A DNA stretch of 64,000 nt from positions 81,241 to 145,240 of the IMG/VR virus record IMGVR_UViG_3300028832_000098. One strand, written 5' to 3'. Positions 1 through 64,000 of this stretch are shown in pieces. Positions within the stretch are counted from its first letter, which is position 1; the number at the start of each line of letters is the position of its first letter. The notes beneath the pieces were generated by a model. That model searched no databases. It saw nothing but the letters and a program-made list of their open reading frames with translations, and was not told the origin of the DNA. A program made the position numbers and the translations under genes. This DNA is from a virus. Its lineage: Duplodnaviria; Heunggongvirae; Uroviricota; Caudoviricetes.

Positions 1-62
1 ATAATTTTTAGCAAGAAAATCCTAAGGTCTTTAGCCTTTGGAATGAATCGTACTAACCTTTG

Positions 63-200
63 TTATTATAAGTTTTTCTTATATATTTATTTTTTTTGAA
101 AATTCCTAAAAAATTATGCGTAATACCTCATTACCGTACCTTCATTAGTTTTCAGATTTTTTATGTCGACATCTACTTCCATACACACTTCTTTTTCCCA
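63..200. repeat. Copy 1 of a ~138-bp near-identical direct repeat (copy 2 at 20230..20368). It holds a remnant encoding the last 22 aa of a 20282..20662 paralogue plus the intergenic sequence that precedes the protease-scaffold start in copy 2.
   Basis: Direct comparison shows 4 mismatches in 138 bp. All 4 fall at third-codon positions of the minus-strand reading frame (identical peptide MEVDVDIKNLKTNEGTVMRYYA*). Homology stops abruptly at position 200. Confidence 0.85.
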
Positions 201-238
201 GATTCTTTATATATTTTCTAATAGTATCTTGATTTGCT

Positions 239-520
239 TTACCTATAGAACAAAGTATCCATCACTCCAAAATGTATGTTCTTTCCAAAATTCTTTTTAA
301 GAAAGTTGTAATAATTCAAACACAGATAATGGACACTATCTTGTTTGAGTTTTCTTACAATCGAAGTGACTGAAATATTTGGTGGATATGATATAAGAAG
401 ATGTATATTGCCTTTGTCTATCTCCATAACATCAATATCGAAATCAGAAGTTTGTAAAATTTTTGAAACAATTGTTTTACGACTATATCCAGTCTGTATT
501 GTAATAATTGTTTTCTGTAT
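239..520 (-). pseudogene. tnpA: Decayed IS200/IS605 TnpA (Y1 HuH transposase) remnant, divergent from tnpB
   Basis: Minus-frame translation ...TGYSRKTIVSKILQTSDFDIDVMEIDKGNIHLLISYPPNISVTSIVRKLKQDS... aligns to the TnpA core (YRRKVLV...DHIHIL..PP..SV). The first His of the HuH motif is replaced (NIH), there is an internal deletion, no in-frame ATG at the N-terminus, and the frame ends before the catalytic Tyr helix. Confidence 0.55.
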
Positions 521-649
521 TTACAAACAAATATTAAATGACATCTCAAGTAATATTTGTGCCTGTTTTTTGAAGTATAATTATTTAGAATAATTTTACA
601 AAAATAAAAGTTTTTTGTAAATTTATAAATATAGAAAGTTATAGTTACT

Positions 650-1846
650 GTGAAAACGATTTATAAGACATATAAGTTTAGAATGTATCCAAATACGGAA
701 CAAGTAGAGTTGTTAGGTAAGTATTTTGGATGCACTCGCTTCGTCTATAATTATTTTCTCAACGAACGTATGGAGCAATATAAAGCTACACAAAAGTCTG
801 ATAATTACTATGACCAAGCTAAGAAACTAACTCTATTAAAGAAGCATGAAGAATTTGTCTGGTTAAATGAGATTAACAGTCAAACCTTACAACATAGTTT
901 GAGACATCTTGAATCTGCATATCTTAACTTCTTTAGAGGAAATGCGAAGTTTCCAAGATTCAAATCAAGGAAAGACAGAAACTCTTTTGTAGTGCCACAA
1001 TTTTGTTCTGTTGTTGGCAATTCTATATCATTACCAAAATTCAAGTCTAATATAAAAATAAAGAAACATCAAGAAATATCAGGGAATGTACGTTCTATGA
1101 CAGTATCTAAAGATTGCGATGGAAAATATTATGTTGCTATTCTTACAGAACAGTTATATGAACCAATACAAAAATCTAATAAATCTGTCGGAATTGATTT
1201 AGGATTAAAAGACTTTGTTATTACGTCAGATGGAAAAGTTTACAAAAATCATAGATATACAAAGAAATATGAAAGAAAATTAAGTAAAGCACAGAGGCAT
1301 CTTTCTCGTAAGCAAAAAGACAGCCGTTCTTTTGAAAACCAAAGAAGAAAAGTTGTCAAGATTCATAAGAAAATTTCAAATTCAAGAAATGATGTATTAC
1401 ACAAGGTATCAACAGAACTTGTCAGAAACTATGACATAATCTGTTGTGAGAACCTTAACGTAAAAGGAATGATTAAGAACCATAAACTTGCAAAGCATAT
1501 TGCTGATGTCAGTTGGGGAACATTCGTAAACTATCTTGAATACAAGTGTGAAAGGGAAGACAAGACTTTAGTGAAGATTAACAGATATTTTCCAAGCTCA
1601 CAGACTTGTAGTGACTGTGGATATATCAATCAATCTATCAAAGACTTGGGTGTACGAGAATGGACTTGTCCTAAATGTGGTAAACACCACAATAGGGACT
1701 TAAATGCTGCTATCAATATCCTTAGAGAAGGATTAACAACTCTATCGGCAGGGACTGTCGATTACACAGGTGGAGACGATGTAAGACTTGCTTGCAAGCA
1801 ATTGTCTGCGAAGCCTGAAGCCCACAAATCTTTAGTTTGTGAGTAG
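650..1846 (+). CDS. tnpB: TnpB / IS200-IS605 OrfB family RNA-guided nuclease (RuvC-like domain plus zinc finger)
   Basis: 398 aa. RuvC-I GIDLGLKDF, RuvC-II IICCENLN, zinc finger CSDCG...CPKCG, RuvC-III HHNRDLNAAINI. The 3' end overlaps convergently by 15 nt with 1832..2551, and its ωRNA would be expected across 1700-2000. Confidence 0.9.
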   Translation: MKTIYKTYKFRMYPNTEQVELLGKYFGCTRFVYNYFLNERMEQYKATQKSDNYYDQAKKLTLLKKHEEFVWLNEINSQTLQHSLRHLESAYLNFFRGNAKFPRFKSRKDRNSFVVPQFCSVVGNSISLPKFKSNIKIKKHQEISGNVRSMTVSKDCDGKYYVAILTEQLYEPIQKSNKSVGIDLGLKDFVITSDGKVYKNHRYTKKYERKLSKAQRHLSRKQKDSRSFENQRRKVVKIHKKISNSRNDVLHKVSTELVRNYDIICCENLNVKGMIKNHKLAKHIADVSWGTFVNYLEYKCEREDKTLVKINRYFPSSQTCSDCGYINQSIKDLGVREWTCPKCGKHHNRDLNAAINILREGLTTLSAGTVDYTGGDDVRLACKQLSAKPEAHKSLVCE

Positions 1847-2551
1847 TTCATAAATCCAATGATAGCCAGATTTATCAAGTATGAATGCTATGTTCAAAAC
1901 GGTATTCAAAGCACAGTATTCTATCTCTGACTCTTCAGGCTTGTTGCCGAATAAATGTGGAAGCATCTCATCGGTATTGACGATTTTAACTGTAGAACCG
2001 AAATAATCATCCTGTATGCTGTAGTCATTATTCGCAAATTCGTCATAATGAGTTATTTCCATAAGCTCGTCGGCATTCTCCTCTTCATCGCATCTATACG
2101 CGAATTCATAGTTACCAAGCTCTACACCATTCTTAGAACTCTCATTGATAAACTGGCTGTAAGTAAGTAGCTTTGAGCTACCCTCGGTAAAAAGCCTGTC
2201 ATATACGACTTTCACCTTTTCAAGTTCGTCGACAGTAAACTTGAAGATGATATTGACGTACATCTCATCTTTCGTAACATCAACTTGCTCTTTATAATCT
2301 TGCAGAGCAAATACTCCGAATATACTCTGAGCGGCATTATACGCGTCAGACTTGATTTGCTTCAAATCATAATATTCCCGTTGAGGGTCTTCGTGATAAG
2401 ACAAAGTAATCGTCAGGACATCTGACTTGAAGCTGTATGTTTTCTTCGTATAGTAACCAACGATATTCTCAAGGCCTATCGCATCAGATACGACCTTACT
2501 AAGCTCGTCGAGAATATCTTTCATATTTCTGTCATTTATTTTCATAATCAT
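1832..2551 (-). CDS. hypothetical protein
   Basis: 239-aa ORF with no recognisable motifs; its 3' end overlaps the tnpB stop. Confidence 0.4.
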   Translation of the reverse strand: MIMKINDRNMKDILDELSKVVSDAIGLENIVGYYTKKTYSFKSDVLTITLSYHEDPQREYYDLKQIKSDAYNAAQSIFGVFALQDYKEQVDVTKDEMYVNIIFKFTVDELEKVKVVYDRLFTEGSSKLLTYSQFINESSKNGVELGNYEFAYRCDEEENADELMEITHYDEFANNDYSIQDDYFGSTVKIVNTDEMLPHLFGNKPEESEIEYCALNTVLNIAFILDKSGYHWIYELLTN

Positions 2552-3243
2552 AGTTGTTGTTTTAAAATGTAATTAACGGCATCTTTAATAACTTTGCTGG
2601 ATTCATCATACAAATAATCAGTATCATAAAATCCGCCAGTAACAGCATGTACTTCGATATTATAGGCATACTCAGTTTTGGAGAATATGAGAACCCCATT
2701 ATATCTTCCGTTATATGTAATAAGAATCGAGTCTGTCTTATATATCTTAGCTTCATACTTGGCTCTGCCTATATTAAACATTTCAACAAATCTACTGACG
2801 ATATTCAGATATTCAGGCAGCAAATCCTTGATTTCAGGCATTGACTTCATACTTGATTTTTTCTTCTTGTCTTCATCTATGACATTCTGAAGCCATTCAA
2901 GCAATATCTTATACATCTCGTCAGACATCAGTCTTAGTTTGCTTTTATCGGCTACATTTATAATTGTCGTTACGTACTGCAAGCCGTTTTCAAGACGTAT
3001 CATCGCATATATCGGATGCCAATCTTGTTCAGGGTATAACATTACAGACACAACTTTATCGACAGGCTCCAAAAGATTTTTGTCCTTCAGCATTGTCTGC
3101 AGTTCCTCGACCTCTTTTGTTATGACAGAACCATAGGAATCACTTCCGTATTCATCCATCATATTTTCAAGGCTGCTGTCATATTCTTTACGTATGTCTT
3201 TTCCTTCTTTAAGGAACTGATTATATGTCTTTAATTTTTTCAT
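2548..3243 (-). CDS. hypothetical protein with CTS-like N-terminus (MKKLKTYNQFLKEG)
   Basis: 231-aa ORF. The N-terminal peptide matches the family motif M-x-K-L-K-T-[FY]-x-x-F-[IL]-x-E. A conserved leader ACATAAAATTTTTAATGAT lies directly upstream of the ATG. Confidence 0.5.
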   Translation of the reverse strand: MKKLKTYNQFLKEGKDIRKEYDSSLENMMDEYGSDSYGSVITKEVEELQTMLKDKNLLEPVDKVVSVMLYPEQDWHPIYAMIRLENGLQYVTTIINVADKSKLRLMSDEMYKILLEWLQNVIDEDKKKKSSMKSMPEIKDLLPEYLNIVSRFVEMFNIGRAKYEAKIYKTDSILITYNGRYNGVLIFSKTEYAYNIEVHAVTGGFYDTDYLYDESSKVIKDAVNYILKQQL

Positions 3244-3261
3244 ATCATTAAAAATTTTATG

Positions 3262-5169
3262 TTATGCTTCTCCGTATGTTTTCACCTCAACACCAAGAGC
3301 GGCTGCTTTCTTCATTTTTCCGGATGTCGAAGACATATCGTCTGTAAACAGGATTTTACATTGCTTCCAGTCTGATGTCTCTATATATTCAGGATGCGCC
3401 GCAAGGAAAGCTGCCTTGGTAACATATCCGAATTCTTTCGGACTTCCTGTCATAATCACAGGTATCGCCGTCGACGCAGCGGCTGCTTCCGGAGCCATAT
3501 TAACTTTGAACAAATTCGCATACCCAATAATAGTCTGGTATTCCTGAGAATTCTCATCAAGAAGCCATCTCTTGACTTCACCAGGCACGCCTATGAGATG
3601 ATTTGACTTGTCGCCCTTGATAAACTTGGCACAGACATCGGCAGCTACCTTGCCGCACAGACGGAACTGCAGGGCAAGTATGATTTCATTAAGCGTCAGA
3701 GTCTTACGCCTTTCAGTAAGGGCATTTACGATATTCATTATCGATGTCCCTGTTCCGAAACGTTCCTTCATAAAAGCGATTGATTCATCTTTCATAAAGT
3801 CAAGGACATTCTCGATTTTTACATCCTCGCTTGTAAAGAACTCAGGCATAATCTTACGTATCGTCGCCTCTTTGAAATTTCTGATGTTTATCGCCTCAGC
3901 GCCTGCTATTACCTTTATGACAACTTTTTCTTCAGCAGACAAGTCAATCATAAGATGAGGTCCTTTAACGGTCACATTCTCGGTAGGAGCCATATTGTCG
4001 CCTCCGTCTCTTACGATTTCATACACAAAAGGAATTATATCGCCGGCAAGCGAAATCTTAATGATAGAACCAACTCCGACGTTATTGTCCTTAACATATC
4101 CGTAGTTATGCAATGACGCCTTGTTGATGTTCTTTCCGTCCATCTTTATCGTCTTGAACACAGCCTTCGGGAAAAGTTCTCCTGTCTTTCCAACATTCCA
4201 TTCTATCTCCGTGATTTCTGTCTCGAGGATACTTGGTTTGTATTTGATTGCGACGCAGTCGCTCGGACGCTGAACATCTTCCGTCTTGCGGTATTTCACT
4301 TCTGGTTTCAACACGAAGCCGTCAAGAGGGAATTTGTAATCCTTACGAACTTTCTCCATTTCTTCGTAAATCCTCGCGAATTCCATAGGACTGAGTTCTG
4401 ATTTCTTAAAGGTAAGCACATTGTATGCGCATATGTCATAGCCAGGAACCGTATTATAGTCAACCCATTGATATGAGCCTGACGGAGATACAAGCCTGAA
4501 GTCATACACAACTATTGACAAATCTTTCCTTATATCAAGCTGTTCCTGTTTTCCGTCCCATTTCTGACCGAACATGCCAGCAACGAATGCCCTTGTATTC
4601 GCGAATTTATCCTGATAGCCTGCGTTAAAGTCATTAAAGCTTATAAGAGCTTCTCCCCTTACTACGAGCTTCTTGCCTTTCTGCAGGAATTCCTTGTAAG
4701 GTATTTCGTCTACATAAGGACTCAGCCAGTGGCTTACATCCGTACCGTATTCACCATCGCCTCTTGTCGATATTCCTTCAACATTTCCTTCGTCATCGAA
4801 CACCACCTCAAAAGAACATCCGTCGAATTTCGGAGTTACCTCAATGATTCCATCGTCCGGAACATTTTGGAAATACTTGTTAAGGGTATCGATATATGAG
4901 TCAAAATGGGTTTGGCCGTCTGAACCTTCTTTTATCTGTATTTTCGAAAGGCTTCCCATTTTTATCGGATGCTTTACGGTATAATTATCAGAATGATGTG
5001 TACCTATATAGCCCTGATTTTCAAGACCAAGCTTTCTTTCGAGCTCATCAAATTCAGCGTCGCCCATAATGGGGTTGCCATTATAGTATGCGTCTTTCGC
5101 CTTATTGTACAGTTCAAGGTCCTCTTCCCTTGATTCATAAAATTGTTTGAATGTCTTTAAGTGTTCCAT
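3262..5169 (-). CDS. ligA: NAD-dependent DNA ligase (LigA-like) with CTS-like N-terminus (MEHLKTFKQFYES)
   Basis: Adenylation motif KFDGCS (KxDG), TRGDGEYGTDVS (compare LigA TRGDGTTGEDIT), and an N-terminal LigA-like AYYNGNPIMGDAEFDELERKL. The ORF track begins at an upstream TTG; the ATG at 5169 is the likelier start. Confidence 0.8.
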   Translation of the reverse strand: MEHLKTFKQFYESREEDLELYNKAKDAYYNGNPIMGDAEFDELERKLGLENQGYIGTHHSDNYTVKHPIKMGSLSKIQIKEGSDGQTHFDSYIDTLNKYFQNVPDDGIIEVTPKFDGCSFEVVFDDEGNVEGISTRGDGEYGTDVSHWLSPYVDEIPYKEFLQKGKKLVVRGEALISFNDFNAGYQDKFANTRAFVAGMFGQKWDGKQEQLDIRKDLSIVVYDFRLVSPSGSYQWVDYNTVPGYDICAYNVLTFKKSELSPMEFARIYEEMEKVRKDYKFPLDGFVLKPEVKYRKTEDVQRPSDCVAIKYKPSILETEITEIEWNVGKTGELFPKAVFKTIKMDGKNINKASLHNYGYVKDNNVGVGSIIKISLAGDIIPFVYEIVRDGGDNMAPTENVTVKGPHLMIDLSAEEKVVIKVIAGAEAINIRNFKEATIRKIMPEFFTSEDVKIENVLDFMKDESIAFMKERFGTGTSIMNIVNALTERRKTLTLNEIILALQFRLCGKVAADVCAKFIKGDKSNHLIGVPGEVKRWLLDENSQEYQTIIGYANLFKVNMAPEAAAASTAIPVIMTGSPKEFGYVTKAAFLAAHPEYIETSDWKQCKILFTDDMSSTSGKMKKAAALGVEVKTYGEA

Positions 5170-5214
5170 AATCTTTCTCAAGTTTTTAGATAAAAATGTT
5201 TTAATTCTGTTCTT

Positions 5215-5688
5215 TTATTTTTTACAATGATTCTTTACAAAGGTCGCAAATTTTTCTAAGTCATAGTAACGTTTCTGATATATTCCGACAGCACCTACCT
5301 CGTATGTTACATAGACATCTTTGTCTGGAGTAGCGATTCCTGTCAGTTTCTCAGATTGTCTTAACGATGTCTTACTTACGACAGCATAAGTGCTTCGATA
5401 TGAAGTCCATAGACCGAGATATTTATCTATAAGCTCAATCTGTTCGTCGCTGTAACCTTCTTTTCTCAGTCTGACTTTATCCCAAGAAGATACGTGGTAG
5501 TCTTCGAAACCCCAAGCTATTTGAGGTGCTCTAAATTCGCGCTTGTATAATTCTTCACCATTCGGTACGAATATATATCCTCGTTCGCGTTTTCTACTAT
5601 CTTTTTTGACAACATAATCATTGATTTCGTTATCCCAGCCAGAAATAGCTTCATTGATAAAACTTTTGAAAGTCTTTAATTTTTCCAT
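5215..5688 (-). CDS. hypothetical protein with CTS-like N-terminus (MEKLKTFKSFINEA)
   Basis: Start trimmed to the ATG at 5688. The first 14 codons are nearly identical at the DNA level to those of 6892..7740. Confidence 0.5.
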   Translation of the reverse strand: MEKLKTFKSFINEAISGWDNEINDYVVKKDSRKRERGYIFVPNGEELYKREFRAPQIAWGFEDYHVSSWDKVRLRKEGYSDEQIELIDKYLGLWTSYRSTYAVVSKTSLRQSEKLTGIATPDKDVYVTYEVGAVGIYQKRYYDLEKFATFVKNHCKK

Positions 5689-5689
5689 A

Positions 5690-6160
5690 TTATATTTCAG
5701 TTTCGGCACCAAGCCAGTTTGACATCGTTATACGGTTCTTAACGGCAAGAGCTGCTATCCTCGTATGATACTTTTTGTTAATAAATTCGGTTATCGCTGT
5801 AAGTAAGGTATTGTCATTCATCATTTTTTTCATGACCTCTCTTTCGGCATTCGTCCTCGAACCAGACAGTTCAGAACTATAAAAGCTTTCATCTTTAAGC
5901 CTTGCCCTTGCGTCTATGACTATAACGCCATCAGATTTTCTTGAACCTATCCAAATAATTAAACGAGCCTTATCTGTGTCTACTGTATATTTTGAAAGGT
6001 CAAACAAGTATTCAGTATTATTCAGCTTACGCATCTTCTCATCATATTCCTCAACAGATACCTTCCATTTAGGTTCCCATTCAATGATGAGGTTCGTCAA
6101 GTCGTCAAGACTTACGGACTCTTTTAAGAACTTGCTATATGTCAGCAATCCCTTACTCAT
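5690..6160 (-). CDS. hypothetical protein with CTS-like N-terminus (MSKGLLTYSKFLKES)
   Basis: 156-aa ORF tightly packed in the same operon. Confidence 0.45.
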   Translation of the reverse strand: MSKGLLTYSKFLKESVSLDDLTNLIIEWEPKWKVSVEEYDEKMRKLNNTEYLFDLSKYTVDTDKARLIIWIGSRKSDGVIVIDARARLKDESFYSSELSGSRTNAEREVMKKMMNDNTLLTAITEFINKKYHTRIAALAVKNRITMSNWLGAETEI

Positions 6161-6165
6161 GTCGC

Positions 6166-6741
6166 CTACAGTTTTACATAGATATGATACTTGCCTACAG
6201 TATGGTTGTCATACTGCTGGTATATCGCAAGCATATCATCATTATACTCTATCTTCATGAAGCCTTCGATTGCTTCTCCTTCTATGGTCTCGGAGTAATC
6301 GTAAATGACATGTTTCGCGATACCATTCATAAGGTCGACTGTCGCCATGCCGCCCCAATGCGTATTTTTAGATGAATATAGTTTCGTGTTTATCATCGAA
6401 CCTTGCCCAATTCTCTTCAGGAAAGTATAATCACGAACGTTTTTCTTCTCAACCCATTTATCTATAGCCTGAATTATTTGTATATCAGTTTCAATCTTGG
6501 ATATTTCTTTTAATCTAAGACCTTTATACTTGTCGGATGTCTTAGATACAGCATATAAATCTTCAAGTGTTCTTTCTTCCCCTTGAAATGGCTTTTCAAA
6601 GAAAGACTCATAAATGGAATCGCTTATTACACTTGTATCAGCTTTCAAGAATCTTCCAGCATCATCTGATTCAGCAATTACCTGATTATAAGTCTTTAAG
6701 ACAAATCCTTTATTTTCAGAAATTTCTTTAATTTTTTCCAT
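6166..6741 (-). CDS. hypothetical protein with CTS-like motif at residues 14-25 (LKTYNQVIAES)
   Basis: 191-aa ORF, preceded by the TTGTTTTTTATATAAAAGCTTAAAAGATT leader. Confidence 0.45.
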   Translation of the reverse strand: MEKIKEISENKGFVLKTYNQVIAESDDAGRFLKADTSVISDSIYESFFEKPFQGEERTLEDLYAVSKTSDKYKGLRLKEISKIETDIQIIQAIDKWVEKKNVRDYTFLKRIGQGSMINTKLYSSKNTHWGGMATVDLMNGIAKHVIYDYSETIEGEAIEGFMKIEYNDDMLAIYQQYDNHTVGKYHIYVKL

Positions 6742-6891
6742 AATCTTTTAAGCTTTTATATAAAAAACAATATCTACAATCTATTTATGGTTTTCCCGGT
6801 TATTTATATTCAGATTCTATGCGAAGCTACTCGATAAAAAGAAAGTGTCAAAGAATTTCACTCTGACGTTCTCTTTTCATATTGTCTTACT

Positions 6892-7740
6892 TTATTGTTT
6901 TATATCAGGTTTATATTCCTGCTTGATTGGACAATTAACGAACATATCCCTGCATATTACTTCTTTCGAAACATTCCAATTTGAAATATCTTGGTTGAAA
7001 GATTCAGTATAATGAAACATAGCTTCCATATCTTCTACATTTGAAACATCCCAGTTTCCAATTGGCTGATTAAAACATTTTGCAAAACTAAACATGCTTC
7101 TCATATTTTTTACATTTGAGACATCCCAGTTTTCAATTGGTTGATTGAACTTCTCTGCTCTATGGAACATAAAAGGCATATAATAGGCATTTGAAATATT
7201 CCAGTTTCCAATTGGCTGATTGAAGCTTTTTGCAGCACTAAACATACTTCTCATAATTTTGACATTTGAGACATCCCAGTTTTCAATAGATTGGTTGAAC
7301 TTTTCTGCAGCACTAAACATACTTCCCATATCCTCTACATTTGATACATTCCAGTTTCCAATAGGTTGATTGAAACTTTTTGCAGACATAAACATCATTC
7401 CCATATCTTTTACATTTGAAACCTCCCAGTTTTCAATAGATTGATTGAACTTTTCTGCACTACTGAACATTCTTCGCATGTTCGTCACATTACTTGTATC
7501 CCATTGTGATATATCACCATTAAAACTTCTGGCAAATGCAAATAAATGGCTCATATCAGTAATCCTTGATGTGTCAATATCATTAAAGTCACCTTCAAAA
7601 CCTCTCTCCTCTATAAGAGCTTCCATAAGCAATTTCAATTCATCTCTATCTTCAGGATAGTACTTTCCATTATTTTTTCTGAAAGCATTCAAATCAATAC
7701 TTTCTTTGATGAAGCTTTTGAATGTCTTTAATTTTTCCAT
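6892..7740 (-). CDS. DUF285-type (Mycoplasma/Bacteroidota surface 26-residue repeat) protein with CTS-like N-terminus (MEKLKTFKSFIKES)
   Basis: About 8 tandem repeats of FNQPIxNW[DN]VSNVxxMxxMFxxAxxFNQ; preceded by the TTGTTTTTTATATAAAAGC motif. Confidence 0.6.
   Translation of the reverse strand: MEKLKTFKSFIKESIDLNAFRKNNGKYYPEDRDELKLLMEALIEERGFEGDFNDIDTSRITDMSHLFAFARSFNGDISQWDTSNVTNMRRMFSSAEKFNQSIENWEVSNVKDMGMMFMSAKSFNQPIGNWNVSNVEDMGSMFSAAEKFNQSIENWDVSNVKIMRSMFSAAKSFNQPIGNWNISNAYYMPFMFHRAEKFNQPIENWDVSNVKNMRSMFSFAKCFNQPIGNWDVSNVEDMEAMFHYTESFNQDISNWNVSKEVICRDMFVNCPIKQEYKPDIKQ
6930..7578. repeat. Coding tandem repeats (~78 bp units) encoding DUF285 repeats
   Basis: Visible periodic repetition of ...cccagttttcaat[ag]g[ac]ttg[ag]ttgaa... 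units. Confidence 0.7.
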
Positions 7741-7794
7741 ATCTTTTAAGCTTTTATATAAAAAACAATATCTACAATTTATAGTTTTATCAGT

Positions 7795-8820
7795 TTACGC
7801 CTGTTTATAATATTCCTTGTACCATTCAACAAATTTATGCAGGCCTTCCCGTAAATCAGTTTTAGGGAAATATTGATAGTCATGGCCAAGCTTTGAGGTA
7901 TCAGAATACGTGACAGGCACGTCACCAGGCTGCATCTCTACAAATTCAAGATGTTCATCCAGCTTGTAGTTTTCCAGCAGCATTCCGAAATCCCTAAGTT
8001 CCTGATATAATATTGATATGAAATCAATAAGGTTTTCTGGGCGTCCTCTTCCGATATTGTATATGTTGTAAGGTATTCCATTCGATTTATCAGCAGATAT
8101 ATGTCCGCGATAGACAATACTCATAATGCCGTCCGTTATGTCATCGATATAGGTGAAATCCCTCACACAGTTTCCGTTATTAAACACTTTTATGCTCTTG
8201 CCTTTGAGAAGATTGTCGGTAAAACTGAAGTAAGCCATATCAGGCCTGCCTGCAGGTCCGTAGACGGTAAAGAACCTTAACCCTGTCGTAGGTATTCCGT
8301 ATAGCTTGCTGTATGTATGAGCGAACAACTCGTTACTCTTTTTGGTAGCAGCATATAGGCTGACAGGTCCGTCAACCTTGTCAGACTCAGAAAACGGAGT
8401 CTTTGTATTTCCGCCGTAAACCGAACTTGAAGAAGCATATATCAGATGCGTTACAGGATATTTACGACAGGCTTCGAGTATGTTATAGAATCCGATGACA
8501 TTGCTGTTCATATAGGCGTCTGGATTCGTTATACTGTACCTTACCCCAGCTTGAGCGGCAAGATTGATTACGATGTCCGGCTTGTATTCCTCGAATAGTG
8601 AAAAGACATAATCCCTGTTAGATATATCAGACTTTATAAACCGAAAGTTTTCGCTATGTAATGATTTTATCTGGTTCAGCCTGTATTCTTTAAGGCTTAC
8701 GTCATAATAATCATTCATGTTGTCTATACCGATAACATAGACATTTCCTATGTCAAGCAGTCTTTTGACAACATTAGAGCCTATAAATCCGGCAGCGCCT
8801 GTTACAAATACAACGTCCAT
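7795..8820 (-). CDS. NAD-dependent nucleotide-sugar epimerase/dehydratase (SDR family, UDP-sugar 4-epimerase-like)
   Basis: N-terminal Rossmann TGAAGFIGS, catalytic YAATKK (YxxxK), length 341 aa. Confidence 0.8.
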   Translation of the reverse strand: MDVVFVTGAAGFIGSNVVKRLLDIGNVYVIGIDNMNDYYDVSLKEYRLNQIKSLHSENFRFIKSDISNRDYVFSLFEEYKPDIVINLAAQAGVRYSITNPDAYMNSNVIGFYNILEACRKYPVTHLIYASSSSVYGGNTKTPFSESDKVDGPVSLYAATKKSNELFAHTYSKLYGIPTTGLRFFTVYGPAGRPDMAYFSFTDNLLKGKSIKVFNNGNCVRDFTYIDDITDGIMSIVYRGHISADKSNGIPYNIYNIGRGRPENLIDFISILYQELRDFGMLLENYKLDEHLEFVEMQPGDVPVTYSDTSKLGHDYQYFPKTDLREGLHKFVEWYKEYYKQA

Positions 8821-10568
8821 TATTTCTTATGCTGGTTATACGTAAAATACTTCGATTGTCGGACTATCGTCGCTGGAAGGTTGTTTATCTCGAAATCAAG
8901 CTTCCATAAGCAATATCTCAGCGACAGCTGGTCCCTGTAAGAACCTTTAAGAATCTCGTTCGCCCACATTTCATTTACTTTATTGACAGCTTTGTCATTC
9001 TTACGAACTAAAAGATTATTCTCATTCAAGCCGTAATTTTGAGGAAATCCTTCATCGCGGTATCTCTTCATTTGAGCGCTTACGACGTCTTTACTATCAA
9101 TACTGAAACTTGTTACAACATCGCCTTCATCATATAGACAAGTCCTCTTGAAATGAAGCGGTATACTGAATATGTTGTTATCACACACATCCGATATGAA
9201 CTTGACTGGGTCGGTATTGATGGTTATGTTGCCGTCGATATACATAGACCACTCGTGTTCAGGCAAATACTTCTGAGGCATTACCTTTATTATCCTTGAC
9301 TGTTTCTTAGCATCAACCGTCTTAAGCTCGTCAGGTATTTTATGTATTTCCCAGACATAGCTTTTCAGATTGTCATCAGAAAAACAGATATACCTGCATG
9401 CCGGTGAAATAACCTGCGGATTCTTCAGGTCGTCATACCCGTTTATTATGACGGTGTAACAGATATTTTTGCTCCTGTTATTATCCTTATAAAGATTCCT
9501 GAACTTTTCTATGTATTTGCCGTACTTGTTGTAGGTATACATTTTATACATATTGGTAATACCGGCGTCAGACCTGTCACCGAAGTAAGTCCTCGCATTC
9601 CCCGTCAAATTAGAAGAAAGTGTCTCGCTTAAGAAATTCATTCTTATTCCTTTTATACCAAGCAATTTATTTTTAGTCAGCTTGATATTATTCTTTGCAA
9701 AATATTTCTTGCACATCTCACCATTCCAAAAATAGAACGTGCCTGTATAATGTATTCCGTCATTTTTGATGCCGTCAGCCTTCAAGCTGTTCCTTATCAT
9801 ATCGACATCTTTCTTAAACGGTCCGCTCTTTGCGCATGAACTTATCGCTCCATAGGAATAATTATCTTCAAGGGTCTTAAGAGCAGAATCCCATCCGTCC
9901 ATCAGACAGCCTTGGTACATCAAGTAACACCAGTATTTTATGTCGAGTATCTTAGAGGCGTCATTATACTTAGCTCCTTTGAAATGAGAATAGAAAATTA
10001 TGCTGTCAGCCTTGCTAACGAAGTCCAGCATTTTTACCCAGGTTTCAAATTCACCTGTATTCTTGCTATTCTTTCTGAATTCTATTTTAACATCGGCTTT
10101 CCCGTTCTTGGTAAGCTCTTTGATTGATTTTGTTATAAAGTCTCTTGCCTCCTTGGTATCGGTATCAAGCGCGACATTGAAATGTATCTCGTCAAACTTA
10201 TTATCGAAGTCCGCAAGCCACAACATTGAAAAATGGAATTTCTCTAAATCGCTTAATACAAGGTTTGACCTGTCTTTAAACCACCAATGAATGAGATGGA
10301 TTTTCTTCTTGGCGTAAGGATATTTCTTCTTAGGCTTTTTATATTTCCAGATTTCAAGATTTTCAAAAGCCTCTATAATTTTTGGTGTAATCTCATCATT
10401 ATTCCAATCAAGTTTTGGATTACGTATGTTTATCGGCAGTAATGATTTTCTGATAGGCATCGCCTTACCAGAATTACCTTTTTGTGATACAACCGCAAAC
10501 TTTTTATTTACTGGCATCACCGGTTTCTGCGGACTTTTCTTAATAAGTATCTTTGCCCTGTATTTCAT
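8820..10568 (-). CDS. Putative glycosyltransferase (DUF616/TOD1-like C-terminal domain) with a basic N-terminal module shared with 11277..12245
   Basis: C-terminal region TVIINGYDDL...CFSDD...KVMPQKYLPEHEW...SMYIDGN resembles the DUF616 glycosyltransferase-like family. The N-terminal 48 aa MKYRAKILIKKSPQKPVMPVNKKFAVVSQKGNSGKAMPIRKSLLPINI is paralogous to the ATP-grasp protein N-terminus. Confidence 0.5.
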   Translation of the reverse strand: MKYRAKILIKKSPQKPVMPVNKKFAVVSQKGNSGKAMPIRKSLLPINIRNPKLDWNNDEITPKIIEAFENLEIWKYKKPKKKYPYAKKKIHLIHWWFKDRSNLVLSDLEKFHFSMLWLADFDNKFDEIHFNVALDTDTKEARDFITKSIKELTKNGKADVKIEFRKNSKNTGEFETWVKMLDFVSKADSIIFYSHFKGAKYNDASKILDIKYWCYLMYQGCLMDGWDSALKTLEDNYSYGAISSCAKSGPFKKDVDMIRNSLKADGIKNDGIHYTGTFYFWNGEMCKKYFAKNNIKLTKNKLLGIKGIRMNFLSETLSSNLTGNARTYFGDRSDAGITNMYKMYTYNKYGKYIEKFRNLYKDNNRSKNICYTVIINGYDDLKNPQVISPACRYICFSDDNLKSYVWEIHKIPDELKTVDAKKQSRIIKVMPQKYLPEHEWSMYIDGNITINTDPVKFISDVCDNNIFSIPLHFKRTCLYDEGDVVTSFSIDSKDVVSAQMKRYRDEGFPQNYGLNENNLLVRKNDKAVNKVNEMWANEILKGSYRDQLSLRYCLWKLDFEINNLPATIVRQSKYFTYNQHKK

Positions 10569-10619
10569 TTAAAATCTTGGTATTTAATGAATTAACAATT
10601 ACTGTGTATATCTTTATAT

Positions 10620-11261
10620 TTATATTTGCCAAAGTCTCCTTGAAAGATTTACAGCAATATCAACCCTATTATCTTTCCTATAAAAATTACATAAAGGATT
10701 TACAGAATTATATATTTTTATCTGGTCTCTTATACTTTGATTAAACTTAAATTTAAGTTTTGCTTTTTTATAATTGAGATAAAACCTTATATAGGTGTCA
10801 TCTACGCCGGTAGCAATTATATCATTTGGCAATTTTTCCCAAAATGAAGAATCAAATATACTTGACCTATAAATCGCTCTATTGCCTACCAAGCCTGAAT
10901 TGGGACAAAATACATCACAACCTTTAACTTCAGAGACCATCATTTTTATATAGTCGCTGCCGTATAGCAAATCATCGTCTATTGTAAGCAAAAGGTATTC
11001 TTGCCCATAATATTTTTTAAGAACAGGTATAAACTTTTTGAAAGATTTCGTGTTTTCCTTCACCCAGTTTATTTTAAGTAGTCCGTCAGATACTAATTTT
11101 ATCACATCACCTGGTAATTCATTTTCTTTATTTGGAAACTCATCCGTTGATAAGTTCAATTCTACACTGTCAGCTTTTAATGATTGATTCAAAATCGAAT
11201 TGCAGACAGCTGGTACATTTTCTATTCTGTCTTTCCAAGATGTAAATGATACTATAATCAT
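10620..11261 (-). CDS. Putative glycosyltransferase (GT-A-like, DxD)
   Basis: IIVSFTSWKDRIENV...LLTIDDDLLY motif; 213 aa. Weak evidence. Confidence 0.35.
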   Translation of the reverse strand: MIIVSFTSWKDRIENVPAVCNSILNQSLKADSVELNLSTDEFPNKENELPGDVIKLVSDGLLKINWVKENTKSFKKFIPVLKKYYGQEYLLLTIDDDLLYGSDYIKMMVSEVKGCDVFCPNSGLVGNRAIYRSSIFDSSFWEKLPNDIIATGVDDTYIRFYLNYKKAKLKFKFNQSIRDQIKIYNSVNPLCNFYRKDNRVDIAVNLSRRLWQI

Positions 11262-11276
11262 AGCTTATATGACTTA

Positions 11277-12245
11277 TTAAAGTTTCAACATATCTCCTAC
11301 CATTATTTCGTCTTCCTTATTCTTATATCTAAACATTCCAGAACCTGGAGCGAAAGTAAGCTCGCCTAAATAAATTTTACCCTTAATCTCATAAAGGTCG
11401 ACACGTACAAATTTGAAGTCACTTGAAAGAATCTTTGCTATCTCTTTCATCTTCTCGAAACTTTTCGGCTTTGCAAAATCCTTCAAGTCATACTGTATCC
11501 CGTAAAAATTACATACGTTGTCATCCATATCGAAATACAATATGTCTCCATGCCCGTGTCCTGCATTTATCGTGTACAGTTTAGGCTCGCCGTTAAAGCA
11601 CCAAAATTTGTAATCATATAACGATTCCTTCTGCTTCGAGTCAAACATATACTTTTCGGCGTAAGCTTTCCTGACTATATCGTGATAATGCCATTCATAA
11701 TGGTTCTTGACTGCAAAATCTGAATCAAGCCATGACGATAATTTATTTACGGCTTCTGTATAGTCAAGTTTGGATTCATCCTTTACTATAATGTTCATTC
11801 CGCTGCCATGGTTGCATTTCAGAACGAAGCTCTTCGGAAGGCCTTCTAAATCAATGTTCTTACCGTCAAATACCTTCAGAATCGGTATACATATATCCTT
11901 TCCCAATTTTTCTTTACAGTATTCGTGCAAAAGAATCTTATCGGCACATCTCGTTTTCAGTTCCGACAAATCGTTAAGCTTAAGCCATTGTAGCTTATCT
12001 TGTATCGTCTTGGGATTCTTTAGGTCATATTTGCCTTTACACCATTGGATAAATTCCTGTCTTTCATCAAGTACAGGAACTGCTTCAGGTTTAGGGTCAA
12101 CTATGTTTGTCGGCAATGCTGACTTCCTAATAGGCATTGTCTTGTCAGTATTACCTTTCCGTGCCACAACTGCAAACTTATTGTTTGCTGGTATTACCTG
12201 TTTCCTCTGTTTATCCTTAATGAGAATCTTTGACCTGTATTTCAT
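11277..12245 (-). CDS. TupA-like ATP-grasp family protein (amide-bond ligase fold) with shared basic N-terminal module
   Basis: KCNHGSGMNII, YDYKFWCFNGEPKLY, FVRVDLYEIKGKIYLGELTFAPGSG, typical of ATPgrasp_TupA. N-terminus MKYRSKILIKDKQRKQVIPANNKFAVVARKGNTDKTMPIRKSALPTNI. Confidence 0.6.
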   Translation of the reverse strand: MKYRSKILIKDKQRKQVIPANNKFAVVARKGNTDKTMPIRKSALPTNIVDPKPEAVPVLDERQEFIQWCKGKYDLKNPKTIQDKLQWLKLNDLSELKTRCADKILLHEYCKEKLGKDICIPILKVFDGKNIDLEGLPKSFVLKCNHGSGMNIIVKDESKLDYTEAVNKLSSWLDSDFAVKNHYEWHYHDIVRKAYAEKYMFDSKQKESLYDYKFWCFNGEPKLYTINAGHGHGDILYFDMDDNVCNFYGIQYDLKDFAKPKSFEKMKEIAKILSSDFKFVRVDLYEIKGKIYLGELTFAPGSGMFRYKNKEDEIMVGDMLKL

Positions 12246-12259
12246 TTTATCTAATCAAT

Positions 12260-12865
12260 TTAGAAAACGTAATCTTTTTCGTATTCCGAAGGTATTTCAT
12301 ATTCTTCGTTCTCAAGAACGAATTTTATTTTCTTTACTGCAAATGTGCAGTCTATTTTCTGCATATCTATTGCTTTACTTGAATAGTCAAGCTGCGGCGG
12401 CTGGCCTACCTGTGTAAACAGAACTTCAGAAAATTTCAGCCTGTACAATTCAAGGTTCCTGTTATCAAGGAACGTAAGATAAAAAGCCTCAGGCAGATAT
12501 TTCTCGCCGAAATGTGAATAGTAATAGTAACAGATGTCAGCCATTATGAAAAATACGAGGTATCCTTCATCAAGTTTCATAGATACTGTCATCGTTCCTT
12601 CGGAAAGTCCGTGGATACTTACATTGCCTCTGTATTGCCTTTGTACCCTCGAGCCTTGGTCTCCCTGCGTTACCGGTGTCTGCTGTATGCCGAGCGGAAT
12701 CTGCACGCCTTGAATTGCCAGATTAAGAAAATCCCTGACATTATCTACGGGATAGTCAGGGAGTCTCTTAATCAGTGGAGCATATCTCTTAGCTATACTT
12801 TCCGGCACAAACGACGCTGGGAACAAAAATTTGAACCTGTTATTTGAACCTGTTAAGAATGGCAT
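12260..12865 (-). CDS. hypothetical protein
   Basis: 201-aa ORF in the operon; no recognisable motif. Confidence 0.4.
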   Translation of the reverse strand: MPFLTGSNNRFKFLFPASFVPESIAKRYAPLIKRLPDYPVDNVRDFLNLAIQGVQIPLGIQQTPVTQGDQGSRVQRQYRGNVSIHGLSEGTMTVSMKLDEGYLVFFIMADICYYYYSHFGEKYLPEAFYLTFLDNRNLELYRLKFSEVLFTQVGQPPQLDYSSKAIDMQKIDCTFAVKKIKFVLENEEYEIPSEYEKDYVF

Positions 12866-12867
12866 AA

Positions 12868-14370
12868 TTAGATATTTTCTTTCTTTTCACGAATTTTATT
12901 TGTATAGTCTGCAATCAATGCACGAACTTCGTCAAGCTTCTGCTTCTGACCTTTATCCTTAGGATTGAGACCGTCTGTAACATTCATAAGGTTTTCAAGT
13001 ATTTCAAGGTCATGGTCATAAATCATTTTCTTCATTTCGTTCGTTACAGACTTGCTGTTGTAGTCTATAAGTCTTTCACGCATCATAGTCTTCACGTCAA
13101 GCGACGTCCATTTAGACATATCGCTTACCGCCTCGTTGAGGTCTTTGTAGTCTTTCAACATCGACTTGCCCTCACTGACATAGAACACGCAATACTTGTT
13201 CCTGTTGTATTTGCCTTCAAGGAATATAGCTACATTCGAATTGACGTCGTTTGCGAACATCTCAGTCTTGCATACGTCAGATATGTCTTTTATGAACATC
13301 CTGTTTTCTATGAACTCAGACATACGCCTTACGTCAAACTTGACATCAGAAAGAAGGGATGCACGCCTTACAGCCTCTGAAAGAACATATCCGGACAAAT
13401 CTGAATATTCAGCCTCATTGATTGAAAACATGCCGTTGACACCGACTGTTATGACATTGTTATAATATGAAAGCTTTGTACCTTCATTCTTAAACATGCC
13501 TATGCCTTCAAGCACGGTACCGAACCTTATCGTTCTGTTGCTTGATGGCTCGTGGTATTTCAACTGTGTCTCGTGTATGAATTCGTTCGCTTTCTCGAGT
13601 ACATACAACTTATCCTTGATACCAAAAAGAATATCCCCGTTTTCCTTCACCATAACAGGGAGAACATATCTGTCCATTGGTTTCCTGTTACATTCAACAG
13701 GCGCCGGATTGATTTTTTCAAGATATTTCTTTACTATCGGCAACTGTCCGTACCCTTCAAGAATCTTGTCAAGAGGTTTCCTTTCATCGTCATTACGTCC
13801 GATATTGTCTTCTATCTCAGAGCAAAGTCGTTCAACAAATTCGGAATAAAGAGGACTGTTTGCGTATTTACGGCAACCTGCCATAACCCTCATAGCTTCA
13901 ACGGCATAAATGTCGGAAGTTATCAGCTTACGTACCTCCTGAATATAGTCGTTAACGACCTCAACAGACTGACTGTACTCCATAAGCTTCGCTGCGAATT
14001 GTGGAGCAGCTTCGTAAAGTAAGAGACTGTTGTTCTCGATTTTTGACATCGGATACAAACCTTCCAAGAAGCCTAATGTTTCAAGAGCTTTCGCAGCAAA
14101 TAGATTGGAATCCTTTTGCAACGTGTCTCTCAGTTTCTCGTTAAAGCTTCCGAACTGCTGAATCCTTTGGTTGTAATACTTGCGAAAATGGTCGCTCTTG
14201 CCCCATACTTTTTCAAGGACATCATTGATGACTGCCTTGTCATACTGCATGTTTTTCAAAGCGATTTCCGCTACATTCTTTTCAATGCCGCCTGCGAACA
14301 TCTGCATAGCCAAATCGACTATGTTGCCTTGCTCTTTTACCTGCGTTTGTTTTCCAGAATTATTTTCCAT
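12868..14370 (-). CDS. hypothetical protein (500 aa)
   Basis: Long ORF with good coding density; not recognised. Confidence 0.45.
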   Translation of the reverse strand: MENNSGKQTQVKEQGNIVDLAMQMFAGGIEKNVAEIALKNMQYDKAVINDVLEKVWGKSDHFRKYYNQRIQQFGSFNEKLRDTLQKDSNLFAAKALETLGFLEGLYPMSKIENNSLLLYEAAPQFAAKLMEYSQSVEVVNDYIQEVRKLITSDIYAVEAMRVMAGCRKYANSPLYSEFVERLCSEIEDNIGRNDDERKPLDKILEGYGQLPIVKKYLEKINPAPVECNRKPMDRYVLPVMVKENGDILFGIKDKLYVLEKANEFIHETQLKYHEPSSNRTIRFGTVLEGIGMFKNEGTKLSYYNNVITVGVNGMFSINEAEYSDLSGYVLSEAVRRASLLSDVKFDVRRMSEFIENRMFIKDISDVCKTEMFANDVNSNVAIFLEGKYNRNKYCVFYVSEGKSMLKDYKDLNEAVSDMSKWTSLDVKTMMRERLIDYNSKSVTNEMKKMIYDHDLEILENLMNVTDGLNPKDKGQKQKLDEVRALIADYTNKIREKKENI

Positions 14371-14434
14371 CTTTATAAAGTTTTAAATTACCTTTATATT
14401 TATGGAATTCCTGAAAACCATTCATAGTAAGGAC

Positions 14435-14665
14435 TTAAGAAAAAATTGCTTTCCTCGGACGCATCACAGTATAGTCGATATACTCCTTCAGCATATTAAG
14501 CATGTATTCCGGGATATATCTGACTTTCCTGTTTTGAACGAAGTAATAAGTATCCGGTTTATACTCATACTTGTCGACATCTTCGGCTCCGTATCTTGAG
14601 AGCCAGCTCTTCACGTTTTCAGGGTGTTTGTCGTCACCCTTGTACAATACTAATTTTCTCGCCAT
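14435..14665 (-). CDS. small hypothetical protein
   Basis: 76-aa ORF in the gene string. Confidence 0.3.
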   Translation of the reverse strand: MARKLVLYKGDDKHPENVKSWLSRYGAEDVDKYEYKPDTYYFVQNRKVRYIPEYMLNMLKEYIDYTVMRPRKAIFS

Positions 14666-14740
14666 TATTTGATTATTTTAACAAATGTAATTAAATTACT
14701 TGCTATTGAGTAAAAATGTCCCAGATTTAACGAAATCGCG

Positions 14741-14953
14741 TCATTTCTTTTTAATTACTTCAAGAAGATGCCTTGCGAATATCCTGAATCCCTCACGAGC
14801 GCTCTCATTATACGCGTCGCAATCAAGATATTTCAAAACATTTTGAATTTTCGCTTGAAAGTCTTCATCCTTAATCTGACAGACAATATCGGATAAATGC
14901 TCTTCGTATTTTACATTTTTCACTATGAATTGCTTGATTTCTTCGTTATCCAT
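14741..14953 (-). CDS. small hypothetical protein
   Basis: 70-aa ORF. Confidence 0.3.
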   Translation of the reverse strand: MDNEEIKQFIVKNVKYEEHLSDIVCQIKDEDFQAKIQNVLKYLDCDAYNESAREGFRIFARHLLEVIKKK

Positions 14954-14964
14954 AATTATAAAAT

Positions 14965-15159
14965 TTATTTTTCGTCTTCATGTTGGCTGCGTACTTTCTC
15001 TATCATATCGATTATTGCGCATGTTTCTATAAATCCAGCGACTGGCTCGCCGCTACTGAGCTTGTCATATATTTGTCCGAATTCATCACCGTAAACCTCC
15101 ACACAGGCTTTGCGCAAGTCAAATTTTTTCTTTCTCCTGAATAAATCAAAAAATCCCAT
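14965..15159 (-). CDS. small hypothetical protein
   Basis: 64-aa ORF. Confidence 0.3.
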   Translation of the reverse strand: MGFFDLFRRKKKFDLRKACVEVYGDEFGQIYDKLSSGEPVAGFIETCAIIDMIEKVRSQHEDEK

Positions 15160-15176
15160 ATTGTATTGATAGTATT

Positions 15177-15479
15177 TTAGTATTTTCTCATCAAATTGGA
15201 AAAATAAATGTCTTTCAGTTTCTGAAGTTCTGCTCTCTTTATGCTTTTGTTTGCGACATCATAGAGCATTTTGACCGCAGTGTCATACTCTTCATCGCTA
15301 TAAGCATACCTCTTCAAGTCTGAAAATGTAGCTTCGAGAGCTTTGATGTCATCTTCAGTAGTTACTGATTTAGCGGTTTCAATTGATAAATTGATAGCCA
15401 CATTTCTTTTAAAGACTCTGTCAGTCAGCAAAAGTACGATTGTGACTAAAATGATAGCAAATGTTAATGCTGCTGCCAT
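15177..15479 (-). CDS. small membrane protein (N-terminal TM helix)
   Basis: MAAALTFAIILVTIVLLLT hydrophobic segment; preceded by the GTTGTTTTTTATATAAAAA motif. Confidence 0.4.
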   Translation of the reverse strand: MAAALTFAIILVTIVLLLTDRVFKRNVAINLSIETAKSVTTEDDIKALEATFSDLKRYAYSDEEYDTAVKMLYDVANKSIKRAELQKLKDIYFSNLMRKY

Positions 15480-15524
15480 AACTGCAATTTTGTTTTTATA
15501 TAAAAAACAACGTTTTACCAGAAA

Positions 15525-15557
15525 TCCATAAAAGGTCTTCTTTTTACGGAAGACCTT
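15525..15557 (-). terminator. Intrinsic terminator hairpin (AAGGTCTTC-N8-GAAGACCTT) plus T-run
   Basis: Perfect 9-bp stem; on the minus strand followed by TTTTATGG; 28 nt after the 15585 stop. Confidence 0.55.
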
Positions 15558-15584
15558 CTTTGGTTATTTCTAACTGTGTAGACT

Positions 15585-15803
15585 CTATTGATTACAGTTT
15601 ACCATCTCAGCATGCTTGCATTGTATATTCTTACATTGATTACTACAATTTTGCGCATTTCCAATAGTTATAAAAGCTATAACTGCAAATGTAATAAAAA
15701 TACTTAATACACAGATTATAAATCCAACTCCACCCACAAAAATACTTTTTTTGTTAGACTTAGAAATACATGCTCTATCCGTCTTAAAAATTCTTGTTAC
15801 CAT
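15585..15803 (-). CDS. small Cys-rich membrane protein
   Basis: TM segment IFVGGVGFIICVLSIFITFAVIAFITI and a C-terminal CSNQCKNIQCK. Shares leader and first ~10 codons (MVTRIFKTDR) with 15854..16339. Confidence 0.35.
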   Translation of the reverse strand: MVTRIFKTDRACISKSNKKSIFVGGVGFIICVLSIFITFAVIAFITIGNAQNCSNQCKNIQCKHAEMVNCNQ

Positions 15804-15853
15804 TTTTGTTTTGTTTTTATTTGTTTGTACTTGTTTGTAATAAAAGCAACATT

Positions 15854-16339
15854 CTATATTGCATTGATAGTCATTCCAGTATTATATAAATTTGTAAGCT
15901 TCTCTTGTCTTTCATCAACTTGCTTTATCCATTGAAGCATTTTCTCAGCACCTTCTTTTTTGGTATATGCGACAACATTCATAAATCCTCCATATCCAAA
16001 GTCATCGCCTGAATGTCCGTATGCAATCGTATCGCAACAGCCTTCTATAACAGGATGGTTACATATATCCCATCTTATAAATGGTGGACATTTTAAAGCA
16101 TCCCAGACATCTATTCCGAATATTGTCTTTTTCTGTTGTTCCTTACCGAAGACATTCACCCATTTTTCTGTCTGCAGAATAGCATAAATAGGTCCTTCCA
16201 ATAATGCCTCTATTAAAGGAAGGGAACCAGTCTCACCAATACGTATACCCAATACGTTTTCTATTTCCTTTGGATTTCCATTCAATTCAACAATTGAATA
16301 CTCAAATGTTCTGCCTGTCTTAAAAATACTTGTTTCCAT
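15854..16339 (-). CDS. hypothetical protein (possible SMI1/KNR4-SUKH-like fold)
   Basis: Start trimmed to METSIFKTGR at 16339, because the track ORF overlapped the MCP. C-terminal ...AYGHSGDDFGYGGF pattern resembles SUKH-1 (weak). Confidence 0.4.
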   Translation of the reverse strand: METSIFKTGRTFEYSIVELNGNPKEIENVLGIRIGETGSLPLIEALLEGPIYAILQTEKWVNVFGKEQQKKTIFGIDVWDALKCPPFIRWDICNHPVIEGCCDTIAYGHSGDDFGYGGFMNVVAYTKKEGAEKMLQWIKQVDERQEKLTNLYNTGMTINAI

Positions 16340-16403
16340 TTTTGTTTTGTTTTTAGTTGTTTGTACTTGTTTGTATATAAAAAACAACATTTTACAAGAA
16401 ACC

Positions 16404-16441
16404 ACAATAAAAAAGAAGGTCTTCTTTTTACGGAAGACCTT
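16404..16441 (-). terminator. Intrinsic terminator after the major capsid gene (same hairpin as 15532..15557)
   Basis: AAGGTCTTCCGTAAAAAGAAGACCTT followed by CTTTTTTATTG on the minus strand, 26 nt after the MCP stop. Confidence 0.65.
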
Positions 16442-16466
16442 CTTGGTTGTTTCTAACTGTGTTAGA

Positions 16467-18164
16467 TTACACAAGTTCGATTGATGGGCTAAATGCCATA
16501 TCGAAACGCAAGTATTGCAAATCTGGATAGTGACCAGCAGCAAGAAGTGCGAAACGAGATTTCATTGCACCAGCGTATGCGAATGTCGCAGTTGCTGTCG
16601 TAGTTACTTTCTTAGCCATAATGTATGGTAAGAAAATCAAACCTGGGTCATTAGGTTTAGTGATACGACCAACCAAAACGCCTGTATAGTTTACAGGAAG
16701 GTTCGGGTCTTGGTACAATGTAATGTTGCTTACCTGTCCAATTGGATTAGGAGCATCAGCTACAGATTGAACGTTGTTAGGCAAAGTGATTTGAGTAAGA
16801 CCTGCTACAGATTGTACTGCAGTTACGAACTGAGTAGAACCGATAGCGAAGAATTTACCACCTGACAAACGAGAATCGTGAGAGATGATGTTAGCAGCAT
16901 ACAACAATTTACGCATTACACGTGCTTGAAGTGTCAACGAAGTTTCACCACCGTTGTCAACAACTACTTGTTTGTAATCTTTGTAAGCAGCAGGAATGTC
17001 TTCGTCAGCATCTGCAACTGATTTGAAGTAAGTGTTCAATACTTCGCCTCTGTCTTCAAGACGGTCAGCATGTTTGCCAGCCAATTCCCACATCTTAGTT
17101 AAGATGTACTTGTTAGTAGATTGAGACAATTCGTTAAGAGCATCACCTTCGATTTGAGCGATGATGTCTTGACCGTCAGCCTGTGCATCTTCGATTTGTT
17201 CCCAAGTAGCTGAGAAACCAACTTGGTAAGTTCTTACTTTGTAATCGAAAGAAGTACGTTTAGCACCCAAGAAGTTAACTGTAGTAGCTTCTCCTTCTTC
17301 ACGTTCGAATGGTTCTACACCGAAATTGTTGTCGTAAGGATTCTTTGAACCAGTTTTTTCTACTGAGTTTTCATAGAAGTCACGACCTGTGAATGCAGTG
17401 ATGTGATTTTCTTTCGTATTTACTTGACCGAATACGAAGATACCTTCGAATGCTTCTGCAAGAGTTTGAGCGCCATTGAAACGACGTGCATTGAATTCAC
17501 CCGGTTTAGCGTCTTTTCTTTCAACTAAGAAGATTGGTTTACCAGAGATGAAGCCAAGTTCAACGAATGTCAATTTGAAATCACCTTGTTCAATAACAGG
17601 AGCTTCAGAACCTTCAGCTTCGATAACTTTCTTCAATAATTCTGCACCTTCTTCAGAAGCTTCAACAACTTCAACAAGCAATGGGTCAGCAACTGCATTT
17701 GTAAATTTGTAGCTTACATTACCATCTTTGTCGTAAGTACGCAAGTCACCATTGATACGGCCACCTTCGTAAACAGTATCGTAGAAACGATATTGACCTT
17801 GAGGAGCTGATACCGGTACAACTGCCAACAAGTCAAGAGCGATTGTTTGAGCAGCTGCTTGCATTGCGATAGCTACACTTGAAGCGATTGCATCTGCTGA
17901 ACCGTTACGTACACCAGAGAAACCATTTTCACCACCATTAGGGAATTGAATTGCGCCAGCGCCTTGCATAGTCATTGACGGATTCAATGTTGGTCCCCAG
18001 AAAGCAGATTCCAAAATTGGTTTCATTTTATCGTCGTTATCTTGGATAGCGCAAACTTTAGACATCCAAGCAACTTTTACAGGGTCTTTTATTCCGGTTG
18101 ATTCTTCAATCACCTTGCCCCAATCCTGAAGGGCTTTTACACTATTGATTTCCATTTCTATCAA
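16467..18164 (-). CDS. Major capsid protein, T4 gp23-like (HK97 fold)
   Basis: ...AIASSVAIAMQAAAQTIALDLLAVVPVSAPQGQYRFYDTVY... aligns with T4 gp23 ...NLIAFDICGVQPMNSPTGQVFALRAVY.... Length 565 aa; followed by a terminator; next to the protease-scaffold gene. Confidence 0.8.
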   Translation of the reverse strand: MIEMEINSVKALQDWGKVIEESTGIKDPVKVAWMSKVCAIQDNDDKMKPILESAFWGPTLNPSMTMQGAGAIQFPNGGENGFSGVRNGSADAIASSVAIAMQAAAQTIALDLLAVVPVSAPQGQYRFYDTVYEGGRINGDLRTYDKDGNVSYKFTNAVADPLLVEVVEASEEGAELLKKVIEAEGSEAPVIEQGDFKLTFVELGFISGKPIFLVERKDAKPGEFNARRFNGAQTLAEAFEGIFVFGQVNTKENHITAFTGRDFYENSVEKTGSKNPYDNNFGVEPFEREEGEATTVNFLGAKRTSFDYKVRTYQVGFSATWEQIEDAQADGQDIIAQIEGDALNELSQSTNKYILTKMWELAGKHADRLEDRGEVLNTYFKSVADADEDIPAAYKDYKQVVVDNGGETSLTLQARVMRKLLYAANIISHDSRLSGGKFFAIGSTQFVTAVQSVAGLTQITLPNNVQSVADAPNPIGQVSNITLYQDPNLPVNYTGVLVGRITKPNDPGLIFLPYIMAKKVTTTATATFAYAGAMKSRFALLAAGHYPDLQYLRFDMAFSPSIELV

Positions 18165-18272
18165 ATTTTTAAGTTACACTTTTGAAACAATTCACAACAC
18201 CGGAATAAGTTCCTTTCTTTCTTGCTCCGAAGCGTTAGCTTTTATATTTATATTTTTCTAAATTTCCTCATT

Positions 18273-20228
18273 TTAGAATCCGTATTTCAAACGTCTTTTT
18301 ATCTCTTCAGCGACAGAAGCCTGTACTTTTCCTTCATTACGGACGTTCCTGTTCTGATTCCTCAAAGATTCCGAAAGATATTTTTTCGTATCTTGACTGC
18401 TTACGCTTTCCGTAAGATTCCTTGTCTTCCAGAAACGAACAGCTGCGTCTACACTGCCGATAATATACAATTTGCTTTCGTTAAGGATTTCTTTCTTACG
18501 GTTGTCAGAAAGAGCGCTCCAAGATTCTTTCAAGTAGTCAGGCATAAATTGAATAAGTTTTTCTGCCTCTGTAACAGATTTCTGTTCATTTATGGCTTGA
18601 CTCTGTTGTTCCATCTTATTGTTTGTATCCTTAATAGACGAAGCAATAGAATTTACAGATTCTACAAGGTTTTGAAGTTGAGTGTCTTCAGTACTGCGCT
18701 GTTTACCTTCAACCATCATCTTGATGTCTTCTATAGATTTGTCAGCAGCTTCAACTATGCTCTGCATTTTACCGCTAAGCTTTTTGTTGATTTTAGTCTG
18801 AGACTCAGAGATATATTCTGTATACTTCTGAAGCATCTCAATTTTTTCATTAAGCTGCTTGTTCTTCTGAAGAACCTTATCGAAACTTTCAGAAAGATAT
18901 TTTGTATATCCTTCAAGCATTTCAGCCGTTACCGTGTTCTTTTCAAGATGTTCAGACAAATATGCTGTATAACGTTCCATATCCTTTGATGTGACAACGT
19001 CTTTATTCATCTTTTTAAGATGTTCTGACAGATAGCCTGTATATTTTTCCATAGCATCGCTTGTAACTACGTTTTTATTCATAGCTGCAAGATGTTCAGA
19101 AAGATATGCAGTATACTTTTCTACGTCTTCGCTTGTAACGACACCTTTTTTCAATTTATTCAAGTATTCAGACAAATACTTAGTGTATTTATCCATGTCG
19201 CGTCTTGTTACGACATCTTGAGGGTTGCCTAACTTCTGTTCCATATAATAATTATTAAAGTTGATTCCACTTACAAAGAAATATGTCTTTCCGTCTTGTA
19301 CGGTTGGACCGTCAGTAATGTTCGCACCAATATTGTTCAGACATTGTTCAACAGCGTTATTGATTATGCCTGTGAATTCACCTGTTACATTCTTTCCGAA
19401 TTCAACCTCAACATGGTCGTTTACGAAATTAACTATTGCTGTATCAGAATTTGATTCAACAGAACAGATACCCATATCGCTGTCGACTGTTATGTCCATT
19501 TTGCCAGGATTCATACCGAGCGCCTTACGGAATTCACCTATAATAGACTTGCCGTCTATTTTCGGTTTTTCATTTCCGCTTTCAGGTTCTTTCTGACCTT
19601 CATCCTGCAATTCGTACAAATCGGCGCCATCGAAAGACTCGAGTATTACACGGCTCTTCATTTTGGCATTCTTCTGTGAACTCAAAGCATTAACGGCATT
19701 TATAAGAGCGTCAGAACCCGCGCCCTTGCTTTCGTTAACTGCATGGAGAACTGCATTCTCAAAACCTGGTTCAGCAACAAGGTCATAAGTTATAAGTTCT
19801 TCGACAACGACATGATTGTCAGGTGTCAAAGTACCGATAGCCCTTGAAGATATATGAAGAGGCACTTTATTTTCTATAAGAGTCTTCGCGATTCTTCCTG
19901 AAGGAGTATTTAATAATTTGATACGACCCTTTATAGAATCTGTCTTTTGGTCATAGCTTAGACTTTCAACTATATGAGAAACGTTCTGATAAGACACATA
20001 CCTCATATTAGCGGGATGTTCAAGCTCACCGAGAAGGTCATGATTCTTAATCTTTTCCGTAAGAGCACCAAGCTTCTCAAGGAAATTCTTAGAGTCATAT
20101 ATCCTGTTATTACGATTCTTCACGTTAAACGTCGTGAAGCATCCTTCAAGAACAATATCGCCGCCGTCCGCAGAACTTGAGCAGACACCGTCACTTAAAC
20201 TCTCAACGATATATTTCTTATTTTCCAT
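18273..20228 (-). CDS. Prohead core protease (T4 gp21-like) fused to a scaffold-like coiled-coil domain with tandem repeats
   Basis: N-terminal LGELEHPANM...TPSGRIAKTLIENKVPLHISSRAIG matches gp21 LGEHD...TPAGQLVESLLKEGVLLEASSRAWA. The C-terminal ~350 aa are coiled-coil with 6 repeats of VVTS[ED]D[VM]EKYT[AG]YLSEHL...MNK. Confidence 0.75.
   Translation of the reverse strand: MENKKYIVESLSDGVCSSSADGGDIVLEGCFTTFNVKNRNNRIYDSKNFLEKLGALTEKIKNHDLLGELEHPANMRYVSYQNVSHIVESLSYDQKTDSIKGRIKLLNTPSGRIAKTLIENKVPLHISSRAIGTLTPDNHVVVEELITYDLVAEPGFENAVLHAVNESKGAGSDALINAVNALSSQKNAKMKSRVILESFDGADLYELQDEGQKEPESGNEKPKIDGKSIIGEFRKALGMNPGKMDITVDSDMGICSVESNSDTAIVNFVNDHVEVEFGKNVTGEFTGIINNAVEQCLNNIGANITDGPTVQDGKTYFFVSGINFNNYYMEQKLGNPQDVVTRRDMDKYTKYLSEYLNKLKKGVVTSEDVEKYTAYLSEHLAAMNKNVVTSDAMEKYTGYLSEHLKKMNKDVVTSKDMERYTAYLSEHLEKNTVTAEMLEGYTKYLSESFDKVLQKNKQLNEKIEMLQKYTEYISESQTKINKKLSGKMQSIVEAADKSIEDIKMMVEGKQRSTEDTQLQNLVESVNSIASSIKDTNNKMEQQSQAINEQKSVTEAEKLIQFMPDYLKESWSALSDNRKKEILNESKLYIIGSVDAAVRFWKTRNLTESVSSQDTKKYLSESLRNQNRNVRNEGKVQASVAEEIKRRLKYGF
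18820..19195. repeat. Coding tandem repeats (~72 bp) encoding the YTxYLSEHL scaffold repeats
   Basis: Repeated ...gtaacgacatc...ttttccat...cttgt... units visible in the DNA. Confidence 0.7.
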
Positions 20229-20229
20229 T

Positions 20230-20368
20230 GTTATTATAAGTTTTTCTTATATATTTATTTTTTTTGAAAATTCCTAAAAAATTATGCGTAATACCTCATC
20301 ACCGTACCTTCATTAGTTTTCAGGTTTTTGATGTCGACATCCACTTCCATACACACTTCTTTTTCCCA
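20230..20368. repeat. Copy 2 of the 138-bp direct repeat (see 63..200); spans the 3' end of 20282..20662 and the protease-gene upstream region
   Basis: Near-identical to 63..200. Confidence 0.85.
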
Positions 20369-20662
20369 TGTCAGAAATTTTACCGACAATTCGTATGTGA
20401 CATTTTCAGTCGTATTTACAAAACGTTTCATCTGGTCGTTGATGTCAGCCTCGACCATATCTTCATTATAATTTGTCTTAAACAGGTAGTCGCTCAGATT
20501 GCATCCGTAATCAGGCATATTCAGCAATTCACCTCTATTTGTAAAAAACAAGACATTCATCTGTTGGATTAACTCCGCGATTTCGGAGTTAACCTCAACA
20601 GCTGAATTATCTTCAGTCACCAAATAATTAGGAGGCAATATGTTGAAATCCCTTAATCCCAT
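20282..20662 (-). CDS. hypothetical protein (126 aa) between the sheath and protease genes
   Basis: ORF; its last 29 codons are duplicated at 116..200. Confidence 0.45.
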   Translation of the reverse strand: MGLRDFNILPPNYLVTEDNSAVEVNSEIAELIQQMNVLFFTNRGELLNMPDYGCNLSDYLFKTNYNEDMVEADINDQMKRFVNTTENVTYELSVKFLTWEKEVCMEVDVDIKNLKTNEGTVMRYYA

Positions 20663-23226
20663 TATTCGCCAAATGACAATGTAGATATTACACCAGTCTT
20701 GTAGATAGTTGCTCTTTGAGTAATTTTCTCAAGACCTTTAGCAAGTTCCAATCCGACATCGATAACGCCAGAGTTTGCATCAATGACTTCATTGGTGTTA
20801 TTCGATTTGTTCATTACTGTACTGAAGTCATAGATACCACCTGCTCTCTTTATGTCTTCAAGGAAAGAATCGACGATACTCTTGATTTCGCGACGGGTAT
20901 TGTCATCGTTATGATATACACCGAATATGTATTTCTGCAAAATGCTTTCTATACTGAGAACGATATATATCAAAGTATCAGTACAGTGCAAAGAACTCAA
21001 TGAAGACTTTGGAGACTGTTTAGCAGTAACGTTACCGTAAATAACTGCCTCATAGTTGTCTATCTTCACGATACTGTTGAATCCGAATGGTTCAAGCCAA
21101 TCGCGGTTGTCATCAGTTATCGTAGACTCAACACCTTTAACGCCGTCACCGAGAACACCAAGTTCAGTACCTGCTACCAAGTACCAAGGGAAATCACCTT
21201 TCTTATAGAAAAGATTCGAAACAGCTGCTGAAGGCGGAACGAATTTTTCTATAGAGTTATCGAGTATCTTTACATAAGGATAGAAGTAACCGCCGAATGA
21301 AGCACCCTGCTCTTCTTTAGGTAAAGAATACTTGAACTGAGAAGGGATGTTAGGATTACCTCCCTTAGAAATATATTCTGCAGAAACGATTCCGTTCTTG
21401 CCCCGGAATACAGGTCCTGGTTTTTCAGCAGACTTAAACTCTTTTACAGAAGGTCCGTTTATAATCGCAAGAGAAAGTCTCTTTTGACAAATCTCTGTAA
21501 ACACTTTCTTAGATTCAGGACTAATACCGTTACCGAATGTATCGACAAGATACCTGAACTGTAAGATGCGTTTATCTACAAGCGATTTAAACAAACTGTA
21601 TTCAGGTTTGTTAACATCATCCCTATCATAGTTTTCTTCAAGAATAGAAAGAATGTTCTCTTGTTGTTTCTCGACAGCAAAAGGTTCTTGCTGTTCACCG
21701 GTACCAGGCATGTGACGAGCTTCAAGCTTGAATCCGTTAAGGCATATCCATTGATAGCTCTTTACTGCCTCATCAACTTGTTTGGCTACACATACATTAT
21801 TCTCTTCATCAATGAAAGGTAATGAATCATAGCAAATAACTTTTTTGAATACTTGCTCAGAACTTTCTTCAACAGAGGTCTCTACCATTTCAACATTATA
21901 TACTCTTGTCAACCTGCCGACAGCAACGTCAGATACAAAATAATCGCCTGTCTTAATGTTTTCATCTTTATCAACATAGATTTCATTAGGATTAAGACTT
22001 TCATTCGTATATGCCTTTACTTTCCTATACAAACCATTGCTTTCGCCGTATGCAGATACTTTACCAGAGTATGACAACATGTTAACCTCTATTCCTTCAG
22101 AATCTTCTATTTCAGATTCAGGGTCAATGAGCTTCTGTACAAGTTTATGACCGATAATATCTATCTTTTCATCAATAATATCTTGATTGTCATATCCTGA
22201 CTTAATTTCAGCATTCTCTACCAATTCTGTGTTTTCATAGCAGATAACACCTGTATAGTTCGTATCGTCATTGATAAGCTTTTGTATCCAGACATTGATA
22301 CCAAGCTTATTCACGAAATTAGGAATAAGACAACCGGTATAAGTTGCAAGAACTTTTACAGACTGAATCTTCAAGAAATCCTGAAGTTTGTCAGCTTTGA
22401 AACCGTTTTCATCGAAATAGTTTTGGTATGTGATGTCTGAGGTAAATCTGTAATATTGCTTATCTTTTTCCACAGGAATACTTATTTCAGTAAGGCACGG
22501 TGTTCCGTCATCAAACTGAGTTCCTGTATGTTCAGGCTTAATATCGCATTTCGGACCGAAATCACCTTGAACGATATAAACGTCTACGAAGTAATCAGAG
22601 ACAATAGAAGTTGGGTTAAGGTATGAAGGAATTTCTTCATCACCATACCAGTCCTTAACTGTCATGTTATAACCCATACGGTTGTATTCCGAAGACCTCT
22701 TTACAAGAATGCTTACAGGTTTCTTGTTGATATTTACGAAGTTCAATATCTGAGGTTTTACCTCTTGAGGGTCGAAATACTTAGATACAGTATAACCGTA
22801 AGTTTCAGCATCAGGAATCCAGAATACAGATGTGTCATAGCATCCAGATAATGGCAATGACATTATATTATTGTTTGCCACATCAGAAGCAACAGATATG
22901 CCTGCGTTAGGAACCCTGTCTTTACTTTCTTCTGTCTTCAAAAGATTAAGAACAAGTATTGAACTTGTATTCAATGCCATTTTAGCCATTCTGTGAAAAT
23001 AGCTACCTGACTTCTCAAGACTTCTGTCAATGTCACCGAACATCTTTACGAAGTCCGTATAATTATTGACTTGTACAGGCCTGTTAACAGGACCTTGCTT
23101 AGAAAAGCCTATTAGCAACCTTTGTCTCGTAGGACTAACTGGCATGTCGTTAGACTGCTGGCTCTTATCTATAATAAGAGTGTAAACTCCGGCAGAATTA
23201 TGCTTTAAAGATGAATCTATTGCCAT
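20662..23226 (-). CDS. Tail sheath protein (T4 gp18-like)
   Basis: N-terminal ...YTDFVKMFGD (compare gp18 VDLVNTFGQ). Mid-region PPSAAVSNLF...WYLVAGTELG, and C-terminal ...DDNTRREIKSIVDSFLEDIKRAGGIYDF matching gp18 ...NNAFTRSSFRTETAQYLQGNKALGGIYEY. TATAAATA lies 33 nt upstream. Confidence 0.75.
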   Translation of the reverse strand: MAIDSSLKHNSAGVYTLIIDKSQQSNDMPVSPTRQRLLIGFSKQGPVNRPVQVNNYTDFVKMFGDIDRSLEKSGSYFHRMAKMALNTSSILVLNLLKTEESKDRVPNAGISVASDVANNNIMSLPLSGCYDTSVFWIPDAETYGYTVSKYFDPQEVKPQILNFVNINKKPVSILVKRSSEYNRMGYNMTVKDWYGDEEIPSYLNPTSIVSDYFVDVYIVQGDFGPKCDIKPEHTGTQFDDGTPCLTEISIPVEKDKQYYRFTSDITYQNYFDENGFKADKLQDFLKIQSVKVLATYTGCLIPNFVNKLGINVWIQKLINDDTNYTGVICYENTELVENAEIKSGYDNQDIIDEKIDIIGHKLVQKLIDPESEIEDSEGIEVNMLSYSGKVSAYGESNGLYRKVKAYTNESLNPNEIYVDKDENIKTGDYFVSDVAVGRLTRVYNVEMVETSVEESSEQVFKKVICYDSLPFIDEENNVCVAKQVDEAVKSYQWICLNGFKLEARHMPGTGEQQEPFAVEKQQENILSILEENYDRDDVNKPEYSLFKSLVDKRILQFRYLVDTFGNGISPESKKVFTEICQKRLSLAIINGPSVKEFKSAEKPGPVFRGKNGIVSAEYISKGGNPNIPSQFKYSLPKEEQGASFGGYFYPYVKILDNSIEKFVPPSAAVSNLFYKKGDFPWYLVAGTELGVLGDGVKGVESTITDDNRDWLEPFGFNSIVKIDNYEAVIYGNVTAKQSPKSSLSSLHCTDTLIYIVLSIESILQKYIFGVYHNDDNTRREIKSIVDSFLEDIKRAGGIYDFSTVMNKSNNTNEVIDANSGVIDVGLELAKGLEKITQRATIYKTGVISTLSFGE

Positions 23227-23255
23227 GTTATTAAAATTTTATGTTATTCTAATTC

Positions 23256-23263
23256 TATTTATA
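23256..23263 (-). promoter_or_regulatory. T4-type late promoter -10 element TATAAATA (minus strand) upstream of the sheath gene
   Basis: The exact octamer sits in the conserved context AAAATTATAAATAGAAT, shared with 24768..24775. Confidence 0.45.
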
Positions 23264-24161
23264 ATTTTAGAGAAAAGTCCTTAAAAGAACCTAATGATAA
23301 TCCTTCGCAGCAGCTGAATAAAACTTTATTGTCAAGCATTTTTCTCGCTATGAATTCACGTAATGAAAGAAGTGAGTCATTATTATAATCTACGATACCA
23401 GGACCGTCTTTCTTATATTCAGTCGTATCTGTTATAATACATTTATCATATTTAGACATTGATTCTAAATCTGATTCTCCTACATGAAAACTTTTATAAT
23501 ACTGATTCTTATTATACTTGTCAGCATGTTTATAGCCGTTATTCCAGAATTCTATAACTTTATTCCAGAAATGTCTACTACAAAAGTATGCACTTATTTT
23601 ATTTCCACTGATACCTATAACAAATCTCCATTTAATAAACTGCCCTTTATTCATTGCATGACGTACAACTAAATCAAAAGGACTATCTTCGGATTCTTCC
23701 GTATTTTGTGTAGAATATCTTAAAGGAAATTCTGCTTCTCCATTATCAAAAGTTTCTTTAACTTCTATATTAGCCTGCAAAGAGTCAGGAGCTGTTCTAA
23801 GATGTATAATATCTATATCAGAATAATTCGTACGAAATACATCGTCAACAGATATAATCTCAATAGGCGTAATTGCTTCACCGGCTTTGGACCTGCCAGC
23901 AAGACGGTTTATCCTGTAAAACAGCTCGTCTCTTGTCAAGTTTTTACTATTAGCAAAAGCTTCACGTTTGATAAGAAATGACATAATATCACCTTCTTCT
24001 TTACCTTTCTTAGCAGCGTCCGAAGAAGAATGGTCTGACTGCGACAATGGCAGACAGACCATAACATATTCAATACCATCAATTTCACAGAAACCAGTAA
24101 GTTTTTTACATAAAACTTTGCTGTCTCTTTCCGACCGTGAAAACCTATTTTTTTGCTCCAT
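23259..24161 (-). CDS. hypothetical protein (possible PD-(D/E)xK-like motif, weak)
   Basis: 300-aa ORF; the only weak motif is IDIIHL...EVK. Confidence 0.35.
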   Translation of the reverse strand: MEQKNRFSRSERDSKVLCKKLTGFCEIDGIEYVMVCLPLSQSDHSSSDAAKKGKEEGDIMSFLIKREAFANSKNLTRDELFYRINRLAGRSKAGEAITPIEIISVDDVFRTNYSDIDIIHLRTAPDSLQANIEVKETFDNGEAEFPLRYSTQNTEESEDSPFDLVVRHAMNKGQFIKWRFVIGISGNKISAYFCSRHFWNKVIEFWNNGYKHADKYNKNQYYKSFHVGESDLESMSKYDKCIITDTTEYKKDGPGIVDYNNDSLLSLREFIARKMLDNKVLFSCCEGLSLGSFKDFSLKL

Positions 24162-24172
24162 TCCTAATTATA

Positions 24173-24739
24173 TTAGAAATCGATACCTCTCGTACGTATT
24201 TCGGCAACGTCAACCATCAAATGGAATTGAAGAGTAGCGGCATTATTATCAGGAACAGTATTGATACCGCCAAGACCTGTAGGCTGACCGGTAACGTAAC
24301 ACATAGACAATATCAATTCACGCCAAATTGAATCATCACGGTCATACTGAGTGATAAGACCACTACCGCAATAATCAACCTTCAAACTCTTTTGAGCTGT
24401 TTTTTCATCATAGATAAGACGGTACCATTCCATAACCGTATTATATATGTAGTTGACGTGAGTATTGTCCAAGTTCTGAGTCATCGTAACGGTAAGGTCT
24501 ACGTTTGTCGTAGTAGGCATACCTGCATACGTTCTCGTCGATTGGTAGTATTGCTGGTTAATCGTCGGAATAGTCGGATACAAGTTATCAAGACCGTCTA
24601 TCTGTTGAACGTGCTCTATAAAAAGCTCGTTCTTCGTCAATGCAGGCGGAAGAATCAAGTTTATATCTGAATACGACGTTACAACCGGTTCGTATTTTTT
24701 GACAGCTGCTGTGCTGTTCCTAAAATGATGTAATCCCAT
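24173..24739 (-). CDS. hypothetical structural protein (possible tail tube by position and size)
   Basis: 188 aa, immediately upstream of the sheath region; TATAAATA promoter; no clear sequence motif. Confidence 0.35.
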   Translation of the reverse strand: MGLHHFRNSTAAVKKYEPVVTSYSDINLILPPALTKNELFIEHVQQIDGLDNLYPTIPTINQQYYQSTRTYAGMPTTTNVDLTVTMTQNLDNTHVNYIYNTVMEWYRLIYDEKTAQKSLKVDYCGSGLITQYDRDDSIWRELILSMCYVTGQPTGLGGINTVPDNNAATLQFHLMVDVAEIRTRGIDF

Positions 24740-24767
24740 AGCTTTATATTATTAAGTATTACTATTC

Positions 24768-24775
24768 TATTTATA
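24768..24775 (-). promoter_or_regulatory. T4-type late promoter TATAAATA
   Basis: AAAATTATAAATAGAATAGTAATAC context, 36 nt upstream of the ATG at 24739. Confidence 0.45.
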
Positions 24776-24778
24776 ATT

Positions 24779-25843
24779 TTATTTCTTGCCACCTATATAA
24801 GCTCCAAGAATTGTTGTAAACGCCCTTGATGTCAAGAATTCGTAGAAAGGACCTTTCGTACATCCGAACGCGCTCGCAACAGCCTTTCCTATTGAAGGAC
24901 CGATAGTTATACCGAGCACGCCGCCGGCTATCGCGCCGAGCACGCCTTCTGTTACATCTTGATATTTCACAAGGTAGTCGTTATATCTGCTGATTATGTC
25001 AAGATACTCATCTTGTGTTATAGGCGTATCGCCGAAATATGTCTTCACTACGTTAGGATAGTCAAGCATATTATATTTGCCGTCTTTCTGAGCAAACCTG
25101 TATTTCATGAACTGTTCCTTGGTGGCAAGCAGAGGCTCGTTGCTTTCACCGAATGTTACAATAACAGTTTCGCTCGATTCACTTTCTTCTTCAGGTACGA
25201 CAGGTTTCTTCTGTCCTACTATTGCGTCGCCGGAACCATTACGCACGCCTGAAAATCCGTTATCGCCGCCAGAAGGCATTTGAATAGGTCCAGCGTTTTC
25301 TATGGCGTCTTGCTTAATCCTGTACGTAAAGTTTCCATGTATATCTGTATCCCTTTCTATGACAGTTTCAGGATAGCGCGAATAGATATAGTTCTGTAGC
25401 CATACGTCTATATCGCTTACTATCTCCTGTTGGTCCTGCATCGTAGGTATCGAATTAAGCTTTACCTCTATGCTTGTGCCGGTAACCTTGATTGTCGCGA
25501 ATTCCTCATTGCTCCCGTTAACAACAGAAATCATAGGGTTTGTCGCTGTATTCTCATCACCGTCAACAACAGTCATCTGAGGTACTTCAAATGTTATTTC
25601 ATCTATTGGATGTTCTTCAAGGGCTGCAGCGCATTCACTTAGGTAGAAGAATTTCTTATTTTCGATTCTGTTCATAAGCTTTGCATATTCCATAAAGGAA
25701 ATCTTGCCTTTGAAAAAAGTATTGTTAACATTGGAAAAATCTTCCATATTGCAACCTGACTTTTTAGCCGTCATATAGGCCTCAAAAAATTTTTTTCCCA
25801 TTTGCCTATCTAATTTAAGTTTTATATATTTATTGTTTTGCAA
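24779..25843 (-). CDS. Structural protein sharing a 25-aa motif with the MCP N-terminal region; Gly-rich hydrophobic C-terminus
   Basis: AGPIQMPSGGDNGFSGVRNGSGDAIVG versus MCP GAIQFPNGGENGFSGVRNGSADAIAS. C-terminus GVLGAIAGGVLGITIGPSIGKAVASAFG. Confidence 0.45.
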   Translation of the reverse strand: MQNNKYIKLKLDRQMGKKFFEAYMTAKKSGCNMEDFSNVNNTFFKGKISFMEYAKLMNRIENKKFFYLSECAAALEEHPIDEITFEVPQMTVVDGDENTATNPMISVVNGSNEEFATIKVTGTSIEVKLNSIPTMQDQQEIVSDIDVWLQNYIYSRYPETVIERDTDIHGNFTYRIKQDAIENAGPIQMPSGGDNGFSGVRNGSGDAIVGQKKPVVPEEESESSETVIVTFGESNEPLLATKEQFMKYRFAQKDGKYNMLDYPNVVKTYFGDTPITQDEYLDIISRYNDYLVKYQDVTEGVLGAIAGGVLGITIGPSIGKAVASAFGCTKGPFYEFLTSRAFTTILGAYIGGKK

Positions 25844-25845
25844 AA

Positions 25846-27078
25846 TTACTCTGAAATATAAACTTTACCGGATGACGTCACTTTCACCTTCAAATTCGTC
25901 TTCGTAGTTGATTTCTGCTTACCTGATTCAGTCTCCTTCTTTATCTTCTCAGTTTCGTCAGCACCCATGGCAAGTATCTCCATCATATCCATAGCAGGAT
26001 AGTCTATATGGTATAGGAAAATATAATCCTTATCACTGTTGCCTTCGCCGGTCTTCCTATAAATATCGGCCGCATACACGCTTGCTCCGTCCTCTTCTAT
26101 ATTATAATAGTACCTTGCATACATTTTCCTCTTATCGTCTATGCAACTGTAATTCTTCTGCATATTGTCGGCTATCGACTTTCGCGCAGACGCAAATTTA
26201 TCCCTCGACTGCGACAGTTGGTCGTCATATTTGCTTACGGCATTACCGAGCGAATTGTCAGGCACGAAAGAAATAATCGAGCTTGCATCCAAAGCAGTTA
26301 TCCTGTCAGGTATGGTACTGAATTCAGGAATTCTCAGTTCCTCCATAATATCGCGTAGAGACTTGATATATCCAGAAATTTCTTTTATATATTTCGCTAT
26401 TTTTATGATATGGTCAACAATAAGGCATATCTTATAAATGACGTTGTCGACGGCGGAACCAAGCACAGCCGGCGCGGCGCTCTCAGTAATACCGTTCACG
26501 ATTTCAGTCGCAAGGTCATTAAGGGCAGGCTCCATATACTCTTGCATGATGTCTTCCATTTCAGCACACCTCTTATATACGAACTTATGGCCGTAGCCGC
26601 CTTCCGTCAAATATCCGACTGTTACTTCTTTGATATATGTCTCAAAGCTTTCAAGATTTAGCCTGTAATTTTCTTTAAGGTCGTTAATCTGTTCCTCGAA
26701 TTCATCTTTTCTCTCATTGAATTCCTTCTGTATCCTGTTCTTTTCACGTGTAAGGGAACCTTTCAAAGCTTCTTTCGCGCTAAGCTGTTTTCTTTCTTCC
26801 ACGGTTTTCGCCTCTTGGACACTTGTATAAAAAGTCTTCGCCGCCGACAAAGTCTGTGCTGCCGCCTTCTCAGCAGCAAGTTTCGCCTGTTGTTCAGCTA
26901 TCGCAGCGAGTTCTTCTTTCATGGCACCGAGTTCAGCTGTCATCTCATCTGTCAGCTTCGTTACGATTACGACTGGATTCTCAGGTATCTTTATGCGCTG
27001 CTTTTCCAATGCTTCTATAATCATAAGGCATTGGTTGCCCATACATATCATATCCTTTAAGGTGTCAGGAATCTTCAT
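25846..27078 (-). CDS. coiled-coil hypothetical structural protein
   Basis: 410-aa ORF with Ala/Glu/Lys-rich heptad-like stretches. Confidence 0.45.
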   Translation of the reverse strand: MKIPDTLKDMICMGNQCLMIIEALEKQRIKIPENPVVIVTKLTDEMTAELGAMKEELAAIAEQQAKLAAEKAAAQTLSAAKTFYTSVQEAKTVEERKQLSAKEALKGSLTREKNRIQKEFNERKDEFEEQINDLKENYRLNLESFETYIKEVTVGYLTEGGYGHKFVYKRCAEMEDIMQEYMEPALNDLATEIVNGITESAAPAVLGSAVDNVIYKICLIVDHIIKIAKYIKEISGYIKSLRDIMEELRIPEFSTIPDRITALDASSIISFVPDNSLGNAVSKYDDQLSQSRDKFASARKSIADNMQKNYSCIDDKRKMYARYYYNIEEDGASVYAADIYRKTGEGNSDKDYIFLYHIDYPAMDMMEILAMGADETEKIKKETESGKQKSTTKTNLKVKVTSSGKVYISE

Positions 27079-27080
27079 GA

Positions 27081-28502
27081 TTAGTCATTTAAAGTTATGT
27101 CAGAAACATTCACGTCAGAAACGGATACTTGAATATCAGCAGTTTCTATGAAAGACGCTATTTCCACAGTAGTCGCTTTCCTGTTTATAGACGTGACAGA
27201 ACTGTTTTGAAGAACAGGCTTCATCTCATCTGACTTATCACGCTTATTATAGACATTGACTGAAAGTAGGTTTGCCGAGCTGCTTATATATGCCTTTATC
27301 CTCTTACCGTAATTCGACACGTTTTCGCCTTCGCCTGTACCGTATGAGCAAGAGGCATTGTATGTATAAATGCTGCCGTCTGAAACAGACGTAATCTTCA
27401 GGGCGACGTTTATGTCAAAACTTACGGTATTATGCGTCTTCAGCACCGGTCTGTAAGTAATTTGTTCATCACACTCCTCTGTCTCGTCACTAACGTCCCC
27501 GATGTCGAAATGCTTTATGACATTTACTCTGCTTGTTTCCAAAGAATCGACGTCGTATGTCCTTTCAGCGATATAATGCTCTTTAAGAGTTATCTCATAA
27601 TCAAGAACGAAACTGTCATATTTGCTTCTGAACAAATCGCTTAACTGAGACCTGCCGTCATTTACGAGTGTGTTTATCTCAAAATATTCACCGAAGCCAG
27701 AAGGCTTTACGTCAAGCCCTATGTCCGATATTGTTTTTGTTACGACATTTGCAGCAGTTATGACTTCAGTGTCATAGGTCATAAATATTCCGTCAGAAAC
27801 AATCTTATTCGTAATGCCTATAAGTGAAATCTTATTATAAGAATTATTCAAGTCATTTACCGTGCAGGCATTCCTGAACGACTCTATGTCAGGGTCCTCT
27901 GCTATGTAGGCAACGCTTGGTATTCGTAAGACTATCTTCTTAACGTATAATTTACCGTCAATGACTTCAGGCTTCGGACACAAAATATACCTCGTGTCTG
28001 CATCAAGTCTTATGGATGCGAGTATGACATCATTTTCTTCTGACGTAGTTACATTACGTATCTCAAGAACATATCCTTTATATGCAGAGAGATTCAGTCC
28101 GCTCCTTGTAAAATACAATGTCACTGTATCATAGTACATCCTCTCGCTCGAATGATATACCATGTCAGCTGTCGGCGTAAACTTGTTGTCAATATCAAGA
28201 TAACAAGGCTCTCCGTTAAAATTAGGGTCTATGAATTTACCTCCGTTAATCTTCGTTGACATAATGGTATTAGACATAGACACGTTCGTCGTCATGTCAT
28301 TAAACGTATCCTGAAAATTATCAGAAAATATATACCTCCTGTTATAATAGCGTCCGTCCTTTACGACACAGACACCTTCGCTTAAAGACAAGTAATTACC
28401 AGAAACTTCAGGGTATTTAACAGCGAGAGGCTCATCTTTCACCTCATTATATTTTACATATTCGACGAGTATCGAATCAGTCAACTTATAGAAATCTGAC
28501 AT
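27081..28502 (-). CDS. hypothetical structural protein (473 aa)
   Basis: ORF with TATAAATA 26 nt upstream. Confidence 0.45.
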   Translation of the reverse strand: MSDFYKLTDSILVEYVKYNEVKDEPLAVKYPEVSGNYLSLSEGVCVVKDGRYYNRRYIFSDNFQDTFNDMTTNVSMSNTIMSTKINGGKFIDPNFNGEPCYLDIDNKFTPTADMVYHSSERMYYDTVTLYFTRSGLNLSAYKGYVLEIRNVTTSEENDVILASIRLDADTRYILCPKPEVIDGKLYVKKIVLRIPSVAYIAEDPDIESFRNACTVNDLNNSYNKISLIGITNKIVSDGIFMTYDTEVITAANVVTKTISDIGLDVKPSGFGEYFEINTLVNDGRSQLSDLFRSKYDSFVLDYEITLKEHYIAERTYDVDSLETSRVNVIKHFDIGDVSDETEECDEQITYRPVLKTHNTVSFDINVALKITSVSDGSIYTYNASCSYGTGEGENVSNYGKRIKAYISSSANLLSVNVYNKRDKSDEMKPVLQNSSVTSINRKATTVEIASFIETADIQVSVSDVNVSDITLND

Positions 28503-28527
28503 CTTTGAAAATTTTTGTTATTCATTA

Positions 28528-28535
28528 TATTTATA
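28528..28535 (-). promoter_or_regulatory. T4-type late promoter TATAAATA
   Basis: TCTATAAATATAATG... upstream of the ATG at 28502, just downstream of the terminator hairpin. Confidence 0.45.
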
Positions 28536-28543
28536 GACGACGG

Positions 28544-28581
28544 CAAAAATAAAAACAGCCACGGAATCCTCACGCGGCTGT
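28544..28581 (-). terminator. Intrinsic terminator (imperfect ACAGCC(G)CG hairpin plus TTTTATTTTT)
   Basis: Stem with one mismatch; T-run on the minus strand; follows the 28629 stop. Flanked by a (CAAAA)n-like A/C-rich tract at 28578..28628. Confidence 0.5.
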
Positions 28582-28628
28582 CCCAAAACAAAATAACAAA
28601 ACAAAACTCAAAACAAAAACAAAAAAAG

Positions 28629-28916
28629 TCATATATTTAGAGATGTATCATCTTCTTTCATTGAAAAGTTATTATAGAACTGTATCCTTTTTATGCTGTT
28701 AATAAAATGCACCATCATTTTATCGACATACATCAGAAACATCGAGAATCTCGACTCCCTGTACAGATACTTGCTGACACATTTGTTAAGTATACCCTTT
28801 CCAGATACGTCATACCCACGGTTTTTCGTCAAGCCTGTCTGACGACTCTTGTCTATCACAGACTTGAAATCGCGGTAATTCCATACCCTCATGTCATAAA
28901 CTTTTCTTGTGTCCAT
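28629..28916 (-). CDS. hypothetical protein
   Basis: 95-aa ORF. Confidence 0.3.
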   Translation of the reverse strand: MDTRKVYDMRVWNYRDFKSVIDKSRQTGLTKNRGYDVSGKGILNKCVSKYLYRESRFSMFLMYVDKMMVHFINSIKRIQFYNNFSMKEDDTSLNI

Positions 28917-29091
28917 CGTCTATAATCCTTTTTCTATTTATGACTTCTGTCTTTTTCTTGGTTTCTTGACAGGCTTCTTTCCATTTTTGGAAAACCATAT
29001 TACCTATCTTTTTACCTAAATCCGTTATTCTTCTACAGTTGCATCCCATAGGCCTATATACTGAAATTATCCTTGATATTACCATCCTCAT
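28894..29091 (-). CDS. small basic hypothetical protein
   Basis: 65-aa ORF overlapping its neighbours by a few codons. Confidence 0.25.
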   Translation of the reverse strand: MRMVISRIISVYRPMGCNCRRITDLGKKIGNMVFQKWKEACQETKKKTEVINRKRIIDDGHKKSL

Positions 29092-29410
29092 CTATATAAG
29101 ATGTCGATATGAATTCAACGCCTTTCTTATGGTATTGGTTATAAGCGGCATTAAGGGAAAACACAATCTGGTTCGTAAAGAATGAAAAAGCATTCCCTTT
29201 CTCTGCGTCAAACTTCTTGTACATCTTAAGAAGTTCAAGCATAGCATATTGCTCATAGTCCTTCGCCTCTTCTGGGTTATTATTCCTGTTTCTCATATTC
29301 AGATGCTTGATATGTATCTGAAAGTACTTTACGAGTTCATCGGTAACCTTGCCGGCTTTCTGGCTTTCTATGATAGCTTCAGTATATTTTTTATTGTCTA
29401 TGTATGCCAT
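29054..29410 (-). CDS. Candidate late sigma factor (sigma-70 region 2-only, T4 gp55-like)
   Basis: 118 aa. ...EEAKDYEQYAMLELLKMYKKFD..KGNAFSFFTNQIVFSLNAAYNQYHKK resembles sigma region 2.1-2.3 and gp55 ...[21 protein letters not shown]. Consistent with the TATAAATA promoters in the genome. Confidence 0.4.
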   Translation of the reverse strand: MAYIDNKKYTEAIIESQKAGKVTDELVKYFQIHIKHLNMRNRNNNPEEAKDYEQYAMLELLKMYKKFDAEKGNAFSFFTNQIVFSLNAAYNQYHKKGVEFISTSYIDEDGNIKDNFSI

Positions 29411-29411
29411 C

Positions 29412-29867
29412 TTACAAAAGTTTTATGACTATCGTATCTTCTGAAGGCTCCTTAGGGCATTCCGAAATAATTTCTCCAGTAATTTTGCTTACATACGGAA
29501 ATTCTTCAGTTGCAATCTTCAACTTATCTTCAATCACCTTTCTTGCGAGGTCAGCCTCTTCACAGACATGTTTCGCCTCACGCCATTCGGTTGAAACGTC
29601 ATATTTATACTTTGTGACCGCCTTTCGTACAGTCACGACTGTATCATTATATGGAAAATCTTTCTTCCCTTTGAGATTTACAGAAGCCTCTTTAATGGCT
29701 GCATCTTTTAATCTGAGCATTGCCTCCTGTGCATACTTTTCCATTTTCTTGAAATAGACATACTGCTTTAGGGCATTGTCTACTGACAAATTTAACAAGC
29801 TTTCGTTAATCTGCTGAAGATTTCCTATCTTCAAGTTGTTCACTGTTTCTTCAAATATTCCTTCCAT
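29412..29867 (-). CDS. hypothetical protein
   Basis: 151-aa ORF. Confidence 0.4.
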   Translation of the reverse strand: MEGIFEETVNNLKIGNLQQINESLLNLSVDNALKQYVYFKKMEKYAQEAMLRLKDAAIKEASVNLKGKKDFPYNDTVVTVRKAVTKYKYDVSTEWREAKHVCEEADLARKVIEDKLKIATEEFPYVSKITGEIISECPKEPSEDTIVIKLL

Positions 29868-29885
29868 AATTATATTGCTTAAAAA

Positions 29886-30536
29886 TTATTCTTGTTTTAA
29901 TTTATACTCTTTCATATCAGGGTCTGGGTCGAGTACAATTTTCTTCGCCCATATAATATAAAATTCGCCTAAATCGAATCTAAGAGTCGTATCAGATGTC
30001 ATGTAGATATTGACTGTATCCTTACTGAAGACCTTCATAAGGTTGTATAGTCTCGTGAACCATTGCATATCGACATAAATGTCTTTAAAGATTTCACAGA
30101 GATAATTCCTGAATGTCTCCCTTGTACCTTTGCATACTGGACATTCAAGCTCTTTCTCGTCATACCAGTCACTATGCTTGCCCTTGTACCAATAGGTAAC
30201 GGTTCCTGCTCCACCACATTCCGGACATGAGTGTTCGCCTTCAATAAACTGCTTTGAGATATTGTGTACCTCTTCTATTGTCGCAGTCACATACTCTGTG
30301 TCCTTTGCCGCCGTACTTGGAACTGCTTTGAATTTAGGCGTGCTGTCATCTGGTTTCGTATCAAACCCTTTCGTAATGTCAAATCCCTTTGATTTCAGGT
30401 ATTCGACAGGCATTACAAGCATACAATAGCTGTCAGACACATAAACTGTGTCATCTATGACTATAAACCTTGAAAGCTGAAGTCGCTTGTCAGAGCAATA
30501 GCTGCGCAATACCTCGTAAATTTCCTTACTGTCCAT
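29886..30536 (-). CDS. zinc-ribbon containing hypothetical protein
   Basis: CPECGGAG...CPVCKG pair. Confidence 0.4.
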   Translation of the reverse strand: MDSKEIYEVLRSYCSDKRLQLSRFIVIDDTVYVSDSYCMLVMPVEYLKSKGFDITKGFDTKPDDSTPKFKAVPSTAAKDTEYVTATIEEVHNISKQFIEGEHSCPECGGAGTVTYWYKGKHSDWYDEKELECPVCKGTRETFRNYLCEIFKDIYVDMQWFTRLYNLMKVFSKDTVNIYMTSDTTLRFDLGEFYIIWAKKIVLDPDPDMKEYKLKQE

Positions 30537-30547
30537 AACTCTAAGTT

Positions 30548-30847
30548 CTATCTATTCTTGGTTAAGTAAATAAGAATTTTGCCACTTATAGTTTCAGGGT
30601 CGAAGTTTTTGTATATACCAAGAACTATGCCTGAATCATCGTAATTACTGTCCTTCTCCTTTGTCGCTGTCGCAATCGATTGGAAAATGATGTAAAGGAT
30701 TATCGTAAAGATATTCACGATAGGGATTATCGAGCACAGGATAAGCCCTAATAATTTTGTTATAGACATTGCATGTGTCGCGTTTAAGTGCAGAAACCAA
30801 ATAATGAAATTCAGCACCATCGGAATAAGAATAACTAATTCATTCAT
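30548..30847 (-). CDS. small membrane protein (holin-like, 2-3 TM helices)
   Basis: Hydrophobic segments ILIPMVLNFIIWFL and LLGLILCSIIPIVNIFTIILYIIF. Confidence 0.35.
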   Translation of the reverse strand: MNELVILIPMVLNFIIWFLHLNATHAMSITKLLGLILCSIIPIVNIFTIILYIIFQSIATATKEKDSNYDDSGIVLGIYKNFDPETISGKILIYLTKNR

Positions 30848-30865
30848 ATTACATCATGTTTAAAT

Positions 30866-31471
30866 TTACCACCAAAGAAAATTAAAATATTTTATAAAAG
30901 CTTGTTTTCCCTCTTCATATTTCTCTTTATTTTTTGGGCTTTTCTCATAAATGACTCTTTCATCATTTGTCTTGTTTTCTATCCAATATATCATTTTATC
31001 TATCTCAGCCCTCCATTCATCAAGAGTCTTAAATTCGGAACCTCCAGGCATGGAATCAGTTTGTTCCTTGAATGCCTTCAGCCTTGGCTTTATGAATTCG
31101 AGAATAGTCATATCAAGATTCCAAAGCTCGGTGTCGTCAAATCCCCTTGTAAGGCGTTGCTCTTCCCACATCTTCCACCTTTCGTCATCAGGCTTTCCTA
31201 CCGTGAAATTCACGTTCTTTATACCTAATGGGTCGAGTCTGTTCAGTTCACGCTTCAGGTATGCCCACATAACAGGCATGCCTTTATACTGTTCCATAAG
31301 CTCATCGCAGTCGACATCGTCATACGTATAATAATTAACGTACGGATTCTTTTCATTCCTTTCAGCGACTATGATATTGCTTTTGTCTTCAGGCTTGAAT
31401 TCTTCTGACAATATCTGCCATTTATTAACGAGGCATCCTGCCTCATATTCCGTTATTTCCTTTCTATCCAT
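30866..31471 (-). CDS. hypothetical protein
   Basis: 201-aa ORF. Confidence 0.4.
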   Translation of the reverse strand: MDRKEITEYEAGCLVNKWQILSEEFKPEDKSNIIVAERNEKNPYVNYYTYDDVDCDELMEQYKGMPVMWAYLKRELNRLDPLGIKNVNFTVGKPDDERWKMWEEQRLTRGFDDTELWNLDMTILEFIKPRLKAFKEQTDSMPGGSEFKTLDEWRAEIDKMIYWIENKTNDERVIYEKSPKNKEKYEEGKQAFIKYFNFLWW

Positions 31472-31537
31472 CTTTTTAAATTTTTAAGAACTACTCTGAA
31501 TCGAATTGATTTAACAGATTCACTGTTACAAAAATTC

Positions 31538-31568
31538 AAAGCCTACACTGTTCTTGCATAGGCTTTGA
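31538..31568 (-). terminator. Hairpin CAAAGCCTA-N13-TAGGCTTTG after the SPFH gene
   Basis: Perfect 9-bp stem 20 nt past the 31589 stop, followed by AATTTTTG on the minus strand. Confidence 0.45.
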
Positions 31569-31588
31569 AGGTAAAATGTAATTAGTTT

Positions 31589-32398
31589 TTATTTTATATT
31601 CAGGAACGGGATAGTATTGCCTGCATTCGTAACCGGAAGTTTTCCATCCCATTTCTCCAGGGCATACTGCTGTACAAGAGTAGGCGTCAGGGAATTAGCT
31701 ACTGTACGGTTATAATAAGCTTCTCCATCAGCCATTGCCTTCAGTGAATCCGCATATCCTCGTGCTTTCGCAACAGCAATCTTTGCATTAGCCTCTGCTT
31801 CTTTCACTTGGTTCTCTGCCTTAAGTGCAGATTGTACAGCGGCATTCTTTGCATCAATCATTGCAGACAAACTTTTTGGCGGAATTATCTGTGATGTAAA
31901 CTCTTTTATATCAAATCCTTCACTTGCAAGGGATGAATCAAGCATAATTCTGACGTCATTCTCAAAAGTCGCTCGATTGCTCATAAGTTCGTCTGACGTG
32001 TATCTATTCGCACATATTCTGTAAGCATCATAAATGCAAGTCTTGATATAGCCATCTTCAATAACCCTCAGTTTGGCGCGATACGTTTTGAATACATCTA
32101 TAGCCTTTGCTCGATTCAATTTATATGACAGATACGGGTCCATCGTAAAGATGGCAGCGTCTTTTGTCATAATTTTTAATGAATCGTAATCCTTTTGTTG
32201 TACCACAACCGGATAAGTATACACGGATGTGGTAAACGGGTTATACCACGTCCAGCCTGTACACGTTGTCGCACTTAACTCACCTTGCTCGGTAAGGCTG
32301 AATTTTTTAAACTTGATTCCAACCTCTGAGGAATCCACTCTGGCGCAGCTTGCGAACATTGTCGCAATGACTGCAAAAAGCAATAATACTTTCTTCAT
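31589..32398 (-). CDS. SPFH/band-7 (prohibitin/HflC-like) domain lipoprotein
   Basis: Signal peptide plus lipobox MKKVLLLFAVIATMFASC; SPFH-like core and a C-terminal Ala/Lys/Glu-rich coiled coil. Confidence 0.55.
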   Translation of the reverse strand: MKKVLLLFAVIATMFASCARVDSSEVGIKFKKFSLTEQGELSATTCTGWTWYNPFTTSVYTYPVVVQQKDYDSLKIMTKDAAIFTMDPYLSYKLNRAKAIDVFKTYRAKLRVIEDGYIKTCIYDAYRICANRYTSDELMSNRATFENDVRIMLDSSLASEGFDIKEFTSQIIPPKSLSAMIDAKNAAVQSALKAENQVKEAEANAKIAVAKARGYADSLKAMADGEAYYNRTVANSLTPTLVQQYALEKWDGKLPVTNAGNTIPFLNIK

Positions 32399-32432
32399 TT
32401 TAAAACTGTTTTATTTGTGTTATTTTAATAGT

Positions 32433-33059
32433 TTACAAATCAACTGAAATTTTAATTCCTGAATCGAGACTCTTAAATAAGTCATCAGAATACATCGTTC
32501 CTAAGTCCATAAAATTTGTCCTGTCAAAAATTCTGATTTCTCGAGAACCTTCATCATCCCAATCCTTTTGTATAAGGATTTTAAGCTCATAGTCATCGAC
32601 AACTTTCTGCAAAGCCTGCTTGAAAGAATCCTTTATCTTAGCAGATACGATTTCAAACAATTCAAGCCTTACTTGTTTCTCGATAGCTTCGATAAAATTT
32701 TTTACACTTGAATTTATAGTAGTGCTCAAATCTTCTTTGGGAAATCCGTATAATTTTGAAAGACTTGCTTTCATTTTAGCAAACTCTTTAGAACCTTTCT
32801 TACATTGATAGCTATCAATCAATTCAGGCTCATTCTGAATACGGCGTTTCCCATTATTTGTACTGTTGTCACTCATAAACTTTCTGACGTCGCACTTAAC
32901 GAAATCATAAGTTTGTCTGTCTTCATTCATCTTGATACTGAAAGAAATCAAATATCCAGATATAGCAACAGAAGACACATATTGGAAGTCAGAATCTTTG
33001 ACAATTTGTTTCCAGTATTTCTTAAAAAGAGTACGCCTCAGATTTTTACTTGCTCTCAT
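32433..33059 (-). CDS. hypothetical protein
   Basis: 208-aa ORF preceded by GTTGTTTATTATATAAAAACAAAAC. Confidence 0.4.
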   Translation of the reverse strand: MRASKNLRRTLFKKYWKQIVKDSDFQYVSSVAISGYLISFSIKMNEDRQTYDFVKCDVRKFMSDNSTNNGKRRIQNEPELIDSYQCKKGSKEFAKMKASLSKLYGFPKEDLSTTINSSVKNFIEAIEKQVRLELFEIVSAKIKDSFKQALQKVVDDYELKILIQKDWDDEGSREIRIFDRTNFMDLGTMYSDDLFKSLDSGIKISVDL

Positions 33060-33083
33060 CTTGTTTTGTTTACCGTTTTGTTT

Positions 33084-35711
33084 TTATATAATAAACAACA
33101 TTTTGCCGGTAATTTCAAGTTTTTTAAGCATTAAATTATTTTTCACTGTTTCCTGGTCTTCGTCATTCCTGACTTTTATGAGAGACTCGATACTATTATA
33201 AGTGTTGTCGTTCCTATCAGTTATCGTAATTCCCACGGTATAGTTTCCAGCATCTTTATATAAGAAATACAAATAATCCCTGCCTGACGTATAAACAAGT
33301 TCTCCGTCTTTCGTGACAGACCATTTTATATCCTTTATACCTGCTATCCTTGTTATATTGCAAGACATCACTATCCACGTATATGGCCTGACGGTAACAC
33401 CGTTCCAGACATACCTCAGCCTGTCGAATATGTCATATACCGTTTCAGATGACTCAGAATCCTCGCAATGGGTCGATACGTCATAACTTATATTATCAGT
33501 GGTCGAAAACAACAGCGTACCAAGATTGTCATAGAAATACGGGTAATACATGTCCATATCTGATTCCTCGACATCATGACTCATAATATATTCTTTAAGC
33601 TTACTGATAAATTCGACGACTGTCTTCTTTTGCTCGTCAGAATACATTCCGGCGTTAGGATTTTCTCTCGCATCGTAATAGAATCCGTTAAGCTCTATCT
33701 GCAAGGGGCGTACATATATGATAACAGGTTTAGTCATACCCATATTGTTGCATGCGTCATAATAACAGCAGGTGACAGTATAATTTCCGGTATACTTGAA
33801 TCTGAACAATACCTTGCAGACCTCATCATAAGTTCCTTCGATGGTTATCTCTTCATAATTTTGTTCTTCATGAACTGCCTTCCATACTATCCTTCTATAT
33901 TTTTCGCCGGTATCGAGGTCTCCTATCGTCAAATCGTCCGAATATGCTGATATTGGCACATTCTTGTCACCTATCGCAATGCTGCCTGACGGTATGAATT
34001 CACATATACACTTACCAGACATCTCAATAACTTCTGAACTTTCAGAATCTTCGAAGCTTTCGTTATCTATATAGTCATGATTTTTGTCAAATGATATGAA
34101 AGCATCAACCATTTCGGCAGGAGTCATAGGTATTTGCTCCTTATATCCAAGGACGATATAATGAGGCCATTCCGTATCATAGTCGTCATTAAAATTCCAG
34201 TTATCGCAATTATGGTATTCGATGGTTACATACGGATTTCCAGTATACTCGTTTATGCCTTTATCCGTTATTTCATAATCACCTGTGAATTCTCCTCCGT
34301 CGCCTCTTTTGACTTCTATCGAGCTGAAGTCAATATCGTCGACATCAGTATCCCACCTTATACCTATTATGTTATAATCGTCATCCCGTATTTTTTCATA
34401 AGGATGCGTCGCTCCCGGACTGTTGAGCACATTCCCGTTCTTATATTCTTTCTCAACCGTTTTCTCTTTCTTAGGCAAAGATTCAAGATATTTGTTAAAC
34501 AGAAGGTCTGACGTTATGAACACGTCATTTGTCAAGACATTGGTATACGCGAAGCCGTCTCCAGCAAGAATGTCATCGAATCTGCTTTTCTGTATAACAT
34601 TATTAAGAGTCGCTGTCGTGAAATAAATTGTCTCGCCTGTTATGTCATAAATCCTGCTGCTCACAGGCATAAACTCATTATTGAGCTTGTCTTTAAGCAG
34701 ACCAAGCTTTATATTGGCGTCCTCTATGGAGTATTTGAACACTTCCTTGATTTCAGGATTTCCGTCAGGGCCTATGTCGTTAAGAGCCTTTGTAATGTCA
34801 TAGGCGAGCGATATGTAACTTGATTTCTTGTAATCAAGAGAAGGCAGTTGTATCGAGCCTGGATATTTTACCTGCAATTTCTTCCCGGTATGCAAGTCAT
34901 ACCAATACTCATAAATCCTCATATCGTAGCCGTAGAATTTTATGGCTTTGATAAGGCTTGAATACGAACCAGTTCTACGGTATATGTCAGGACCTTCAAG
35001 AAGCATTTCCTTTCGCTTACGGTTAATAAGAATCCTATCATAAATCGGTTCGTGTATGTTTGATTCCGCGAATATCTGCGAATCAGACGTTTTTACGTCA
35101 TACCCGAAATTCTTACAAAGCACGGCAAGGCGTTCGTCCTCATAGACTGCCTCAGCATACATCGTTATTTCTGCAAGATGTTTTCTCTTACCCTTAATAT
35201 CTATAATGTCGATATAAAGGGTTCTCATAAAAGTCTTGGACAAATATCTTTCGTCGGCTGAAAAGCAGATGTCGATGTCGAGAGTCCTTATATCGGCATC
35301 CGTCAGTTCGTCATCAGACTCTTCAGATGTCTCAGCAAGCTTTATATACTTTTCTATTTTCGGCGACCTTATAATATCGGTGACATCCGGTCCGTCTTGA
35401 GGCGTAAATTTTAATGCAGATGTCTCTGTTATAAATTCATCCCTCGGATATTCAAGTATGCCGAATTCGTCGACGTACTTATTCACGGGGTCCCAGTAAA
35501 GCGCAAGGAATTCTTGATTCCCGGATTCCGACATCGGATACACGGGTATTCCGTCAATAAGTTCAGTAATCCTTATAGTCTCAGTACCATACAGCTCAAC
35601 AGAAACCTTCTTGAAAACGATAATACCTTTATAGATACCTTCGTTCTCATCATACCTGAAATTATATGGCTTTCCGATTTTATCGAAAAATAAGAGCTTA
35701 TCTATCTGCAT
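33084..35711 (-). CDS. Large structural protein with two C-terminal PKD/Ig-like domains
   Basis: 875 aa. PKD signatures GNYTVTCCYYDACNNMG and GNYTVGITITDRNDN; TATAAATA 16 nt upstream. Confidence 0.5.
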   Translation of the reverse strand: MQIDKLLFFDKIGKPYNFRYDENEGIYKGIIVFKKVSVELYGTETIRITELIDGIPVYPMSESGNQEFLALYWDPVNKYVDEFGILEYPRDEFITETSALKFTPQDGPDVTDIIRSPKIEKYIKLAETSEESDDELTDADIRTLDIDICFSADERYLSKTFMRTLYIDIIDIKGKRKHLAEITMYAEAVYEDERLAVLCKNFGYDVKTSDSQIFAESNIHEPIYDRILINRKRKEMLLEGPDIYRRTGSYSSLIKAIKFYGYDMRIYEYWYDLHTGKKLQVKYPGSIQLPSLDYKKSSYISLAYDITKALNDIGPDGNPEIKEVFKYSIEDANIKLGLLKDKLNNEFMPVSSRIYDITGETIYFTTATLNNVIQKSRFDDILAGDGFAYTNVLTNDVFITSDLLFNKYLESLPKKEKTVEKEYKNGNVLNSPGATHPYEKIRDDDYNIIGIRWDTDVDDIDFSSIEVKRGDGGEFTGDYEITDKGINEYTGNPYVTIEYHNCDNWNFNDDYDTEWPHYIVLGYKEQIPMTPAEMVDAFISFDKNHDYIDNESFEDSESSEVIEMSGKCICEFIPSGSIAIGDKNVPISAYSDDLTIGDLDTGEKYRRIVWKAVHEEQNYEEITIEGTYDEVCKVLFRFKYTGNYTVTCCYYDACNNMGMTKPVIIYVRPLQIELNGFYYDARENPNAGMYSDEQKKTVVEFISKLKEYIMSHDVEESDMDMYYPYFYDNLGTLLFSTTDNISYDVSTHCEDSESSETVYDIFDRLRYVWNGVTVRPYTWIVMSCNITRIAGIKDIKWSVTKDGELVYTSGRDYLYFLYKDAGNYTVGITITDRNDNTYNSIESLIKVRNDEDQETVKNNLMLKKLEITGKMLFII

Positions 35712-35727
35712 TTGAACTGTCTTTTTC

Positions 35728-35735
35728 TATTTATA
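35728..35735 (-). promoter_or_regulatory. T4-type late promoter TATAAATA
   Basis: TTTTTTTATAAATAGAAAAAGACAGTTCAAATG on the minus strand. Confidence 0.45.
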
Positions 35736-35767
35736 AAAAAACCAGCCGGCAAATTTCTGTCGACTGG
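35734..35767 (-). terminator. Terminator-like hairpin (CCAGTCG/CGGCTGG, 1 mismatch) plus T7 run
   Basis: Follows the 35795 stop; the T-run merges into the promoter. Confidence 0.4.
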
Positions 35768-35794
35768 ATATGTCATCGTTTACAGGTGTTCCTC

Positions 35795-36214
35795 TTAACT
35801 GAATTTGACGACAATTCCTTTATTGTTAAAAATCCTGAAATAATATCTGCCGGATTCCACAGACGTACAGTTTATGTAAGCCCAGAAAATCTGGGAGCCG
35901 TTAGATATGCTTGTCACATCTGTCGTGGATGAAGGCATAGAAATATAACCGGCTGACGTGAATTCACCTTCTATAACTTTAAGACTGTCGCCGTCAGATG
36001 TCATAGTATTCGGCAGTTGTGGAAACTCGCTGATTTCGCCTAAATCATAATAATAGCCGACTTCAAGTCCGATAGTCGCATTATAATACTTTTTCTGAAT
36101 GCTCTTCGTATTTAATGCTCCGACTCCTTCTTTGACTATCTTGAAATTCCTGTTAATTTTTTCACGTGATACTTTCAGGCTGTCTTTCGGTTCTATCTTT
36201 ATAAAATCTTCCAT
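35795..36214 (-). CDS. hypothetical protein
   Basis: 139-aa ORF. Confidence 0.4.
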   Translation of the reverse strand: MEDFIKIEPKDSLKVSREKINRNFKIVKEGVGALNTKSIQKKYYNATIGLEVGYYYDLGEISEFPQLPNTMTSDGDSLKVIEGEFTSAGYISMPSSTTDVTSISNGSQIFWAYINCTSVESGRYYFRIFNNKGIVVKFS

Positions 36215-36233
36215 CGCTTTATCTTTTTAAACA

Positions 36234-37937
36234 TTAAACTGCAGGTTCACCGCCTTCTGGAGCGCCGCCTGCTTCAGGAGCTCCGCCGCTTATGTCCATG
36301 CTGCCTCCCATATCGCCTCCGCCGCCCATGTCCATGCCGCCTCCCATATCCATTCCTCCGCCACCCATATCGCCACCTCCCATATCCATTCCACCACCGC
36401 CCATATCACCTCCCATAGAAGGTTGTTGCTCAGTAGCAGCCTTTTCTGCTTCTTCTTTACGTTTCTTAGCTTTCTCCTTCTTAATCCTCTCATTTTCTTC
36501 AAGCTCTGCAGGCGTGAACAACGAGAATTTCTTCATTAAGAAGTCAGGGTCGAAATATGGTGTTTGGTTTCCTTGTTCGTCAGTTACCTGTATCGAATTA
36601 AGAATACCTGAAATAGCATTGATATTCTGCTGTATGATTGTAAGCTTCTTAATTTGAAGATAGACTGAGTCTGACTGGTATACGAGGTGCAAAGATGCAA
36701 GGAAAGAAATGTCATCCTTTATTTCGTTGTCAAGACAAATCTGAATATAGATAGGCTTGATAAAAAGCATCTGGTAAATATTCCGAAGCCTTGCTATAAA
36801 CCTGCTGAACCTGATTTCTTCCCTATGTATTCCTTCGACGTTCATCGTATATTGGGCGCCAGCCTGTCTGTCAAACCTTGCAAGAGGTACTTTCGTTATA
36901 TCGTGGAACTTATCGGCGAAATACGTCAACGGCTGTATATTCGACAAGTCTGGTCCACCGTTATTGCTCAAGACCGAAACTTCAGGCTTGCTGCCTTCAG
37001 TCATGGCGAAGAACATCTGCTTATAGAACGGCAACATCGGATGTCCGTTGGTCTTTATCTCGCCTGTCGACCAGTTGAAGTCAACTTGCTCAGCCTGGTC
37101 TGCTGCAACTTGCGCGAGTCGTTGCTTTCCCTTTTGTGGCGACACCGCTCCGACAGGTACGACATAATTCATTTTCAAAGAGGAGTTGACGACAGAGAAT
37201 ATAATTCTCGTCGATTCCATAATCCTCAATGTATTGAATGAACGTATAAGCCTTGAAACATAGCTGAGGTCGTTATCTTCATCTGAATAAGATATGATAA
37301 CAATCTCTTGCTCAGTCAACGTAAGGTTTATGACATTCCCCGTCGTTAAGTCATTAGTGCTGACCTTATACAGTATCTTGCCGTCTTTGTCACATATCTT
37401 TTCGACATTCGCTGGGTCAAGCTCTACAAAGTCAATTATGTTTTTCTGTTTTTCGTCATATATTATACGGTATGCAAGCTTACCATCGACAATCCATCTC
37501 CTGAAAAGCCTCCAGACATCATCTGTATTCATAAGACCGTAGAGATACCTGAACTTCATAAAGTATTCAGGCAGTTTCTCCTTCACTTTTTCAGAAATCT
37601 TGTCAGCCGTTGATTCTATATATGCGAAATCACGGTCTTGCTCTGTCGAACAAATACTCTCGTCACAAACAATATCAAGTATTTTGTCTATGTCGTCTTC
37701 TGCGGCGTATTTCCTACAAGTCTCCCTCTGTACTGAATAACTTGCAGGCTGCGAGCCTCCAATGCCTTCAGCGCGGTGCCAGCTGTTCTGCGGAACAGAT
37801 ATTACCTGCGAAAGCGATGTCATATTGTCAGGCGAATAGGCCCTACCGGTAAACCTGACATTCGCGAGCTTCTTACGCAATGTCACTTGGCCTCCGTACA
37901 TTCCGGTACCTATACCTCTGTTAATAAATCCTGCCAT
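36234..37937 (-). CDS. Portal protein (T4 gp20-like) with a C-terminal Gly/Met/Asp low-complexity tail
   Basis: [23 protein letters not shown] matches gp20 [44 protein letters not shown] matches gp20 [24 protein letters not shown]. C-terminus ([11 protein letters not shown])n. Confidence 0.7.
   Translation of the reverse strand: [567 protein letters not shown]
36300..36425. repeat. Coding tandem repeats (ccatatcca[ct]tcc[tg]ccgcc[ac]cc units) encoding the GGGMDMGGG tail of the portal
   Basis: Visible 12-15 bp periodicity. Confidence 0.7.
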
Positions 37938-37952
37938 CCTCTAAAATGATAA

Positions 37953-38450
37953 TTACAATATATTTATGAGCAGCAGAATTACCGCCAAAATACTTACGCC
38001 TGCTATCGAGCATCTGATTATTCTCTTCATAAGTGCATAAGTCAGGTATGATTCCCAGTCAGGTTCATAATCGGAATTAGGAACGAAGACCATATCATAT
38101 CTTGCTATAATGGTATTGTCGTCATAATCCTTGTCATTCTCGTCGAGCATGAGAAAATACAGGTTGTCATAAGTGACATCCACATACTCGTCAAGCTTTA
38201 CGACTTTCAGCACGGCTGCGAGAGTGTTGATATTCTCCTCATACGACCTTGTGACTACCTCCTTCATATAAGGAACACGGTTTTTGGCGGTCGCTATGTT
38301 TATAGCCACAGTACACTCCCTCATTATTCTTCCGTCAGGAAGCATCTCAAAACCATATTTTGCAAGGCTCCCTTCTGCGCGTTTCCAAATTCTGCGTACG
38401 GTATTATACGTACGATATACCCTGAATGCTTTCTTTATAGATTCAACCAT
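37953..38450 (-). CDS. hypothetical protein with C-terminal TM helix
   Basis: ...CSIAGVSILAVILLLINIL. Confidence 0.4.
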   Translation of the reverse strand: MVESIKKAFRVYRTYNTVRRIWKRAEGSLAKYGFEMLPDGRIMRECTVAINIATAKNRVPYMKEVVTRSYEENINTLAAVLKVVKLDEYVDVTYDNLYFLMLDENDKDYDDNTIIARYDMVFVPNSDYEPDWESYLTYALMKRIIRCSIAGVSILAVILLLINIL

Positions 38451-38463
38451 TTTCTATCTGTTT

Positions 38464-39057
38464 TTATTTTTCGAGTTCGATTACCTTCATGTTATTCGTA
38501 TTGATGTACGGATTTCTCTCATCGGCATTTACATGTATGACAGTATGCTTTCTCTGGAACAGGCATAACGGCCAAATCCGTTTTGGATAGATTGTTTCCT
38601 TCTTGCCGTACCATACTATATACAGTTCGCTTTTCGCCGAAACCTCAGTCTGAAAATATCCAGCATCTCCGTTTATACAGAGCTTATACCACTCGTCGCC
38701 TATGCACGTATCTATGACACAGCTTTCCAAGCCGCTTATGTATATGGTGTCTCGCTTGACGAAACCGGCATCCCTGTAAACTATTTTCTCTATCGTCTTA
38801 ATCTTTATGCCGTTATTTTTCGCCATCGCCTTGATGCTGTCATACAATGACTGCTCGCTGTTCTTCAGTTCGCTTATGGTATAATTCAGGGCTATTGTCT
38901 CGTCCTTTAACGAATCATACTGCGACAATATTCCCTTGATATTCACTGCAAGCCTTTCGGATTCATTCCTATAATTAAAGTATCCGAAAAAACTTATTGC
39001 GAATGCCACGAAAAGCGCGGCTACCATTACCCTTAAAATAAAAAGTCGAGTCTGCAT
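38464..39057 (-). CDS. hypothetical membrane-anchored protein
   Basis: N-terminal TM LFILRVMVAALFVAFAISFFGYF. Confidence 0.4.
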   Translation of the reverse strand: MQTRLFILRVMVAALFVAFAISFFGYFNYRNESERLAVNIKGILSQYDSLKDETIALNYTISELKNSEQSLYDSIKAMAKNNGIKIKTIEKIVYRDAGFVKRDTIYISGLESCVIDTCIGDEWYKLCINGDAGYFQTEVSAKSELYIVWYGKKETIYPKRIWPLCLFQRKHTVIHVNADERNPYINTNNMKVIELEK

Positions 39058-39157
39058 AATATCAGTTTCTTTTATTTATGTCATTTCTGTGAACTACCTA
39101 CAAACTAAAGAATTCTATGTTCTAAATCCTATTAAAATTATTATCAATTATACGAAT

Positions 39158-40417
39158 TTATTTATAAAGTTTAGGAAGTCCGTATAGATTCTTAAACTTT
39201 ACAGGCTGGAACAACCAGCCTCTATTGACTATCTCACCTATGTAAGACTCGTCAACTACTTTTCTCATGATGTTCAGTGCTCCGTTGACATCTGCATTCA
39301 GCACTTTTCCTACGGACGACTTGAACAGTCCACGTTTGATGCGCTTCCCTAAATATGCTGCGTGTTTGCATATTTCCTCAAAAGAAAGAGCATCACACTT
39401 GCTCGTGTAACTTTCCTCATTTGTCTTGAAGACTATGCCAACTTTTTCACATTTGTACCGAAGATAATTCAGAAACCTTCTATAAGGAATGTAAACAAAA
39501 GTCTGGTTATTCTTGTGTCCAAGCTCAATGGAGTCCTTCCATTGTTCGTTGTAACCTACAACTAAGTTTCCGATTCCTTGTTTTACTAAATTATCTACAA
39601 TATGTTTACTTACCTTGTGAAATAAATCCTGTAATTTCTTATCCCTCCTTTCGTATAGTTTCGTTATCTTTCTGCTTGTATTTTTGTCTTGACTTTTCTT
39701 TACTGCCGATTTAAGTCTGGACAACTCCTTGTTGAATCCTTGGTTTATTGATTTAATCTGACATCCCGAATAAATAATCGGTTTAGTAAAGTCATTCACT
39801 AAAGTTACGAAATTAGCTACTCCTAAGTCAATTGAAGCATATCTTTCAGAATCTAATTTCAAATGAGTGTCTTGTACAGTATAAACTATCTCGCATTCAA
39901 GAACCTCCGCACGTCTCTTTGGATTTATACGTACTTGATTAAAGCTTTTCAAAAGCTCTCCATATTTTTCATATTGTGGTATATTTATGTAAGTGTTTTT
40001 GTCAAAGTACACTCTTCCGTTTTTAATAGAACAACTTTGATTTGGAAAAGTTATTTGACGGTACAACCCACGATTCCATTCAGGTGGTTGTGGAACTCCT
40101 TTGAATTTGTTAGGTTGTAATTTATACTCCTTCAACGCACTAAAATATCCCTTGTAATTCTTCTCCACTTGCATCAAGTTCTGCTGGGCAACCTGTGCTT
40201 TCAGTAACCTGTAGTTTATATCACCGTTAAGATTGACTTTTGTCTTTAGGATTTCATTGAGTCTCTTATAAGACAAAAATCCTTCACCTTTTATAAAAGA
40301 TTGTCTTTCTTCATAGATTGCCTGATTGTATAAACATTTGGAAACGGAGCACAACTGTACAAGTTTACGTCTTGTCTCAGCATTAGTATGTACTATGAAT
40401 TTATAAACGTATCGCAT
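39158..40417 (-). CDS. tnpB: TnpB / IS200-IS605 OrfB family RNA-guided nuclease (second, divergent copy; tnpB-only element)
   Basis: 419 aa. RuvC-I SIDLGVANF, RuvC-III LNADVNGALNIMRK. The canonical CxxC...CxxC zinc finger is not evident (SKCDALSFEEICKH). No tnpA remnant seen nearby. Confidence 0.85.
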   Translation of the reverse strand: MRYVYKFIVHTNAETRRKLVQLCSVSKCLYNQAIYEERQSFIKGEGFLSYKRLNEILKTKVNLNGDINYRLLKAQVAQQNLMQVEKNYKGYFSALKEYKLQPNKFKGVPQPPEWNRGLYRQITFPNQSCSIKNGRVYFDKNTYINIPQYEKYGELLKSFNQVRINPKRRAEVLECEIVYTVQDTHLKLDSERYASIDLGVANFVTLVNDFTKPIIYSGCQIKSINQGFNKELSRLKSAVKKSQDKNTSRKITKLYERRDKKLQDLFHKVSKHIVDNLVKQGIGNLVVGYNEQWKDSIELGHKNNQTFVYIPYRRFLNYLRYKCEKVGIVFKTNEESYTSKCDALSFEEICKHAAYLGKRIKRGLFKSSVGKVLNADVNGALNIMRKVVDESYIGEIVNRGWLFQPVKFKNLYGLPKLYK

Positions 40418-40586
40418 ATACTAACTTATCTCGTTTTCCAAAATCTTCTTTTAATATCTTTAATACATCTTTACTTTTCATATCTGCAAATACATAGTTT
40501 GTATTTAGAAAAGTCAAATGTTTTTACAAAAATTTATTATTTTCTATATCATATAGAAAACAACAATTTACGGTATACTTCCGATT

Positions 40587-41444
40587 TTAGCAGCATGCTA
40601 TCCAGTTTCTATAAGCTGTCGTCAAATGATTTCTGCTGGGTGCGTCGTCTCCGGCGTGAGGTATGCAGTATGTATTCGCAAACATCCTGATAAGTACTGT
40701 CACGCCTTTGTTAACGTATCCAAAAGTATAGCCGCCGAGTAACTGGCAATCTATCTTGTCACTCTCGACGGCTGCCTTATTTCCTTGTGTATATGTGCTG
40801 ATTACGTTTCGTCTTACTTCGAGCCGATTTTTTTTTTGGCCGTACTTGATGTACCTTACTACGGTGCTTTTTGCCATGCCTGATTCCGACGCAAGCTTGT
40901 TAAGCGTTATGCCGGTATCCTTATATTCTTTGCTGTCAACGCCGTATGCCTTCAGTCTCGAATCAATTTTTTTGAGGGTCTTTATATCTTTTACTTGTTC
41001 TCGCTGTTGTAGTAAGTCTTTGATGTGTTGCTTCTTGCGTATGGGATTCGTGATGATGAAATATGATAGTTCCTTTTCTACGAGTGTCAGTGTCAGTTCA
41101 TTGTCTTTCAAGTCTTCGCAAATCTTAAAGCATCTGTCGTCGTGTTTGCTGCTTACGCTGTGTATCAATAGTTTGTCGCCTGTGTCTTCGATGTATCCTT
41201 TCGTTATGCAGTTGTCAGTCCATTTCCTTGCGGCGTTGTAAGATGATTGAATGATTGTCGATATTTTCTTGTAGTTCCTTCCCGAGACGTTGTATTTGTT
41301 CGAATTCTTTTTTCCTTGTTTTCCTTTGTACGATGTATATGGTATCGAGGTATATCCTTTCTTGACAAGTATAGATACGAGAGCTATGCACATTCTCTCA
41401 GTTCTGTCTTTCAGTAAGTTAATATTGCTGTTTCTAATTTTCAT
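40587..41444 (-). CDS. hypothetical DNA-binding protein (C-terminal HTH)
   Basis: HTH-like TLNKLASESGMAKSTVVRYIKYGQ; 285 aa; adjacent to the origin-like region and tnpB. Confidence 0.4.
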   Translation of the reverse strand: MKIRNSNINLLKDRTERMCIALVSILVKKGYTSIPYTSYKGKQGKKNSNKYNVSGRNYKKISTIIQSSYNAARKWTDNCITKGYIEDTGDKLLIHSVSSKHDDRCFKICEDLKDNELTLTLVEKELSYFIITNPIRKKQHIKDLLQQREQVKDIKTLKKIDSRLKAYGVDSKEYKDTGITLNKLASESGMAKSTVVRYIKYGQKKNRLEVRRNVISTYTQGNKAAVESDKIDCQLLGGYTFGYVNKGVTVLIRMFANTYCIPHAGDDAPSRNHLTTAYRNWIACC

Positions 41445-42198
41445 TCGTTAGAATTAAATTCTCTAAGTGCAAATAAAAGCCAAAAAAATTTAAGTTGTAT
41501 GCTTTCTATCAAAAAAAAATCCCTGTTTTTCAACAGGGACCCAGAGAATTCGTTACCCAAGAGCTTGGGTTCCAATGAAAATTACAGTTACAAATATAGT
41601 ATTATTTTTTTAAGTTGTACACGTTTTCCTAAAAAATTTTATATTTTTCTGAAATTTTTTCCAATTTTATTTTTTCATATCTGATTTTTATCTATTTTTG
41701 TCCTTTTCCCCAATTCTGAAAACCGTAGTGATTTCACGAATGAAACTCTATTATATACCAGGAAATAATACTAAGAAATACTTAAAGAATTCTTAATTTT
41801 CTTTGGCTTGGGCACGTGTATGACGTGCCCGAACGCATTATGCACGTAAGTGCGTTGTGCGTTCGCCTGTGTTTATGCACGTATATCCGTGTAACGTCCG
41901 TGTCCGCGTGTGACGTACGTCATGTATGCCATATATGCACGTGTGTCATATACGTGGGTGATGTACGTCCGCGGTCGCGTCTGTGTCGTCGTGTGATGTA
42001 TATACAGATGCGAATTCAATAATTAGTCATTGGAGGATGTCTTCTGACTGACTGTTTGCCTGAAGGCTTAACACTTTTTATTTCAATTTCTTACAAAAGC
42101 CTTAGTAGGTAAACATCAGATGTTGTTAATAATTCTGTTGGAAACGTTGTTTTTTATATGTTGGTTTAAACATAAATAGAAAAAGAAAATTTGTTGGG
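41445..42198. promoter_or_regulatory. Strand-switch intergenic region: candidate replication origin and divergent promoter region
   Basis: AT-rich tract with T-runs (41580-41800). Perfect hairpins at 41520..41537, 41554..41569 and 41810..41830. Locally GC-rich 200-bp block (41810-42010) with three TTATGCACG / ATATGCACG 9-mers, which are 7/9 to the DnaA box TTATCCACA (41838, 41873, 41933). Palindrome TGACGTACGTCA at 41911. Genes diverge on both sides. Confidence 0.5.
41510..41537 (-). terminator. Perfect intrinsic terminator on the minus strand (CCCTGTT-GAAA-AACAGGG plus T9)
   Basis: 7-bp GC-containing stem, tetraloop and 9 T on the minus strand; no annotated minus-strand gene upstream of it. 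Confidence 0.5.
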
Positions 42199-42708
42199 AT
42201 GAAGTTAGAAAAGATGACGAAAGAAGAGCTCATCGATGAAGTGATTTCATTGAGGAGCAACCTGGAAAAGAAAAAGACTCTTATTAAAAGGATGAAGCGC
42301 TCTATGAAAGAGCAGTCAGCGAAGACGATAGTGCGGCAGATGTACGGCGGGGATTATGCCGACGTAGTTTTCACGGCGACAGAAAGGATACTCGGAATAT
42401 CAAGGGACAAATTTCTATGCGGCCTCAGGTCGGCGCAGTTCGTCCGCTGCAAGACCATTGCCGGATATATTCTCAGGGAAACCTCGAGTATGACGCTGTA
42501 CGAGTGCAGCGACGCCCTCAGGGTAGACCATTCAAGTGTCTGCTATTATTCAAGGGTAGTACGCCAGGCATACGACATGTACGACAAGGACAAGGTCAGC
42601 CGCACCCTCATCGATGAGATTGAGATGGTGAAGAAGGAGGTTGCGAAGATTCTTCGGGACAGAGGAAATCCGGAAACCATAAATAAGGTAGGAATAAAAA
42701 TATCTTAG
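42199..42708 (+). CDS. DnaA domain IV-like (Bac_DnaA_C) helix-turn-helix protein
   Basis: RSAQFVRCKTIAGYILRETSSMTLYECSDALRVDHSSVCYYSRVV versus DnaA-C R..VRARQIAMYLIRELT..SLPEIG..FGGRDHTTVIHA.RKI. Confidence 0.6.
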   Translation: MKLEKMTKEELIDEVISLRSNLEKKKTLIKRMKRSMKEQSAKTIVRQMYGGDYADVVFTATERILGISRDKFLCGLRSAQFVRCKTIAGYILRETSSMTLYECSDALRVDHSSVCYYSRVVRQAYDMYDKDKVSRTLIDEIEMVKKEVAKILRDRGNPETINKVGIKIS

Positions 42709-42710
42709 AA

Positions 42711-44630
42711 ATGGGAAAAAGAAATTTTAGAATGCTCCGCGAAGGCGTCGAGGAAATTGAGGCCGAAGTGCAGGAGACAGAACAGGCAGAAAATCCTCCT
42801 TATTACATAGATGCCGACGGGCAGAAAAAGGAGGTAAAGAATGTCAACGACCTTTTAAGGATGCTTAAGAATCCGAATGTGAAAGTTCGTTTCGGCGTAC
42901 AAGGCTGTTACATATCATACGCAATCATTGACGGGTCTGGCGAAGGCACGAACAAGGGAATAAACGTCAATTCGGTTGTCGGCTTCGACATAGTTGATTC
43001 CGAAAAGAAAGAAGACGGAAAAGATTTCCTTGTCTATGAACTTGAAACTGGCAAAGAGATAGAGCGTTTCGATGTCGAAGAGCTTGAAGCTGTCGACGAA
43101 GGCGACAATGCCGCATTGAGGAAAATCATAGAGAGAGGCGTGAACGCCGTGACAAAGACAGGCGTAATGACGCACAAGGCGAAGAGCAACGGCATAAAGC
43201 TTGTCCATATAACGAACTTCATGTTCCAGCACTGTGACTTCAACAAGAGGTACCGCGAGCTTAAGGACAAAGGACGTGTGACGGTGCAGGACTTCCTGAA
43301 GAATCCTGAAATGAAGAACCAGTATATGATGGACCCTTATTCAGACTGGAATTCTAACTGGAACGCCTACTGCCGTAAGAAAATGCTTACGCAGCAACAG
43401 GCTGACGACTTGCTTAAGAACATGCCTGACGACGTCTTTATTGATGTCGTTACAAGGGAATACGGCTCGAGAAAGAAACCTCTGACGAAATCGGAGATAG
43501 ACGACATATCGCAAGACCCTACAAGAATCAGAGTATATCTCGATAGCCTTGATAAAGATGAATGGGCTAAGAAAGCGAAGAACTACTGCAAATATAACGA
43601 CATATCTTCTGAGGCAGTCGAAAGGCTTTGCGACCCTGAGCAGCTTTCTCCGCAGGAATTCAAGGACATTGTCGACACGCCGAAGACAAGCGAGATGCTT
43701 CGCCTTGTATTCTATAACAAAGAAGGAGAGCGTATAATCTGGTCCGACTACGACAAAGATTTGTATTACATCTTTATCGAAGACGACGACTTCTATATGC
43801 AAATCACCCATGACACGTATAAGAAGATAAAGAGCTACTTTAAGAAAGAAGAGACTCCGAAACAGAAGGCGAACGACCTTGACAAGGCATTGTTCCAGAT
43901 GTCAGTCGACCAGAATTTCAGGAACTACACGATGGACAACATCATAATGCTGAGATTCTACTACACGCTTCCAGGCGATAACCAAAACAGGCCGCGTAAA
44001 TTCGTATACATCAATTATGACGACTTGCGCGGATTTGGTTCCGACGCGGCGAAGCTTGTCGCTCATGACGCTCTTGAAGCTCTTAGGACACAGTTCAAGA
44101 ACAAAAAGATTGAAATGACGATAGGCAAGGAGAAACCGTTCAAGATTGTCGAAGAAGGACATCTGATGACATTCAACGAATACAGAATGTTTGTAGAAGG
44201 TTCTGAATTGACGTCAGGTGGATTCGAGACATTCGACTGCAGCCCTAAATATGGTTTTGTGTTGGAGAAAGCGATGACAGACATCGAACCAAGTACAACA
44301 GTCAAGTTCTCTGAAATAAAAGACGCGTTTAAGGCTGACGACCCTAACGGCATTTACAAGATTATCGGTGCCATAGACTATTCGTCTGAATGGAAGGAAA
44401 ATTCAGCGAGCGAAGGCGATGTCACGCTTGGTGAAGACGGTGGAAACACCACGCTTCAATATACCGATAAGTCAGGCTCTACCAAATTCTTCAAGTTGTC
44501 GCCTGAGGCAGACGTCCAGTTTGACAACAAAGATTTTGCGGCAATCATAAGACTTGAAACATCTGATTCTTTCCTTGAAGTTTTCTTCGATGAGAGAAGC
44601 TATAAAAATATGTTGACCCTAATAAAATAA
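42711..44630 (+). CDS. hypothetical protein (639 aa) with an internal CTS-like motif (HLMTFNEYRMF)
   Basis: ORF; its internal motif is shared with the N-terminus of 60721..61980. Confidence 0.45.
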   Translation: MGKRNFRMLREGVEEIEAEVQETEQAENPPYYIDADGQKKEVKNVNDLLRMLKNPNVKVRFGVQGCYISYAIIDGSGEGTNKGINVNSVVGFDIVDSEKKEDGKDFLVYELETGKEIERFDVEELEAVDEGDNAALRKIIERGVNAVTKTGVMTHKAKSNGIKLVHITNFMFQHCDFNKRYRELKDKGRVTVQDFLKNPEMKNQYMMDPYSDWNSNWNAYCRKKMLTQQQADDLLKNMPDDVFIDVVTREYGSRKKPLTKSEIDDISQDPTRIRVYLDSLDKDEWAKKAKNYCKYNDISSEAVERLCDPEQLSPQEFKDIVDTPKTSEMLRLVFYNKEGERIIWSDYDKDLYYIFIEDDDFYMQITHDTYKKIKSYFKKEETPKQKANDLDKALFQMSVDQNFRNYTMDNIIMLRFYYTLPGDNQNRPRKFVYINYDDLRGFGSDAAKLVAHDALEALRTQFKNKKIEMTIGKEKPFKIVEEGHLMTFNEYRMFVEGSELTSGGFETFDCSPKYGFVLEKAMTDIEPSTTVKFSEIKDAFKADDPNGIYKIIGAIDYSSEWKENSASEGDVTLGEDGGNTTLQYTDKSGSTKFFKLSPEADVQFDNKDFAAIIRLETSDSFLEVFFDERSYKNMLTLIK

Positions 44631-44634
44631 AATC

Positions 44635-45396
44635 ATGGAAAAGTTAAAGACTTACAAGCAGTTTATCAAAGAGTCAAGTGACTTCGATTCGCAAGAAACG
44701 TATACCGGTCATTTTGTTGTTTATGACAATAAGGGAGATATTATAAGCGACTTTAAGGATACCTGCATTGCTTCAAGTGAAGAAGAGGCAGAAACAATTC
44801 TTCTTGGAAGGAACGGTACATTTTCTAAGGGACAGAACAGAGTCGTAAAGCTTTCCCGTATTGTAAAGGAAAGTCCGTTTTTGGATGAAGGCAACAGCAT
44901 TGATGAACTTGAATTTGCGAAGACCATAGGCAATAAGAATGTATATGAAAACCTTGATTCATTGTTTAACAAGTTGAGCGACCCTAAAACTCCTTCTATA
45001 ATCAGGAAAACAATCGTACCGGATATAAGTGAGTTCAGGACAGAGATACTTGATTTCGCAAGGGAAAACAATATATCTGCTGACAATATGGATTGGCTTA
45101 TCGCTGAAATAAAAGTACGCAGCCGGAAGACAGGTGTTCCTACTGAGCTGTATGTCGCTTGCTTCAAGTCTTTGCTTTCTGAGCTTGAAGACTTCAATAT
45201 AGCTGCACTTGAAAGCCTTGTCCCTGAAGATTCAATCTTCTTGACGGTAAATCCTGACAAGGAAACAGTAGATAAAATGTATGACATTATGAAGGCATTC
45301 GTAAGCGGTACATTCTCAAAAATAAACCTCATAGGCTTGCTACAAGGCAATATGGCAGTTGCTATGAAGCAATCTGGTGACCTAAAAGGTATATAA
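44635..45396 (+). CDS. hypothetical protein with CTS-like N-terminus (MEKLKTYKQFIKES)
   Basis: 253-aa ORF followed by a strong terminator. Confidence 0.5.
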   Translation: MEKLKTYKQFIKESSDFDSQETYTGHFVVYDNKGDIISDFKDTCIASSEEEAETILLGRNGTFSKGQNRVVKLSRIVKESPFLDEGNSIDELEFAKTIGNKNVYENLDSLFNKLSDPKTPSIIRKTIVPDISEFRTEILDFARENNISADNMDWLIAEIKVRSRKTGVPTELYVACFKSLLSELEDFNIAALESLVPEDSIFLTVNPDKETVDKMYDIMKAFVSGTFSKINLIGLLQGNMAVAMKQSGDLKGI

Positions 45397-45418
45397 TTTA
45401 CTGATTATCAGATAGTTC

Positions 45419-45462
45419 TAAAAATATCCCGAAGACTTGCTTAGTTTTCGGGATATTTTTTC
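45419..45462 (+). terminator. Intrinsic terminator (13-bp perfect stem AAAATATCCCGAA...TTCGGGATATTTT plus T-run)
   Basis: Seen directly; 23 nt after the 45396 stop. Confidence 0.7.
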
Positions 45463-45497
45463 AATAACCATAAATAATAACGTAATGACATAAGGAG

Positions 45498-45953
45498 ATG
45501 AAGGCATTGTTGACATTTAAAGAATTTCTTGAAAGCTTGCTCTATGTTAAGGGCAGGTTTGAATTTCCGAGTAATTACGCCAATTCTGAAAGGACTTATG
45601 TTTTTGTTATAACAGATAAAGAGGACGGCAGGCGGTATTTGGACATACCTTATATCCAATATTCGCACAAGAACCAAAATGTGAAATACCTTATAGAGAA
45701 CATATTCGAACCTGTTACTGACTATAATATCGAATATTTCCTTGATGAAGTTAATGCGGAGTTCGCTGAAGAGAAATCTGATTCAAAATACTTAGTGACA
45801 TCGTATAAGGTAAGGCACAGTGAACTCGAGACGATAACAGGAGAGCTTCCGGATATGGACAGACTTTCTGAAAGGTTCGTTTTGAAATCACATACCGGTT
45901 TCGACTGTACTCCTTTTTATGAATTATTGTCAAAGTATGATTTAATACCTTAA
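45498..45953 (+). CDS. hypothetical protein with CTS-like N-terminus (MKALLTFKEFLESL)
   Basis: 151-aa ORF. Confidence 0.45.
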   Translation: MKALLTFKEFLESLLYVKGRFEFPSNYANSERTYVFVITDKEDGRRYLDIPYIQYSHKNQNVKYLIENIFEPVTDYNIEYFLDEVNAEFAEEKSDSKYLVTSYKVRHSELETITGELPDMDRLSERFVLKSHTGFDCTPFYELLSKYDLIP

Positions 45954-45956
45954 AGT

Positions 45957-46739
45957 ATGAGTGAACTGAAGATATACAGCAAATGGCTTGAAGGCATTGA
46001 TGAAAGCAAGAGGTCTGAAAGAGTAGAGCAGCTCAAGAGGCTTGCTCCGAATATAAACATCATGTTGCAGACGATGTCGAGGCTTGGTGTATGCAAGCAG
46101 CTTATGAGGGATGTAAGGATTTCGCAGTTGTATAACGGGAAGATAGCCAACCTCAACCAAGATATAGCTGATAAGATAGATATAGAAAAGACAGCTGTCA
46201 TAAAAGATACGTTTAAGGATACAAGCAAAGCTCCTAAAGCCAAAAAACAGAAAGAGGAGGTTGTTAAGGATGAACATACTGCTGTAAAGAAGCATGAAGA
46301 TACTCAGCAGACAGCAGTAATCGAGACGCCTGTTGAAGAAGAACAGCCTACAGAAATCATAGAGCGTATAGAGCATCTTCTGATGAGGTGCATATCGAAA
46401 ATCGGATTTACGAGGCACAATGACAAGAAGAAAATCTTTATTGTCTTTTCGTCAGATGACGCTGATATTGAAAAAATGAAATCTGGAGCATTTTGCGACA
46501 TCTATATAGAAGAAGCTTGGATAATAGCAGATATTGCCTATAAGGACAGTATAACGCGTTATATCGAGGATTTTATCGGTGTTAACAAGCTTGACGACGA
46601 GAAAGAATTTTTCTTATACGACGACGGAGAGACAAAAGACCCTGACGGACATATAGCTGATTATAAGTTTTATGTCACCGAGCAGATGTATGAAAAGTCA
46701 AAGGAATATTACGATAATTTAGAACAGAATAAAAAATAA
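45957..46739 (+). CDS. hypothetical protein; N-terminal domain paralogous to residues ~150-215 of the 63112.. product
   Basis: VEQLKRLAPNINIMLQTMSRLGVCKQLMRDVRISQLYNGKIANLNQDIADKI versus VAQLTQLVPDIALRLQSVSRLGLCKQLMQDPRIYNLYGGKIANLNQDIMDRI. Confidence 0.45.
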   Translation: MSELKIYSKWLEGIDESKRSERVEQLKRLAPNINIMLQTMSRLGVCKQLMRDVRISQLYNGKIANLNQDIADKIDIEKTAVIKDTFKDTSKAPKAKKQKEEVVKDEHTAVKKHEDTQQTAVIETPVEEEQPTEIIERIEHLLMRCISKIGFTRHNDKKKIFIVFSSDDADIEKMKSGAFCDIYIEEAWIIADIAYKDSITRYIEDFIGVNKLDDEKEFFLYDDGETKDPDGHIADYKFYVTEQMYEKSKEYYDNLEQNKK

Positions 46740-46745
46740 GGTACT

Positions 46746-47117
46746 ATGGGAAACTTAAAGACTTTTAGTGAATATAGAAGAGACTATGTTACTGGAATGG
46801 AAGACCTTATGCAGCAACTGCAAGAGGCTTTGAACTCATCGTATATCAAGTTTGATATGGATTTAGATACTGAGTTTGGAATGGCGACAGTAAAAGAAGG
46901 TTCAAGCACCGCTATCATATCTTTTGCCGGCCAGGAGGCAAGTATCAATTTCCAAGATACATCTGGTACTATCAACGACGACTTTAAGGATGAGGTCAGT
47001 TCTGCCGTTGAGAAATGTCTTAATAACCTTAATATCGATTATGACGGTCCGAAGGATATTGAAGACAACACGAAATTCTTTGTGCGTGGCGTGAACTTCG
47101 ATGAGTATTATAAATAA
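46746..47117 (+). CDS. Small protein homologous to the middle domain of the protease-scaffold protein; weak CTS-like N-terminus (MGNLKTFSEY)
   Basis: SSAVEKCLNNLNIDYDGP...NTKFFVRGVNFDEYYK versus protease-scaffold NNAVEQCLNNIGANITDGP...KTYFFVSGINFNNYYM. Confidence 0.45.
   Translation: MGNLKTFSEYRRDYVTGMEDLMQQLQEALNSSYIKFDMDLDTEFGMATVKEGSSTAIISFAGQEASINFQDTSGTINDDFKDEVSSAVEKCLNNLNIDYDGPKDIEDNTKFFVRGVNFDEYYK
47109..47116 (+). promoter_or_regulatory. T4-type late promoter TATAAATA
   Basis: 19 nt upstream of the ATG at 47135. Related CATAAATA motifs precede the starts at 47912, 52087, 59216 and 60721. Confidence 0.4.
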
Positions 47118-47134
47118 TTAAAAACTTTACGACT

Positions 47135-47842
47135 ATGCCAGAAGTAACTGATTTCAGCAAGATGGAGGAGCTTGACATATCTGACAGCATAAGGACGATG
47201 CGTCGGAAGATTAACAATGATTTCAAGTGTACCACCGATAATGTACAAAAGCTCGACAAGGCTCTTGCAGGCTTGTCTGACAATACTTATGTCGCAAGTC
47301 TTGTAAAAGGTAAGGTAGAAGGGAAGGCATGTAATATCGACGGACGTATGTTTGTACGGTTCGGGAAAAATAATATGGACAGGCTTGTTCTTGATAACAA
47401 CGGCGTGCAGATAATTTCGGAGCACAGCACTGATGACATAGAAGGAGAGCGTGGATTCATATATACTGTTGCATCGAAGAATGCAAGCATAGACCTTACG
47501 ACGGAAGGCATATACAATAACTTGAAGGATGGTGAAATTATCTGTATAAGGATAAAAGATACCGACGCGATTACCGCCATGATAAAGGTAAGGCTTCTTG
47601 GATACCAGCATGAAAGGTATATAGACCTTTCTCCCGAACATCCATCCGTTACCCTTATGAAAGTTCATGACAGCGGAATGGCGAGATTCGTAATGCTTGC
47701 ATACCCTGATGTTACTGATGAGAGCGAGAGCTCCGAGTCATATACCATTATTACGGAATTGATAGAAAGAGTTGTCGTTATAGAAAAGACTATCAAAGAA
47801 ATAATAATGGCAGTCAATATGATTGAATGGGAGAAAGTCTAA
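47135..47842 (+). CDS. hypothetical protein
   Basis: 235-aa ORF. Confidence 0.45.
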   Translation: MPEVTDFSKMEELDISDSIRTMRRKINNDFKCTTDNVQKLDKALAGLSDNTYVASLVKGKVEGKACNIDGRMFVRFGKNNMDRLVLDNNGVQIISEHSTDDIEGERGFIYTVASKNASIDLTTEGIYNNLKDGEIICIRIKDTDAITAMIKVRLLGYQHERYIDLSPEHPSVTLMKVHDSGMARFVMLAYPDVTDESESSESYTIITELIERVVVIEKTIKEIIMAVNMIEWEKV

Positions 47843-47911
47843 GCCTTTATCTAACGTTTATGGTTTCTCTTGAAATCATAAATAGTAAAGGATTAAATAA
47901 GTTTAGACGAC

Positions 47912-50900
47912 ATGTTGCCACAATTTTTATATAGCGATGATATTTATACAGAAGTCCCTGTAAGGCAAGGGGCTTTTTTAGTTGCGTACTTTAACGAAAA
48001 AGACCAAGAAAACGGCGACAAGACTCTCTTTGTCTGTGATGCCGAAGATGACAAATGGAACAGCTGCGGCCGTGCTGATGGCAGCGGACTCAAACATTTG
48101 AAGGACGGATTGAAAGACGGTGCCTTGCGAGGCGTCAATACCGTAGAGGAATCTGAAGATTCTGAAGGATACCAGGTCGGTGAGAATTCAATGGTCATCG
48201 GCGAAAATTCGATGTGTTCAGGCGATTTTTCATTAGTTGCCGGTAAAGACAATATCAATCAGGCGAAAGGTTCTTTGGTCGTAGGCGAGCTCAACAGGTC
48301 GAACGCCCAGTTCGGAAATATGTTCGGCAGCAACAATACAAGCTATGATGAATATAATTTTGTGGCAGGTGTTGATAATGTTACACACAGCAGGTTTGAC
48401 GCAATATTTGGGGCAGGCAATGTCTTATATCAGGCATATCCTTATGCAGATACTTGGGAAGTTGTGAATCCTAACGGCTATAATAATGTTTTTGGTATAA
48501 GGAATTCGATAGATGGCACGCGATTTACGCAGATATTCGGTGTATCGAATTCAACTGCAATAACAGGCAGAGCGCAATACATAAGGATATTTGGTGCCGA
48601 TAATAATATAACTGGTTCGAGCGGCGATATTGTAGATGTTACTGGTCATGATAATGATTTTGGGAAAGGTGGCGTTGGTGGCTATTTATATGTAAGAGGA
48701 ACTAAAAATGTCGCAGAAAACAGTGTAGGACAATTTGTATATTTTGAAGGTGCTGGTAATACTATGGCAAGAGGTGTGGGTGGATATGGATTTATCCGAG
48801 GCGCCTCTAATAGCATTACAGATGGCTGTAGTCAATTTATATATCTTGACGGCGCTGATAATGTGGTTAAAGAAGGTGCCAGTGGATATGAATATCTTAG
48901 AGGTACAAAAAATACAATAGAAAGCGGCTGCGGTCAATTTATATATTTCGATGGGGTATTGCTTGGAGCACGCAATAGTAGTTATTCACAGATAAGGGGT
49001 ACAGACGGAAAATTATATAATACAAATCAGGTTTATGCTGTCGGATGTTGCCTTGGTATGAATGCAATTTATAATCCTTCTAAATATCAAGTTGAGTATA
49101 TAACCGACTATACGCCTTCCAGCTTATCGTATTCATTTTTTGAGGGCGACAAGATTATAGTTGATAATGGTGGGCATAATATTTACGCGAGAGGTGTTGA
49201 TATAATGTTTACAAGGACTCTTATGGATGGAACTGTAACATCAAGCTCTCCAACATATACATTTGTTCAAGGTGATTATATAAGAATACATGGCTCTACG
49301 CATAATATATATGCGCAAGGTCTTAATTTAAGAATAGAAAATTCTGCTTATGCTCATATATTCGGTTCCAGCCATACTGTACAAAATGTTGGCAGTTCAA
49401 TTACCGTATTTGGCTTAAGTAATATCGTTAAAAAATTAGGTTCTTCTGGTTCTTTTACACCTGACGGTACTATTTTTTATGGATTATGTAATAATTTTGA
49501 AAGTATAATTCCTACCGCGTCTTTGCTTGGCGGCTATGGAAATACTTATATGACATCTTCACCTTCTGTTAATTCTTATATAACAGAAATTATTGCGAAT
49601 ACAAGTCAGTCTACTTTTAAGGACTGTAGCATAAAGACAAGCATAATAAGCGGTGCAAGCCTTACATTTGATGGTAGTTCTGTAACCAATAGCTATGTAA
49701 ACGGTGACCAAGCTGAATATAAGGGAAGTATAGATAATTCTATAATAAGCCTTAAGCCAGGCGGCTATAATATAAAGGGTAGGAAAACGGGTGGCAGTAT
49801 GGTAAGTTCAGCAGTTATCGGAGATGGATTTGACATATCTGCTGATGTACAATTTTCTTATATATCTGGCTCTCAAGGTAAATATGGGAAAAATATAAAT
49901 TATAGCGCTTTATTAGGTCATGGAATAGTTGTAAATACGTATGATATATATAATAGCTTTGTATCTGCAATAACAGCAAATATAAAGTCGTCAAGCTATT
50001 CATTGATAATGGGTAGCGGACTTGAAACGGGTTCAGTTGCGGGTAGTATTGTTATTGGTTATCAATATAGCAATTCGGCATATTCTATATATAATAGTAT
50101 ATCTATTGGTTATGGCAATACAGGCAGCTGTAATTATAGTTTTATTTTAGGTACTAATAATTATTATTCTTCCCAGTATAATTATATACTTGGTGACCAG
50201 AATAATAATACCGGCTTGAAATCATTTGTACATGGTGACCAAAATACAAATAATGCCACACACGGTGTTATATTCGGCTATCATAATAGCATATCGGCTG
50301 ATACATCTGATTTTATGGATAAAAGCTATTTTATAAATGGTGTATGGAATTCTATAACGAAAAGTCCTAATAGTGCAATATTCGGTACTAATAACAACAT
50401 TAACGGATATAGCAGTACTTATATTTTTGGTCATTATAATACTGCTACTAACAGTAATATGAATCTGATTATAGGTAATGGATTTCATGTTAAAAATTCA
50501 AATAATTCTATAATACACGGCGCTATATCTTATGGATATGTTTCTGACTATATATTATCAAGTAGCATTTTATCAGGAGCTTGCAATAATGTAGGAAATA
50601 TTTATATAAATAATTCTTTTATAACAGGTTCTAATAATAGTACGACTAAAACTAATTTTAATATAGATAATTCTATAATTTTTGGTAGTTCTAATCAATT
50701 AGGAAGTGATATAAGGAGCTCTATTATAGGTGGCTATAGAAATGACTACAAAGGACAGGATGAATCTACTGAGATAATTGTTGGTTCTTATATAAAAATA
50801 AATTGTAGGTCATCTTATAATTCTTTATTTGGCAATAGCAATAGCTTTGAGTCAGGTACTGGACAAAGTTCATATCCGACATATCTTACTGGTAATATAA

Positions 50901-52051
50901 TAGCAGGTAACGGGAATAGTAATTCCGATTATAAGGAATATAACCTGGGCGGTAATTTAAATATCACATATAATGCGATATTCGGTAACAATAACAGGAT
51001 AGGCTATACTATGTATAACCTCATCGCAGGTAATTACAATAGAGTCGAGAGGGCATTCGCTTCCGGCATAATAGGTAACAGCAACTATTATAAAACAATG
51101 TCATCAGGTAGTAGTGATGGTTCGTTTGTAGAAGGTAATGTCAATCATGTTGAAGACTCATATTGTAACCACGTTGAAGGTGAAGGGAATTATGTCAATA
51201 ATTCACAGCTTACACATAATGAAGGTATTGGTTCTATGAAGGTAACAGTATCTGAGTATGTTTCAAGTGAGCCTGAAATTGAAAGTTCTGAAGAGCCTGT
51301 ATACAAATACTTTATAGAAGGTACTATTGACGGTTATACTTATTTGGATTTCCATAAGTTATTCGGAGTCGGCTCTCATATAGTGGATACCGAGCATACT
51401 CCTTCATATTCTTTAACAGACCAAATCATAGGTATCGAACAAAGAATGATTGGTTCGACCTTAAAATATATCTATACTTTGTCTGGACCGATAACGACAG
51501 GAGTCAAGTATGTTTCAGGAATGACACGCGCGATAGCGTCACATATAGAAGGCGGTGGAAATAACATTTATTTGTCAAGGCATGTACATATTGAAGGTAT
51601 AGGCAATATAAGTTATCAAGCTGAATTCTCGCATATTGAAGGTTCAGGAAACACTGATTACGGTAAGTACTCGCATATTGGCGGCTACTTGAACTATATA
51701 GGCGCGACTGGAGGCGAAGTCAACTTTATACACGGTAAGGATGTAAACTATAATAGTACATACGGTTCTTACGGAACATTCATAGGTTGTAATGGAGTTT
51801 ATACCGAGGGATTGTATCCTACAGTTATAGGCAGCGAGAAAATTTCAATAGAAGGCAATAGTGATAAAGTTGCTGTCATAGCATCTGATAATATCAACAT
51901 AGATGAAACAAATAAGAAAAATATTGTCATACTCGGTATGTCTGATGTTGACGATACGGAAACTCTGAGAAGCAATACCGTCTATGTTGAAAATATAGAA
52001 GTCAGGAGTCTTACGAATGCGGCGATAGATGCTTTGTTTGCATCTCTGTAA
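47912..52051 (+). CDS. Tail fibre protein (1379 aa) with Hep_Hag/YadA-head-like beta-roll repeats
   Basis: Dozens of degenerate xGxxNxxxGxxSxxxG repeats (GENSMVIGENSMCSGDFSLVAGKDNINQAKGSLVVGELN...), rich in Asn/Gly/Ser/Tyr. Confidence 0.65.
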   Translation: MLPQFLYSDDIYTEVPVRQGAFLVAYFNEKDQENGDKTLFVCDAEDDKWNSCGRADGSGLKHLKDGLKDGALRGVNTVEESEDSEGYQVGENSMVIGENSMCSGDFSLVAGKDNINQAKGSLVVGELNRSNAQFGNMFGSNNTSYDEYNFVAGVDNVTHSRFDAIFGAGNVLYQAYPYADTWEVVNPNGYNNVFGIRNSIDGTRFTQIFGVSNSTAITGRAQYIRIFGADNNITGSSGDIVDVTGHDNDFGKGGVGGYLYVRGTKNVAENSVGQFVYFEGAGNTMARGVGGYGFIRGASNSITDGCSQFIYLDGADNVVKEGASGYEYLRGTKNTIESGCGQFIYFDGVLLGARNSSYSQIRGTDGKLYNTNQVYAVGCCLGMNAIYNPSKYQVEYITDYTPSSLSYSFFEGDKIIVDNGGHNIYARGVDIMFTRTLMDGTVTSSSPTYTFVQGDYIRIHGSTHNIYAQGLNLRIENSAYAHIFGSSHTVQNVGSSITVFGLSNIVKKLGSSGSFTPDGTIFYGLCNNFESIIPTASLLGGYGNTYMTSSPSVNSYITEIIANTSQSTFKDCSIKTSIISGASLTFDGSSVTNSYVNGDQAEYKGSIDNSIISLKPGGYNIKGRKTGGSMVSSAVIGDGFDISADVQFSYISGSQGKYGKNINYSALLGHGIVVNTYDIYNSFVSAITANIKSSSYSLIMGSGLETGSVAGSIVIGYQYSNSAYSIYNSISIGYGNTGSCNYSFILGTNNYYSSQYNYILGDQNNNTGLKSFVHGDQNTNNATHGVIFGYHNSISADTSDFMDKSYFINGVWNSITKSPNSAIFGTNNNINGYSSTYIFGHYNTATNSNMNLIIGNGFHVKNSNNSIIHGAISYGYVSDYILSSSILSGACNNVGNIYINNSFITGSNNSTTKTNFNIDNSIIFGSSNQLGSDIRSSIIGGYRNDYKGQDESTEIIVGSYIKINCRSSYNSLFGNSNSFESGTGQSSYPTYLTGNIIAGNGNSNSDYKEYNLGGNLNITYNAIFGNNNRIGYTMYNLIAGNYNRVERAFASGIIGNSNYYKTMSSGSSDGSFVEGNVNHVEDSYCNHVEGEGNYVNNSQLTHNEGIGSMKVTVSEYVSSEPEIESSEEPVYKYFIEGTIDGYTYLDFHKLFGVGSHIVDTEHTPSYSLTDQIIGIEQRMIGSTLKYIYTLSGPITTGVKYVSGMTRAIASHIEGGGNNIYLSRHVHIEGIGNISYQAEFSHIEGSGNTDYGKYSHIGGYLNYIGATGGEVNFIHGKDVNYNSTYGSYGTFIGCNGVYTEGLYPTVIGSEKISIEGNSDKVAVIASDNINIDETNKKNIVILGMSDVDDTETLRSNTVYVENIEVRSLTNAAIDALFASL

Positions 52052-52086
52052 GCATTCTTTTACATAAATAATTAAAATGTGTTGAA

Positions 52087-54267
52087 ATGGATATTATAAG
52101 TGCTTTTGATAGATTTTTATATAATTTGAGGCAGAAGTTTGCCACAAAATCAGAAGTGTCTGATATTACAGACCTTATACCTGATGACGCTTCTCCTTCA
52201 AACCAGCTTGCAGACAAAGCTTATGTGACTAATGGCCTTAGTACTAAGCAGGATACATTGACTACAGACCAGCTTAACGCAATAAGCCAGGTACCTATAA
52301 ATACGCAGGCAATATCTGATATAAATGATAAAATTCCGAATACGACAACTGACTCGAACCAACTTGTAAATGCTGAGCAGCTCGCGAATGCCATGGAGAT
52401 GAATGCCGCTGCAGTTATCGGTTCGAATGAAGAGATGTCTCAGGGGTTCGAACGTCAGTCATTCGCATATTCGAAGCTTTACCAAGGATTTACGTTTCTT
52501 GATACAAGGGATTGGGATTTACAAACACCTTGGTATAAGAATGCAGACGGTACATACAGATGGTATAAGAATCATAACGGAGCGATAGTCGGCTGCGGAC
52601 CTGAAGTCACTGAAGGCAGCGTTGTCGTCAAACCTGAAGTCTATGTCGACATAAACGACCAGGCTACTGTTCTTAAAGATGAGACGCTGTTCTATTTCAT
52701 GTCAGCTGATAATTTCAAATATCAAAGGATAAAAGATGGAAATCCAATAAGTGTTTCTGGATGGGGTAAGATAAATCTTCCAGGTCCTTCTGCGAGCACG
52801 ACGCTTATGACCGCAGAACTTCATGTAGAAATAAACGGAGGTATGATATGGTTTCTTGATGACTCACATGTGAGATACAATGAAAACATTATCTATACCT
52901 GTAGCATTTCTGACCTTGAACTCGGCGTAGATAGCGTTAGCGAGTATCTTGTAGGTGCAGGCACTGATATAACGGATATAAGCGGTGACCCTAATACGAC
53001 TTACGACCTTTTGTTTCCTACGACGAGATATATCTGTACAGTCGCACAGACAGAGACGACTATGCCTACGTGGACATTCTTGCAGGTAGTGCACGGGATG
53101 TCATTTACCCCTGGACAAATGGAAACAATAAATTCAGGAGCTACTAAGGCACTTGTGAAACAGATAACGACAAATGCAAATGCAATAGACGCAATTCTTG
53201 ATGACCCCGATATTAACAGTTTCGGAGATGTGAAGTCTGAACTTGCCAACAAGCAAGATACTCTTACATTTGATAACGTACCTCAAGAGGATTCTATGAA
53301 TCCTGTAACTTCTGACGGAATCTGGAGAGGACTTGGAACAAAGCAGAATACATTGACATTCGATGATGCTCCAACAGCTAACTCAAATAACCCAGTAAAA
53401 TCATCAGGCATAAAGGAGGCTCTCGATAATATAGAGATAGATATAACGCAGACTTCTCCTATACCCGCTAATGGTAATATAGAAACAGTTTTTACGAAGG
53501 GCGATGGTACAAGCGTTACAATATCGACACCGCAGGTTGATTCTGCTTTAAGTCCTTCTTCGGATAATACAGTAAGGAACAGTGCCATAACTGCTGCCCT
53601 TTCAACAAAGGTTAACCAAGCTGAATTTAATGAACTTGACAGGATAGCTGTAACGACAAAGGGTATAAGAGATACTTCATCAATAATAACAGGTGATTAT
53701 TTCTCGACATCGAATAATGTCTATGTAAGAAATAATGGTACGAATTGGGATGTATATACAGATAATGCAAGCAAGAATACCTATTATAAGCTATATAATA
53801 TCAGCGGACTGTCAAAAGTTTATATAACGGCGAGCGGGTATACCGTGGTGAGAATACTGTTTACCGGTCCTAATCATACTTTTGACGGAAATCCGATGTC
53901 TATAGCTGCTGTCAAACAAGCGATTGAGACAAAGACGTCTACCAACAAATTGCCGATACCAGGTGACAGGACAATAGAATTTGTAACGCAGAAATCGAAA
54001 CCGACAGATATTGTAAAGCCATTTTTGGACCTTGAAGAAATAACGAATACGACTAATTCCGATTTTATGTTTATATATTTCGGTAACGAATTCGCTGGAT
54101 GTGACGTATCTGTCGGCGACTATAAGGACGCCTATGACGACCATCTTGACAGGCAATCGAAAAATGCAGTTCAGAATGGAGTTATAACTGAGCAGTTGAC
54201 TGATTACATGGATGTCGATAATGAAGACCTTAGATATATTTTTGAAGAATCGGAAGAATCGGAATAA
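52087..54267 (+). CDS. Tail fibre protein (phage tail-fibre repeat type)
   Basis: Repeats KQDTLTFDNVPQEDSMNPVTSDGIWRGLGTKQNTLTFDDAPTANSNNPVKSSGIKEAL, typical of phage fibre repeats. Confidence 0.6.
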   Translation: MDIISAFDRFLYNLRQKFATKSEVSDITDLIPDDASPSNQLADKAYVTNGLSTKQDTLTTDQLNAISQVPINTQAISDINDKIPNTTTDSNQLVNAEQLANAMEMNAAAVIGSNEEMSQGFERQSFAYSKLYQGFTFLDTRDWDLQTPWYKNADGTYRWYKNHNGAIVGCGPEVTEGSVVVKPEVYVDINDQATVLKDETLFYFMSADNFKYQRIKDGNPISVSGWGKINLPGPSASTTLMTAELHVEINGGMIWFLDDSHVRYNENIIYTCSISDLELGVDSVSEYLVGAGTDITDISGDPNTTYDLLFPTTRYICTVAQTETTMPTWTFLQVVHGMSFTPGQMETINSGATKALVKQITTNANAIDAILDDPDINSFGDVKSELANKQDTLTFDNVPQEDSMNPVTSDGIWRGLGTKQNTLTFDDAPTANSNNPVKSSGIKEALDNIEIDITQTSPIPANGNIETVFTKGDGTSVTISTPQVDSALSPSSDNTVRNSAITAALSTKVNQAEFNELDRIAVTTKGIRDTSSIITGDYFSTSNNVYVRNNGTNWDVYTDNASKNTYYKLYNISGLSKVYITASGYTVVRILFTGPNHTFDGNPMSIAAVKQAIETKTSTNKLPIPGDRTIEFVTQKSKPTDIVKPFLDLEEITNTTNSDFMFIYFGNEFAGCDVSVGDYKDAYDDHLDRQSKNAVQNGVITEQLTDYMDVDNEDLRYIFEESEESE

Positions 54268-54282
54268 TTAAAATTAAAGAAA

Positions 54283-56622
54283 ATGAAACTGAATCCAATA
54301 CTTAGAAATTCTTTACGGAAGATAGTAAGAAAGATAAAATCTTATATCGCTGATTACTATGTGCCTCTTGATGAAGACAAGAAAGTCTATTGGGGATGTA
54401 TGCCGCCAAGTATAGGTGACTGGGATGAAAGCGATATAAATTCACCATCACACATACTTCATCGTACACATTATAAAGGTCCTGTATTAGACCCAGGATT
54501 TACAACAACTGTACAGACGTCCAGCTATATGAATCCTACAGTTTATTCTGAAGGAGGGCAAGTGATAGGTATTGGTAGTTATAGGAAATTTGTCAAGGGA
54601 GCAAAATATAAAATAACGCTTATACCTTTAGAAGGGCAGACAGTACCTGATTGGGCAGGTGAATATATTGCAGAAGCAGAGGACCTTAGTGCTCCGACGG
54701 ATTCAGAACGTCTGGGTGTCAAGATATATGGTGGCAAGCTGCAGATATATAGCAAGTATAACACTTTCTTGCCTAATTCTACAAATTTCTTTATAAAAGG
54801 TAAGGATACTTGGGAAACTTCAAGCCTTGACTGTTCTATAAAGGTTGAAGTTGACGAATCTTATAATCTGGCTCTTGAAAATGTATCGATAGGAACTACC
54901 ACTGATAATTTTTTCCCAGAAGGAGAAAGTTATCCGGTATGTCCTGCAATCCAACTATTGACTAAGAAATTTTATGATGTCACATTAGATGGCACCACTT
55001 ATGAAAATATTATGCTGAATAAGGTTACACCTAAAAATAAGACATATAGCATAGGTGGTACTGATATTGCAGCGACTGGAGACTATGTTTTGTGTAGTAG
55101 CGGAGATATGGAAGGTGAGAATGATTTTGTAATAGAATACCAGTCATCAACAGGTATTTTTACAAAAGCGACAGCCGCTTCTGCTTTAAGTGATGTCGAG
55201 TTTAGCATAAAATGTTCTGGTATACAAACTATTAAATATCTTGATGAATACTGGCTGACAGGTAAACTTTTACCTGAAGGTTCTGGAGAAAATAGTACAG
55301 TATTTAACTCGGCAATAGATGCTGTTGGGAAAAATTCAAACGCAGAAGGTACTTCTATAGCATACGGAACAGGTTCTCACGCAGAAGGCTTAAATACGGT
55401 TGCATACGGTGATGGCTCACATTCTGAAGGAGGATATGAGTGGATTACACAAATTCAGATTACTCATGGCGATTACAATCAATATACTGCGGCAGGTGAT
55501 TATGAACGTTATAATGGATGCTGCGTTTATTTTGATAAATTATATCAGATAGGTTCTGCCATTTATGATTCTACTACAGGACTTACGACATTTAACATAT
55601 ATAATTTATCAAAAGATGGAACATTTAATGTAAATGTCTTTACATCTATTGCAAGCGGAATGTACTCACATTCTGAAGGTATGAACTGTATAGCTGCTGG
55701 TCAGGCTACACATGCTGAAGGATATGGTACAAGGTCTGAAGGATATTATTCACATGCAGAAGGTGATAGTTCTGTCGCAAACGGCTATTATGGAGCGCAT
55801 TCAGAGGGTTCGAAAACTCTCGCATCCGGTAATTATGGTCCTCATGCTGAAGGTAACGAGACTGTAGCTTCTGGAGGCAACGGCGCACATTCAGAAGGGA
55901 GCAAGACATTAGCTGAAGGTTTATCTTCACACGCTGAAGGAATAGGGACAATCGCAAGAAAGGCTGCTGAGCATGTTTCAGGCATGTATAACGAAGAGGA
56001 TTCAGAAGCTTATGAATTACCATATCCTAATTGGGTTTCCAACCAGCCATATTCAGTAGGAGACATAGTTGTCAGATACGGAACAGATGTATATGAATGT
56101 ATTCAAGATACAACTGGAACGACCTGGATGGATACAAGATATTGGAAGAAACTATATAGTGTTCCATCAGGGCTTGGTAAGTATGCAGAAGTTATAGGTA
56201 ACGGCTTTTCTGATAGTATGCGTTCTAATGCAAGAAGACTTGACTGGCATGGTAATGAAGAGCTTGCAGGAAACCTTACAGTTAATGGCGCAATGTTTGG
56301 TATGAAGAAGCCAATATCTACAACAGTATGTAATCCTGATACTTATTATTGTCCTACAACAGCTCTTTCAGTAGGAGACTTGGAACTTGATGAGACAGGT
56401 TTTAATGGCGACTACAACTATATGTTTTCAGGATACTTTACGAATGATGATATGCAAGGTATGCCGCAGGCGGTAAAGAATGATGACGTAGTCTCACCTG
56501 ATACGCCTGCAAGTATAACTTGGTATGGTGATTCTGGACTTGACGCCGGAGCTGAATATATGTTCTGTTGTACTAAAGTTGCTTCAAATAAATATGTTGG
56601 AGTCGTAACAAAATTGACTTAA
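54283..56622 (+). CDS. Tail fibre protein with xSHAEG repeats (Hep_Hag-like)
   Basis: AEGTSIAYGTGSHAEGLNTVAYGDGSHSEG...YSHAEGDSSVANGYYGAHSEGSKTLASGNYGPHAEGNETVASGGNGAHSEG. Confidence 0.6.
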   Translation: MKLNPILRNSLRKIVRKIKSYIADYYVPLDEDKKVYWGCMPPSIGDWDESDINSPSHILHRTHYKGPVLDPGFTTTVQTSSYMNPTVYSEGGQVIGIGSYRKFVKGAKYKITLIPLEGQTVPDWAGEYIAEAEDLSAPTDSERLGVKIYGGKLQIYSKYNTFLPNSTNFFIKGKDTWETSSLDCSIKVEVDESYNLALENVSIGTTTDNFFPEGESYPVCPAIQLLTKKFYDVTLDGTTYENIMLNKVTPKNKTYSIGGTDIAATGDYVLCSSGDMEGENDFVIEYQSSTGIFTKATAASALSDVEFSIKCSGIQTIKYLDEYWLTGKLLPEGSGENSTVFNSAIDAVGKNSNAEGTSIAYGTGSHAEGLNTVAYGDGSHSEGGYEWITQIQITHGDYNQYTAAGDYERYNGCCVYFDKLYQIGSAIYDSTTGLTTFNIYNLSKDGTFNVNVFTSIASGMYSHSEGMNCIAAGQATHAEGYGTRSEGYYSHAEGDSSVANGYYGAHSEGSKTLASGNYGPHAEGNETVASGGNGAHSEGSKTLAEGLSSHAEGIGTIARKAAEHVSGMYNEEDSEAYELPYPNWVSNQPYSVGDIVVRYGTDVYECIQDTTGTTWMDTRYWKKLYSVPSGLGKYAEVIGNGFSDSMRSNARRLDWHGNEELAGNLTVNGAMFGMKKPISTTVCNPDTYYCPTTALSVGDLELDETGFNGDYNYMFSGYFTNDDMQGMPQAVKNDDVVSPDTPASITWYGDSGLDAGAEYMFCCTKVASNKYVGVVTKLT

Positions 56623-56626
56623 TGCT

Positions 56627-58108
56627 ATGAATGAGATACTTCAGATGAATCTTTTGGCAAGGACTTCTCTTTCAGGCAAGAAGAGAATGATTTACGGCAC
56701 TTGTAACCAAAGTAATAAGACTATACGAGTTTGCTTTAATAACAGGTGGACATGGGATAACACTAACAGGACTTGGAATGTCGACTCTAATTATTCAGGC
56801 AGAGTTATCTGCGAAGGCACTTCTGATTCTCATGGTGATTTTGAAATTATTATACCTGAAGACCTTGTTATAGAGAATCTTACATTTGATTCGAGGTATG
56901 GTGGCAATGGAAATAATGTTAGTTATCTCACGACTATAAATTTATCATATCTTGGAGATGTTTCTGGATTGACAATGTTATTATTTGCGTTTTCTAACCT
57001 TGAACATGCCACTATGATTTCAGGGTTCGGTAAATTTACGAATTGCCCTTTGATTACTATGGAGGGCTGTTTCAATGATTGTCCGAGACTTACGACTGTT
57101 GATTTGGCGGGATTGCATACAGATGATATGGTAATGGTCGACGGAGCAACAGACGGTAGACAGAGATATGGTATGCCAAACTGCTTTTCGGGAGATACTG
57201 CTTTGACTAATCTCACCCTTCCGAAAATACCAAGCACTTGCTATATGGGTGAGAGCACGTTTAAGGATTGCACAAGTCTTACGAATATTACTTGTACATC
57301 TGATATAGAGAACAGTATTAAAATGCTTTCATCTCCGTTGACTCTTGACTCTTCAAGGACGATATTATCTCATCTTTCGTCTACACATGCCACGAATGCG
57401 GAATGTAACTTTAAGGCGAGCGTATGGATGACGGCACTTGCTGACAGTCAATGCCAGCAGAGCATAACAGCTGCGAGAGCCAGTGGGTGGATATTGCCGT
57501 TATACATAGACGATTGTATATCTGAATCCAGCTTTAATACATCTTCTGCAGGATATTACCTTGTCGGAACGGAGACATCAGGAGCAGTACATCCTAATGC
57601 CATAGAGCTTGGACAAGTTTATGTAATATGCAATGAACCAAGTTCGTTGGGACCAAATCAGCATGACCATATAGAATATAGATTTACAAATTCTGTCGAT
57701 TTAACGGATGCCCGTAAATTAGTTCTTGGTGTCAAAACCTTTAATGCGTTGTCTTCTTCAGAGCTTAGCGGTAATGGTATTACAAGGAATGCAAAGAATA
57801 CAAGGACGCAAGCTGCTAATGATTATGCTACAAAGAATAACTATTATAAAGTATTCGTTGCATTCGTAGACAATAACGGTAATGTGACTTCATATAACTA
57901 TGATGACAGTAATAAGACATTGAACCCTGAAAGCTATGATGAATCCCCACAAACGACTGATACTTTAACATATACTTTGAGTCTGCCTTCATCTGGTTTT
58001 AATAAATCAAATGTGGTCGGATTTAATGTTATGTATATGAAGCCTGATACAGGTTCTGGAACCGCAAGAACAAAAGGTTGCTGGTTTAACTCTATAACAA
58101 TTTCATAA
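56627..58108 (+). CDS. BspA-type leucine-rich-repeat protein (probable receptor-binding or fibre-associated protein)
   Basis: LTTVDLAGL..., ALTNLTLPKIPSTCYMGESTFKDCTSLTNITCTS LRR_5-like units. Confidence 0.5.
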   Translation: MNEILQMNLLARTSLSGKKRMIYGTCNQSNKTIRVCFNNRWTWDNTNRTWNVDSNYSGRVICEGTSDSHGDFEIIIPEDLVIENLTFDSRYGGNGNNVSYLTTINLSYLGDVSGLTMLLFAFSNLEHATMISGFGKFTNCPLITMEGCFNDCPRLTTVDLAGLHTDDMVMVDGATDGRQRYGMPNCFSGDTALTNLTLPKIPSTCYMGESTFKDCTSLTNITCTSDIENSIKMLSSPLTLDSSRTILSHLSSTHATNAECNFKASVWMTALADSQCQQSITAARASGWILPLYIDDCISESSFNTSSAGYYLVGTETSGAVHPNAIELGQVYVICNEPSSLGPNQHDHIEYRFTNSVDLTDARKLVLGVKTFNALSSSELSGNGITRNAKNTRTQAANDYATKNNYYKVFVAFVDNNGNVTSYNYDDSNKTLNPESYDESPQTTDTLTYTLSLPSSGFNKSNVVGFNVMYMKPDTGSGTARTKGCWFNSITIS

Positions 58109-58521
58109 TGGAACCATTAAAAACATATTCTGATTTTATAGCGGAAGGCTTACACGATATAGATATTCCTGAGATTCTTTATCATGCGACATTGAAGTCG
58201 AGGTTGAAATCTATCAAAGAGAAAGGACTCGGAGCCAGCAGTAGGAAGATGTGGAGCTTTTCATCGCCGGGCGTGGTATGCCTGACTGATGACGAGAACT
58301 GTGCTTTTGATTTTGTATATGAGAGTGAATATGCAGAAGAGCACGATGTTGATGAAGAAAATATAATTGTCTTGAAAATAAATACAAATAGCCTTGACAA
58401 GAATCTTTTCGTGAAGGATGAGAACTTTAACGCGGACGAAGGTTTTTCGATATGCTACAAAGGAATCATTCCTTTTTCATGTGTTGAGGCTGTTCTGACA
58501 TATAATGACATTGCCCAATAA
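58108..58521 (+). CDS. Small protein with CTS-like N-terminus MEPLKTYSDFIAEG (closest to T4 IPIII MKTYQEFIAE); possible minimal ART-like R/S-x-S/E-x-E arrangement
   Basis: N-terminus seen directly; the ART idea rests only on the spaced KSRL...SFSSPG...ESEYAEE. Confidence 0.45.
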   Translation: MEPLKTYSDFIAEGLHDIDIPEILYHATLKSRLKSIKEKGLGASSRKMWSFSSPGVVCLTDDENCAFDFVYESEYAEEHDVDEENIIVLKINTNSLDKNLFVKDENFNADEGFSICYKGIIPFSCVEAVLTYNDIAQ

Positions 58522-59185
58522 AATGAATATAGTTATTATCGGCCATAATGAAGGAGAGACGATAGAAAGAATGTCAAAAGAGCTTGACAAATTCTTTCTG
58601 AAAGATAAAAAGATATGGGTTCTTGACAGATGTGATGACAATAGCGAAGAGCTATGTCATAAGTTGAGCCTTAACTACATTAAGACTCCGAATACCTGGA
58701 AAGGTAGGATGGTTTCATCTGCAAGAAATCTTGGACTTTCAGTATGTGACAAAGACAGCGACGTTCTTTTCCTTGACGGCGACAGGTATCCGGTTTCCGG
58801 CCATAAAGATTTCCATTTATATAACAGCGACATACTGCTATTCCTTGTAGAGAATGATGAGCGGGATGACCCTAAATGGTTTACAGATTATAGCCAGATA
58901 TATGGACATCTTCATAACGGCTTTTATTCATGCGGTCTGTTTATGAAACGCAGCGCAATAAACAAGGTCCTTGAATTCCAGGGAGAACTGTTCAGTACGG
59001 ATATTGAGAGATTTTGGGGTGTTGAAGACGTACATCTCGGAGATGTTTGCTTTCATCTTGGACTGACTTGCAAGATTCATAAGAAAATGAGACTAAGAGG
59101 CAGTTTCGACAAGGATAAGAGGATACCTTTGGATGCCTGGCGGGCAAGGGTTGCGAAGAGACTGCCTCTAAACATTATCTGGTAA
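58505..59185 (+). CDS. Putative glycosyltransferase (GT-A fold, DxD)
   Basis: NIVIIGHNEGETI...VLFLDGDRYP. Confidence 0.45.
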   Translation: MTLPNKMNIVIIGHNEGETIERMSKELDKFFLKDKKIWVLDRCDDNSEELCHKLSLNYIKTPNTWKGRMVSSARNLGLSVCDKDSDVLFLDGDRYPVSGHKDFHLYNSDILLFLVENDERDDPKWFTDYSQIYGHLHNGFYSCGLFMKRSAINKVLEFQGELFSTDIERFWGVEDVHLGDVCFHLGLTCKIHKKMRLRGSFDKDKRIPLDAWRARVAKRLPLNIIW

Positions 59186-59215
59186 ACCATAAATATATAA
59201 AAACAATATAATACT

Positions 59216-59566
59216 ATGGAAGCTACTACTTTTCAAGATTTTAAGGATTCTGTAAAGGAATATTTCAATGACGCCTTCAGCGGTTTGATAGACGGTACTC
59301 CGGAATTCGAATACAGTGGTTATTATGTGGAAATCGAAGCTGACCTCACAGCAAACTGCAGCAGGGAGACATTTGACGAGCAGCTGTTCGAATTTATGTC
59401 AAGACTTAGGTCGACATGGAGGGAGTTGGGTTTTGTAGAAATGCCAAGTGTCGAATACGAACCTGATGAAGTCGAAATAAAAATACGTTCTTCTGTGCAG
59501 ATTGAAAACTTTTTTGATGAACAGGAGAACAGGTTATTGTCATTCAGCGAATTCAGTAAAAATTAA
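59216..59566 (+). CDS. acidic hypothetical protein
   Basis: 116-aa ORF. Confidence 0.4.
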   Translation: MEATTFQDFKDSVKEYFNDAFSGLIDGTPEFEYSGYYVEIEADLTANCSRETFDEQLFEFMSRLRSTWRELGFVEMPSVEYEPDEVEIKIRSSVQIENFFDEQENRLLSFSEFSKN

Positions 59567-59570
59567 AGCT

Positions 59571-59702
59571 ATGCCGATTCAGAAAGTTAAAGGTGGATAC
59601 AAGTTCGGGCAAACAGGGAAGGTGTTCCCGACAAAGCATCAGGCGGAAGCCCAGATGAAGGCGATGTATGCCAATGGATATAAGTCTGAAAAAAACAAAT
59701 AA
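59571..59702 (+). CDS. small hypothetical protein (MPIQKVKGGYKFGQTGKVFPTKHQAEAQMKAMYANGYKSEKNK)
   Basis: Start trimmed to the ATG following the upstream stop; the track ORF began inside the previous gene. Confidence 0.3.
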   Translation: MPIQKVKGGYKFGQTGKVFPTKHQAEAQMKAMYANGYKSEKNK

Positions 59703-59712
59703 AAATTAGGAC

Positions 59713-60684
59713 ATGAAACGATTACCTACAAAAGAAGAATTTGAAAGTCTGTTCAAATCGAGAGATATAACATTTAGGGAATACTCTTTAAATGGCGTGC
59801 AAGTATTCAGAATATCATCCGCTTCAACAGGGGCAAATATATTCATACCGGCGAACTCCTCTATGACTGATTCTGAAGGAAATGAGATGAAGGTTGCGAA
59901 TACCTGGACTTCAACTCCTGTATTCAAAGGCTTTTCATATACTTGTTCTATTCTTTCAAGTTATGGAGAAATATATCCTGTATGTCAACCAATGCTAAAA
60001 GGAACGCAATGCAATGTACGTCTTGTATCTGATAATCCTGATGAAGGCATTGAACTAATTAAAGGTTCAGGTATATATTGGTGTGAAGAGAATGAAGGCG
60101 CTGATAATCCGGAGCAAGCTGGTAATTCCTATGATTGGGATACTGCTGTCGCAAAATTTGGTAAGGCGAAAGAAATTACTGAAAATAAAGACATACCAGG
60201 ACAGATAAATCTTCCTGACAGAGAGCAAATGTCAGAGCTTGTCAATAACTGCGTTTGGACTTGGAAGCGGGACATAGAGACAGGACAGTGGGGATATAAT
60301 GTGAAAGGTCCTAACGGAAACAAGATATTCCTGCCGGTAAACCTTTATGAAAGCAATGCTGAGTATGGTTATTTCGTAGGCTACTATTGGATAGCCCCAG
60401 GACCTGATGGCAAACTGCAGGCTCTTAAATTCGATAAGGACACGATAGACATTATCAGCGGCGATATACTGTCTGACAAGATGGGAAGCATACGTGAATG
60501 CGGCGACTTGAAAACGGACTGTATCGACCTTGGTCTTGAAACGGCATGGAGCACTGAGAATAACGGTAACGGAGAAGCTTATTACTGGAATGAGATTAAA
60601 GAACACATACAAGGTTTTAATGATGATGATATACTTGAATCCTTTGACGAGTTCAGTAAGAAATTCTCGGTAAACCATAAATAA
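59713..60684 (+). CDS. hypothetical protein with FISUMP-like (Fibrobacter/Bacteroidota paralogous domain) features
   Basis: GSGIYWCEENEGADNPEQAGNSYDWDTAV...INLPDREQMSELVNNC...YGYFVGYYW pattern. Weak evidence. Confidence 0.4.
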   Translation: MKRLPTKEEFESLFKSRDITFREYSLNGVQVFRISSASTGANIFIPANSSMTDSEGNEMKVANTWTSTPVFKGFSYTCSILSSYGEIYPVCQPMLKGTQCNVRLVSDNPDEGIELIKGSGIYWCEENEGADNPEQAGNSYDWDTAVAKFGKAKEITENKDIPGQINLPDREQMSELVNNCVWTWKRDIETGQWGYNVKGPNGNKIFLPVNLYESNAEYGYFVGYYWIAPGPDGKLQALKFDKDTIDIISGDILSDKMGSIRECGDLKTDCIDLGLETAWSTENNGNGEAYYWNEIKEHIQGFNDDDILESFDEFSKKFSVNHK

Positions 60685-60720
60685 ATTTGGAAATTATTGT
60701 TTATTATATTATATAAGGCT

Positions 60721-61980
60721 ATGGATAGAGAACATTTAATGACTTTTAATGAATTCAGAGAATCAAAGAGATTTAATGAGAATTCTGAAATAGAAGGAGA
60801 AAAGACTCTCGACAGAGTAAGTGAATGGCTTAGCAAATTCGCTCAGAATTATATAGATTTAGGCGAAAGAGGTGACGGCTATGAAGCTTATGTCACATTT
60901 GATACTGACAGTATGCTTAATGACATGAGTGACTATTTTGAGAGAATAGGTGATTTTACTGTAAATAATATCATTAACTGGATTAGAACTCATACGCAAT
61001 ATCTTGAAATTGATGACAAGATAGAAGGTTTTGCTCGTGATATGATAAGCTTCGATGTTAATTCATTGATAGCAGATATGACAGCTGACCTTAATTTGCA
61101 ATATGATGAGTCAAAAGCCGTTAACGAAGGTGTTTTCGGGATGTTTGCAAATACTATGAAATGGTGGCCGCAGTTTTCAAAGAATCCAAGAATAGCAAAT
61201 GAACTTGCGAACAAAGACAAAGAAACACGCCGCGGTTATTTCTGGGCGAAGTCAAAGAATATCGGTGATTTGAAAAAAGCAGTCAAAGCTATAGCGGAAT
61301 ACGCTGACGTATATCTGCAGCAGCTGAAGATGCAATTGACTGACGAAGCAGGAAAAGATGTGTCGTCTCTATTGAATATCGGCTCTTATAAAGGTTCTGG
61401 TAAAAAGCTTCTTGACATGAATCAGAATGTCATCAACTTTAAGAACAAGCAGCTTGCTCTAAAGAATGGAATGTATAAGAAGGCTGCGACTACGGCAATA
61501 GAGCGAATTCCTGATGAGAAGGCAAAGGAATGGGCGAATTCAATGCTTGCCTATGCAGAGCTTTGTGTTATCGATATAATCCTTAACGACGATAAAATTA
61601 AGAGCACGACAAATGTTGATGCTATCGAAAATGAATGGGATAAGTTCAAGAATATGAGGAATCAAGTCATTGACAATCTTACTGATGAAGCTGAAAAACA
61701 GTATCAGAAAAATGTCAGTGAAATGAACAAGCCTGAAAACAAGCTTAAAGCAATCGGCAGCATCATATCATCGTTTAAGGATAATCTTAAGAAGATGTCT
61801 AAATCTGTTGCTCCAAGTGATTACAACGAGTTGAAAAATAGACTCGAAAAGATTACTAATGAAATCAACGACGCTCAAAAGATTACTGATGAAGAAGAAC
61901 TTGAAAAGAAAATCAGTGAGCTTGTTAAGAGCAAAGATGAGATAGAGCTGGACATCAAACAGGCGGCAAAATCAAAATAA
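60721..61980 (+). CDS. coiled-coil hypothetical protein with CTS-like N-terminus (MDREHLMTFNEFRES)
   Basis: Start trimmed from the track ORF to the ATG at 60721. Confidence 0.45.
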   Translation: MDREHLMTFNEFRESKRFNENSEIEGEKTLDRVSEWLSKFAQNYIDLGERGDGYEAYVTFDTDSMLNDMSDYFERIGDFTVNNIINWIRTHTQYLEIDDKIEGFARDMISFDVNSLIADMTADLNLQYDESKAVNEGVFGMFANTMKWWPQFSKNPRIANELANKDKETRRGYFWAKSKNIGDLKKAVKAIAEYADVYLQQLKMQLTDEAGKDVSSLLNIGSYKGSGKKLLDMNQNVINFKNKQLALKNGMYKKAATTAIERIPDEKAKEWANSMLAYAELCVIDIILNDDKIKSTTNVDAIENEWDKFKNMRNQVIDNLTDEAEKQYQKNVSEMNKPENKLKAIGSIISSFKDNLKKMSKSVAPSDYNELKNRLEKITNEINDAQKITDEEELEKKISELVKSKDEIELDIKQAAKSK

Positions 61981-61988
61981 TTTAATAT

Positions 61989-62204
61989 ATGTGTACAGAA
62001 CAAAGTAAAGACGAACGAATCAAAGAGCTTGAAGACGAACTGAAAGAGCACAAGCAAGAGCTTAAAAATTACAGGGACGCATGGCTTGAGTCTGAGGAAA
62101 GACACAAGATAAGCAGAAAGATAATTGATGAGCTTAACGGAAAAAATGCGAGGATGTGTCTCGAGCTCAAAGCTTTAAAAGAAAAATATAAGGAGAAAAC
62201 ATAA
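61989..62204 (+). CDS. small coiled-coil protein
   Basis: 71 aa, heptad-rich. Confidence 0.35.
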   Translation: MCTEQSKDERIKELEDELKEHKQELKNYRDAWLESEERHKISRKIIDELNGKNARMCLELKALKEKYKEKT

Positions 62205-63064
62205 TGGCTGCATACGAAGACTTCTTTAAGAACAAAGGCGCAGAAAGGCATAATCTCGTAGATTCCTGCGACAGGGATTCTGTAGATTGCCTTAACGCGT
62301 TTATCAGGGATTTACAGGAAGAAATGACTGTAAGCTGCATGATACCTTTCACAATACCGGAAAGAGCTATTACCTTGATTATAAAAGACGCGAAAGAATT
62401 GTTCTACAGAATATACGAGGATGCGGTCGAAGTCCAATATTTTGCGATAAAGCATGACGTCTTGCATAATACTTTGTTCAGAAAGGGAGTAGACGACAAT
62501 ACCGATAAGACTGCGACAAGAGGTCGTCTTATCCTGCCTGAAAATGTCGTTTCAGTTACTGCCGTGTATGAAGTCGGTAATTATAACGGCGAGGCCGGCG
62601 GTAATAGATGGAGGTCAAATGTCAATGACTGGTGGGCTATAAATGGAGATTTCTACAGTTACGGCCGTACAGCAATCGCTGCGACAGGCCTTGAATACTG
62701 GATAATAGAGTCGAGCTTCTTTGACCAAATGCAGCGAATATTCCAGCATCCGATAGGCTTTAATTATAACAGGCTTACGAAAAGGCTTACGTTCACGGGC
62801 GAGCTTCCGAGGACGGATGTCGTTCTTGATGTTTATACTGCTGTTGATGACTGCTCTCTGTTTACAGACCCTTATTTCAAAAATTATATTATGGCACAGT
62901 GCAAGATTCAGTTGCGCCGTGTCATTTCTTCATTTGGCAATAAGCTTATCGGTGACGTGACAATAAACTATGACGCAATCGCTAATGAGGGTCAGGCTGA
63001 AGTTTCCGCGATACTTGCAGATATAAAGGCGGACCATGCGAATTCATATTGGATTTCTGTTTAG
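62204..63064 (+). CDS. hypothetical (possibly structural) protein
   Basis: 286-aa ORF. Confidence 0.45.
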   Translation: MAAYEDFFKNKGAERHNLVDSCDRDSVDCLNAFIRDLQEEMTVSCMIPFTIPERAITLIIKDAKELFYRIYEDAVEVQYFAIKHDVLHNTLFRKGVDDNTDKTATRGRLILPENVVSVTAVYEVGNYNGEAGGNRWRSNVNDWWAINGDFYSYGRTAIAATGLEYWIIESSFFDQMQRIFQHPIGFNYNRLTKRLTFTGELPRTDVVLDVYTAVDDCSLFTDPYFKNYIMAQCKIQLRRVISSFGNKLIGDVTINYDAIANEGQAEVSAILADIKADHANSYWISV

Positions 63065-63079
63065 ACATTTCAAGATAAT

Positions 63080-63087
63080 TATAAATA
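63080..63087 (+). promoter_or_regulatory. T4-type late promoter TATAAATA
   Basis: 24 nt upstream of the ATG at 63112. Confidence 0.4.
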
Positions 63088-63111
63088 TATAGAACATAAA
63101 AAATTAAAGAT

Positions 63112-64000
63112 ATGGGGTTATTTAAAGACAATCTTAATAAATTGGGCTATATGACGGAAGCAGAAGACATGTCTGCTTCTGAAGGTTCTGCTGCTCAGGA
63201 AAAAGAAAAAGAAGTTGATTCAAAAATCAATAATGCAGATTTTGGAGCAAACTTATTGTCACACCGTCCTATTCTTGCGAAAGCAGCTGTAATGCTTGTA
63301 CGCAAAATTAAAGGTGCGATTGTTTCTCCTGTAATAATGCTTGTTAACGGTAAAGAATGTGCATATATCGAATCTGAAAAGAAAAGGATATTGCTACATT
63401 ACAATAATTCAAATATCATAGCTTACGTCTATGAGCCAAAAGAAGGTATGAGTGTCGAAAATATAAAGACTGACAAAATTCAGACTTCTGAACTTGGTTT
63501 GACGGCATTTATAGAGAAACTGCTTGAAATCATAGGCGAAACAAAAGAAGTTAACGAAAGTCTTAAAGATGACCGTGTTGCTCAGTTGACTCAACTTGTG
63601 CCTGACATCGCGTTAAGGCTTCAATCAGTTTCAAGGCTTGGATTATGCAAGCAGCTTATGCAGGACCCAAGAATCTATAATTTGTATGGTGGTAAGATTG
63701 CGAACCTCAACCAAGATATTATGGACCGTATTCAACCTACGGCACCTGGTGTTTCAGGTGGTTCTGCTCCAAGCATACCAAGCGCTCCCGCTCCATCTGC
63801 TGCAAGTACGCCTGCAGCGCCTGTCATTCCAGCCGGACTTAATATCGTGAATAATGTAAGTATTGCTCCTACTGAAGAAGAGCTTGACGAGAAAATCGAA
63901 GAAGCCATTGAAATATATGAGCGTGAATATGACGAAGACCTGGCTACAATCGCAGGTGTTACAAAAGATATGTGTGACGCTGTGAGAGGTAAGAAGATGC
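63112..64000 (+). CDS. hypothetical protein, 3'-partial (runs off the window); Pro/Ala/Ser-rich linker
   Basis: Open frame from the ATG at 63112 to the window end (not in the ORF track because it has no stop). Contains the domain paralogous to the 45957..46739 N-terminus. Confidence 0.45.
   Translation, partial: MGLFKDNLNKLGYMTEAEDMSASEGSAAQEKEKEVDSKINNADFGANLLSHRPILAKAAVMLVRKIKGAIVSPVIMLVNGKECAYIESEKKRILLHYNNSNIIAYVYEPKEGMSVENIKTDKIQTSELGLTAFIEKLLEIIGETKEVNESLKDDRVAQLTQLVPDIALRLQSVSRLGLCKQLMQDPRIYNLYGGKIANLNQDIMDRIQPTAPGVSGGSAPSIPSAPAPSAASTPAAPVIPAGLNIVNNVSIAPTEEELDEKIEEAIEIYEREYDEDLATIAGVTKDMCDAVRGKKM

What the first reader, a model, noticed from the sequence alone, without database searches (positions are those of the whole stretch)
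7795..12865. Sugar-nucleotide / ATP-grasp enzyme cluster with a shared basic N-terminal module: candidate DNA (or glycan) hypermodification system
Four adjacent genes in one operon encode a UDP-sugar epimerase/dehydratase (SDR), a DUF616-like putative glycosyltransferase, a small DxD glycosyltransferase-like protein and a TupA-like ATP-grasp ligase. The DUF616 protein and the ATP-grasp protein, which are unrelated enzymes, both begin with the same ~48-aa Lys/Arg-rich module: MKYR[AS]KILIK.K..K.V.P.N.KFAVV..KGN..K.MPIRKS.LP.NI. A common polycationic domain on two different catalytic domains suggests they are delivered to the same polyanionic substrate or partner, for example DNA. T4-like phages classically glycosylate their DNA. 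An ATP-grasp could add an amino-acid or amine moiety to a sugar or a base. Another GT-A-like gene sits at 58505..59185.
Basis: inference. Interest (0 to 1): 0.7.

Follow-up and report, generated by a model that had tools for sequence, protein, structure and literature searches.

The report
Phage uronic-acid glycan cassette, shared tag
A jumbo phage of Bacteroidota-type bacteria carries a four-gene set that most likely builds a sugar chain containing an amide-decorated uronic acid, and two of its enzymes share a short, strongly basic N-terminal tag. The target of the sugar chain is unknown, and the evidence leans against DNA.

Summary
Four tightly packed minus-strand genes encode an SDR closest to UDP-glucuronate 4-epimerases, a 582-aa protein (basic tail, unannotated alpha/beta domain, TOD1/MUCI70 glycosyltransferase domain), a 213-aa KfiA/heparosan-synthase-like GT-A enzyme and a TupA-like ATP-grasp. 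The 582-aa protein and the ATP-grasp share a 52-aa tag: 65% identity, net charge +14 and +11, dN/dS 0.29. An exhaustive search of 1.84 billion proteins found the tag only in this phage lineage.

The DNA-hypermodification reading is not supported, but it is not excluded. All four enzyme families point to uronic-acid glycan chemistry. The one characterised TupA-like enzyme found in the literature search (C. jejuni Cj1438) amidates glucuronate in a capsule. MUCI70 is a UDP-GalA transferase. ATP-grasp plus GT213 and/or TOD1 is a recurrent cassette in 36 of 53 viral contigs, often fused into capsule-polymerase-like multi-GT proteins. No thymidylate-synthase-like hydroxymethylase lies in the window or near any cassette.

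A T4-like late-promoter motif sits just upstream of the 582-aa gene. The acceptor is probably a protein or envelope glycan. The tag probably recruits two enzymes that are fused in other phages to one place. This is a new variant of a known kind, of moderate interest.

The parts
7795..8820 (-). Extended SDR, most likely a UDP-glucuronate/galacturonate 4-epimerase that supplies a UDP-uronic acid donor. It carries no tag.
   Evidence: Pfam Epimerase 1e-55. It is 62% identical to PDB 5u4q (5e-101). The next best hit is B. cereus UDP-GlcA 4-epimerase 6zl6/6zld (2e-45). True RmlB enzymes reach only about 1e-32. It falls below the NCBIfam cut-offs for RmlB and GalE. GxxGxxG and YxxxK motifs are present in the sequence.
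8820..10568 (-). 582-aa three-part protein: basic tag, unannotated alpha/beta domain and TOD1/MUCI70 (DUF616, GT116-like) GT-A domain.
   Evidence: Its stop overlaps the SDR start by 1 nt.
10413..10568 (-). Tag copy 1 (aa 1-52 of the 582-aa protein), net charge +14, predicted disordered.
   Evidence: BLASTP 8e-18 against copy 2. pLDDT is about 30 for aa 1-61. Ortholog dN/dS is 0.057, as constrained as the catalytic part at 0.08.
9534..10385 (-). Conserved alpha/beta domain of unknown family (about aa 62-345), found only in this phage group.
   Evidence: There are 13 homologues with many invariant His and aromatic positions. The domain has no Pfam match and no profile match to the GT213 family. 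No hit was found in 53 other cassette loci. pLDDT is 80-95 with a beta-alpha-beta pattern.
8823..9491 (-). TOD1/MUCI70 GT-A domain (about aa 360-582), putative uronic-acid (GalA) transferase.
   Evidence: Pfam PF04765 5e-16, PHROG 26101 3e-25. It is 33% identical to stand-alone TOD1 genes next to ATP-grasp genes in other phages. MUCI70 is RGGAT1, a UDP-GalA transferase (PMC10576798, PMC13010939).
10617..10624 (-). TATAAATA motif (T4 late-promoter consensus) 49-56 nt upstream of the 582-aa gene.
   Evidence: The window has 18 copies against 7.5 expected. Eight lie upstream of minus-strand genes, including those for the capsid protein and the sheath. The motif is conserved in relative L002.
10620..11261 (-). 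213-aa GT-A glycosyltransferase, KfiA/PmHS2 (GT45)-like. It is probably the transferase that extends from the (amidated) uronic acid.
11277..12245 (-). TupA-like ATP-grasp amidoligase with an added N-terminal tag.
   Evidence: PF14305 1e-40, aa 84-321. Thousands of homologues at 55-64% identity are about 275 aa long and lack the tag.
12090..12245 (-). Tag copy 2 (aa 1-52 of the ATP-grasp), net charge +11.
   Evidence: Ortholog dN/dS is 0.335 against 0.072 for the catalytic part. The native N-terminus of the enzyme (..EFIQWCKGKYDLKNPKTIQDK) is retained behind the tag.
12260..14370 (-). Co-transcribed 500-aa and 201-aa proteins of unknown function. They sit directly upstream of the glycosyltransferase in close relatives.
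   Evidence: The same order is seen in L002, L005 and L016. Neither has a family or PDB match. The 201-aa homologue in Tenacibaculum phage PTm1 lies next to DNA polymerase genes.
58505..59185 (+). Separate GT2-family glycosyltransferase among putative tail-fibre/baseplate genes.
   Evidence: Pfam Glycos_transf_2 2.6e-06, 27.9 bits against 23.3. 'Weak' in the precomputed table.

Best explanation
This is a phage-encoded, soluble, cytoplasmic cassette for building or decorating a glycan. The glycan contains a hexuronic acid whose carboxylate is amidated.

Proposed steps:
1. The SDR epimerises host UDP-GlcA to UDP-GalA (inferred).
2. The TOD1/MUCI70 domain of the 582-aa protein transfers the uronic acid to an acceptor (inferred).
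3. The TupA-like ATP-grasp uses ATP to ligate an amine (an amino acid or an amino-alcohol phosphate) to the C6 carboxylate (inferred from Cj1438).
4. The KfiA-like 213-aa GT-A enzyme adds the next sugar onto that residue (inferred).

The acceptor is a macromolecule available in the cytoplasm late in infection. It is most likely a virion protein or a host lipid-linked envelope glycan, not DNA.

The 52-aa polycationic, disordered tag arose on the glycosyltransferase and was duplicated onto an ATP-grasp acquired by transfer. It acts as a common recruitment or assembly handle. It brings together two enzymes that are covalently fused in other phages, at an anionic partner or with each other.
For: Shown by tool results:
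- Family assignments are given.
- All proteins lack transmembrane segments.
- The tag is significantly similar between the two proteins and under purifying selection (dN/dS 0.29 between paralogs, 0.057 for the GT582 copy).
- The tag is predicted disordered.
- In 1.84 billion representative proteins the tag occurs in only these two protein clusters.
- Divergent orthologs P0003 and P0012/13 also start M[KL]YR[ST] with basic tails, so the tag's original home is the glycosyltransferase.
- Related phages L005 and L001 have the glycosyltransferase but no ATP-grasp, GT213 or SDR, so the cassette was added later.
- The triad of ATP-grasp, GT213 homolog (49% identity) and TOD1 (33% identity) is conserved in unrelated phage contigs.
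- In IMG/VR, 36 of 53 loci with the ATP-grasp have GT213 and/or TOD1 within 10 kb, and 6 have the SDR.
- Fusion proteins exist: ATP-grasp+GT213 (P0029, P0066), ATP-grasp+TOD1 (L020), GT2_4+GT2+ATP-grasp (L034), and a 1118-aa three-glycosyltransferase protein (L033).
- A TATAAATA motif lies upstream of GT582, as it does upstream of the capsid and sheath genes.

From the literature:
- The Cj1438 TupA-like domain amidates GlcA C6, and its fused GT2 requires the amidated uronate as acceptor (PMC11800379).
- MUCI70/RGGAT1 uses UDP-GalA (PMC10576798, PMC13010939).
- TupA-like enzymes are predicted to add amino acids to surface polymers (PMC13419641).
- Epimerase plus glycosyltransferase clusters in jumbo phages are read as capsule/LPS modification (PMC7824862).
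Against: - No enzyme activity, donor or acceptor has been shown. Substrate assignments rest on family analogy at 9-62% identity.
- The cluster has no lipid-carrier priming enzyme, flippase or ABC exporter, so it is not a complete polysaccharide pathway.
- No candidate acceptor gene co-occurs across loci.
- The 280-aa middle domain of the 582-aa protein has no assignable function.
- PDB 5u4q, the closest SDR structure, is labelled dTDP-glucose 4,6-dehydratase by its depositors.
- Reading TATAAATA as a late promoter is an analogy with T4.
- Context is mixed. The 201-aa neighbour lies next to DNA polymerase genes in PTm1. The cassette is next to a nucleoside 2-deoxyribosyltransferase-like gene in L012/L013 and fused to one in P0114.
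Confidence: 0.6

Rival explanations
1. DNA hypermodification. The glycosyltransferases attach a uronic-acid-containing glycan to a hydroxylated or hydroxymethylated pyrimidine in phage DNA. The ATP-grasp amidates the glycan. The polycationic tag holds both enzymes on DNA.
For: - The tag carries +11 to +14 net charge, is disordered, and occurs only on the two enzymes that would act on the polymer, not on the SDR.
- Neighbours include a DNA ligase, a 201-aa protein that lies next to DNA polymerase genes in PTm1, DUF4406 nucleoside-deoxyribosyltransferase-like genes, and an SNF2 helicase in L011.
Against: - No ThyA-like gene was found at E<=10 in 1.25 Mb of sequence: the window, its 9-kb extension and 71 related loci. 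The probe was validated.
- No TET/JBP, DNA methyltransferase or hydroxymethylase Pfam hit was found among window ORFs of 130 aa or more.
- Known DNA-modification pathways are usually clustered (10.1101/2023.12.21.572611).
- The closest architectures are capsule polymerases with up to three glycosyltransferase domains plus an amidoligase.
- A late-type promoter motif precedes GT582.
Confidence: 0.17
2. The shared tag has no targeting function on the ATP-grasp. It is a scar of how the ATP-grasp/GT213 cassette was inserted behind the first 52 codons of the resident glycosyltransferase gene, with duplication of the gene's 5' end.
For: - Relatives without the cassette have the glycosyltransferase directly after the 201-aa gene, where the tagged ATP-grasp now sits.
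- The two copies are direct repeats that flank exactly the inserted segment.
- The ATP-grasp copy evolves about five times less constrained than its catalytic domain, with dN/dS 0.335 against 0.072.
- Thousands of homologues work without any tag.
Against: - dN/dS is still well below 1 for both the paralog pair (0.29, at dS 0.73) and the ATP-grasp copy.
- The reading frame, all 14 basic residues and the hydrophobic positions are kept.
- Similarity starts at the ATG, so no promoter or ribosome-binding site was co-duplicated.
- The complete native N-terminus of the enzyme is retained behind the tag.
Confidence: 0.2
3. The tag is a virion-packaging signal. Both enzymes are loaded into the head, like T4 Alt or the internal proteins, and are injected to act early in the next infection.
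For: - The phage has a T4 gp21-type prohead protease and clearly uses N-terminal addressing peptides.
- I-x-E and L-x-E sites follow the tags, at aa 63-65 and 59-61.
- The genes appear to be expressed late.
Against: - At least seven other ORFs carry a recognisable T4-like capsid-targeting consensus, (M..LKT[FY]..F[IL].E), against 0 in shuffles. The two enzymes do not carry it.
- The putative cleavage sites are not conserved in P0003 or P0012.
- The SDR and GT213, which are needed for the same pathway, carry no tag.
Confidence: 0.08
4. The cassette makes a small molecule, for example a peptidyl-nucleoside or glycoside metabolite built from a UDP-uronic acid, rather than decorating a polymer.
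For: - In another phage lineage the ATP-grasp is translationally coupled to, or fused with, a nucleoside 2-deoxyribosyltransferase-like DUF4406 protein.
- No acceptor or export genes are present.
- From my own knowledge: cytosyl-glucuronic-acid antibiotics use a nucleotide hydrolase of that family, a glycosyltransferase and amide-forming ligases.
Against: - This window has no DUF4406 gene.
- Multi-glycosyltransferase fusion proteins are typical of polymerising enzymes.
- A shared polycationic tail makes little sense for enzymes that act on a soluble small molecule.
Confidence: 0.05

Closest known systems
Campylobacter jejuni HS:2 capsule enzymes Cj1438/Cj1434/Cj1432 (polymerising glycosyltransferases with a TupA-like amidoligase)
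   Same: A TupA-like ATP-grasp is genetically or physically coupled to GT-A transferases. The chemistry is centred on a uronic acid whose C6 carboxylate is amidated before the next sugar is added (PMC11800379). The same fusion logic is seen in phage homologues.
   Different: The phage cluster has no KpsMT/KpsCS export or anchoring genes and lies in a virus. Its partner transferases are TOD1/MUCI70 and KfiA-like rather than Cj1438-type GT2. Sequence relatedness to Cj1438 itself was not measured. The basic tag has no counterpart.
Jumbo-phage 'capsular polysaccharide modification' gene clusters (Iyer et al. 2021, PMC7824862)
   Same: NAD-dependent epimerase/dehydratase plus one or more polymorphic glycosyltransferase genes in jumbo phages, variable between close relatives.
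   Different: That survey does not mention TupA-like ATP-grasp enzymes. Its ATP-grasp mentions concern RNA ligases and the R2K family. It also does not describe shared tags. A host-surface target is equally unproven here.
Virus-encoded cytoplasmic protein glycosylation (chlorovirus PBCV-1 A064R and giant-virus multi-GT proteins; mycobacteriophage virion glycosylation, the latter from my own knowledge)
   Different: No glycosylated virion protein has been identified. Amidated uronic acids are not, to my knowledge, part of those glycans.
Phage DNA glycosylation systems (T4 alpha/beta-GT; 5hmC and 5-hydroxycytosine glycan clusters)
   Same: Phage-encoded glycosyltransferases, including GT-A types related to TarP, sometimes with epimerases and secondary transferases (10.1101/2023.12.21.572611, PMC13326640).
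   Different: No ThyA-like or 5mYOX gene was found nearby. No ATP-grasp or uronic-acid chemistry is reported in those systems.
T4 capsid targeting sequence on internal proteins
   Same: A short N-terminal peptide shared by otherwise unrelated proteins of one phage acts as an address. This phage has such a system.
   Different: The MKYR..KILIK tag is five times longer, polybasic, lacks the CTS consensus, and is restricted to two glycan enzymes.

Membership tests
TupA-like ATP-grasp amidoligases (Pfam PF14305) | Full-length match to the family profile above the curated cut-off | tested here: met
   140.3 bits against 25, profile positions 2-241 of 241.
TupA-like ATP-grasp amidoligases (Pfam PF14305) | Conserved core residues retained relative to homologues | tested here: met
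   67 invariant columns across 16 homologues, all present in the window protein, for example K143, H146, R281, D283 and E295. Their catalytic roles were not assigned here.
TupA-like ATP-grasp amidoligases (Pfam PF14305) | ATP-dependent amidation of a uronic-acid carboxylate | not testable with these tools
   Known for Cj1438C only (PMC11800379).
TOD1/MUCI70 = DUF616 glycosyltransferases (CAZy GT116) | Profile match above the cut-off | tested here: met
   59.3 bits against 21.4, but only profile positions 119-290 of 314. PHROG 26101 3e-25.
TOD1/MUCI70 = DUF616 glycosyltransferases (CAZy GT116) | GT-A (nucleotide-diphospho-sugar transferase) fold | tested here: met
TOD1/MUCI70 = DUF616 glycosyltransferases (CAZy GT116) | UDP-GalA as donor | not testable with these tools
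   Shown only for plant RGGAT1 (PMC13010939).
UDP-glucuronate 4-epimerase (extended SDR) | GxxGxxG NAD site and YxxxK catalytic pair | tested here: met
   GAAGFIG at aa 8-14 and Y-AAT-K within 'SLYAATKK' in the translation. Aligned with 5u4q and 6zl6.
UDP-glucuronate 4-epimerase (extended SDR) | Closest characterised relatives are uronate 4-epimerases rather than dehydratases or GalE | tested here: inconclusive
   Among chains identified in papers, the best is B. cereus UDP-GlcA 4-epimerase (2e-45; PMC10107529, PMC11519531). The top hit 5u4q (62% identity) is labelled a dehydratase by its depositors. RmlB and GalE NCBIfam cut-offs are not reached: 176 against 365 bits and 134 against 262 bits.
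KfiA / heparosan-synthase type GT-A (GT45-like) for the 213-aa protein | GT-A fold with an acidic DxD-type motif | tested here: met
KfiA / heparosan-synthase type GT-A (GT45-like) for the 213-aa protein | Sequence-level family membership | tested here: not met
   No Pfam, PHROG or NCBIfam hit. Only 15-19% identity in the structural alignments. It works like these enzymes but cannot be filed as a member.
Phage DNA glycosyl-hypermodification pathway | An enzyme that creates the acceptor base (ThyA-like hydroxymethylase/hydroxylase, or C5-MT plus 5mYOX), usually clustered with the glycosyltransferase | tested here: inconclusive
   None in the window or its 9-kb extension. No ThyA-like ORF in 72 sequences totalling 1.25 Mb. 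About 174 kb of the 238-kb genome could not be read, and 5mYOX was not probed in the related loci.
Phage DNA glycosyl-hypermodification pathway | Modified nucleosides in virion DNA | not testable with these tools
   Needs LC-MS.
Complete capsule/O-antigen biosynthesis locus | Priming enzyme, lipid anchor and exporter (Wzx/Wzy or ABC transporter) | tested here: not met
   No such genes in the operon, and no transmembrane segments in any of its proteins. A bacterial GT213 homologue does lie in an ABC-transporter cluster.
T4-type capsid targeting sequence | N-terminal M..LKT[FY]..F[IL].E consensus ending in a gp21 (L/I)xE site | tested here: not met
   The pattern matches 7 other ORF starts in the window (0 in shuffles), but not the two tagged enzymes.

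The most novel reading that the evidence does not exclude
The phage decorates its DNA with a glycan carrying an amino-acid- or amine-amidated galacturonic acid. This would be a chemistry not reported for any DNA. The 52-aa polycationic tail would be the device that converts capsule-type enzymes into DNA-acting enzymes. More broadly, the ATP-grasp/GT213/TOD1 cassette found in dozens of huge gut and rumen phages would mark a widespread, undescribed class of DNA hypermodification.
Probability: 0.15. Interest if true: 0.85.

Novelty: new variant of a known kind. Interest (0 to 1): 0.5.

Why it matters
Phage-encoded glycan machinery is known in outline. A recurrent cassette that combines a uronic-acid amidoligase with KfiA-like and MUCI70-like transferases did not appear in the literature I could search. 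A search for TupA-like ATP-grasp together with phage returned 0 papers.

The cassette occurs in at least 36 IMG/VR contigs, many of 200-670 kb, and in abundant gut-phage contigs. Its target is therefore a real open question about large phages of Bacteroidota-rich habitats: virion shielding, host-capsule remodelling or DNA protection.

The tag is a compact and testable case of a phage re-addressing a horizontally acquired enzyme by copying 52 codons from a resident gene. It sits in the same genome as a separate, T4-like capsid-targeting code.

Tried and rejected
- Megablast of the region against 50,697 phage records gave no match.
- tblastn of the ATP-grasp against phage isolates gave only four weak hits, so no studied isolate carries the cassette.
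- An exhaustive HMM search with the tag returned only its own lineage plus two repeat-protein artefacts, P0159 and P0160.
- A degenerate DNA pattern for the tag start in IMG/VR gave one chance hit that was not at an ORF start. The exact DNA pattern gave none.
- Attempts to read the genome beyond the window gained only about 9 kb on one side. The other assembly ends at an IS element.
- The middle domain of the 582-aa protein has no Pfam hit at E<=5 and no hhalign relation to the GT213 family. A profile of the whole-protein alignment (A3) found no significant PDB sequence match.
- The ATP-grasp, the 201-aa protein and the 500-aa protein have no PDB sequence match.
- The afdb50 fold library was unavailable.
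- A membrane amphipathic-helix reading of the tag was considered and judged unlikely. It has six prolines, a low helical hydrophobic moment and no hydrophobic stretch.
- A signal-peptide reading was rejected for the same reason.
- A CTS reading of the tag was rejected.
- Clustering of all ORFs within 7 kb of the cassette in 56 loci found no further conserved partner.

Full report
**1. What is there**

The minus strand of 6.8-14.4 kb carries a tight gene array:
- a 500-aa ORF (12868-14370);
- a 201-aa ORF (12260-12865);
- an ATP-grasp (11277-12245);
- a 213-aa ORF (10620-11261);
- a 582-aa ORF (8820-10568);
- an SDR (7795-8820, its start overlapping the previous stop by one base);
- a DUF285 protein (6892-7740).

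The SDR matches Epimerase at 1e-55. The 582-aa protein matches TOD1_MUCI70/DUF616 in aa 396-558. The ATP-grasp matches ATPgrasp_TupA over aa 84-321.

The 582-aa protein has three parts:
- a disordered tail (pLDDT about 30, aa 1-61);
- a well-predicted alpha/beta domain (aa 62-345) with no detectable family;
- the TOD1 GT-A domain.

None of the proteins has a membrane segment.

**2. The shared module**

The first 52 residues of the 582-aa protein and of the ATP-grasp are 65% identical (E 8e-18). At the DNA level they are 76% identical, and the similarity begins at the ATG and ends at codon 52. Net charge is +14 and +11. There are only two copies in the window.

A profile of the tag was scored against 1.84 billion representative proteins. 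It found only the two clusters that hold these proteins, plus two repeat-protein artefacts. The tag is therefore specific to this lineage and, as far as that library shows, to these two enzymes.

It is a selected protein element:
- dN/dS is 0.29 between the paralogous copies.
- dN/dS is 0.057 for the glycosyltransferase copy between this phage and its relative L002. That is as low as the catalytic part (0.08).
- dN/dS is 0.335 for the ATP-grasp copy, against 0.072 for its catalytic part.

Divergent orthologs of the glycosyltransferase (P0003, P0012/13) also begin M[KL]YR[ST] and have basic tails. Thousands of ATP-grasp homologues at 55-64% identity are about 275 aa long and have no tag. In the window protein the complete native N-terminus is still present behind the tag.

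Relatives L005 and L001 have the glycosyltransferase directly after the 201-aa gene and lack the ATP-grasp, GT213 and SDR. The simplest history is this. An ATP-grasp/GT213 cassette was acquired and inserted at the 5' end of the resident glycosyltransferase gene. The first 52 codons were duplicated so that both enzymes carry the tail.

**3. What kind of phage**

The source contig is 238,631 bp. The window holds a capsid protein, a Peptidase_S77 (T4 gp21-type) protease, a sheath, a portal and gp13/gp25-like proteins. The capsid protein is about 30% identical to those of Lak/Prevotella megaphages, Tenacibaculum phages and huge uncultured phages. This is a jumbo myovirus, probably of a Bacteroidota host.

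**4. Chemistry**

Every enzyme in the cluster points to uronic-acid glycans.
- The SDR is 62% identical to PDB 5u4q. Its next best hit is B. cereus UDP-GlcA 4-epimerase. It is far from true RmlB and below the RmlB and GalE equivalog cut-offs (PMC10107529).
[quoted passage not shown] - KfiA and PmHS2 add GlcNAc to a glucuronate acceptor (my own knowledge).
- The TupA-like domain of C. jejuni Cj1438 forms an amide on the C6 carboxylate of GlcA in the capsule. The GT2 domain fused to it accepts only the amidated uronate (PMC11800379).

The window's ATP-grasp and GT213 are adjacent. Their homologues are fused in P0029 and P0066.

**5. The cassette elsewhere**

ATP-grasp homologues without the tag lie in phage-like contigs, in a conserved triad with a GT213 homologue (49% identity) and a stand-alone TOD1 gene (33% identity).

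IMG/VR yielded 53 loci with the ATP-grasp:
- 36 have GT213 and/or TOD1 within 10 kb.
- 6 have a close SDR homologue.
- 6 have capsid or portal genes nearby. In L034/L055 the cassette lies between portal and capsid genes.

Many of the proteins are fusions: ATP-grasp+TOD1, GT2_4+GT2+ATP-grasp, GT92+GT2+GT213, and GT2+TOD1. This is the architecture of polymerising capsule glycosyltransferases.

The two proteins that carry the tag here, the ATP-grasp and the TOD1 protein, are fused into one chain in L020. This supports reading the tag as a non-covalent substitute for fusion, or as a common address.

A bacterial GT213 homologue is the C-terminal domain of a GT2 protein inside an ABC-transporter polysaccharide cluster of a Bacteroidia MAG. 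No other gene family co-occurs with the cassette.

**6. DNA or not**

Against DNA:
- No ThyA-like ORF was found, even at E<=10, in the window, its extension and 71 loci totalling 1.25 Mb. The probe is exact E. coli ThyA.
- No TET/JBP, methyltransferase or hydroxymethylase family was found among window ORFs.
- Known DNA-glycosylation pathways are usually clustered with such enzymes (10.1101/2023.12.21.572611).
- TATAAATA, the T4 late-promoter consensus, is enriched in the window: 18 copies against 7.5 expected, with 0 of 100 shuffles reaching 18. It lies upstream of the capsid, sheath and other structural genes, and 49-56 nt upstream of the 582-aa gene. It is conserved there in L002. In L005 it precedes the 497aa-201aa-GT operon.

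For DNA:
- The tail is polycationic.
- GT-A enzymes related to TarP do glycosylate DNA (same preprint).
- There are replication-type neighbours: DNA ligase; the 201-aa homologue next to DNA polymerase genes in PTm1; and DUF4406 and SNF2 neighbours in other lineages.

About 174 kb of the genome could not be inspected. I put the DNA reading at about 0.15-0.2.

**7. Verdict**

The enzymology is best read as a capsule-polymerase-like cassette for an amidated uronic-acid glycan, expressed late from soluble enzymes. The acceptor is unresolved.

My estimates for the acceptor are:
- virion protein, roughly one third;
- host envelope glycan built on the cytoplasmic face, roughly one third;
- DNA, about one sixth;
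- small molecule or other, the remainder.

The tag is real, selected and unique. It is most likely a recruitment or assembly handle copied from the resident glycosyltransferase onto a newly acquired enzyme.

This is a new variant of a known kind, phage glycan cassettes. Interest is moderate because the cassette is widespread in very large phages, undescribed, and directly testable.

Noticed in passing
window 2548-3243(-), 5215-5688(-), 5690-6160(-), 6892-7740(-), 44635-45396(+), 46746-47117(+), 58108-58521(+); looser matches 3262-5169(-) and 45498-45953(+): At least seven ORFs begin with a motif like MEKLKTFKSFIKE or MEPLKTYSDFIAE, against 0 matches in 50 shuffles. From my own knowledge, this closely resembles the T4 internal-protein capsid targeting sequence MKTYQEFIAE, which ends in a gp21 (L/I)xE cleavage site. 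The phage has a Peptidase_S77 protease. A looser form is on the NAD-dependent DNA ligase, which would imply that the ligase is packaged in the head. The same motif is seen in relatives L001 and L002.
   Followed up: partly
window, for example 18245-18252(-), 23256-23263(-), 24768-24775(-), 28528-28535(-), 35728-35735(-), 10617-10624(-), 6801-6808(-): TATAAATA, the T4 late-promoter consensus, occurs 18 times against 7.5 expected. Most copies lie in intergenic DNA 20-100 nt upstream of structural genes. This suggests a gp55-type late transcription system in a Bacteroidota jumbo phage.
   Followed up: partly
window 6754-6770, 7752-7768, 15494-15510, 16371-16387, 33082-33098 (all minus strand): A second conserved 17-nt intergenic motif, TTGTTTWTTATATAAAA, occurs five times against 0 expected. 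Each copy lies just upstream of a gene start, two of them directly after hairpin terminators. It is possibly another promoter class.
   Followed up: no
window 16413-16444 and 15532-15557: The same G+C-rich hairpin (AAGGTCTTC...GAAGACCTT) occurs twice. The first copy is directly after the capsid gene and is followed by a T-run. It is a likely strong terminator reused in the region.
   Followed up: no
window 650-1846(+) and 39158-40417(-): Two divergent IS200/IS605-type TnpB (OrfB, Cas12f-like TNB) genes lie inside the phage genome, 23% identical to each other. A second assembly of the same phage ends at the first one, next to a Y1 transposase fragment.
   Followed up: partly
window 18273-20228(-): The prohead protease gene encodes 651 aa. 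The S77 protease domain occupies only the first 190 residues or so. The long C-terminal part may be a fused scaffold.
   Followed up: no
L012 7710-8822; L013 5509-6621; protein P0114: In an abundant gut-phage lineage, the tag-less ATP-grasp abuts a DUF4406 (nucleoside 2-deoxyribosyltransferase-like) gene with no gap between the DUF4406 stop and the ATP-grasp start. In P0114 the two are fused. The link is unexplained and could bear on the nature of the substrate.
   Followed up: partly
L006 9147-12400: In a related phage, the homologous glycosyltransferase carries an extra N-terminal RgpF (rhamnan synthesis) domain and follows a NeuB-like sialic-acid-synthase gene. The glycan locus is therefore highly polymorphic between relatives.
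   Followed up: no
window 31589-32398(-): An SPFH/Band-7 protein with a lipoprotein-like N-terminus (MKKVLLLFAVIATMFASC) is encoded among the structural genes.
   Followed up: no

What the first reader, a model, noticed from the sequence alone, without database searches (positions are those of the whole stretch)
18273..20228. Prohead protease fused to a repeat-built scaffold that carries protease-site-like LSE motifs
The gp21-like protease domain (residues ~20-180) is followed in the same polypeptide by a long coiled-coil. That coiled-coil holds six tandem ~24-aa repeats, VVTS[ED]D[VM]EKYT[AG]YLSEHL.. Each repeat contains L-S-E, which matches the T4 gp21 cleavage consensus (L/I-x-E). This suggests a scaffold made of units that the attached protease can cut after capsid assembly. 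A middle domain (~residues 270-330) also has a free-standing paralogue with a CTS-like N-terminus at 46746..47117.
Basis: partly seen in the sequence, partly recalled or inferred. Interest (0 to 1): 0.6.

Follow-up and report, generated by a model that had tools for sequence, protein, structure and literature searches.

The report
Capsid protease fused to cleavable scaffold
An uncultivated large phage joins its capsid-maturation protease to a helical scaffold built from repeats that each carry the protease's likely cutting motif, and the same motif tags at least ten proteins apparently destined for packaging into the capsid.

Summary
ORF 18273..20228 (-) encodes 651 aa.

- **Protease:** residues ~5-166 are a T4 gp21-type prohead protease (Pfam S77, PHROG 207, best fold match 5JBL). 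The catalytic His and Ser are conserved.
- **Repeats:** four clear 24-aa repeats, two degenerate ones and one isolated copy all carry Y-[LI]-S-E.
- **Middle domain:** residues 229-328 have a free-standing paralogue at 46746..47117.

- Distant relatives from huge phages have repeats of other periods (14 or 17 aa) but keep Y-[LIV]-[ASG]-E. Glu is at 92% and Asp is not among the alternatives seen.
- The repeat core Ar-x-x-Ar-[LI]-x-E is also the pattern of the T4 capsid-targeting sequence and of the T4 gp23 cleavage site.
- The same pattern sits at the N-terminus of six window ORFs, and at least ten ORFs carry the wider T4-CTS-like leader.
- The major capsid protein (MCP) gene follows directly. 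The C-terminal region therefore occupies the slot that gp22 holds in T4.

Cleavage and scaffolding themselves are inferred, not shown. A conserved in-frame Met before the scaffold part hints at a nested scaffold-only product, as in herpesviruses.

Verdict: a real feature and a new variant of a known kind, of moderate interest.

The parts
18273..20228 (-). Whole ORF, 651 aa: prohead protease, linker and small domain, repeat-built helical region, conserved C-terminal domain
19731..20216 (-). Protease domain, residues 5-166 (T4 gp21 / assemblin fold). It has H71 and S127 and ends at the conserved V-N-E166|S
   Evidence: Pfam S77 and S80, phrog_207. PDB 5jbl by sequence and by fold, E=3e-7, TMt 0.66-0.68. 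VNE|S-type motif in 36 of 43 family representatives.
19545..19730 (-). Poorly conserved linker, residues 167-228, with [LI]xE motifs ILE197, LYE206 and IGE232
   Evidence: AF2 pLDDT below 50
19245..19544 (-). Lineage-specific small alpha/beta domain, residues 229-328, paralogous to ORF 46746..47117; function unknown
   Evidence: BLASTP E=8e-17. Absent from P0002 and from most relatives. No informative fold match.
19242..19244 (-). In-frame ATG (Met329) ten codons before the first repeat; candidate internal start for a scaffold-only product (hypothesis)
   Evidence: A Met lies 2-7 residues before the leading motif in 20 of 23 fused family representatives, against about 10% expected. Its AT-rich context without a Shine-Dalgarno sequence resembles real gene starts.
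18783..19217 (-). Repeat array, residues 338-482: six units (338-361, 362-385, 386-409, 410-433, 434-454, 459-482), each with Y-T-x-Y-[LI]-S-E
18573..18782 (-). Non-repetitive helical segment, residues 483-552, with further [LI]xE motifs (IVE493, LVE523, INE548)
18408..18572 (-). Conserved C-terminal domain, residues 553-607 (MPDYLKESWSALSDNRKKEILNESK...FWKTRNLTE). It is the hallmark of the family and a proposed shell- or portal-binding module (inferred)
   Evidence: Invariant columns in A1 and A2. Best-modelled part outside the protease, pLDDT about 70-82. Also present in Lak-A2 and phage pT24.
18276..18407 (-). C-terminal tail, residues 608-651, with the seventh Y-L-S-E (617-620, nt 18369-18380) and a basic end (EEIKRRLKYGF)
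16467..18155 (-). gp23-like major capsid protein directly downstream. Its propeptide has W-G-K-V-I-E-E|S and I-L-E52|S
   Evidence: Pfam Gp23; conserved [LIV]xE|S across four relatives
16413..16444 (-). Hairpin terminator after the MCP gene; it ends the protease-scaffold/MCP transcription unit
46746..47117 (+). Free-standing paralogue of the middle domain, with the CTS-like leader MGNLKTFSEY and L-Q-E27|A
   Evidence: AF2 pLDDT 85 with residues 1-13 disordered. Only one near-identical homologue in 5.8 billion proteins.
2548..7740 (-). Cluster of six genes with T4-CTS-like N-termini (2548-3243, 3262-5169 NAD-dependent DNA ligase, 5215-5688, 5690-6160, 6166-6741, 6892-7740 DUF285); presumed capsid cargo and protease substrates
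44635..45953 (+). Two further genes with CTS-like N-termini (44635-45396 MEKLKTYKQFIKE|S; 45498-45953 MKALLTFKEFLE)
58108..58521 (+). Gene whose N-terminus MEPLKTYSDFIAE|G is nearly identical to the T4 CTS MKTYQEFIAE
   Evidence: T4 CTS sequence from PMC8442874

Best explanation
The ORF encodes a prohead-core polyprotein of an uncultivated phage of the T4 superfamily, probably a jumbo phage. It combines, in one chain, the roles that T4 splits between gp21 (protease) and gp22 (scaffold).

**What is shown**
- The N-terminal 166 residues are a gp21/assemblin-fold serine protease with the catalytic His and Ser.
- The C-terminal ~320 residues are helical. They are built from repeats whose conserved core is Ar-x-x-Ar-[LI]-x-E, and they end in a family-wide conserved domain.
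- The gene sits directly upstream of the major capsid protein gene.
- The same seven-residue pattern marks the N-termini of many other genes in the window.

**What is inferred**
- The helical part co-assembles into the core on which the gp23-like shell forms, and so carries the protease inside.
- The conserved C-terminal domain and basic tail contact the shell or the portal.
- Once the shell closes, the protease cuts after Glu in [LIV]-x-E. This frees it from the scaffold (candidate site V-N-E166|S).
- It cuts the scaffold into peptides of 13-31 residues that can leave the capsid.
- It removes the MCP propeptide (I-L-E52|S).
- It clips the 13-residue targeting leaders from the cargo proteins.
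- The small middle domain (229-328) would be released as a folded piece of about 14 kDa that stays inside, as its leader-tagged paralogue would.
For: **Protease identity.** Pfam S77 and S80 and phrog_207 match. H71 and S127 align with T4 H85 and S140. The best fold match is 5JBL, followed by HCMV, EBV and VZV proteases.

**Repeats under selection.** The core is invariant although units share only 46-72% nucleotide identity and use different synonymous codons.

**The motif matters, not the period.**
- Relatives have repeats of 14, 17 or 24 residues, all with Y-[LIV]-[ASG]-E.
- In 211 unique 14-aa units anchored outside the motif, Tyr is at 88%, L/I/V at 97%, A/S/G at 91% and Glu at 92%. Asp is not among the six commonest residues at that position.
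- In T4, Asp at this position blocks processing (PMC9026906).

**T4-type specificity in this phage.**
- Ten of 67 ORFs start with M-x-x-L-K-T-[YF]-x-x-F-[LI]-x-E|[GSA]; only one internal hit exists.
- Ar-x-x-Ar-[LI]-x-E occurs 16 times in the window proteome against 2.4 expected. Six hits are scaffold repeats and six are N-terminal leaders.
- The T4 CTS (YQEFIAE) and the T4 gp23 maturation site (FGSFLTE|A) fit the same pattern.
- The four fixed positions are the T4 CTS determinants: residues 4 and 7 for targeting, 8 and 10 for processing.

**Density and position.**
- The MCP propeptide keeps [LIV]-x-E|S at one aligned position in four relatives.
- Site density is 14 in 321 aa here and 16 in 269 aa in T4 gp22.
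- The order is protease-extension then MCP, with no separate gene between them, in the window, L002, L004, L013 and phage pT24. T4 has 21-22-23.
- [VIL]-x-E|[SG] closes the protease domain in 36 of 43 representatives.
Against: - Nothing shows cleavage or scaffolding directly.
- The C-terminal region has no significant match to the T4 gp22 family (phrog_237 not hit; pairwise BLASTP only E=0.003).
- In the closest relative, P0002, two of four units read Y-I-S-K and Y-M-S-K. The first unit of P0003 reads Y-L-K-K. Not every unit need be cleavable.
- Tyr and Leu of the motif could be conserved as helix-packing positions.
- The AF2 model of the helical part has low confidence (pLDDT 30-50).
- Other relatives (Lak-A2, pT24) have the long extension and the C-terminal domain but no such repeat array. 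The array is therefore not essential to the architecture.
- A fused protease implies one protease per scaffold chain, unlike the roughly 1:6 ratio in T4, unless a scaffold-only product is also made.
Confidence: 0.65

Rival explanations
1. The C-terminal extension is only a targeting propeptide. It carries the protease into the prohead and is then removed, as proposed for phiKZ gp175 and SPN3US gp245. The real scaffold would be another, unrecognised protein.
For: - In SPN3US the C-terminal region of the protease is removed by autoproteolysis and is inferred to target the enzyme into the prohead (PMC5694885).
- Lak-A2 and pT24 share the conserved C-terminal domain but lack the repeat array. The conserved function may therefore lie in that domain alone.
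- Many window ORFs have no annotation and could hide a scaffold.
Against: - About 480 residues is far more than targeting needs.
- The region is helical, rich in charged residues and packed with [LI]-x-E, like T4 gp22.
- It occupies the gene-22 slot, and no other gene lies between protease and MCP in five loci.
- Repeat number varies between relatives from about 6 to 16 units, as expected for a length-tunable structural element.
Confidence: 0.15
2. The conserved Ar-x-x-Ar-[LI]-x-E core is mainly an assembly or binding element and not a cutting site. It could be a helix-packing unit of the core, a docking site for the CTS leaders of cargo proteins, or a contact for MCP subunits. The resemblance to the cleavage consensus would then be secondary.
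For: - The T4 CTS positions needed for targeting (4 and 7) are the two aromatic positions of the motif. Tyr at 88% is not part of the published L/I-x-E consensus.
- Spacings in relatives are multiples of seven (14, 21, 28, 35), as in coiled coils.
- Some units in P0002 and P0003 have lost Glu but keep the aromatic and aliphatic positions.
Against: - Glu is the single most conserved non-anchored position (92%), and Asp is not among the residues seen there. The neighbouring acidic positions 3 and 10 exchange E, D and N freely. That fits a Glu-specific protease better than a surface charge.
- The same pattern is the actual gp23 cleavage site in T4.
- The two roles are not exclusive.
Confidence: 0.15
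3. The repeats are a neutral low-complexity expansion in a coiled-coil linker, and the L-S-E motifs are there by chance.
For: Coiled-coil regions often expand by tandem duplication. Glu and Leu are common in them.
Against: - Seven Y[LI][SA]E copies against 0.035 expected.
- Diverged DNA with an invariant core and synonymous codon changes.
- The same core in about 50 protein clusters at 50% identity, with other repeat periods.
Confidence: 0.03

Closest known systems
Phage T4 prohead core: gp21 protease, gp22 scaffold and the capsid-targeting sequence (CTS) of internal proteins
   Same: - Protease family S77, with catalytic His and Ser at aligned positions and the same fold.
- Gene order protease, scaffold, gp23-like MCP.
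- A helical scaffold dense in [LI]-x-E: 16 per 269 aa in gp22, 14 per 321 aa here.
- N-terminal leaders that match MKTYQEFIAE almost residue for residue, for example MEPLKTYSDFIAE.
- An MCP propeptide with an [LI]-x-E site.
   Different: - Protease and scaffold are one polypeptide here and two genes in T4.
- The scaffold part shows no significant sequence similarity to gp22.
- It is built from tandem repeats whose core copies the CTS and gp23-site pattern. T4 gp22 has no such aromatic pattern.
- It carries an extra small domain and a conserved C-terminal domain that T4 lacks.
Herpesvirus UL26 / UL26.5 (assemblin-linker-scaffold, with a nested scaffold-only gene)
   Same: - An N-terminal protease of the same fold, fused to a C-terminal scaffold that it later cuts (PMC11565193).
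- A candidate release site at the end of the protease domain (VNE166|S) and candidate sites near the C-terminus (LTE607|S, YLSE620|S). These recall the herpesvirus R and M sites (my own knowledge).
- A conserved in-frame Met ahead of the scaffold part could give a nested product like UL26.5.
   Different: - Cutting would follow Glu, not Ala|Ser.
- The scaffold would be cut many times into small peptides, not released largely intact.
- Nested expression is only a hypothesis here.
Phage protease-scaffold arrangements: lambda C/Nu3 and P2 gpO (my own knowledge); Mu-like phages and other fusions (named in papers listed)
   Same: One reading frame delivers the protease into the procapsid through a scaffold part, and self-processing follows.
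   Different: - Those proteases belong to other families (ClpP-like S49 or U35/S78-type), not to S77.
- Their scaffold parts are not repeat arrays carrying the enzyme's own site in every unit.
phiKZ gp175 / SPN3US gp245 (family S80) with a C-terminal propeptide
   Same: - Distant homologues of gp21 with a C-terminal region that is removed by autoproteolysis and thought to target the enzyme (PMC5694885).
- A weak Pfam S80 match here (30 bits).
   Different: - Their motif is A/S/G-x-E, whereas the sites inferred here are [LIV]-x-E.
- Their extensions are much shorter and not repetitive.
- No gp22 counterpart had been confirmed in those phages.

Membership tests
Peptidase S77 (T4 gp21-type prohead protease) | Sequence match above the curated Pfam threshold | tested here: met
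   PF03420: 45 bits against a cut-off of 27, E=1.1e-11. phrog_207: E=3e-39.
Peptidase S77 (T4 gp21-type prohead protease) | Catalytic His and Ser at the positions of T4 H85 and S140 | tested here: met
   H71 (GELEHP) and S127 (HISSRA) align with GELNHP and GVSSRG. Both are invariant in 20 relatives.
Peptidase S77 (T4 gp21-type prohead protease) | gp21/assemblin fold | tested here: met
   Foldseek top hits are 5jbl chains A-C (E=3e-7, TMt 0.66-0.68), followed by herpesvirus proteases. The domain's pLDDT is only about 70-85.
Peptidase S77 (T4 gp21-type prohead protease) | Cuts after Glu in L/I-x-E | not testable with these tools
   Indirect only: conserved [LIV]-x-E in the MCP propeptide, in the CTS-like leaders and in the repeats.
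T4 gp22-type scaffolding protein (phrog_237) | Sequence homology to gp22 | tested here: not met
   The C-terminal region and its relatives do not hit phrog_237, while T4 gp22 hits it at 1.6e-92. Pairwise BLASTP gives only E=0.003 over 56 residues.
T4 gp22-type scaffolding protein (phrog_237) | Encoded between the protease and the major capsid protein | tested here: met
   As a fused C-terminal region directly upstream of the MCP in the window, L002, L004, L013 and pT24.
T4 gp22-type scaffolding protein (phrog_237) | Helical and dense in protease sites | tested here: met
   DSSP helix over residues 339-550 of the model, which has low confidence. Amphipathic periodicity. 14 [LI]xE against 4.2 expected.
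T4 gp22-type scaffolding protein (phrog_237) | Forms the prohead core and is degraded on maturation | not testable with these tools
   Needs virion and prohead proteomics or assembly assays.
Protease-scaffold fusion with a nested scaffold gene (herpesvirus UL26/UL26.5 type) | Protease and scaffold in one reading frame | tested here: met
   A single 651-aa ORF. The same layout holds in most of about 60 clusters at 50% identity.
Protease-scaffold fusion with a nested scaffold gene (herpesvirus UL26/UL26.5 type) | Separate in-frame expression of the scaffold part | tested here: inconclusive
   A conserved Met lies 2-7 residues before the leading motif in 20 of 23 representatives (P about 3e-17 if relatedness is ignored). 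In the window it is at -10 (M329). The start-like AT-rich context fits. There are no expression data.
T4-type capsid-targeting sequence (CTS) | N-terminal leader of about 10 residues with the determinants Y4, F7, I8 and E10 | tested here: met
   Ten ORFs carry L-K-T-[YF]-x-x-[FYV] in their first 25 residues. Seven of them have [LI]-x-E|[GSA] immediately after the leader and one (46746..47117) has L-Q-E further down at residue 27. Determinants from PMC9026906.
T4-type capsid-targeting sequence (CTS) | Directs packaging into the capsid and is clipped off | not testable with these tools
   Needs virion proteomics or fusion-protein packaging tests.
Peptidase S80 (phiKZ gp175 type) | Best family match and an A/S/G-x-E site motif | tested here: not met
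   The S80 score (30 bits) is lower than the S77 score (45 bits). The inferred sites have L, I or V at P3, not A, S or G.

The most novel reading that the evidence does not exclude
The scaffold is an array of capsid-targeting-sequence modules. Each repeat carries the same four determinant positions (Ar-x-x-Ar-[LI]-x-E) as the leaders of the cargo proteins. A cargo leader would then work by mimicking one scaffold repeat: it slots into the scaffold assembly and is later removed by the same cut. That would give a structural explanation for how the T4-type CTS works.

In addition, a conserved internal Met (M329 here) would start a scaffold-only product from within the protease gene. This phage lineage would then use the herpesvirus UL26/UL26.5 expression logic to set the protease-to-scaffold ratio.
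Probability: 0.3. Interest if true: 0.7.

Novelty: new variant of a known kind. Interest (0 to 1): 0.55.

Why it matters
- **Scaffolds of very large phages.** How these phages build and then empty their scaffolding cores is poorly known. [quoted passage not shown]
- **A candidate core protein.** This family has hundreds of members, on contigs up to 388 kb and in a 636-kb genome. It offers a concrete candidate: a protease that brings its own disposable scaffold, with a cutting site in every repeat.
- **The targeting tag.** The repeat core and the cargo leaders share one pattern. That suggests a simple, testable model for how the classic T4 capsid-targeting tag recognises the core. The tag is already used to load foreign proteins into T4 capsids.
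- **A link to herpesviruses.** The possible nested scaffold gene would tie phage and herpesvirus capsid-maturation modules more closely together.
- **An experimental system.** A cultured relative, Tenacibaculum phage pT24, shares the general layout and could serve for experiments.

Tried and rejected
1. **Free-standing versions of the scaffold part.** I looked for these as proof of a gene fusion.
   - P0135 (L007) is split by a run of N.
   - P0128 (L012) is split by an in-frame TGA.
   - P0170 and P0140 lie on contigs too short to tell.
   - P0141 (L006) follows a 217-aa protease, but the MCP gene of that contig is also frameshifted, at a G-run. The split is therefore most likely an assembly error.
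   - Only L011 (ATGA overlap) may be a natural split, and a single indel would refuse it.
2. **Programmed -1 frameshift in L006.** A_AAA_AAG sits in the right frame. It is not excluded, but I set it aside for the same reason.
3. **Homology to T4 gp22, gp67 or gp68.** No significant match.
5. **Internal sigma-70 promoter ahead of M329.** Promoter-like sites are no more frequent than in shuffles. The scan does not cover Bacteroidota-type promoters.
6. **Full-length structure.** Mean pLDDT is 51, so the helical region cannot be interpreted in detail.
7. **Literature.** Four searches found no description of this architecture, although protease-scaffold fusions in general are well known.
8. **Close relatives in GenBank phages.** None above 60% identity.
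Full report
**1. What is at the coordinates**

ORF 18273..20228 on the minus strand is intact and encodes 651 aa. It lies in a late structural operon. Upstream are a tail sheath gene (20662..23226) and a gp25-like gene (20282..20662). Directly downstream, after 117 nt, is a gp23-like major capsid protein gene (MCP, 16467..18155), followed by a strong hairpin terminator at 16413-16444. The window has 38% G+C and no tRNA genes. Its relatives come from huge uncultivated phages:
- Lak phages;
- a 636-kb genome, LR756504;
- contigs of 255-388 kb.

**2. The protease domain**

- Residues ~5-190 match Pfam Peptidase_S77 (E=1.1e-11, above threshold), Peptidase_S80 (weaker) and phrog_207 (E=3e-39).
- The only solved structure found by sequence is T4 gp21, 5JBL.
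- H71 and S127 align with T4 H85 and S140. These are the two positions altered in the crystallised protein, and both are invariant in 20 relatives.
- The protease part of an AF2 model (pLDDT about 70-85) finds 5JBL first (E=3e-7, TMt 0.66-0.68), then HCMV, EBV, VZV and HSV-1 proteases.

This part of the finding is settled.

**3. The repeats**

- Y-[TI]-x-Y-[LI]-S-E starts at residues 348, 372, 396, 420, 441 and 469. That gives four clean 24-residue units and two degenerate ones.
- A seventh copy, K-K-Y-L-S-E, lies at 615-620.
- Shuffles of residues 331-651 give 0.035 Y[LI][SA]E on average against 7 observed. They give 4.2 +/- 1.8 [LI]xE against 14 observed.
- TRF sees only 3.3 copies at 72% identity. 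Unit pairs are 46-72% identical in DNA, and the invariant Tyr, Thr, Leu and Ser use different synonymous codons. The repeats are old and kept by selection on the protein.
- The region is predicted helical and amphipathic. The 24-residue period is not a multiple of seven, and the low-confidence model breaks the first four units at N-V-V-T-S. 'One long coiled coil' is therefore not established.

**4. The family**

About 670 proteins match the full protein, and most are 640-680 aa long. An exhaustive search with the C-terminal 321 residues alone finds 61 clusters at 50% identity. Most of them are again protease plus extension.

Relatives at about 30% identity also carry tandem repeats, but with other periods:
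- 14 residues (H-Q-D-Y-L-A-E-N-M-N-K-M-I-x) in most of them, with 13 such units in the 636-kb phage;
- 17 residues in P0003;
- 24 residues in P0002 and in the window.

All share Y-[LIV]-[ASG]-E. I built a logo of 211 unique 14-residue units that was anchored on positions outside the motif. Position 4 is Tyr in 88%, position 5 is L/I/V in 97%, position 6 is A/S/G in 91% and position 7 is Glu in 92%. Asp is not among the six commonest residues at position 7, whereas the acidic positions 3 and 10 exchange E, D and N freely. Selection therefore acts on the motif and not on the period, and it is specific for Glu.

Not every unit keeps Glu. P0002 has Y-I-S-K and Y-M-S-K, and the first unit of P0003 has Y-L-K-K.

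**5. Evidence that this phage uses T4-type cutting and targeting**

- The T4 protease cuts after L/I-x-E. It degrades gp22, gp67 and gp68 to small fragments that leave the head. It also removes propeptides of 7 to 65 residues, including the ~10-residue capsid-targeting sequences (CTS), from proteins that stay (PMC9026906 and PMC5694885).
- The T4 CTS is MKTYQEFIAE (PMC8442874). Residues 4 and 7 serve targeting and residues 8 and 10 serve processing, and Asp at position 10 blocks processing.
- In the window, ten of 67 ORFs begin with M-x-x-L-K-T-[YF]-x-x-F-[LI]-x-E|[GSA], for example MEPLKTYSDFIAE|G and MEKLKTYKQFIKE|S. There is only one internal hit in 20,000 residues.
- The tagged proteins include an NAD-dependent DNA ligase and a DUF285 protein.
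- The MCP propeptide keeps [LIV]-x-E|S at one aligned position in four relatives (ILE|S, VLE|S, LNE|S). It also has a W-x-x-[VF]-I-x-E|S near residue 18.

**6. One pattern links repeats, leaders and T4 sites**

The pattern Ar-x-x-Ar-[LI]-x-E occurs 16 times in the window proteome against 2.4 expected. Six hits are the scaffold repeats, six are N-terminal leaders and one is an internal leader-like site. The 14-residue repeats of relatives (Y1-x-x-Y4-L5-x-E7) fit it too. In T4, the CTS (Y-Q-E-F-I-A-E) and the gp23 maturation site (F-G-S-F-L-T-E|A) fit it, whereas gp22, gp67 and gp68 do not. The repeats therefore match the extended context of two of the best-known T4 sites, not just a three-residue consensus. 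This is the strongest sequence argument that they are substrates. It also raises the possibility that leaders and repeats recognise each other or share a common partner.

**7. Position and candidate release sites**

- T4 has genes 20-67-68-21-22-23 in that order. Here, and in L002, L004, L013 and the cultured phage pT24, the long protease gene is followed directly by the MCP gene. The extension thus sits where gene 22 would be.
- It has no significant similarity to gp22. I call it a positional and functional analogue, not a homologue.
- E9 is invariant in an [LI]-V-E context; T4 gp21 has L-I-E9 at the same place. V-N-E166|S closes the protease domain and is present as [VIL]-x-E|[SG] in 36 of 43 representatives.
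- L-T-E607|S ends the conserved C-terminal domain, but this site is less general.
- A limit digest at [LI]-x-E would cut residues 355-651 into 14 peptides of 13-31 residues. It would leave the middle domain within a 122-residue piece.

**8. The middle domain**

- Residues 229-328 align with ORF 46746..47117 at 32% identity, E=8e-17.
- The paralogue has a leader-like N-terminus (MGNLKTFSEY), and its first [LI]-x-E is at residue 27.
- P0002 lacks the domain.
- My reading, by inference, is a lineage-specific internal head protein. One copy would be delivered as part of the polyprotein and the other through a leader.

**9. Is it a 'fusion'?**

Most apparent free-standing scaffold homologues proved to be artefacts, or could not be judged because their contigs are too short. 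The one neat case, L006, comes from a contig whose MCP gene is also frameshifted at a homopolymer. L011 remains a possible natural split. The fused state is therefore the norm for this family. 'Fusion' describes its relation to the T4 layout, not a documented evolutionary event.

**10. A conserved internal Met**

In 20 of 23 fused representatives a Met lies 2-7 residues before the leading motif [FY]-[IV]-[ST]-x-E-[DE]-F-x-K-Y-[ST]-E-x-L of the scaffold part. About 10% would be expected from the Met content of the linker, giving a binomial P of about 3e-17 that ignores relatedness. In the window it is M329, ten residues before the first repeat. Its upstream DNA is AT-rich and lacks a Shine-Dalgarno sequence, like the real gene starts here. 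The possibly split form, L011, lacks this Met. This fits a nested scaffold-only product, as in herpesvirus UL26/UL26.5, where the scaffold transcript is about tenfold more abundant than the fusion transcript (PMC11565193). It is a hypothesis only.

**11. Comparison and verdict**

- Protease-scaffold fusions are a well-known kind: herpesvirus UL26 and various phages, and lambda C/Nu3 and P2 gpO (my own knowledge). The T4 core system is a textbook case.
- New here is the combination of three things: an S77 protease joined to a repeat-built scaffold, a repeat core that copies the CTS and cleavage pattern, and a large set of leader-tagged genes in the same genome.
- Four literature searches found no description of this architecture. 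The one source-given name among the 120 family members listed is 'uncharacterized coiled-coil protein SlyX' (JGI).
- I rate it a new variant of a known kind, with interest 0.55. My confidence in the protease-plus-cleavable-scaffold reading is 0.65.

Noticed in passing
window 2548-7740 (-), 44635-47117 (+), 58108-58521 (+), 60721-61980 (+): At least ten ORFs start with a T4-CTS-like leader (M-x-x-L-K-T-[YF]-x-x-F-[LI]-x-E|[GSA]). They sit in two clusters plus singletons. The tagged proteins include an NAD-dependent DNA ligase (3262..5169), a DUF285 protein (6892..7740) and a weak Tpt1/KptA-like protein (58108..58521). A virion-packaged DNA ligase would be unusual.
   Followed up: partly
window 1832-2551 (-), residues 128-137: A CTS-like motif (LLTYSQFINE|SSK) lies inside an ORF, not at its start. 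Either the true start is further downstream, or the protein has a long propeptide of about 125 residues.
   Followed up: no
window 683-1846 (+) and 39158-40417 (-): Two TnpB / IS605 OrfB-type genes (Pfam OrfB_IS605 and Cas12f1-like TNB) lie within the phage structural region.
   Followed up: partly
window 16413-16444: A 12-13 bp G+C-rich hairpin with T runs on both sides lies immediately after the MCP stop codon. It is a likely bidirectional terminator.
   Followed up: no
L006 5989-6013 and 7500-7560 (JGI 3300071178, 204-kb contig): The protease and scaffold ORFs overlap by 13 nt, and the canonical slippery heptamer A_AAA_AAG lies in the protease frame. A -1 slip would read into the scaffold frame. 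The MCP gene of the same contig is also frameshifted, at a G-run, so assembly error is the likelier cause.
   Followed up: partly
L012 about nt 55-63 (ENA ERZ28613064 scaffold_113574): An in-frame TGA replaces the Gly codon of the conserved E-S-Y-G-F-G-D-D linker in an otherwise continuous protease-scaffold ORF. It could be a sequencing error, a nonsense mutation or stop-codon recoding.
   Followed up: no
L014 3956-7359 (Tenacibaculum phage pT24, LC168164.1, BPT24_140 and BPT24_139): A cultured 235-kb phage has the same general layout. Its 527-aa S77 protease has a helical and acidic extension and the same conserved C-terminal domain, and it lies directly upstream of a gp23-like protein annotated as hypothetical. 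It has no Y-L-x-E tandem array. It could serve as an experimental system.
   Followed up: partly
L008 2884-4668 (Prevotella phage Lak-A2, MK250019.1): The Lak phage protease ORF is open for 595 codons. It has a long Asp/Glu/Ser-rich low-complexity region instead of the repeats, then a C-terminal domain related to the family's (…FWEKTGLRTRE).
   Followed up: partly
L005 (T4) gp23 residues 59-65, and gp22 residues 1-9: The T4 gp23 maturation site F-G-S-F-L-T-E|A has the same Ar-x-x-Ar-[LI]-x-E pattern as the T4 CTS. The gp22 N-terminus (MLKEQLIAE) resembles the CTS end (…EFIAE).
   Followed up: partly
window 8820-10568 (-) and 11277-12245 (-): Two neighbouring ORFs share a near-identical N-terminus (MKYR[AS]KILIK...PVMPVNKKFAVV...). 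The longer one has a glycosyltransferase match (phrog_26101).
   Followed up: no

What the first reader, a model, noticed from the sequence alone, without database searches (positions are those of the whole stretch)
39058..40590. Second, unrelated TnpB (tnpB-only element) lacking the canonical zinc finger, inserted between structural genes and the origin region
The 419-aa TnpB has RuvC-I (IDLGV) and RuvC-III (NADVNGALNI) motifs, but the usual CxxC...CxxC finger is replaced by SKCDALSFEEICKH. Its last codons contain TATAAATA (AAACTTTATAAATAA), so its 3' region/ωRNA may double as a late promoter for 38464..39057. Two different TnpB lineages in one phage recall the many homing endonucleases of T4 and suggest RNA-guided nucleases used in inter-phage competition.
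Basis: partly seen in the sequence, partly recalled or inferred. Interest (0 to 1): 0.55.

Follow-up and report, generated by a model that had tools for sequence, protein, structure and literature searches.

The report
Guide-RNA nuclease transposon remnant in phage
This is a 1.4-kb remnant of an IS607-type jumping gene in a large phage genome; it has lost its transposase but keeps an RNA-guided nuclease (TnpB) and a guide RNA that exactly matches the uninterrupted site in a sister phage, so it is a known kind of element that probably copies itself into co-infecting relatives.

Summary
Window 39158-40417 (-) encodes a 419-aa TnpB. It is unrelated in lineage to a canonical TnpB at 650-1846 and has no CxxC...CxxC zinc finger.

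The interpretation needs correcting.
- The element (39117-40550, 1434 bp) is an IS607-family insertion whose serine-recombinase tnpA was removed by a ~540-bp internal deletion.
- Zinc-finger loss is not private. All 144 relatives in which the RuvC-II to RuvC-III segment could be located lack it, and the loss is described in published TnpB surveys.
An invariant EE (334/335) replaces it, matching the known "rearranged RuvC-II" class.

A 148-nt structured RNA (39117-39264) ends exactly at the right end, with strong covariation. It has no Rfam match.

A ~98%-identical sister phage has the empty site, ...TATAT|AGAATTC.... A single AT there appears at both junctions here, and the 20 nt after the right end match that empty site perfectly. 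Other sister phages carry a 72%-identical paralogue two genes away, and their alleles at this site are diverged or deleted.

dN/dS is about 0.09.

The TATAAATA at the stop codon is private to this copy and is not needed by the downstream gene.

Verdict: a new member of a known kind, and a good natural test case for RNA-guided homing between phages.

The parts
39117..40550 (-). Whole inserted element: an IS607-family element with tnpA deleted, 1434 bp counting one copy of the AT core dinucleotide.
   Evidence: Comparison with the empty site in sister phage L169. Empty...TTTTTTATAT|AGAATTC.... Occupied...TTTTCTATAT[GATATAG...GAACAT]AGAATTC.... The flanks are 98.7% and 97.5% identical, with a 2-nt AT overlap.
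40551..40555 (-). Left-flank motif TATAT. It is the candidate TAM and TnpA target motif, and its last two bases (AT) are the inferred crossover dinucleotide.
   Evidence: TATAT precedes the target in the empty alleles of both insertion sites in this phage lineage. A TAT-like triplet (TAC in one) sits at the left junction of 27 of the 30 related loci with full tnpA (23 distinct insertions read, 22 TAT and 1 TAC). Its function as a TAM is inferred by analogy with CboTnpB.
40482..40550 (-). Left end (LE): non-coding region upstream of the tnpA start.
   Evidence: Window 40448-40553, which spans this left end and the first tnpA codons, is 91.5% identical to L006 9320-9425, the region upstream of an intact tnpA.
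40401..40481 (-). tnpA remnant, a 26-codon ORF (MKSKDVLKILK + EDFGKRDKLVYAIRL*). The deletion junction is near 40447/40448, at a TAAAAG microhomology.
   Evidence: Alignment to the 5' and 3' ends of the intact L006 tnpA. About 540 bp are missing.
39158..40417 (-). tnpB CDS, 419 aa. Key codons: D197 (39827-39829); G288 at the canonical RuvC-II position (39554-39556); E334/E335 (39413-39418); C341; D376 (39290-39292).
   Evidence: dN/dS is 0.08-0.11 against three phage-borne relatives.
39117..39264 (-). omegaRNA-like scaffold (148 nt) with four stem-loops. It overlaps the last 35 codons and the stop codon (107 nt of the CDS) and ends at the right end ...UUUAGAACAU. The 5' end is not determined.
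   Evidence: MFE z-score -5.3 for the 224-nt stretch 39117-39340 that contains it. In alignment A5, 89.5% of cells are paired against 36-54% for slid controls. The covariance model finds one hit in the window at 158.9 bits and 69 hits across the 81 loci searched; all but one (a second copy in L066) lie at the tnpB 3' end. 34 of 37 pairs show compensatory changes. There is no Rfam match.
39097..39116 (-). Predicted guide, AGAAUUCUUUAGUUUGUAGG (length inferred as 16-20 nt). It is the flank immediately 3' of the right end.
   Evidence: Homology among element copies stops at 39117. The sequence is identical to the empty site of L169/L170 next to TATAT. It is unique in the window.
39159..39166 (-). 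TATAAATA over the last tnpB codons and stop. It matches the late-promoter consensus but is not conserved among element copies.
39073..39080 (-). CATAAATA box 15 nt upstream of the ATG of the 197-aa gene. It is probably that gene's own late-promoter element and is retained downstream of the insertion.
   Evidence: It is conserved at the same position in sister phages without the insertion, and reads TATAAATA in L179.

Best explanation
The feature is a non-autonomous IS607-family insertion, with its serine-recombinase tnpA deleted, in a ~236-kb phage that has a T4-like portal.

Proposed mechanism:
1. Transcription through tnpB yields the TnpB protein and a ~150-nt omegaRNA. The scaffold of this RNA overlaps the 3' end of the gene and stops at the right end. 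Its 3' extension (~20 nt) is the flanking phage DNA.
2. The TnpB-omegaRNA complex recognises DNA that carries the motif TATAT directly followed by that 20-nt sequence. This is the uninterrupted allele found in sister phages.
3. The complex cuts that allele with a RuvC site built from D197, a relocated glutamate (E334/E335) and D376.
4. Repair from the element-bearing genome copies the element in. This is homing, or retention if a TnpA supplied in trans excises the element.
5. The element's own right junction (ACAT instead of ATAT) is spared.

Shown here: family membership, element limits, the tnpA deletion, the conserved RNA structure, the empty site with a perfect guide match, and purifying selection.

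Inferred: nuclease activity, TAM identity, guide length, and homing itself.
For: - TnpB family matches are above curated cutoffs. The fold is closest to Cas12f, ISFba1 TnpB and ISDra2 TnpB.
- A relative with 87% identical TnpB has an intact Resolvase-type tnpA abutting tnpB. 30 of 93 close loci have a full tnpA.
- The window has the left end, the first 11 tnpA codons and the tnpA 3' end, with ~540 bp missing.
- The right-end boundary is conserved across ~90 loci with many different flanks.
- RNA covariation is strong and there is a single covariance-model hit in the window.
- Sister phages L169/L170 have the empty site. AT occurs once there and at both junctions here. The guide matches 20 of 20 bases next to TATAT.
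- dN/dS is 0.08-0.11, and dS is lower where the RNA overlaps the gene.
- D197, E334, E335 and D376 are invariant.
- Published precedent: IS607-type TnpB and TnpA share a target motif and core dinucleotide, the right end differs at position -3 to avoid self-cleavage, and restorative homing has been demonstrated (PMC10690162; PMC13565253).
Against: - No expression or cleavage data exist for this element.
- No member of this zinc-finger-less clade turned up as a solved structure, and I found no biochemical test of it in the papers read.
- The former zinc-finger segment (residues 336-359) is modelled with pLDDT below 50.
- The TAM is inferred from two insertion sites and from the conserved TAT at left junctions. 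That TAT could instead belong to the element in other family members.
- The other sister-phage alleles at this site no longer match the guide, so only one observed allele is a predicted target.
- Canonical IS607 features (GG ends, G-rich TAM, RAGATH-18 RNA) are not met.
Confidence: 0.72

Rival explanations
1. Decaying relic. After losing tnpA, the zinc finger and the canonical RuvC-II glutamate, the protein is an inactive passenger and the RNA conservation only reflects recent common descent.
For: tnpA is deleted. There is no CxxC and the TNB-domain score is weak. The canonical Glu is absent. The segment that replaced the zinc finger is poorly modelled.
Against: The ORF is intact and dN/dS is 0.08-0.11 even between copies that lack tnpA. 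Zinc-finger loss and the relocated Glu are shared by the whole clade, which includes members with intact tnpA and many independent insertions. The alternative Glu class is active in Fanzors and is predicted to be active in TnpB. RNA pairs are kept through compensatory changes across proteins of 45-100% identity.
Confidence: 0.1
2. Weapon rather than drive. The nuclease mainly destroys co-infecting competitor genomes (interference competition), with little or no copying of the element.
For: The guide matches the sister-phage genome exactly. Both nearby target regions are hypervariable among otherwise 97-98% identical phages, as expected if the targets are under selection to escape.
Against: The flanks are ~98% identical over kilobases, which makes recombinational repair from the donor easy. 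The published behaviour of TnpB is homing or retention. Intergenic hypervariability can arise without selection.
Confidence: 0.1
3. Regulatory co-option. The element persists because it supplies a late promoter (TATAAATA at the stop codon), or a guide-RNA-directed repressor, for the downstream 197-aa gene.
For: TATAAATA is enriched in the window (18 against 7.5 expected) and lies upstream of many structural genes. The motif sits 102 nt upstream of the 197-aa gene's ATG. Nuclease-dead TnpB relatives that act as transcription factors are known.
Against: The motif is absent from the closest element copies, which have TATGAATA or TACAAATA. The downstream gene retains its own box 15 nt before the ATG, and sister phages without the element carry only that box upstream of the gene. 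The catalytic residues are conserved, unlike in TldR.
Confidence: 0.05

Closest known systems
IS607-family elements with TnpB, such as the Clostridium botulinum IStron CboTnpAS/CboTnpB and ISXfa1
   Same: A serine-recombinase tnpA sits directly upstream of tnpB in relatives. There are no terminal inverted repeats. One dinucleotide is shared by the empty site and both junctions. The omegaRNA overlaps the tnpB 3' end and its scaffold ends in that dinucleotide. The right end differs from the target motif at position -3. tnpA is lost frequently.
   Different: The core dinucleotide is AT and the target motif is TATAT, instead of GG and TGGG/AGGAG/GAGGG. The right end is ...AACAT, not ...GG. The RNA does not match RAGATH-18 or any other Rfam family. 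The TnpB lacks the zinc finger. The NCBIfam IS607_TnpB model gives no hit at E<=0.001.
TnpB clades with a rearranged RuvC-II (RIIr-5 of Altae-Tran et al. 2023; 'E_alt' TnpBs and Fanzors of Yoon et al. 2023)
   Same: The canonical glutamate is replaced (Gly288 here). An alternative glutamate lies six to seven residues before the first Cys of the zinc-finger position. RuvC-III reads NADxN. The clade is associated with serine recombinases.
   Different: Fanzors and the E_alt TnpBs defined by Yoon et al. keep CxxC...CxxC, whereas here only the first Cys (C341) is invariant. RuvC-I is D-L-G, not the D-P-G of Fanzors. I could not place the protein in the published tree.
ISDra2 TnpB (IS200/IS605), the reference RNA-guided TnpB
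   Same: The overall fold is shared (Foldseek E 1.7e-15, TM 0.64-0.73). The guide comes from the right-end flank, the TAM lies 5' of the target, and the RNA overlaps the gene's 3' end.
   Different: Sequence identity is about 15%. ISDra2 has a Y1 transposase partner with single-stranded transposition, a canonical RuvC-II Glu, a C4 zinc finger and the TAM TTGAT.
Free-standing homing endonuclease genes of T4-like phages (seg, mob)
   Same: They sit in intergenic positions between conserved genes. They show presence/absence polymorphism among near-identical phages, have paralogues at neighbouring sites, and are predicted to cut the allele that lacks them.
   Different: Here recognition is by a guide RNA plus a short motif rather than by protein. 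Self-avoidance comes from the insertion splitting the motif from the target, not from sequence differences in a nearby gene. This is a resemblance in behaviour only.

Membership tests
TnpB (OMEGA RNA-guided endonuclease) | Sequence match to curated family models | tested here: met
   Pfam PF01385 at 83.4 bits (cutoff 30.5) and PF07282 at 42.5 bits (cutoff 26.3). NCBIfam NF040570 at 157 bits (cutoff 100).
TnpB (OMEGA RNA-guided endonuclease) | Split RuvC triad D-E-D | tested here: met
   D197 and D376 are invariant. The canonical Glu is absent, but an invariant E334/E335 lies in the published alternative position. The spatial arrangement was not measured.
TnpB (OMEGA RNA-guided endonuclease) | Structured RNA overlapping the gene's 3' end, ending at the right end and followed by a flank-derived guide | tested here: met
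   and the boundary analysis.
TnpB (OMEGA RNA-guided endonuclease) | C4 zinc finger between RuvC-II and RuvC-III | tested here: not met
   No CxxC is present in this protein or in any of the 144 relatives in which this segment could be located. Published surveys state that the finger is lost in some large branches, so it is not defining for the whole family.
TnpB (OMEGA RNA-guided endonuclease) | TAM-dependent, RNA-guided DNA cleavage | not testable with these tools
   This needs biochemistry or an interference assay.
IS607 family | Serine-recombinase TnpA encoded upstream of tnpB | tested here: not met
   In the window only a 26-codon remnant is left. The feature is met in relatives: L006 has an intact Resolvase gene, and 30 of 93 close loci have a full tnpA.
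IS607 family | Insertion by crossover at a dinucleotide present once in the empty site and at both junctions, with no inverted repeats and no longer duplication | tested here: met
   The empty and occupied alleles share a 2-nt AT overlap.
IS607 family | Ends in GG, inserts at GG, G-rich TAM | tested here: not met
   The end is ...AACAT and the target is TATAT. The canonical features are as described in PMC13565253 and PMC10690162.
IS607 family | RAGATH-18-type omegaRNA | tested here: not met
   There is no Rfam hit at gathering score, or at E<=10, in 38950-39450.
RuvC-II-rearranged TnpB (RIIr-5 / E_alt) | Canonical Glu replaced by Gly, with an alternative Glu after the next beta-strand | tested here: met
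   G288 is invariant. The Glu of TnpB1 (in CCENL) aligns to G288/Y289. E334 fits the pattern E-x6-C. In the model, strand 329-333 precedes the EE pair.
T4-type late promoter (TATAAATA) | Motif placed upstream of a late gene and conserved where functional | tested here: inconclusive
   The motif is enriched in the window. This particular copy is not conserved in related elements, and the downstream gene has its own box.

The most novel reading that the evidence does not exclude
This element would represent an uncharacterised AT-core subgroup of IS607-like elements. Its zinc-finger-less, relocated-glutamate TnpB would use a TATAT-type TAM and a guide RNA family that has not been curated. It would act as an RNA-guided homing or exclusion system between co-infecting large phages. 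Two paralogous elements at sites 1.2 kb apart, together with diverged or deleted target alleles in sister phages, would then record an ongoing drive-and-escape contest.
Probability: 0.4. Interest if true: 0.65.

Novelty: new member of a known kind. Interest (0 to 1): 0.45.

Why it matters
TnpB is thought to spread by cutting element-free alleles. This has been shown for chromosomes and plasmids. For phages, the only statement I found in the held literature is theoretical (PMC13565253).

This locus offers a complete natural test set within one phage lineage:
- an occupied allele;
- a perfectly matching empty allele;
- two non-matching empty alleles;
- a paralogous element at a neighbouring site.

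It also points to a compact (419-aa) nuclease without a zinc finger, with a probable AT-rich TAM and a defined ~150-nt guide scaffold. That could interest genome-editing work.

None of this changes the classification. It is a TnpB/IS607-type element of a clade already covered by published surveys.

Tried and rejected
- Near-identical DNA in the phage collection: none.
- Relatives of the two flanking genes in IMG/VR: none.
- Exact empty-site or shared-junction strings in IMG/VR and JGI metagenomes: none. The empty site was instead found through the protein cluster of the 197-aa neighbour.
- Rfam at gathering score and at E<=10: only noise.
- PDB sequence search with the single protein: nothing. 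With a profile, only distant Cas12f and ISDra2 matches.
- Host inference from the Bacteroidota -7 promoter motif TAnnTTTG: not enriched, 71 found against 67 expected. This was dropped, although several tnpA upstream regions in relatives show TAnnTTTG just before the ATG.
- Sigma-70 promoter and terminator scan of the element: no better than shuffles.
- Terminal direct or inverted repeats as TnpA sites: nothing convincing, apart from a 19-nt imperfect palindrome across the left junction.
- A flank-encoded target duplication or a common dinucleotide outside TAT...CAT: no consistent pattern among the 23 distinct insertions read. For right ends in ...AACGT, the AT/GT mismatch remains unexplained.
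- Polymorphism of the first TnpB: the three contigs found all carry it.
- Placing the protein in the published TnpB tree, and measuring active-site distances in the model, were not possible with these tools.
Full report
**What is in the sequence**

The window holds a 419-aa ORF at 39158..40417 on the minus strand. It matches:
- Pfam OrfB_IS605 at 1.8e-23;
- Cas12f1-like_TNB, more weakly, at 7.4e-11 and 42.5 bits;
- NCBIfam guided_TnpB at 157 bits against a cutoff of 100.

A second TnpB lies at 650..1846 (+). It is a canonical IS200/IS605-type protein (453 bits to IS200_TnpB, with an HTH domain and CxxC...CxxC). It is only 23% identical to this one over 239 aa.

The host replicon is a phage with a T4-like portal at 36234..37937. 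The source contig is a 235,706-bp ENA metagenome assembly. No near-identical DNA exists in the annotated phage collection.

**The protein and its clade**

A database search returned more than 7,400 homologues at E<=1e-10.

In an alignment of 32 homologues at 48-87% identity, D197 (IDLG), E334, E335 and D376 (NADVNG) are invariant. Only one cysteine (C341) of the former zinc finger is invariant.

I located the RuvC-II to RuvC-III segment in 144 TnpB genes from viral contigs and from bacterial and archaeal genomes. These include Prevotella/Hallella, Phocaeicola, Bacilli, Anoxybacillus, cyanobacteria, Chloroflexi, Helicobacter and Asgard archaea. None has a CxxC motif. All share EESYTSKC[DS]xLxxE...GKRxKRGLFxS...NADxNGAxNI. 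That set was retrieved with the pattern EE[SA]YTSKC, so it shows how broad the finger-less clade is, not how frequent it is among all TnpBs.

The canonical RuvC-II glutamate is also missing. The Glu of the window's first TnpB (in CCENL) aligns to G288/Y289 by both BLAST and profile comparison. G288 is invariant. E334 fits the published 'alternative glutamate' signature, E-x6-C (PMC10711439). The Glu-to-Gly replacement with a compensating Glu is described for the large RIIr-5 clade (PMC10691335). [quoted passage not shown]

So zinc-finger loss is real, but it is neither private to this copy nor new.

An AlphaFold model from the 32-sequence alignment has mean pLDDT 82.7. Residues 336-359, the segment that replaces the finger, score below 50. 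Its best PDB neighbours are Cas12f, ISFba1 TnpB, ISDra2 TnpB and Fanzor2, with TM 0.57-0.73. No close relative has a solved structure by sequence search.

**The element**

The closest homologues (86-87% identity) sit in other large phage-like contigs, at different positions. In L006, an intact 201-aa Resolvase-type gene abuts tnpB.

BLASTN shows that the window keeps three pieces of this arrangement: the left end, the first 11 tnpA codons and the tnpA 3' end. About 540 bp in between are missing. The junction lies at a TAAAAG microhomology and leaves a 26-codon ORF at 40401-40481.

Among 93 close loci, 30 have a full-length tnpA overlapping the tnpB start. The family is therefore IS607-type with frequent tnpA loss.

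Homology between copies stops at ...TTTAGAACAT, window position 39117. Across about 90 loci the end is AAC[AG]T (GGCAT or AGCAT in a few), followed by many unrelated flanks. These are many independent insertions.

**The RNA**

- The 224 nt upstream of the right end fold with z = -5.3.
- RNAalifold on 28 diverse copies found two stems with compensatory changes. One of these stems covers the codons G-W-L-F-Q-P. This explains why W...Q, R...R and L...N co-vary in the protein alignment.
- Single-sequence folds show the same four-hairpin layout in 29 representatives despite sequence turnover.
- On a 10-sequence alignment, a 37-pair structure has 89.5% of cells paired against 36-54% for slid controls, and 18 pairs with double changes.
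- A covariance model finds one hit in the window, at 39117-39264 with 158.9 bits. It finds 69 hits across the 81 loci searched; apart from a second copy in L066, they lie at the tnpB 3' end and stop at or within about 10 nt of the right end mapped earlier, for the loci where an end had been mapped.
- On that model-fitted alignment, 34 of 37 pairs show compensatory changes. The covariation score is 0.508 against at most 0.12 for slid controls. The alignment leans towards the model, so these numbers are upper estimates.
- Synonymous divergence is lower in the overlapped codons, 0.28-0.69 against 0.87-1.07.
- Rfam has no match, including RAGATH-18, the RNA of characterised IS607 TnpBs.

**The empty site**

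The 197-aa downstream protein has near-identical copies in other contigs.

In L169 (238,631 bp) and L170, the 285-aa and 197-aa genes are adjacent with no TnpB between them. Flank identity to the window is 98.7% on the left and 97.5% on the right. A 2-nt AT aligns to both junctions.
- Empty: ...GTTGTTTTTTATAT|AGAATTCTTTAGTTTGTAGG....
- Occupied...GTTGTTTTCTATAT[GATATAG...TTTAGAACAT]AGAATTCTTTAGTTTGTAGG....

This is the signature expected of a serine recombinase crossing over at a dinucleotide, here AT rather than the GG of characterised IS607 elements. The 20 nt after the right end therefore match the empty allele exactly, directly 3' of TATAT.

The conserved TAT at left junctions and the invariant C at position -3 of the right end mirror the Clostridium botulinum IStron. 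There, TnpA and TnpB both read TGGG, and the right end TCGG escapes self-cleavage because position -3 is discriminated. That TATAT (or ATAT) is the TAM is an inference from this parallel.

**More alleles in the same phage lineage**

Contigs L174-L178 carry a 72%-identical 419-aa paralogue (P0007). It sits two genes away, between the 165-aa gene and the portal. Its right end reads ...GGACAT|TGTAAAATCAATTAGAGG. The corresponding empty alleles read ATATAT|TGTAA.... The window's own copy of that site (37938-37952) is empty.

At the window's insertion site, L174-L178 are empty, but they diverge from the guide immediately after TATAT. L179 lacks both elements and has the target deleted.

None of the observed empty alleles at the second site matches that element's flank beyond 5-8 nt.

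This pattern is what target escape would produce. Ordinary intergenic variability is not excluded.

**Selection and function**

dN/dS is 0.076-0.092 between the window copy and three phage-borne relatives, two of which also lack a functional tnpA. This argues against a dead relic.

The most likely mechanism is the published TnpB one. An RNA-guided cut of the element-free allele is followed by recombinational copying. That is restorative homing if a TnpA acts in trans, or plain homing into co-infecting relatives. A recent review treats the phage case as theoretical. I found no experimental demonstration in the held literature.

**The promoter idea**

TATAAATA occurs 18 times against 7.5 expected, and 0 of 100 shuffles reach 18. 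Several copies lie 17-81 nt upstream of minus-strand structural genes, so T4-type late promoters are plausible in this phage.

The copy at the tnpB stop codon, however, results from a Lys codon where the closest elements have Glu (TATGAATA), and the paralogue has TACAAATA. The 197-aa gene keeps CATAAATA 15 nt before its ATG. That box reads TATAAATA in L179 and is present in all sister phages. A promoter role for the tnpB terminus is therefore unnecessary and unsupported, though it is not excluded.

**Verdict**

The feature is a new member of a known kind: a TnpB with its omegaRNA in an IS607-type element. It has variant traits: an AT core, a probable TATAT TAM, no zinc finger, a relocated glutamate and an RNA not in Rfam. 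The clade's protein traits are already in published surveys.

Its main value is as a ready-made natural system for testing RNA-guided homing between phages.

Noticed in passing
window 650-1846 (+), with TATAAATA at 624-631: The first TnpB is a canonical IS200/IS605-type protein with an HTH domain and a C4 finger. A perfect TATAAATA lies 19 nt upstream of its start codon, which may place it under late transcription. The covariance model for the second element's RNA does not hit near it, so the two systems use different guide scaffolds.
   Followed up: partly
window 6801, 10617, 18245, 23256, 24768, 28528, 35728 (all minus strand) and 47109 (+): TATAAATA is enriched in the window (18 found against 7.5 expected) and sits 17-81 nt upstream of many gene starts. 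This suggests T4-like late promoters in this phage.
   Followed up: partly
L174 4105-5539 (also L176-L178); the corresponding empty site is window 37938-37952: Sister phages carry a paralogous TnpB element (72% aa identity) inside the 15-nt gap between the 165-aa gene and the portal gene. Its left end is not homologous to the window element's left end. The bases TGTAA occur on both sides of it.
   Followed up: partly
L169 5930-6000, L174 2892-3000, L179 2936-3000 (upstream of the 197-aa gene); L169 7085-7135, L179 4085-4135: The two short intergenic regions targeted by the two elements are hypervariable (indels, a replacement and a deletion) among phages that are otherwise 97-98% identical. 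The variation begins right after the TATAT motif.
   Followed up: partly
L002 7809-9954: In another phage contig, the 87%-identical TnpB lacks its left end. It is preceded by an IS605-type pair (Y1 transposase and a canonical TnpB on the opposite strand) plus a 128-aa ORF, so mobile elements are nested or adjacent there. A 32-nt copy of the right-end terminus also occurs at L002 5102-5133.
   Followed up: no
L066 1474-1624: There is a second strong hit of the omegaRNA model (91.5 bits) about 2.5 kb upstream of the main element in the same locus. It could be another copy or a solo right end.
   Followed up: no
L048 4290-4313: The terminal 12 nt of the right end (TTTTCATAACAT) are tandemly duplicated.
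   Followed up: no
window 40531-40569: A 19-nt imperfect palindrome (84% complementary) is centred on the left junction. The flank TTGTTGTTTTCTATAT mirrors the left end ATATAGAAAATAATAA. It might be a recombinase dimer site, or chance in AT-rich DNA.
   Followed up: no
L006 61-4069: Upstream of the related element lies a run of about 28 consecutive same-strand ORFs of 39-52 aa, closely packed or overlapping by a few bases. This is an unusual array of mini-genes.
   Followed up: no
window 42199-42708 (+) and about 41500-42200: A 169-aa protein gives a DnaA_C-like HTH match that is below the Pfam threshold (23.6 bits against 31.5). It sits at the point where gene orientation and GC skew switch. 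L006 carries a 175-aa protein with the same domain near its TnpB element. The 'origin' label is plausible but untested.
   Followed up: no
right ends of L089, L030, L043, L076 and similar loci: One subgroup ends in ...AACGT while its left junction still reads TAT, so the two junction dinucleotides (AT and GT) do not match. Non-matching dinucleotides were seen experimentally for CboTnpAS, but the cause here is unknown.
   Followed up: no
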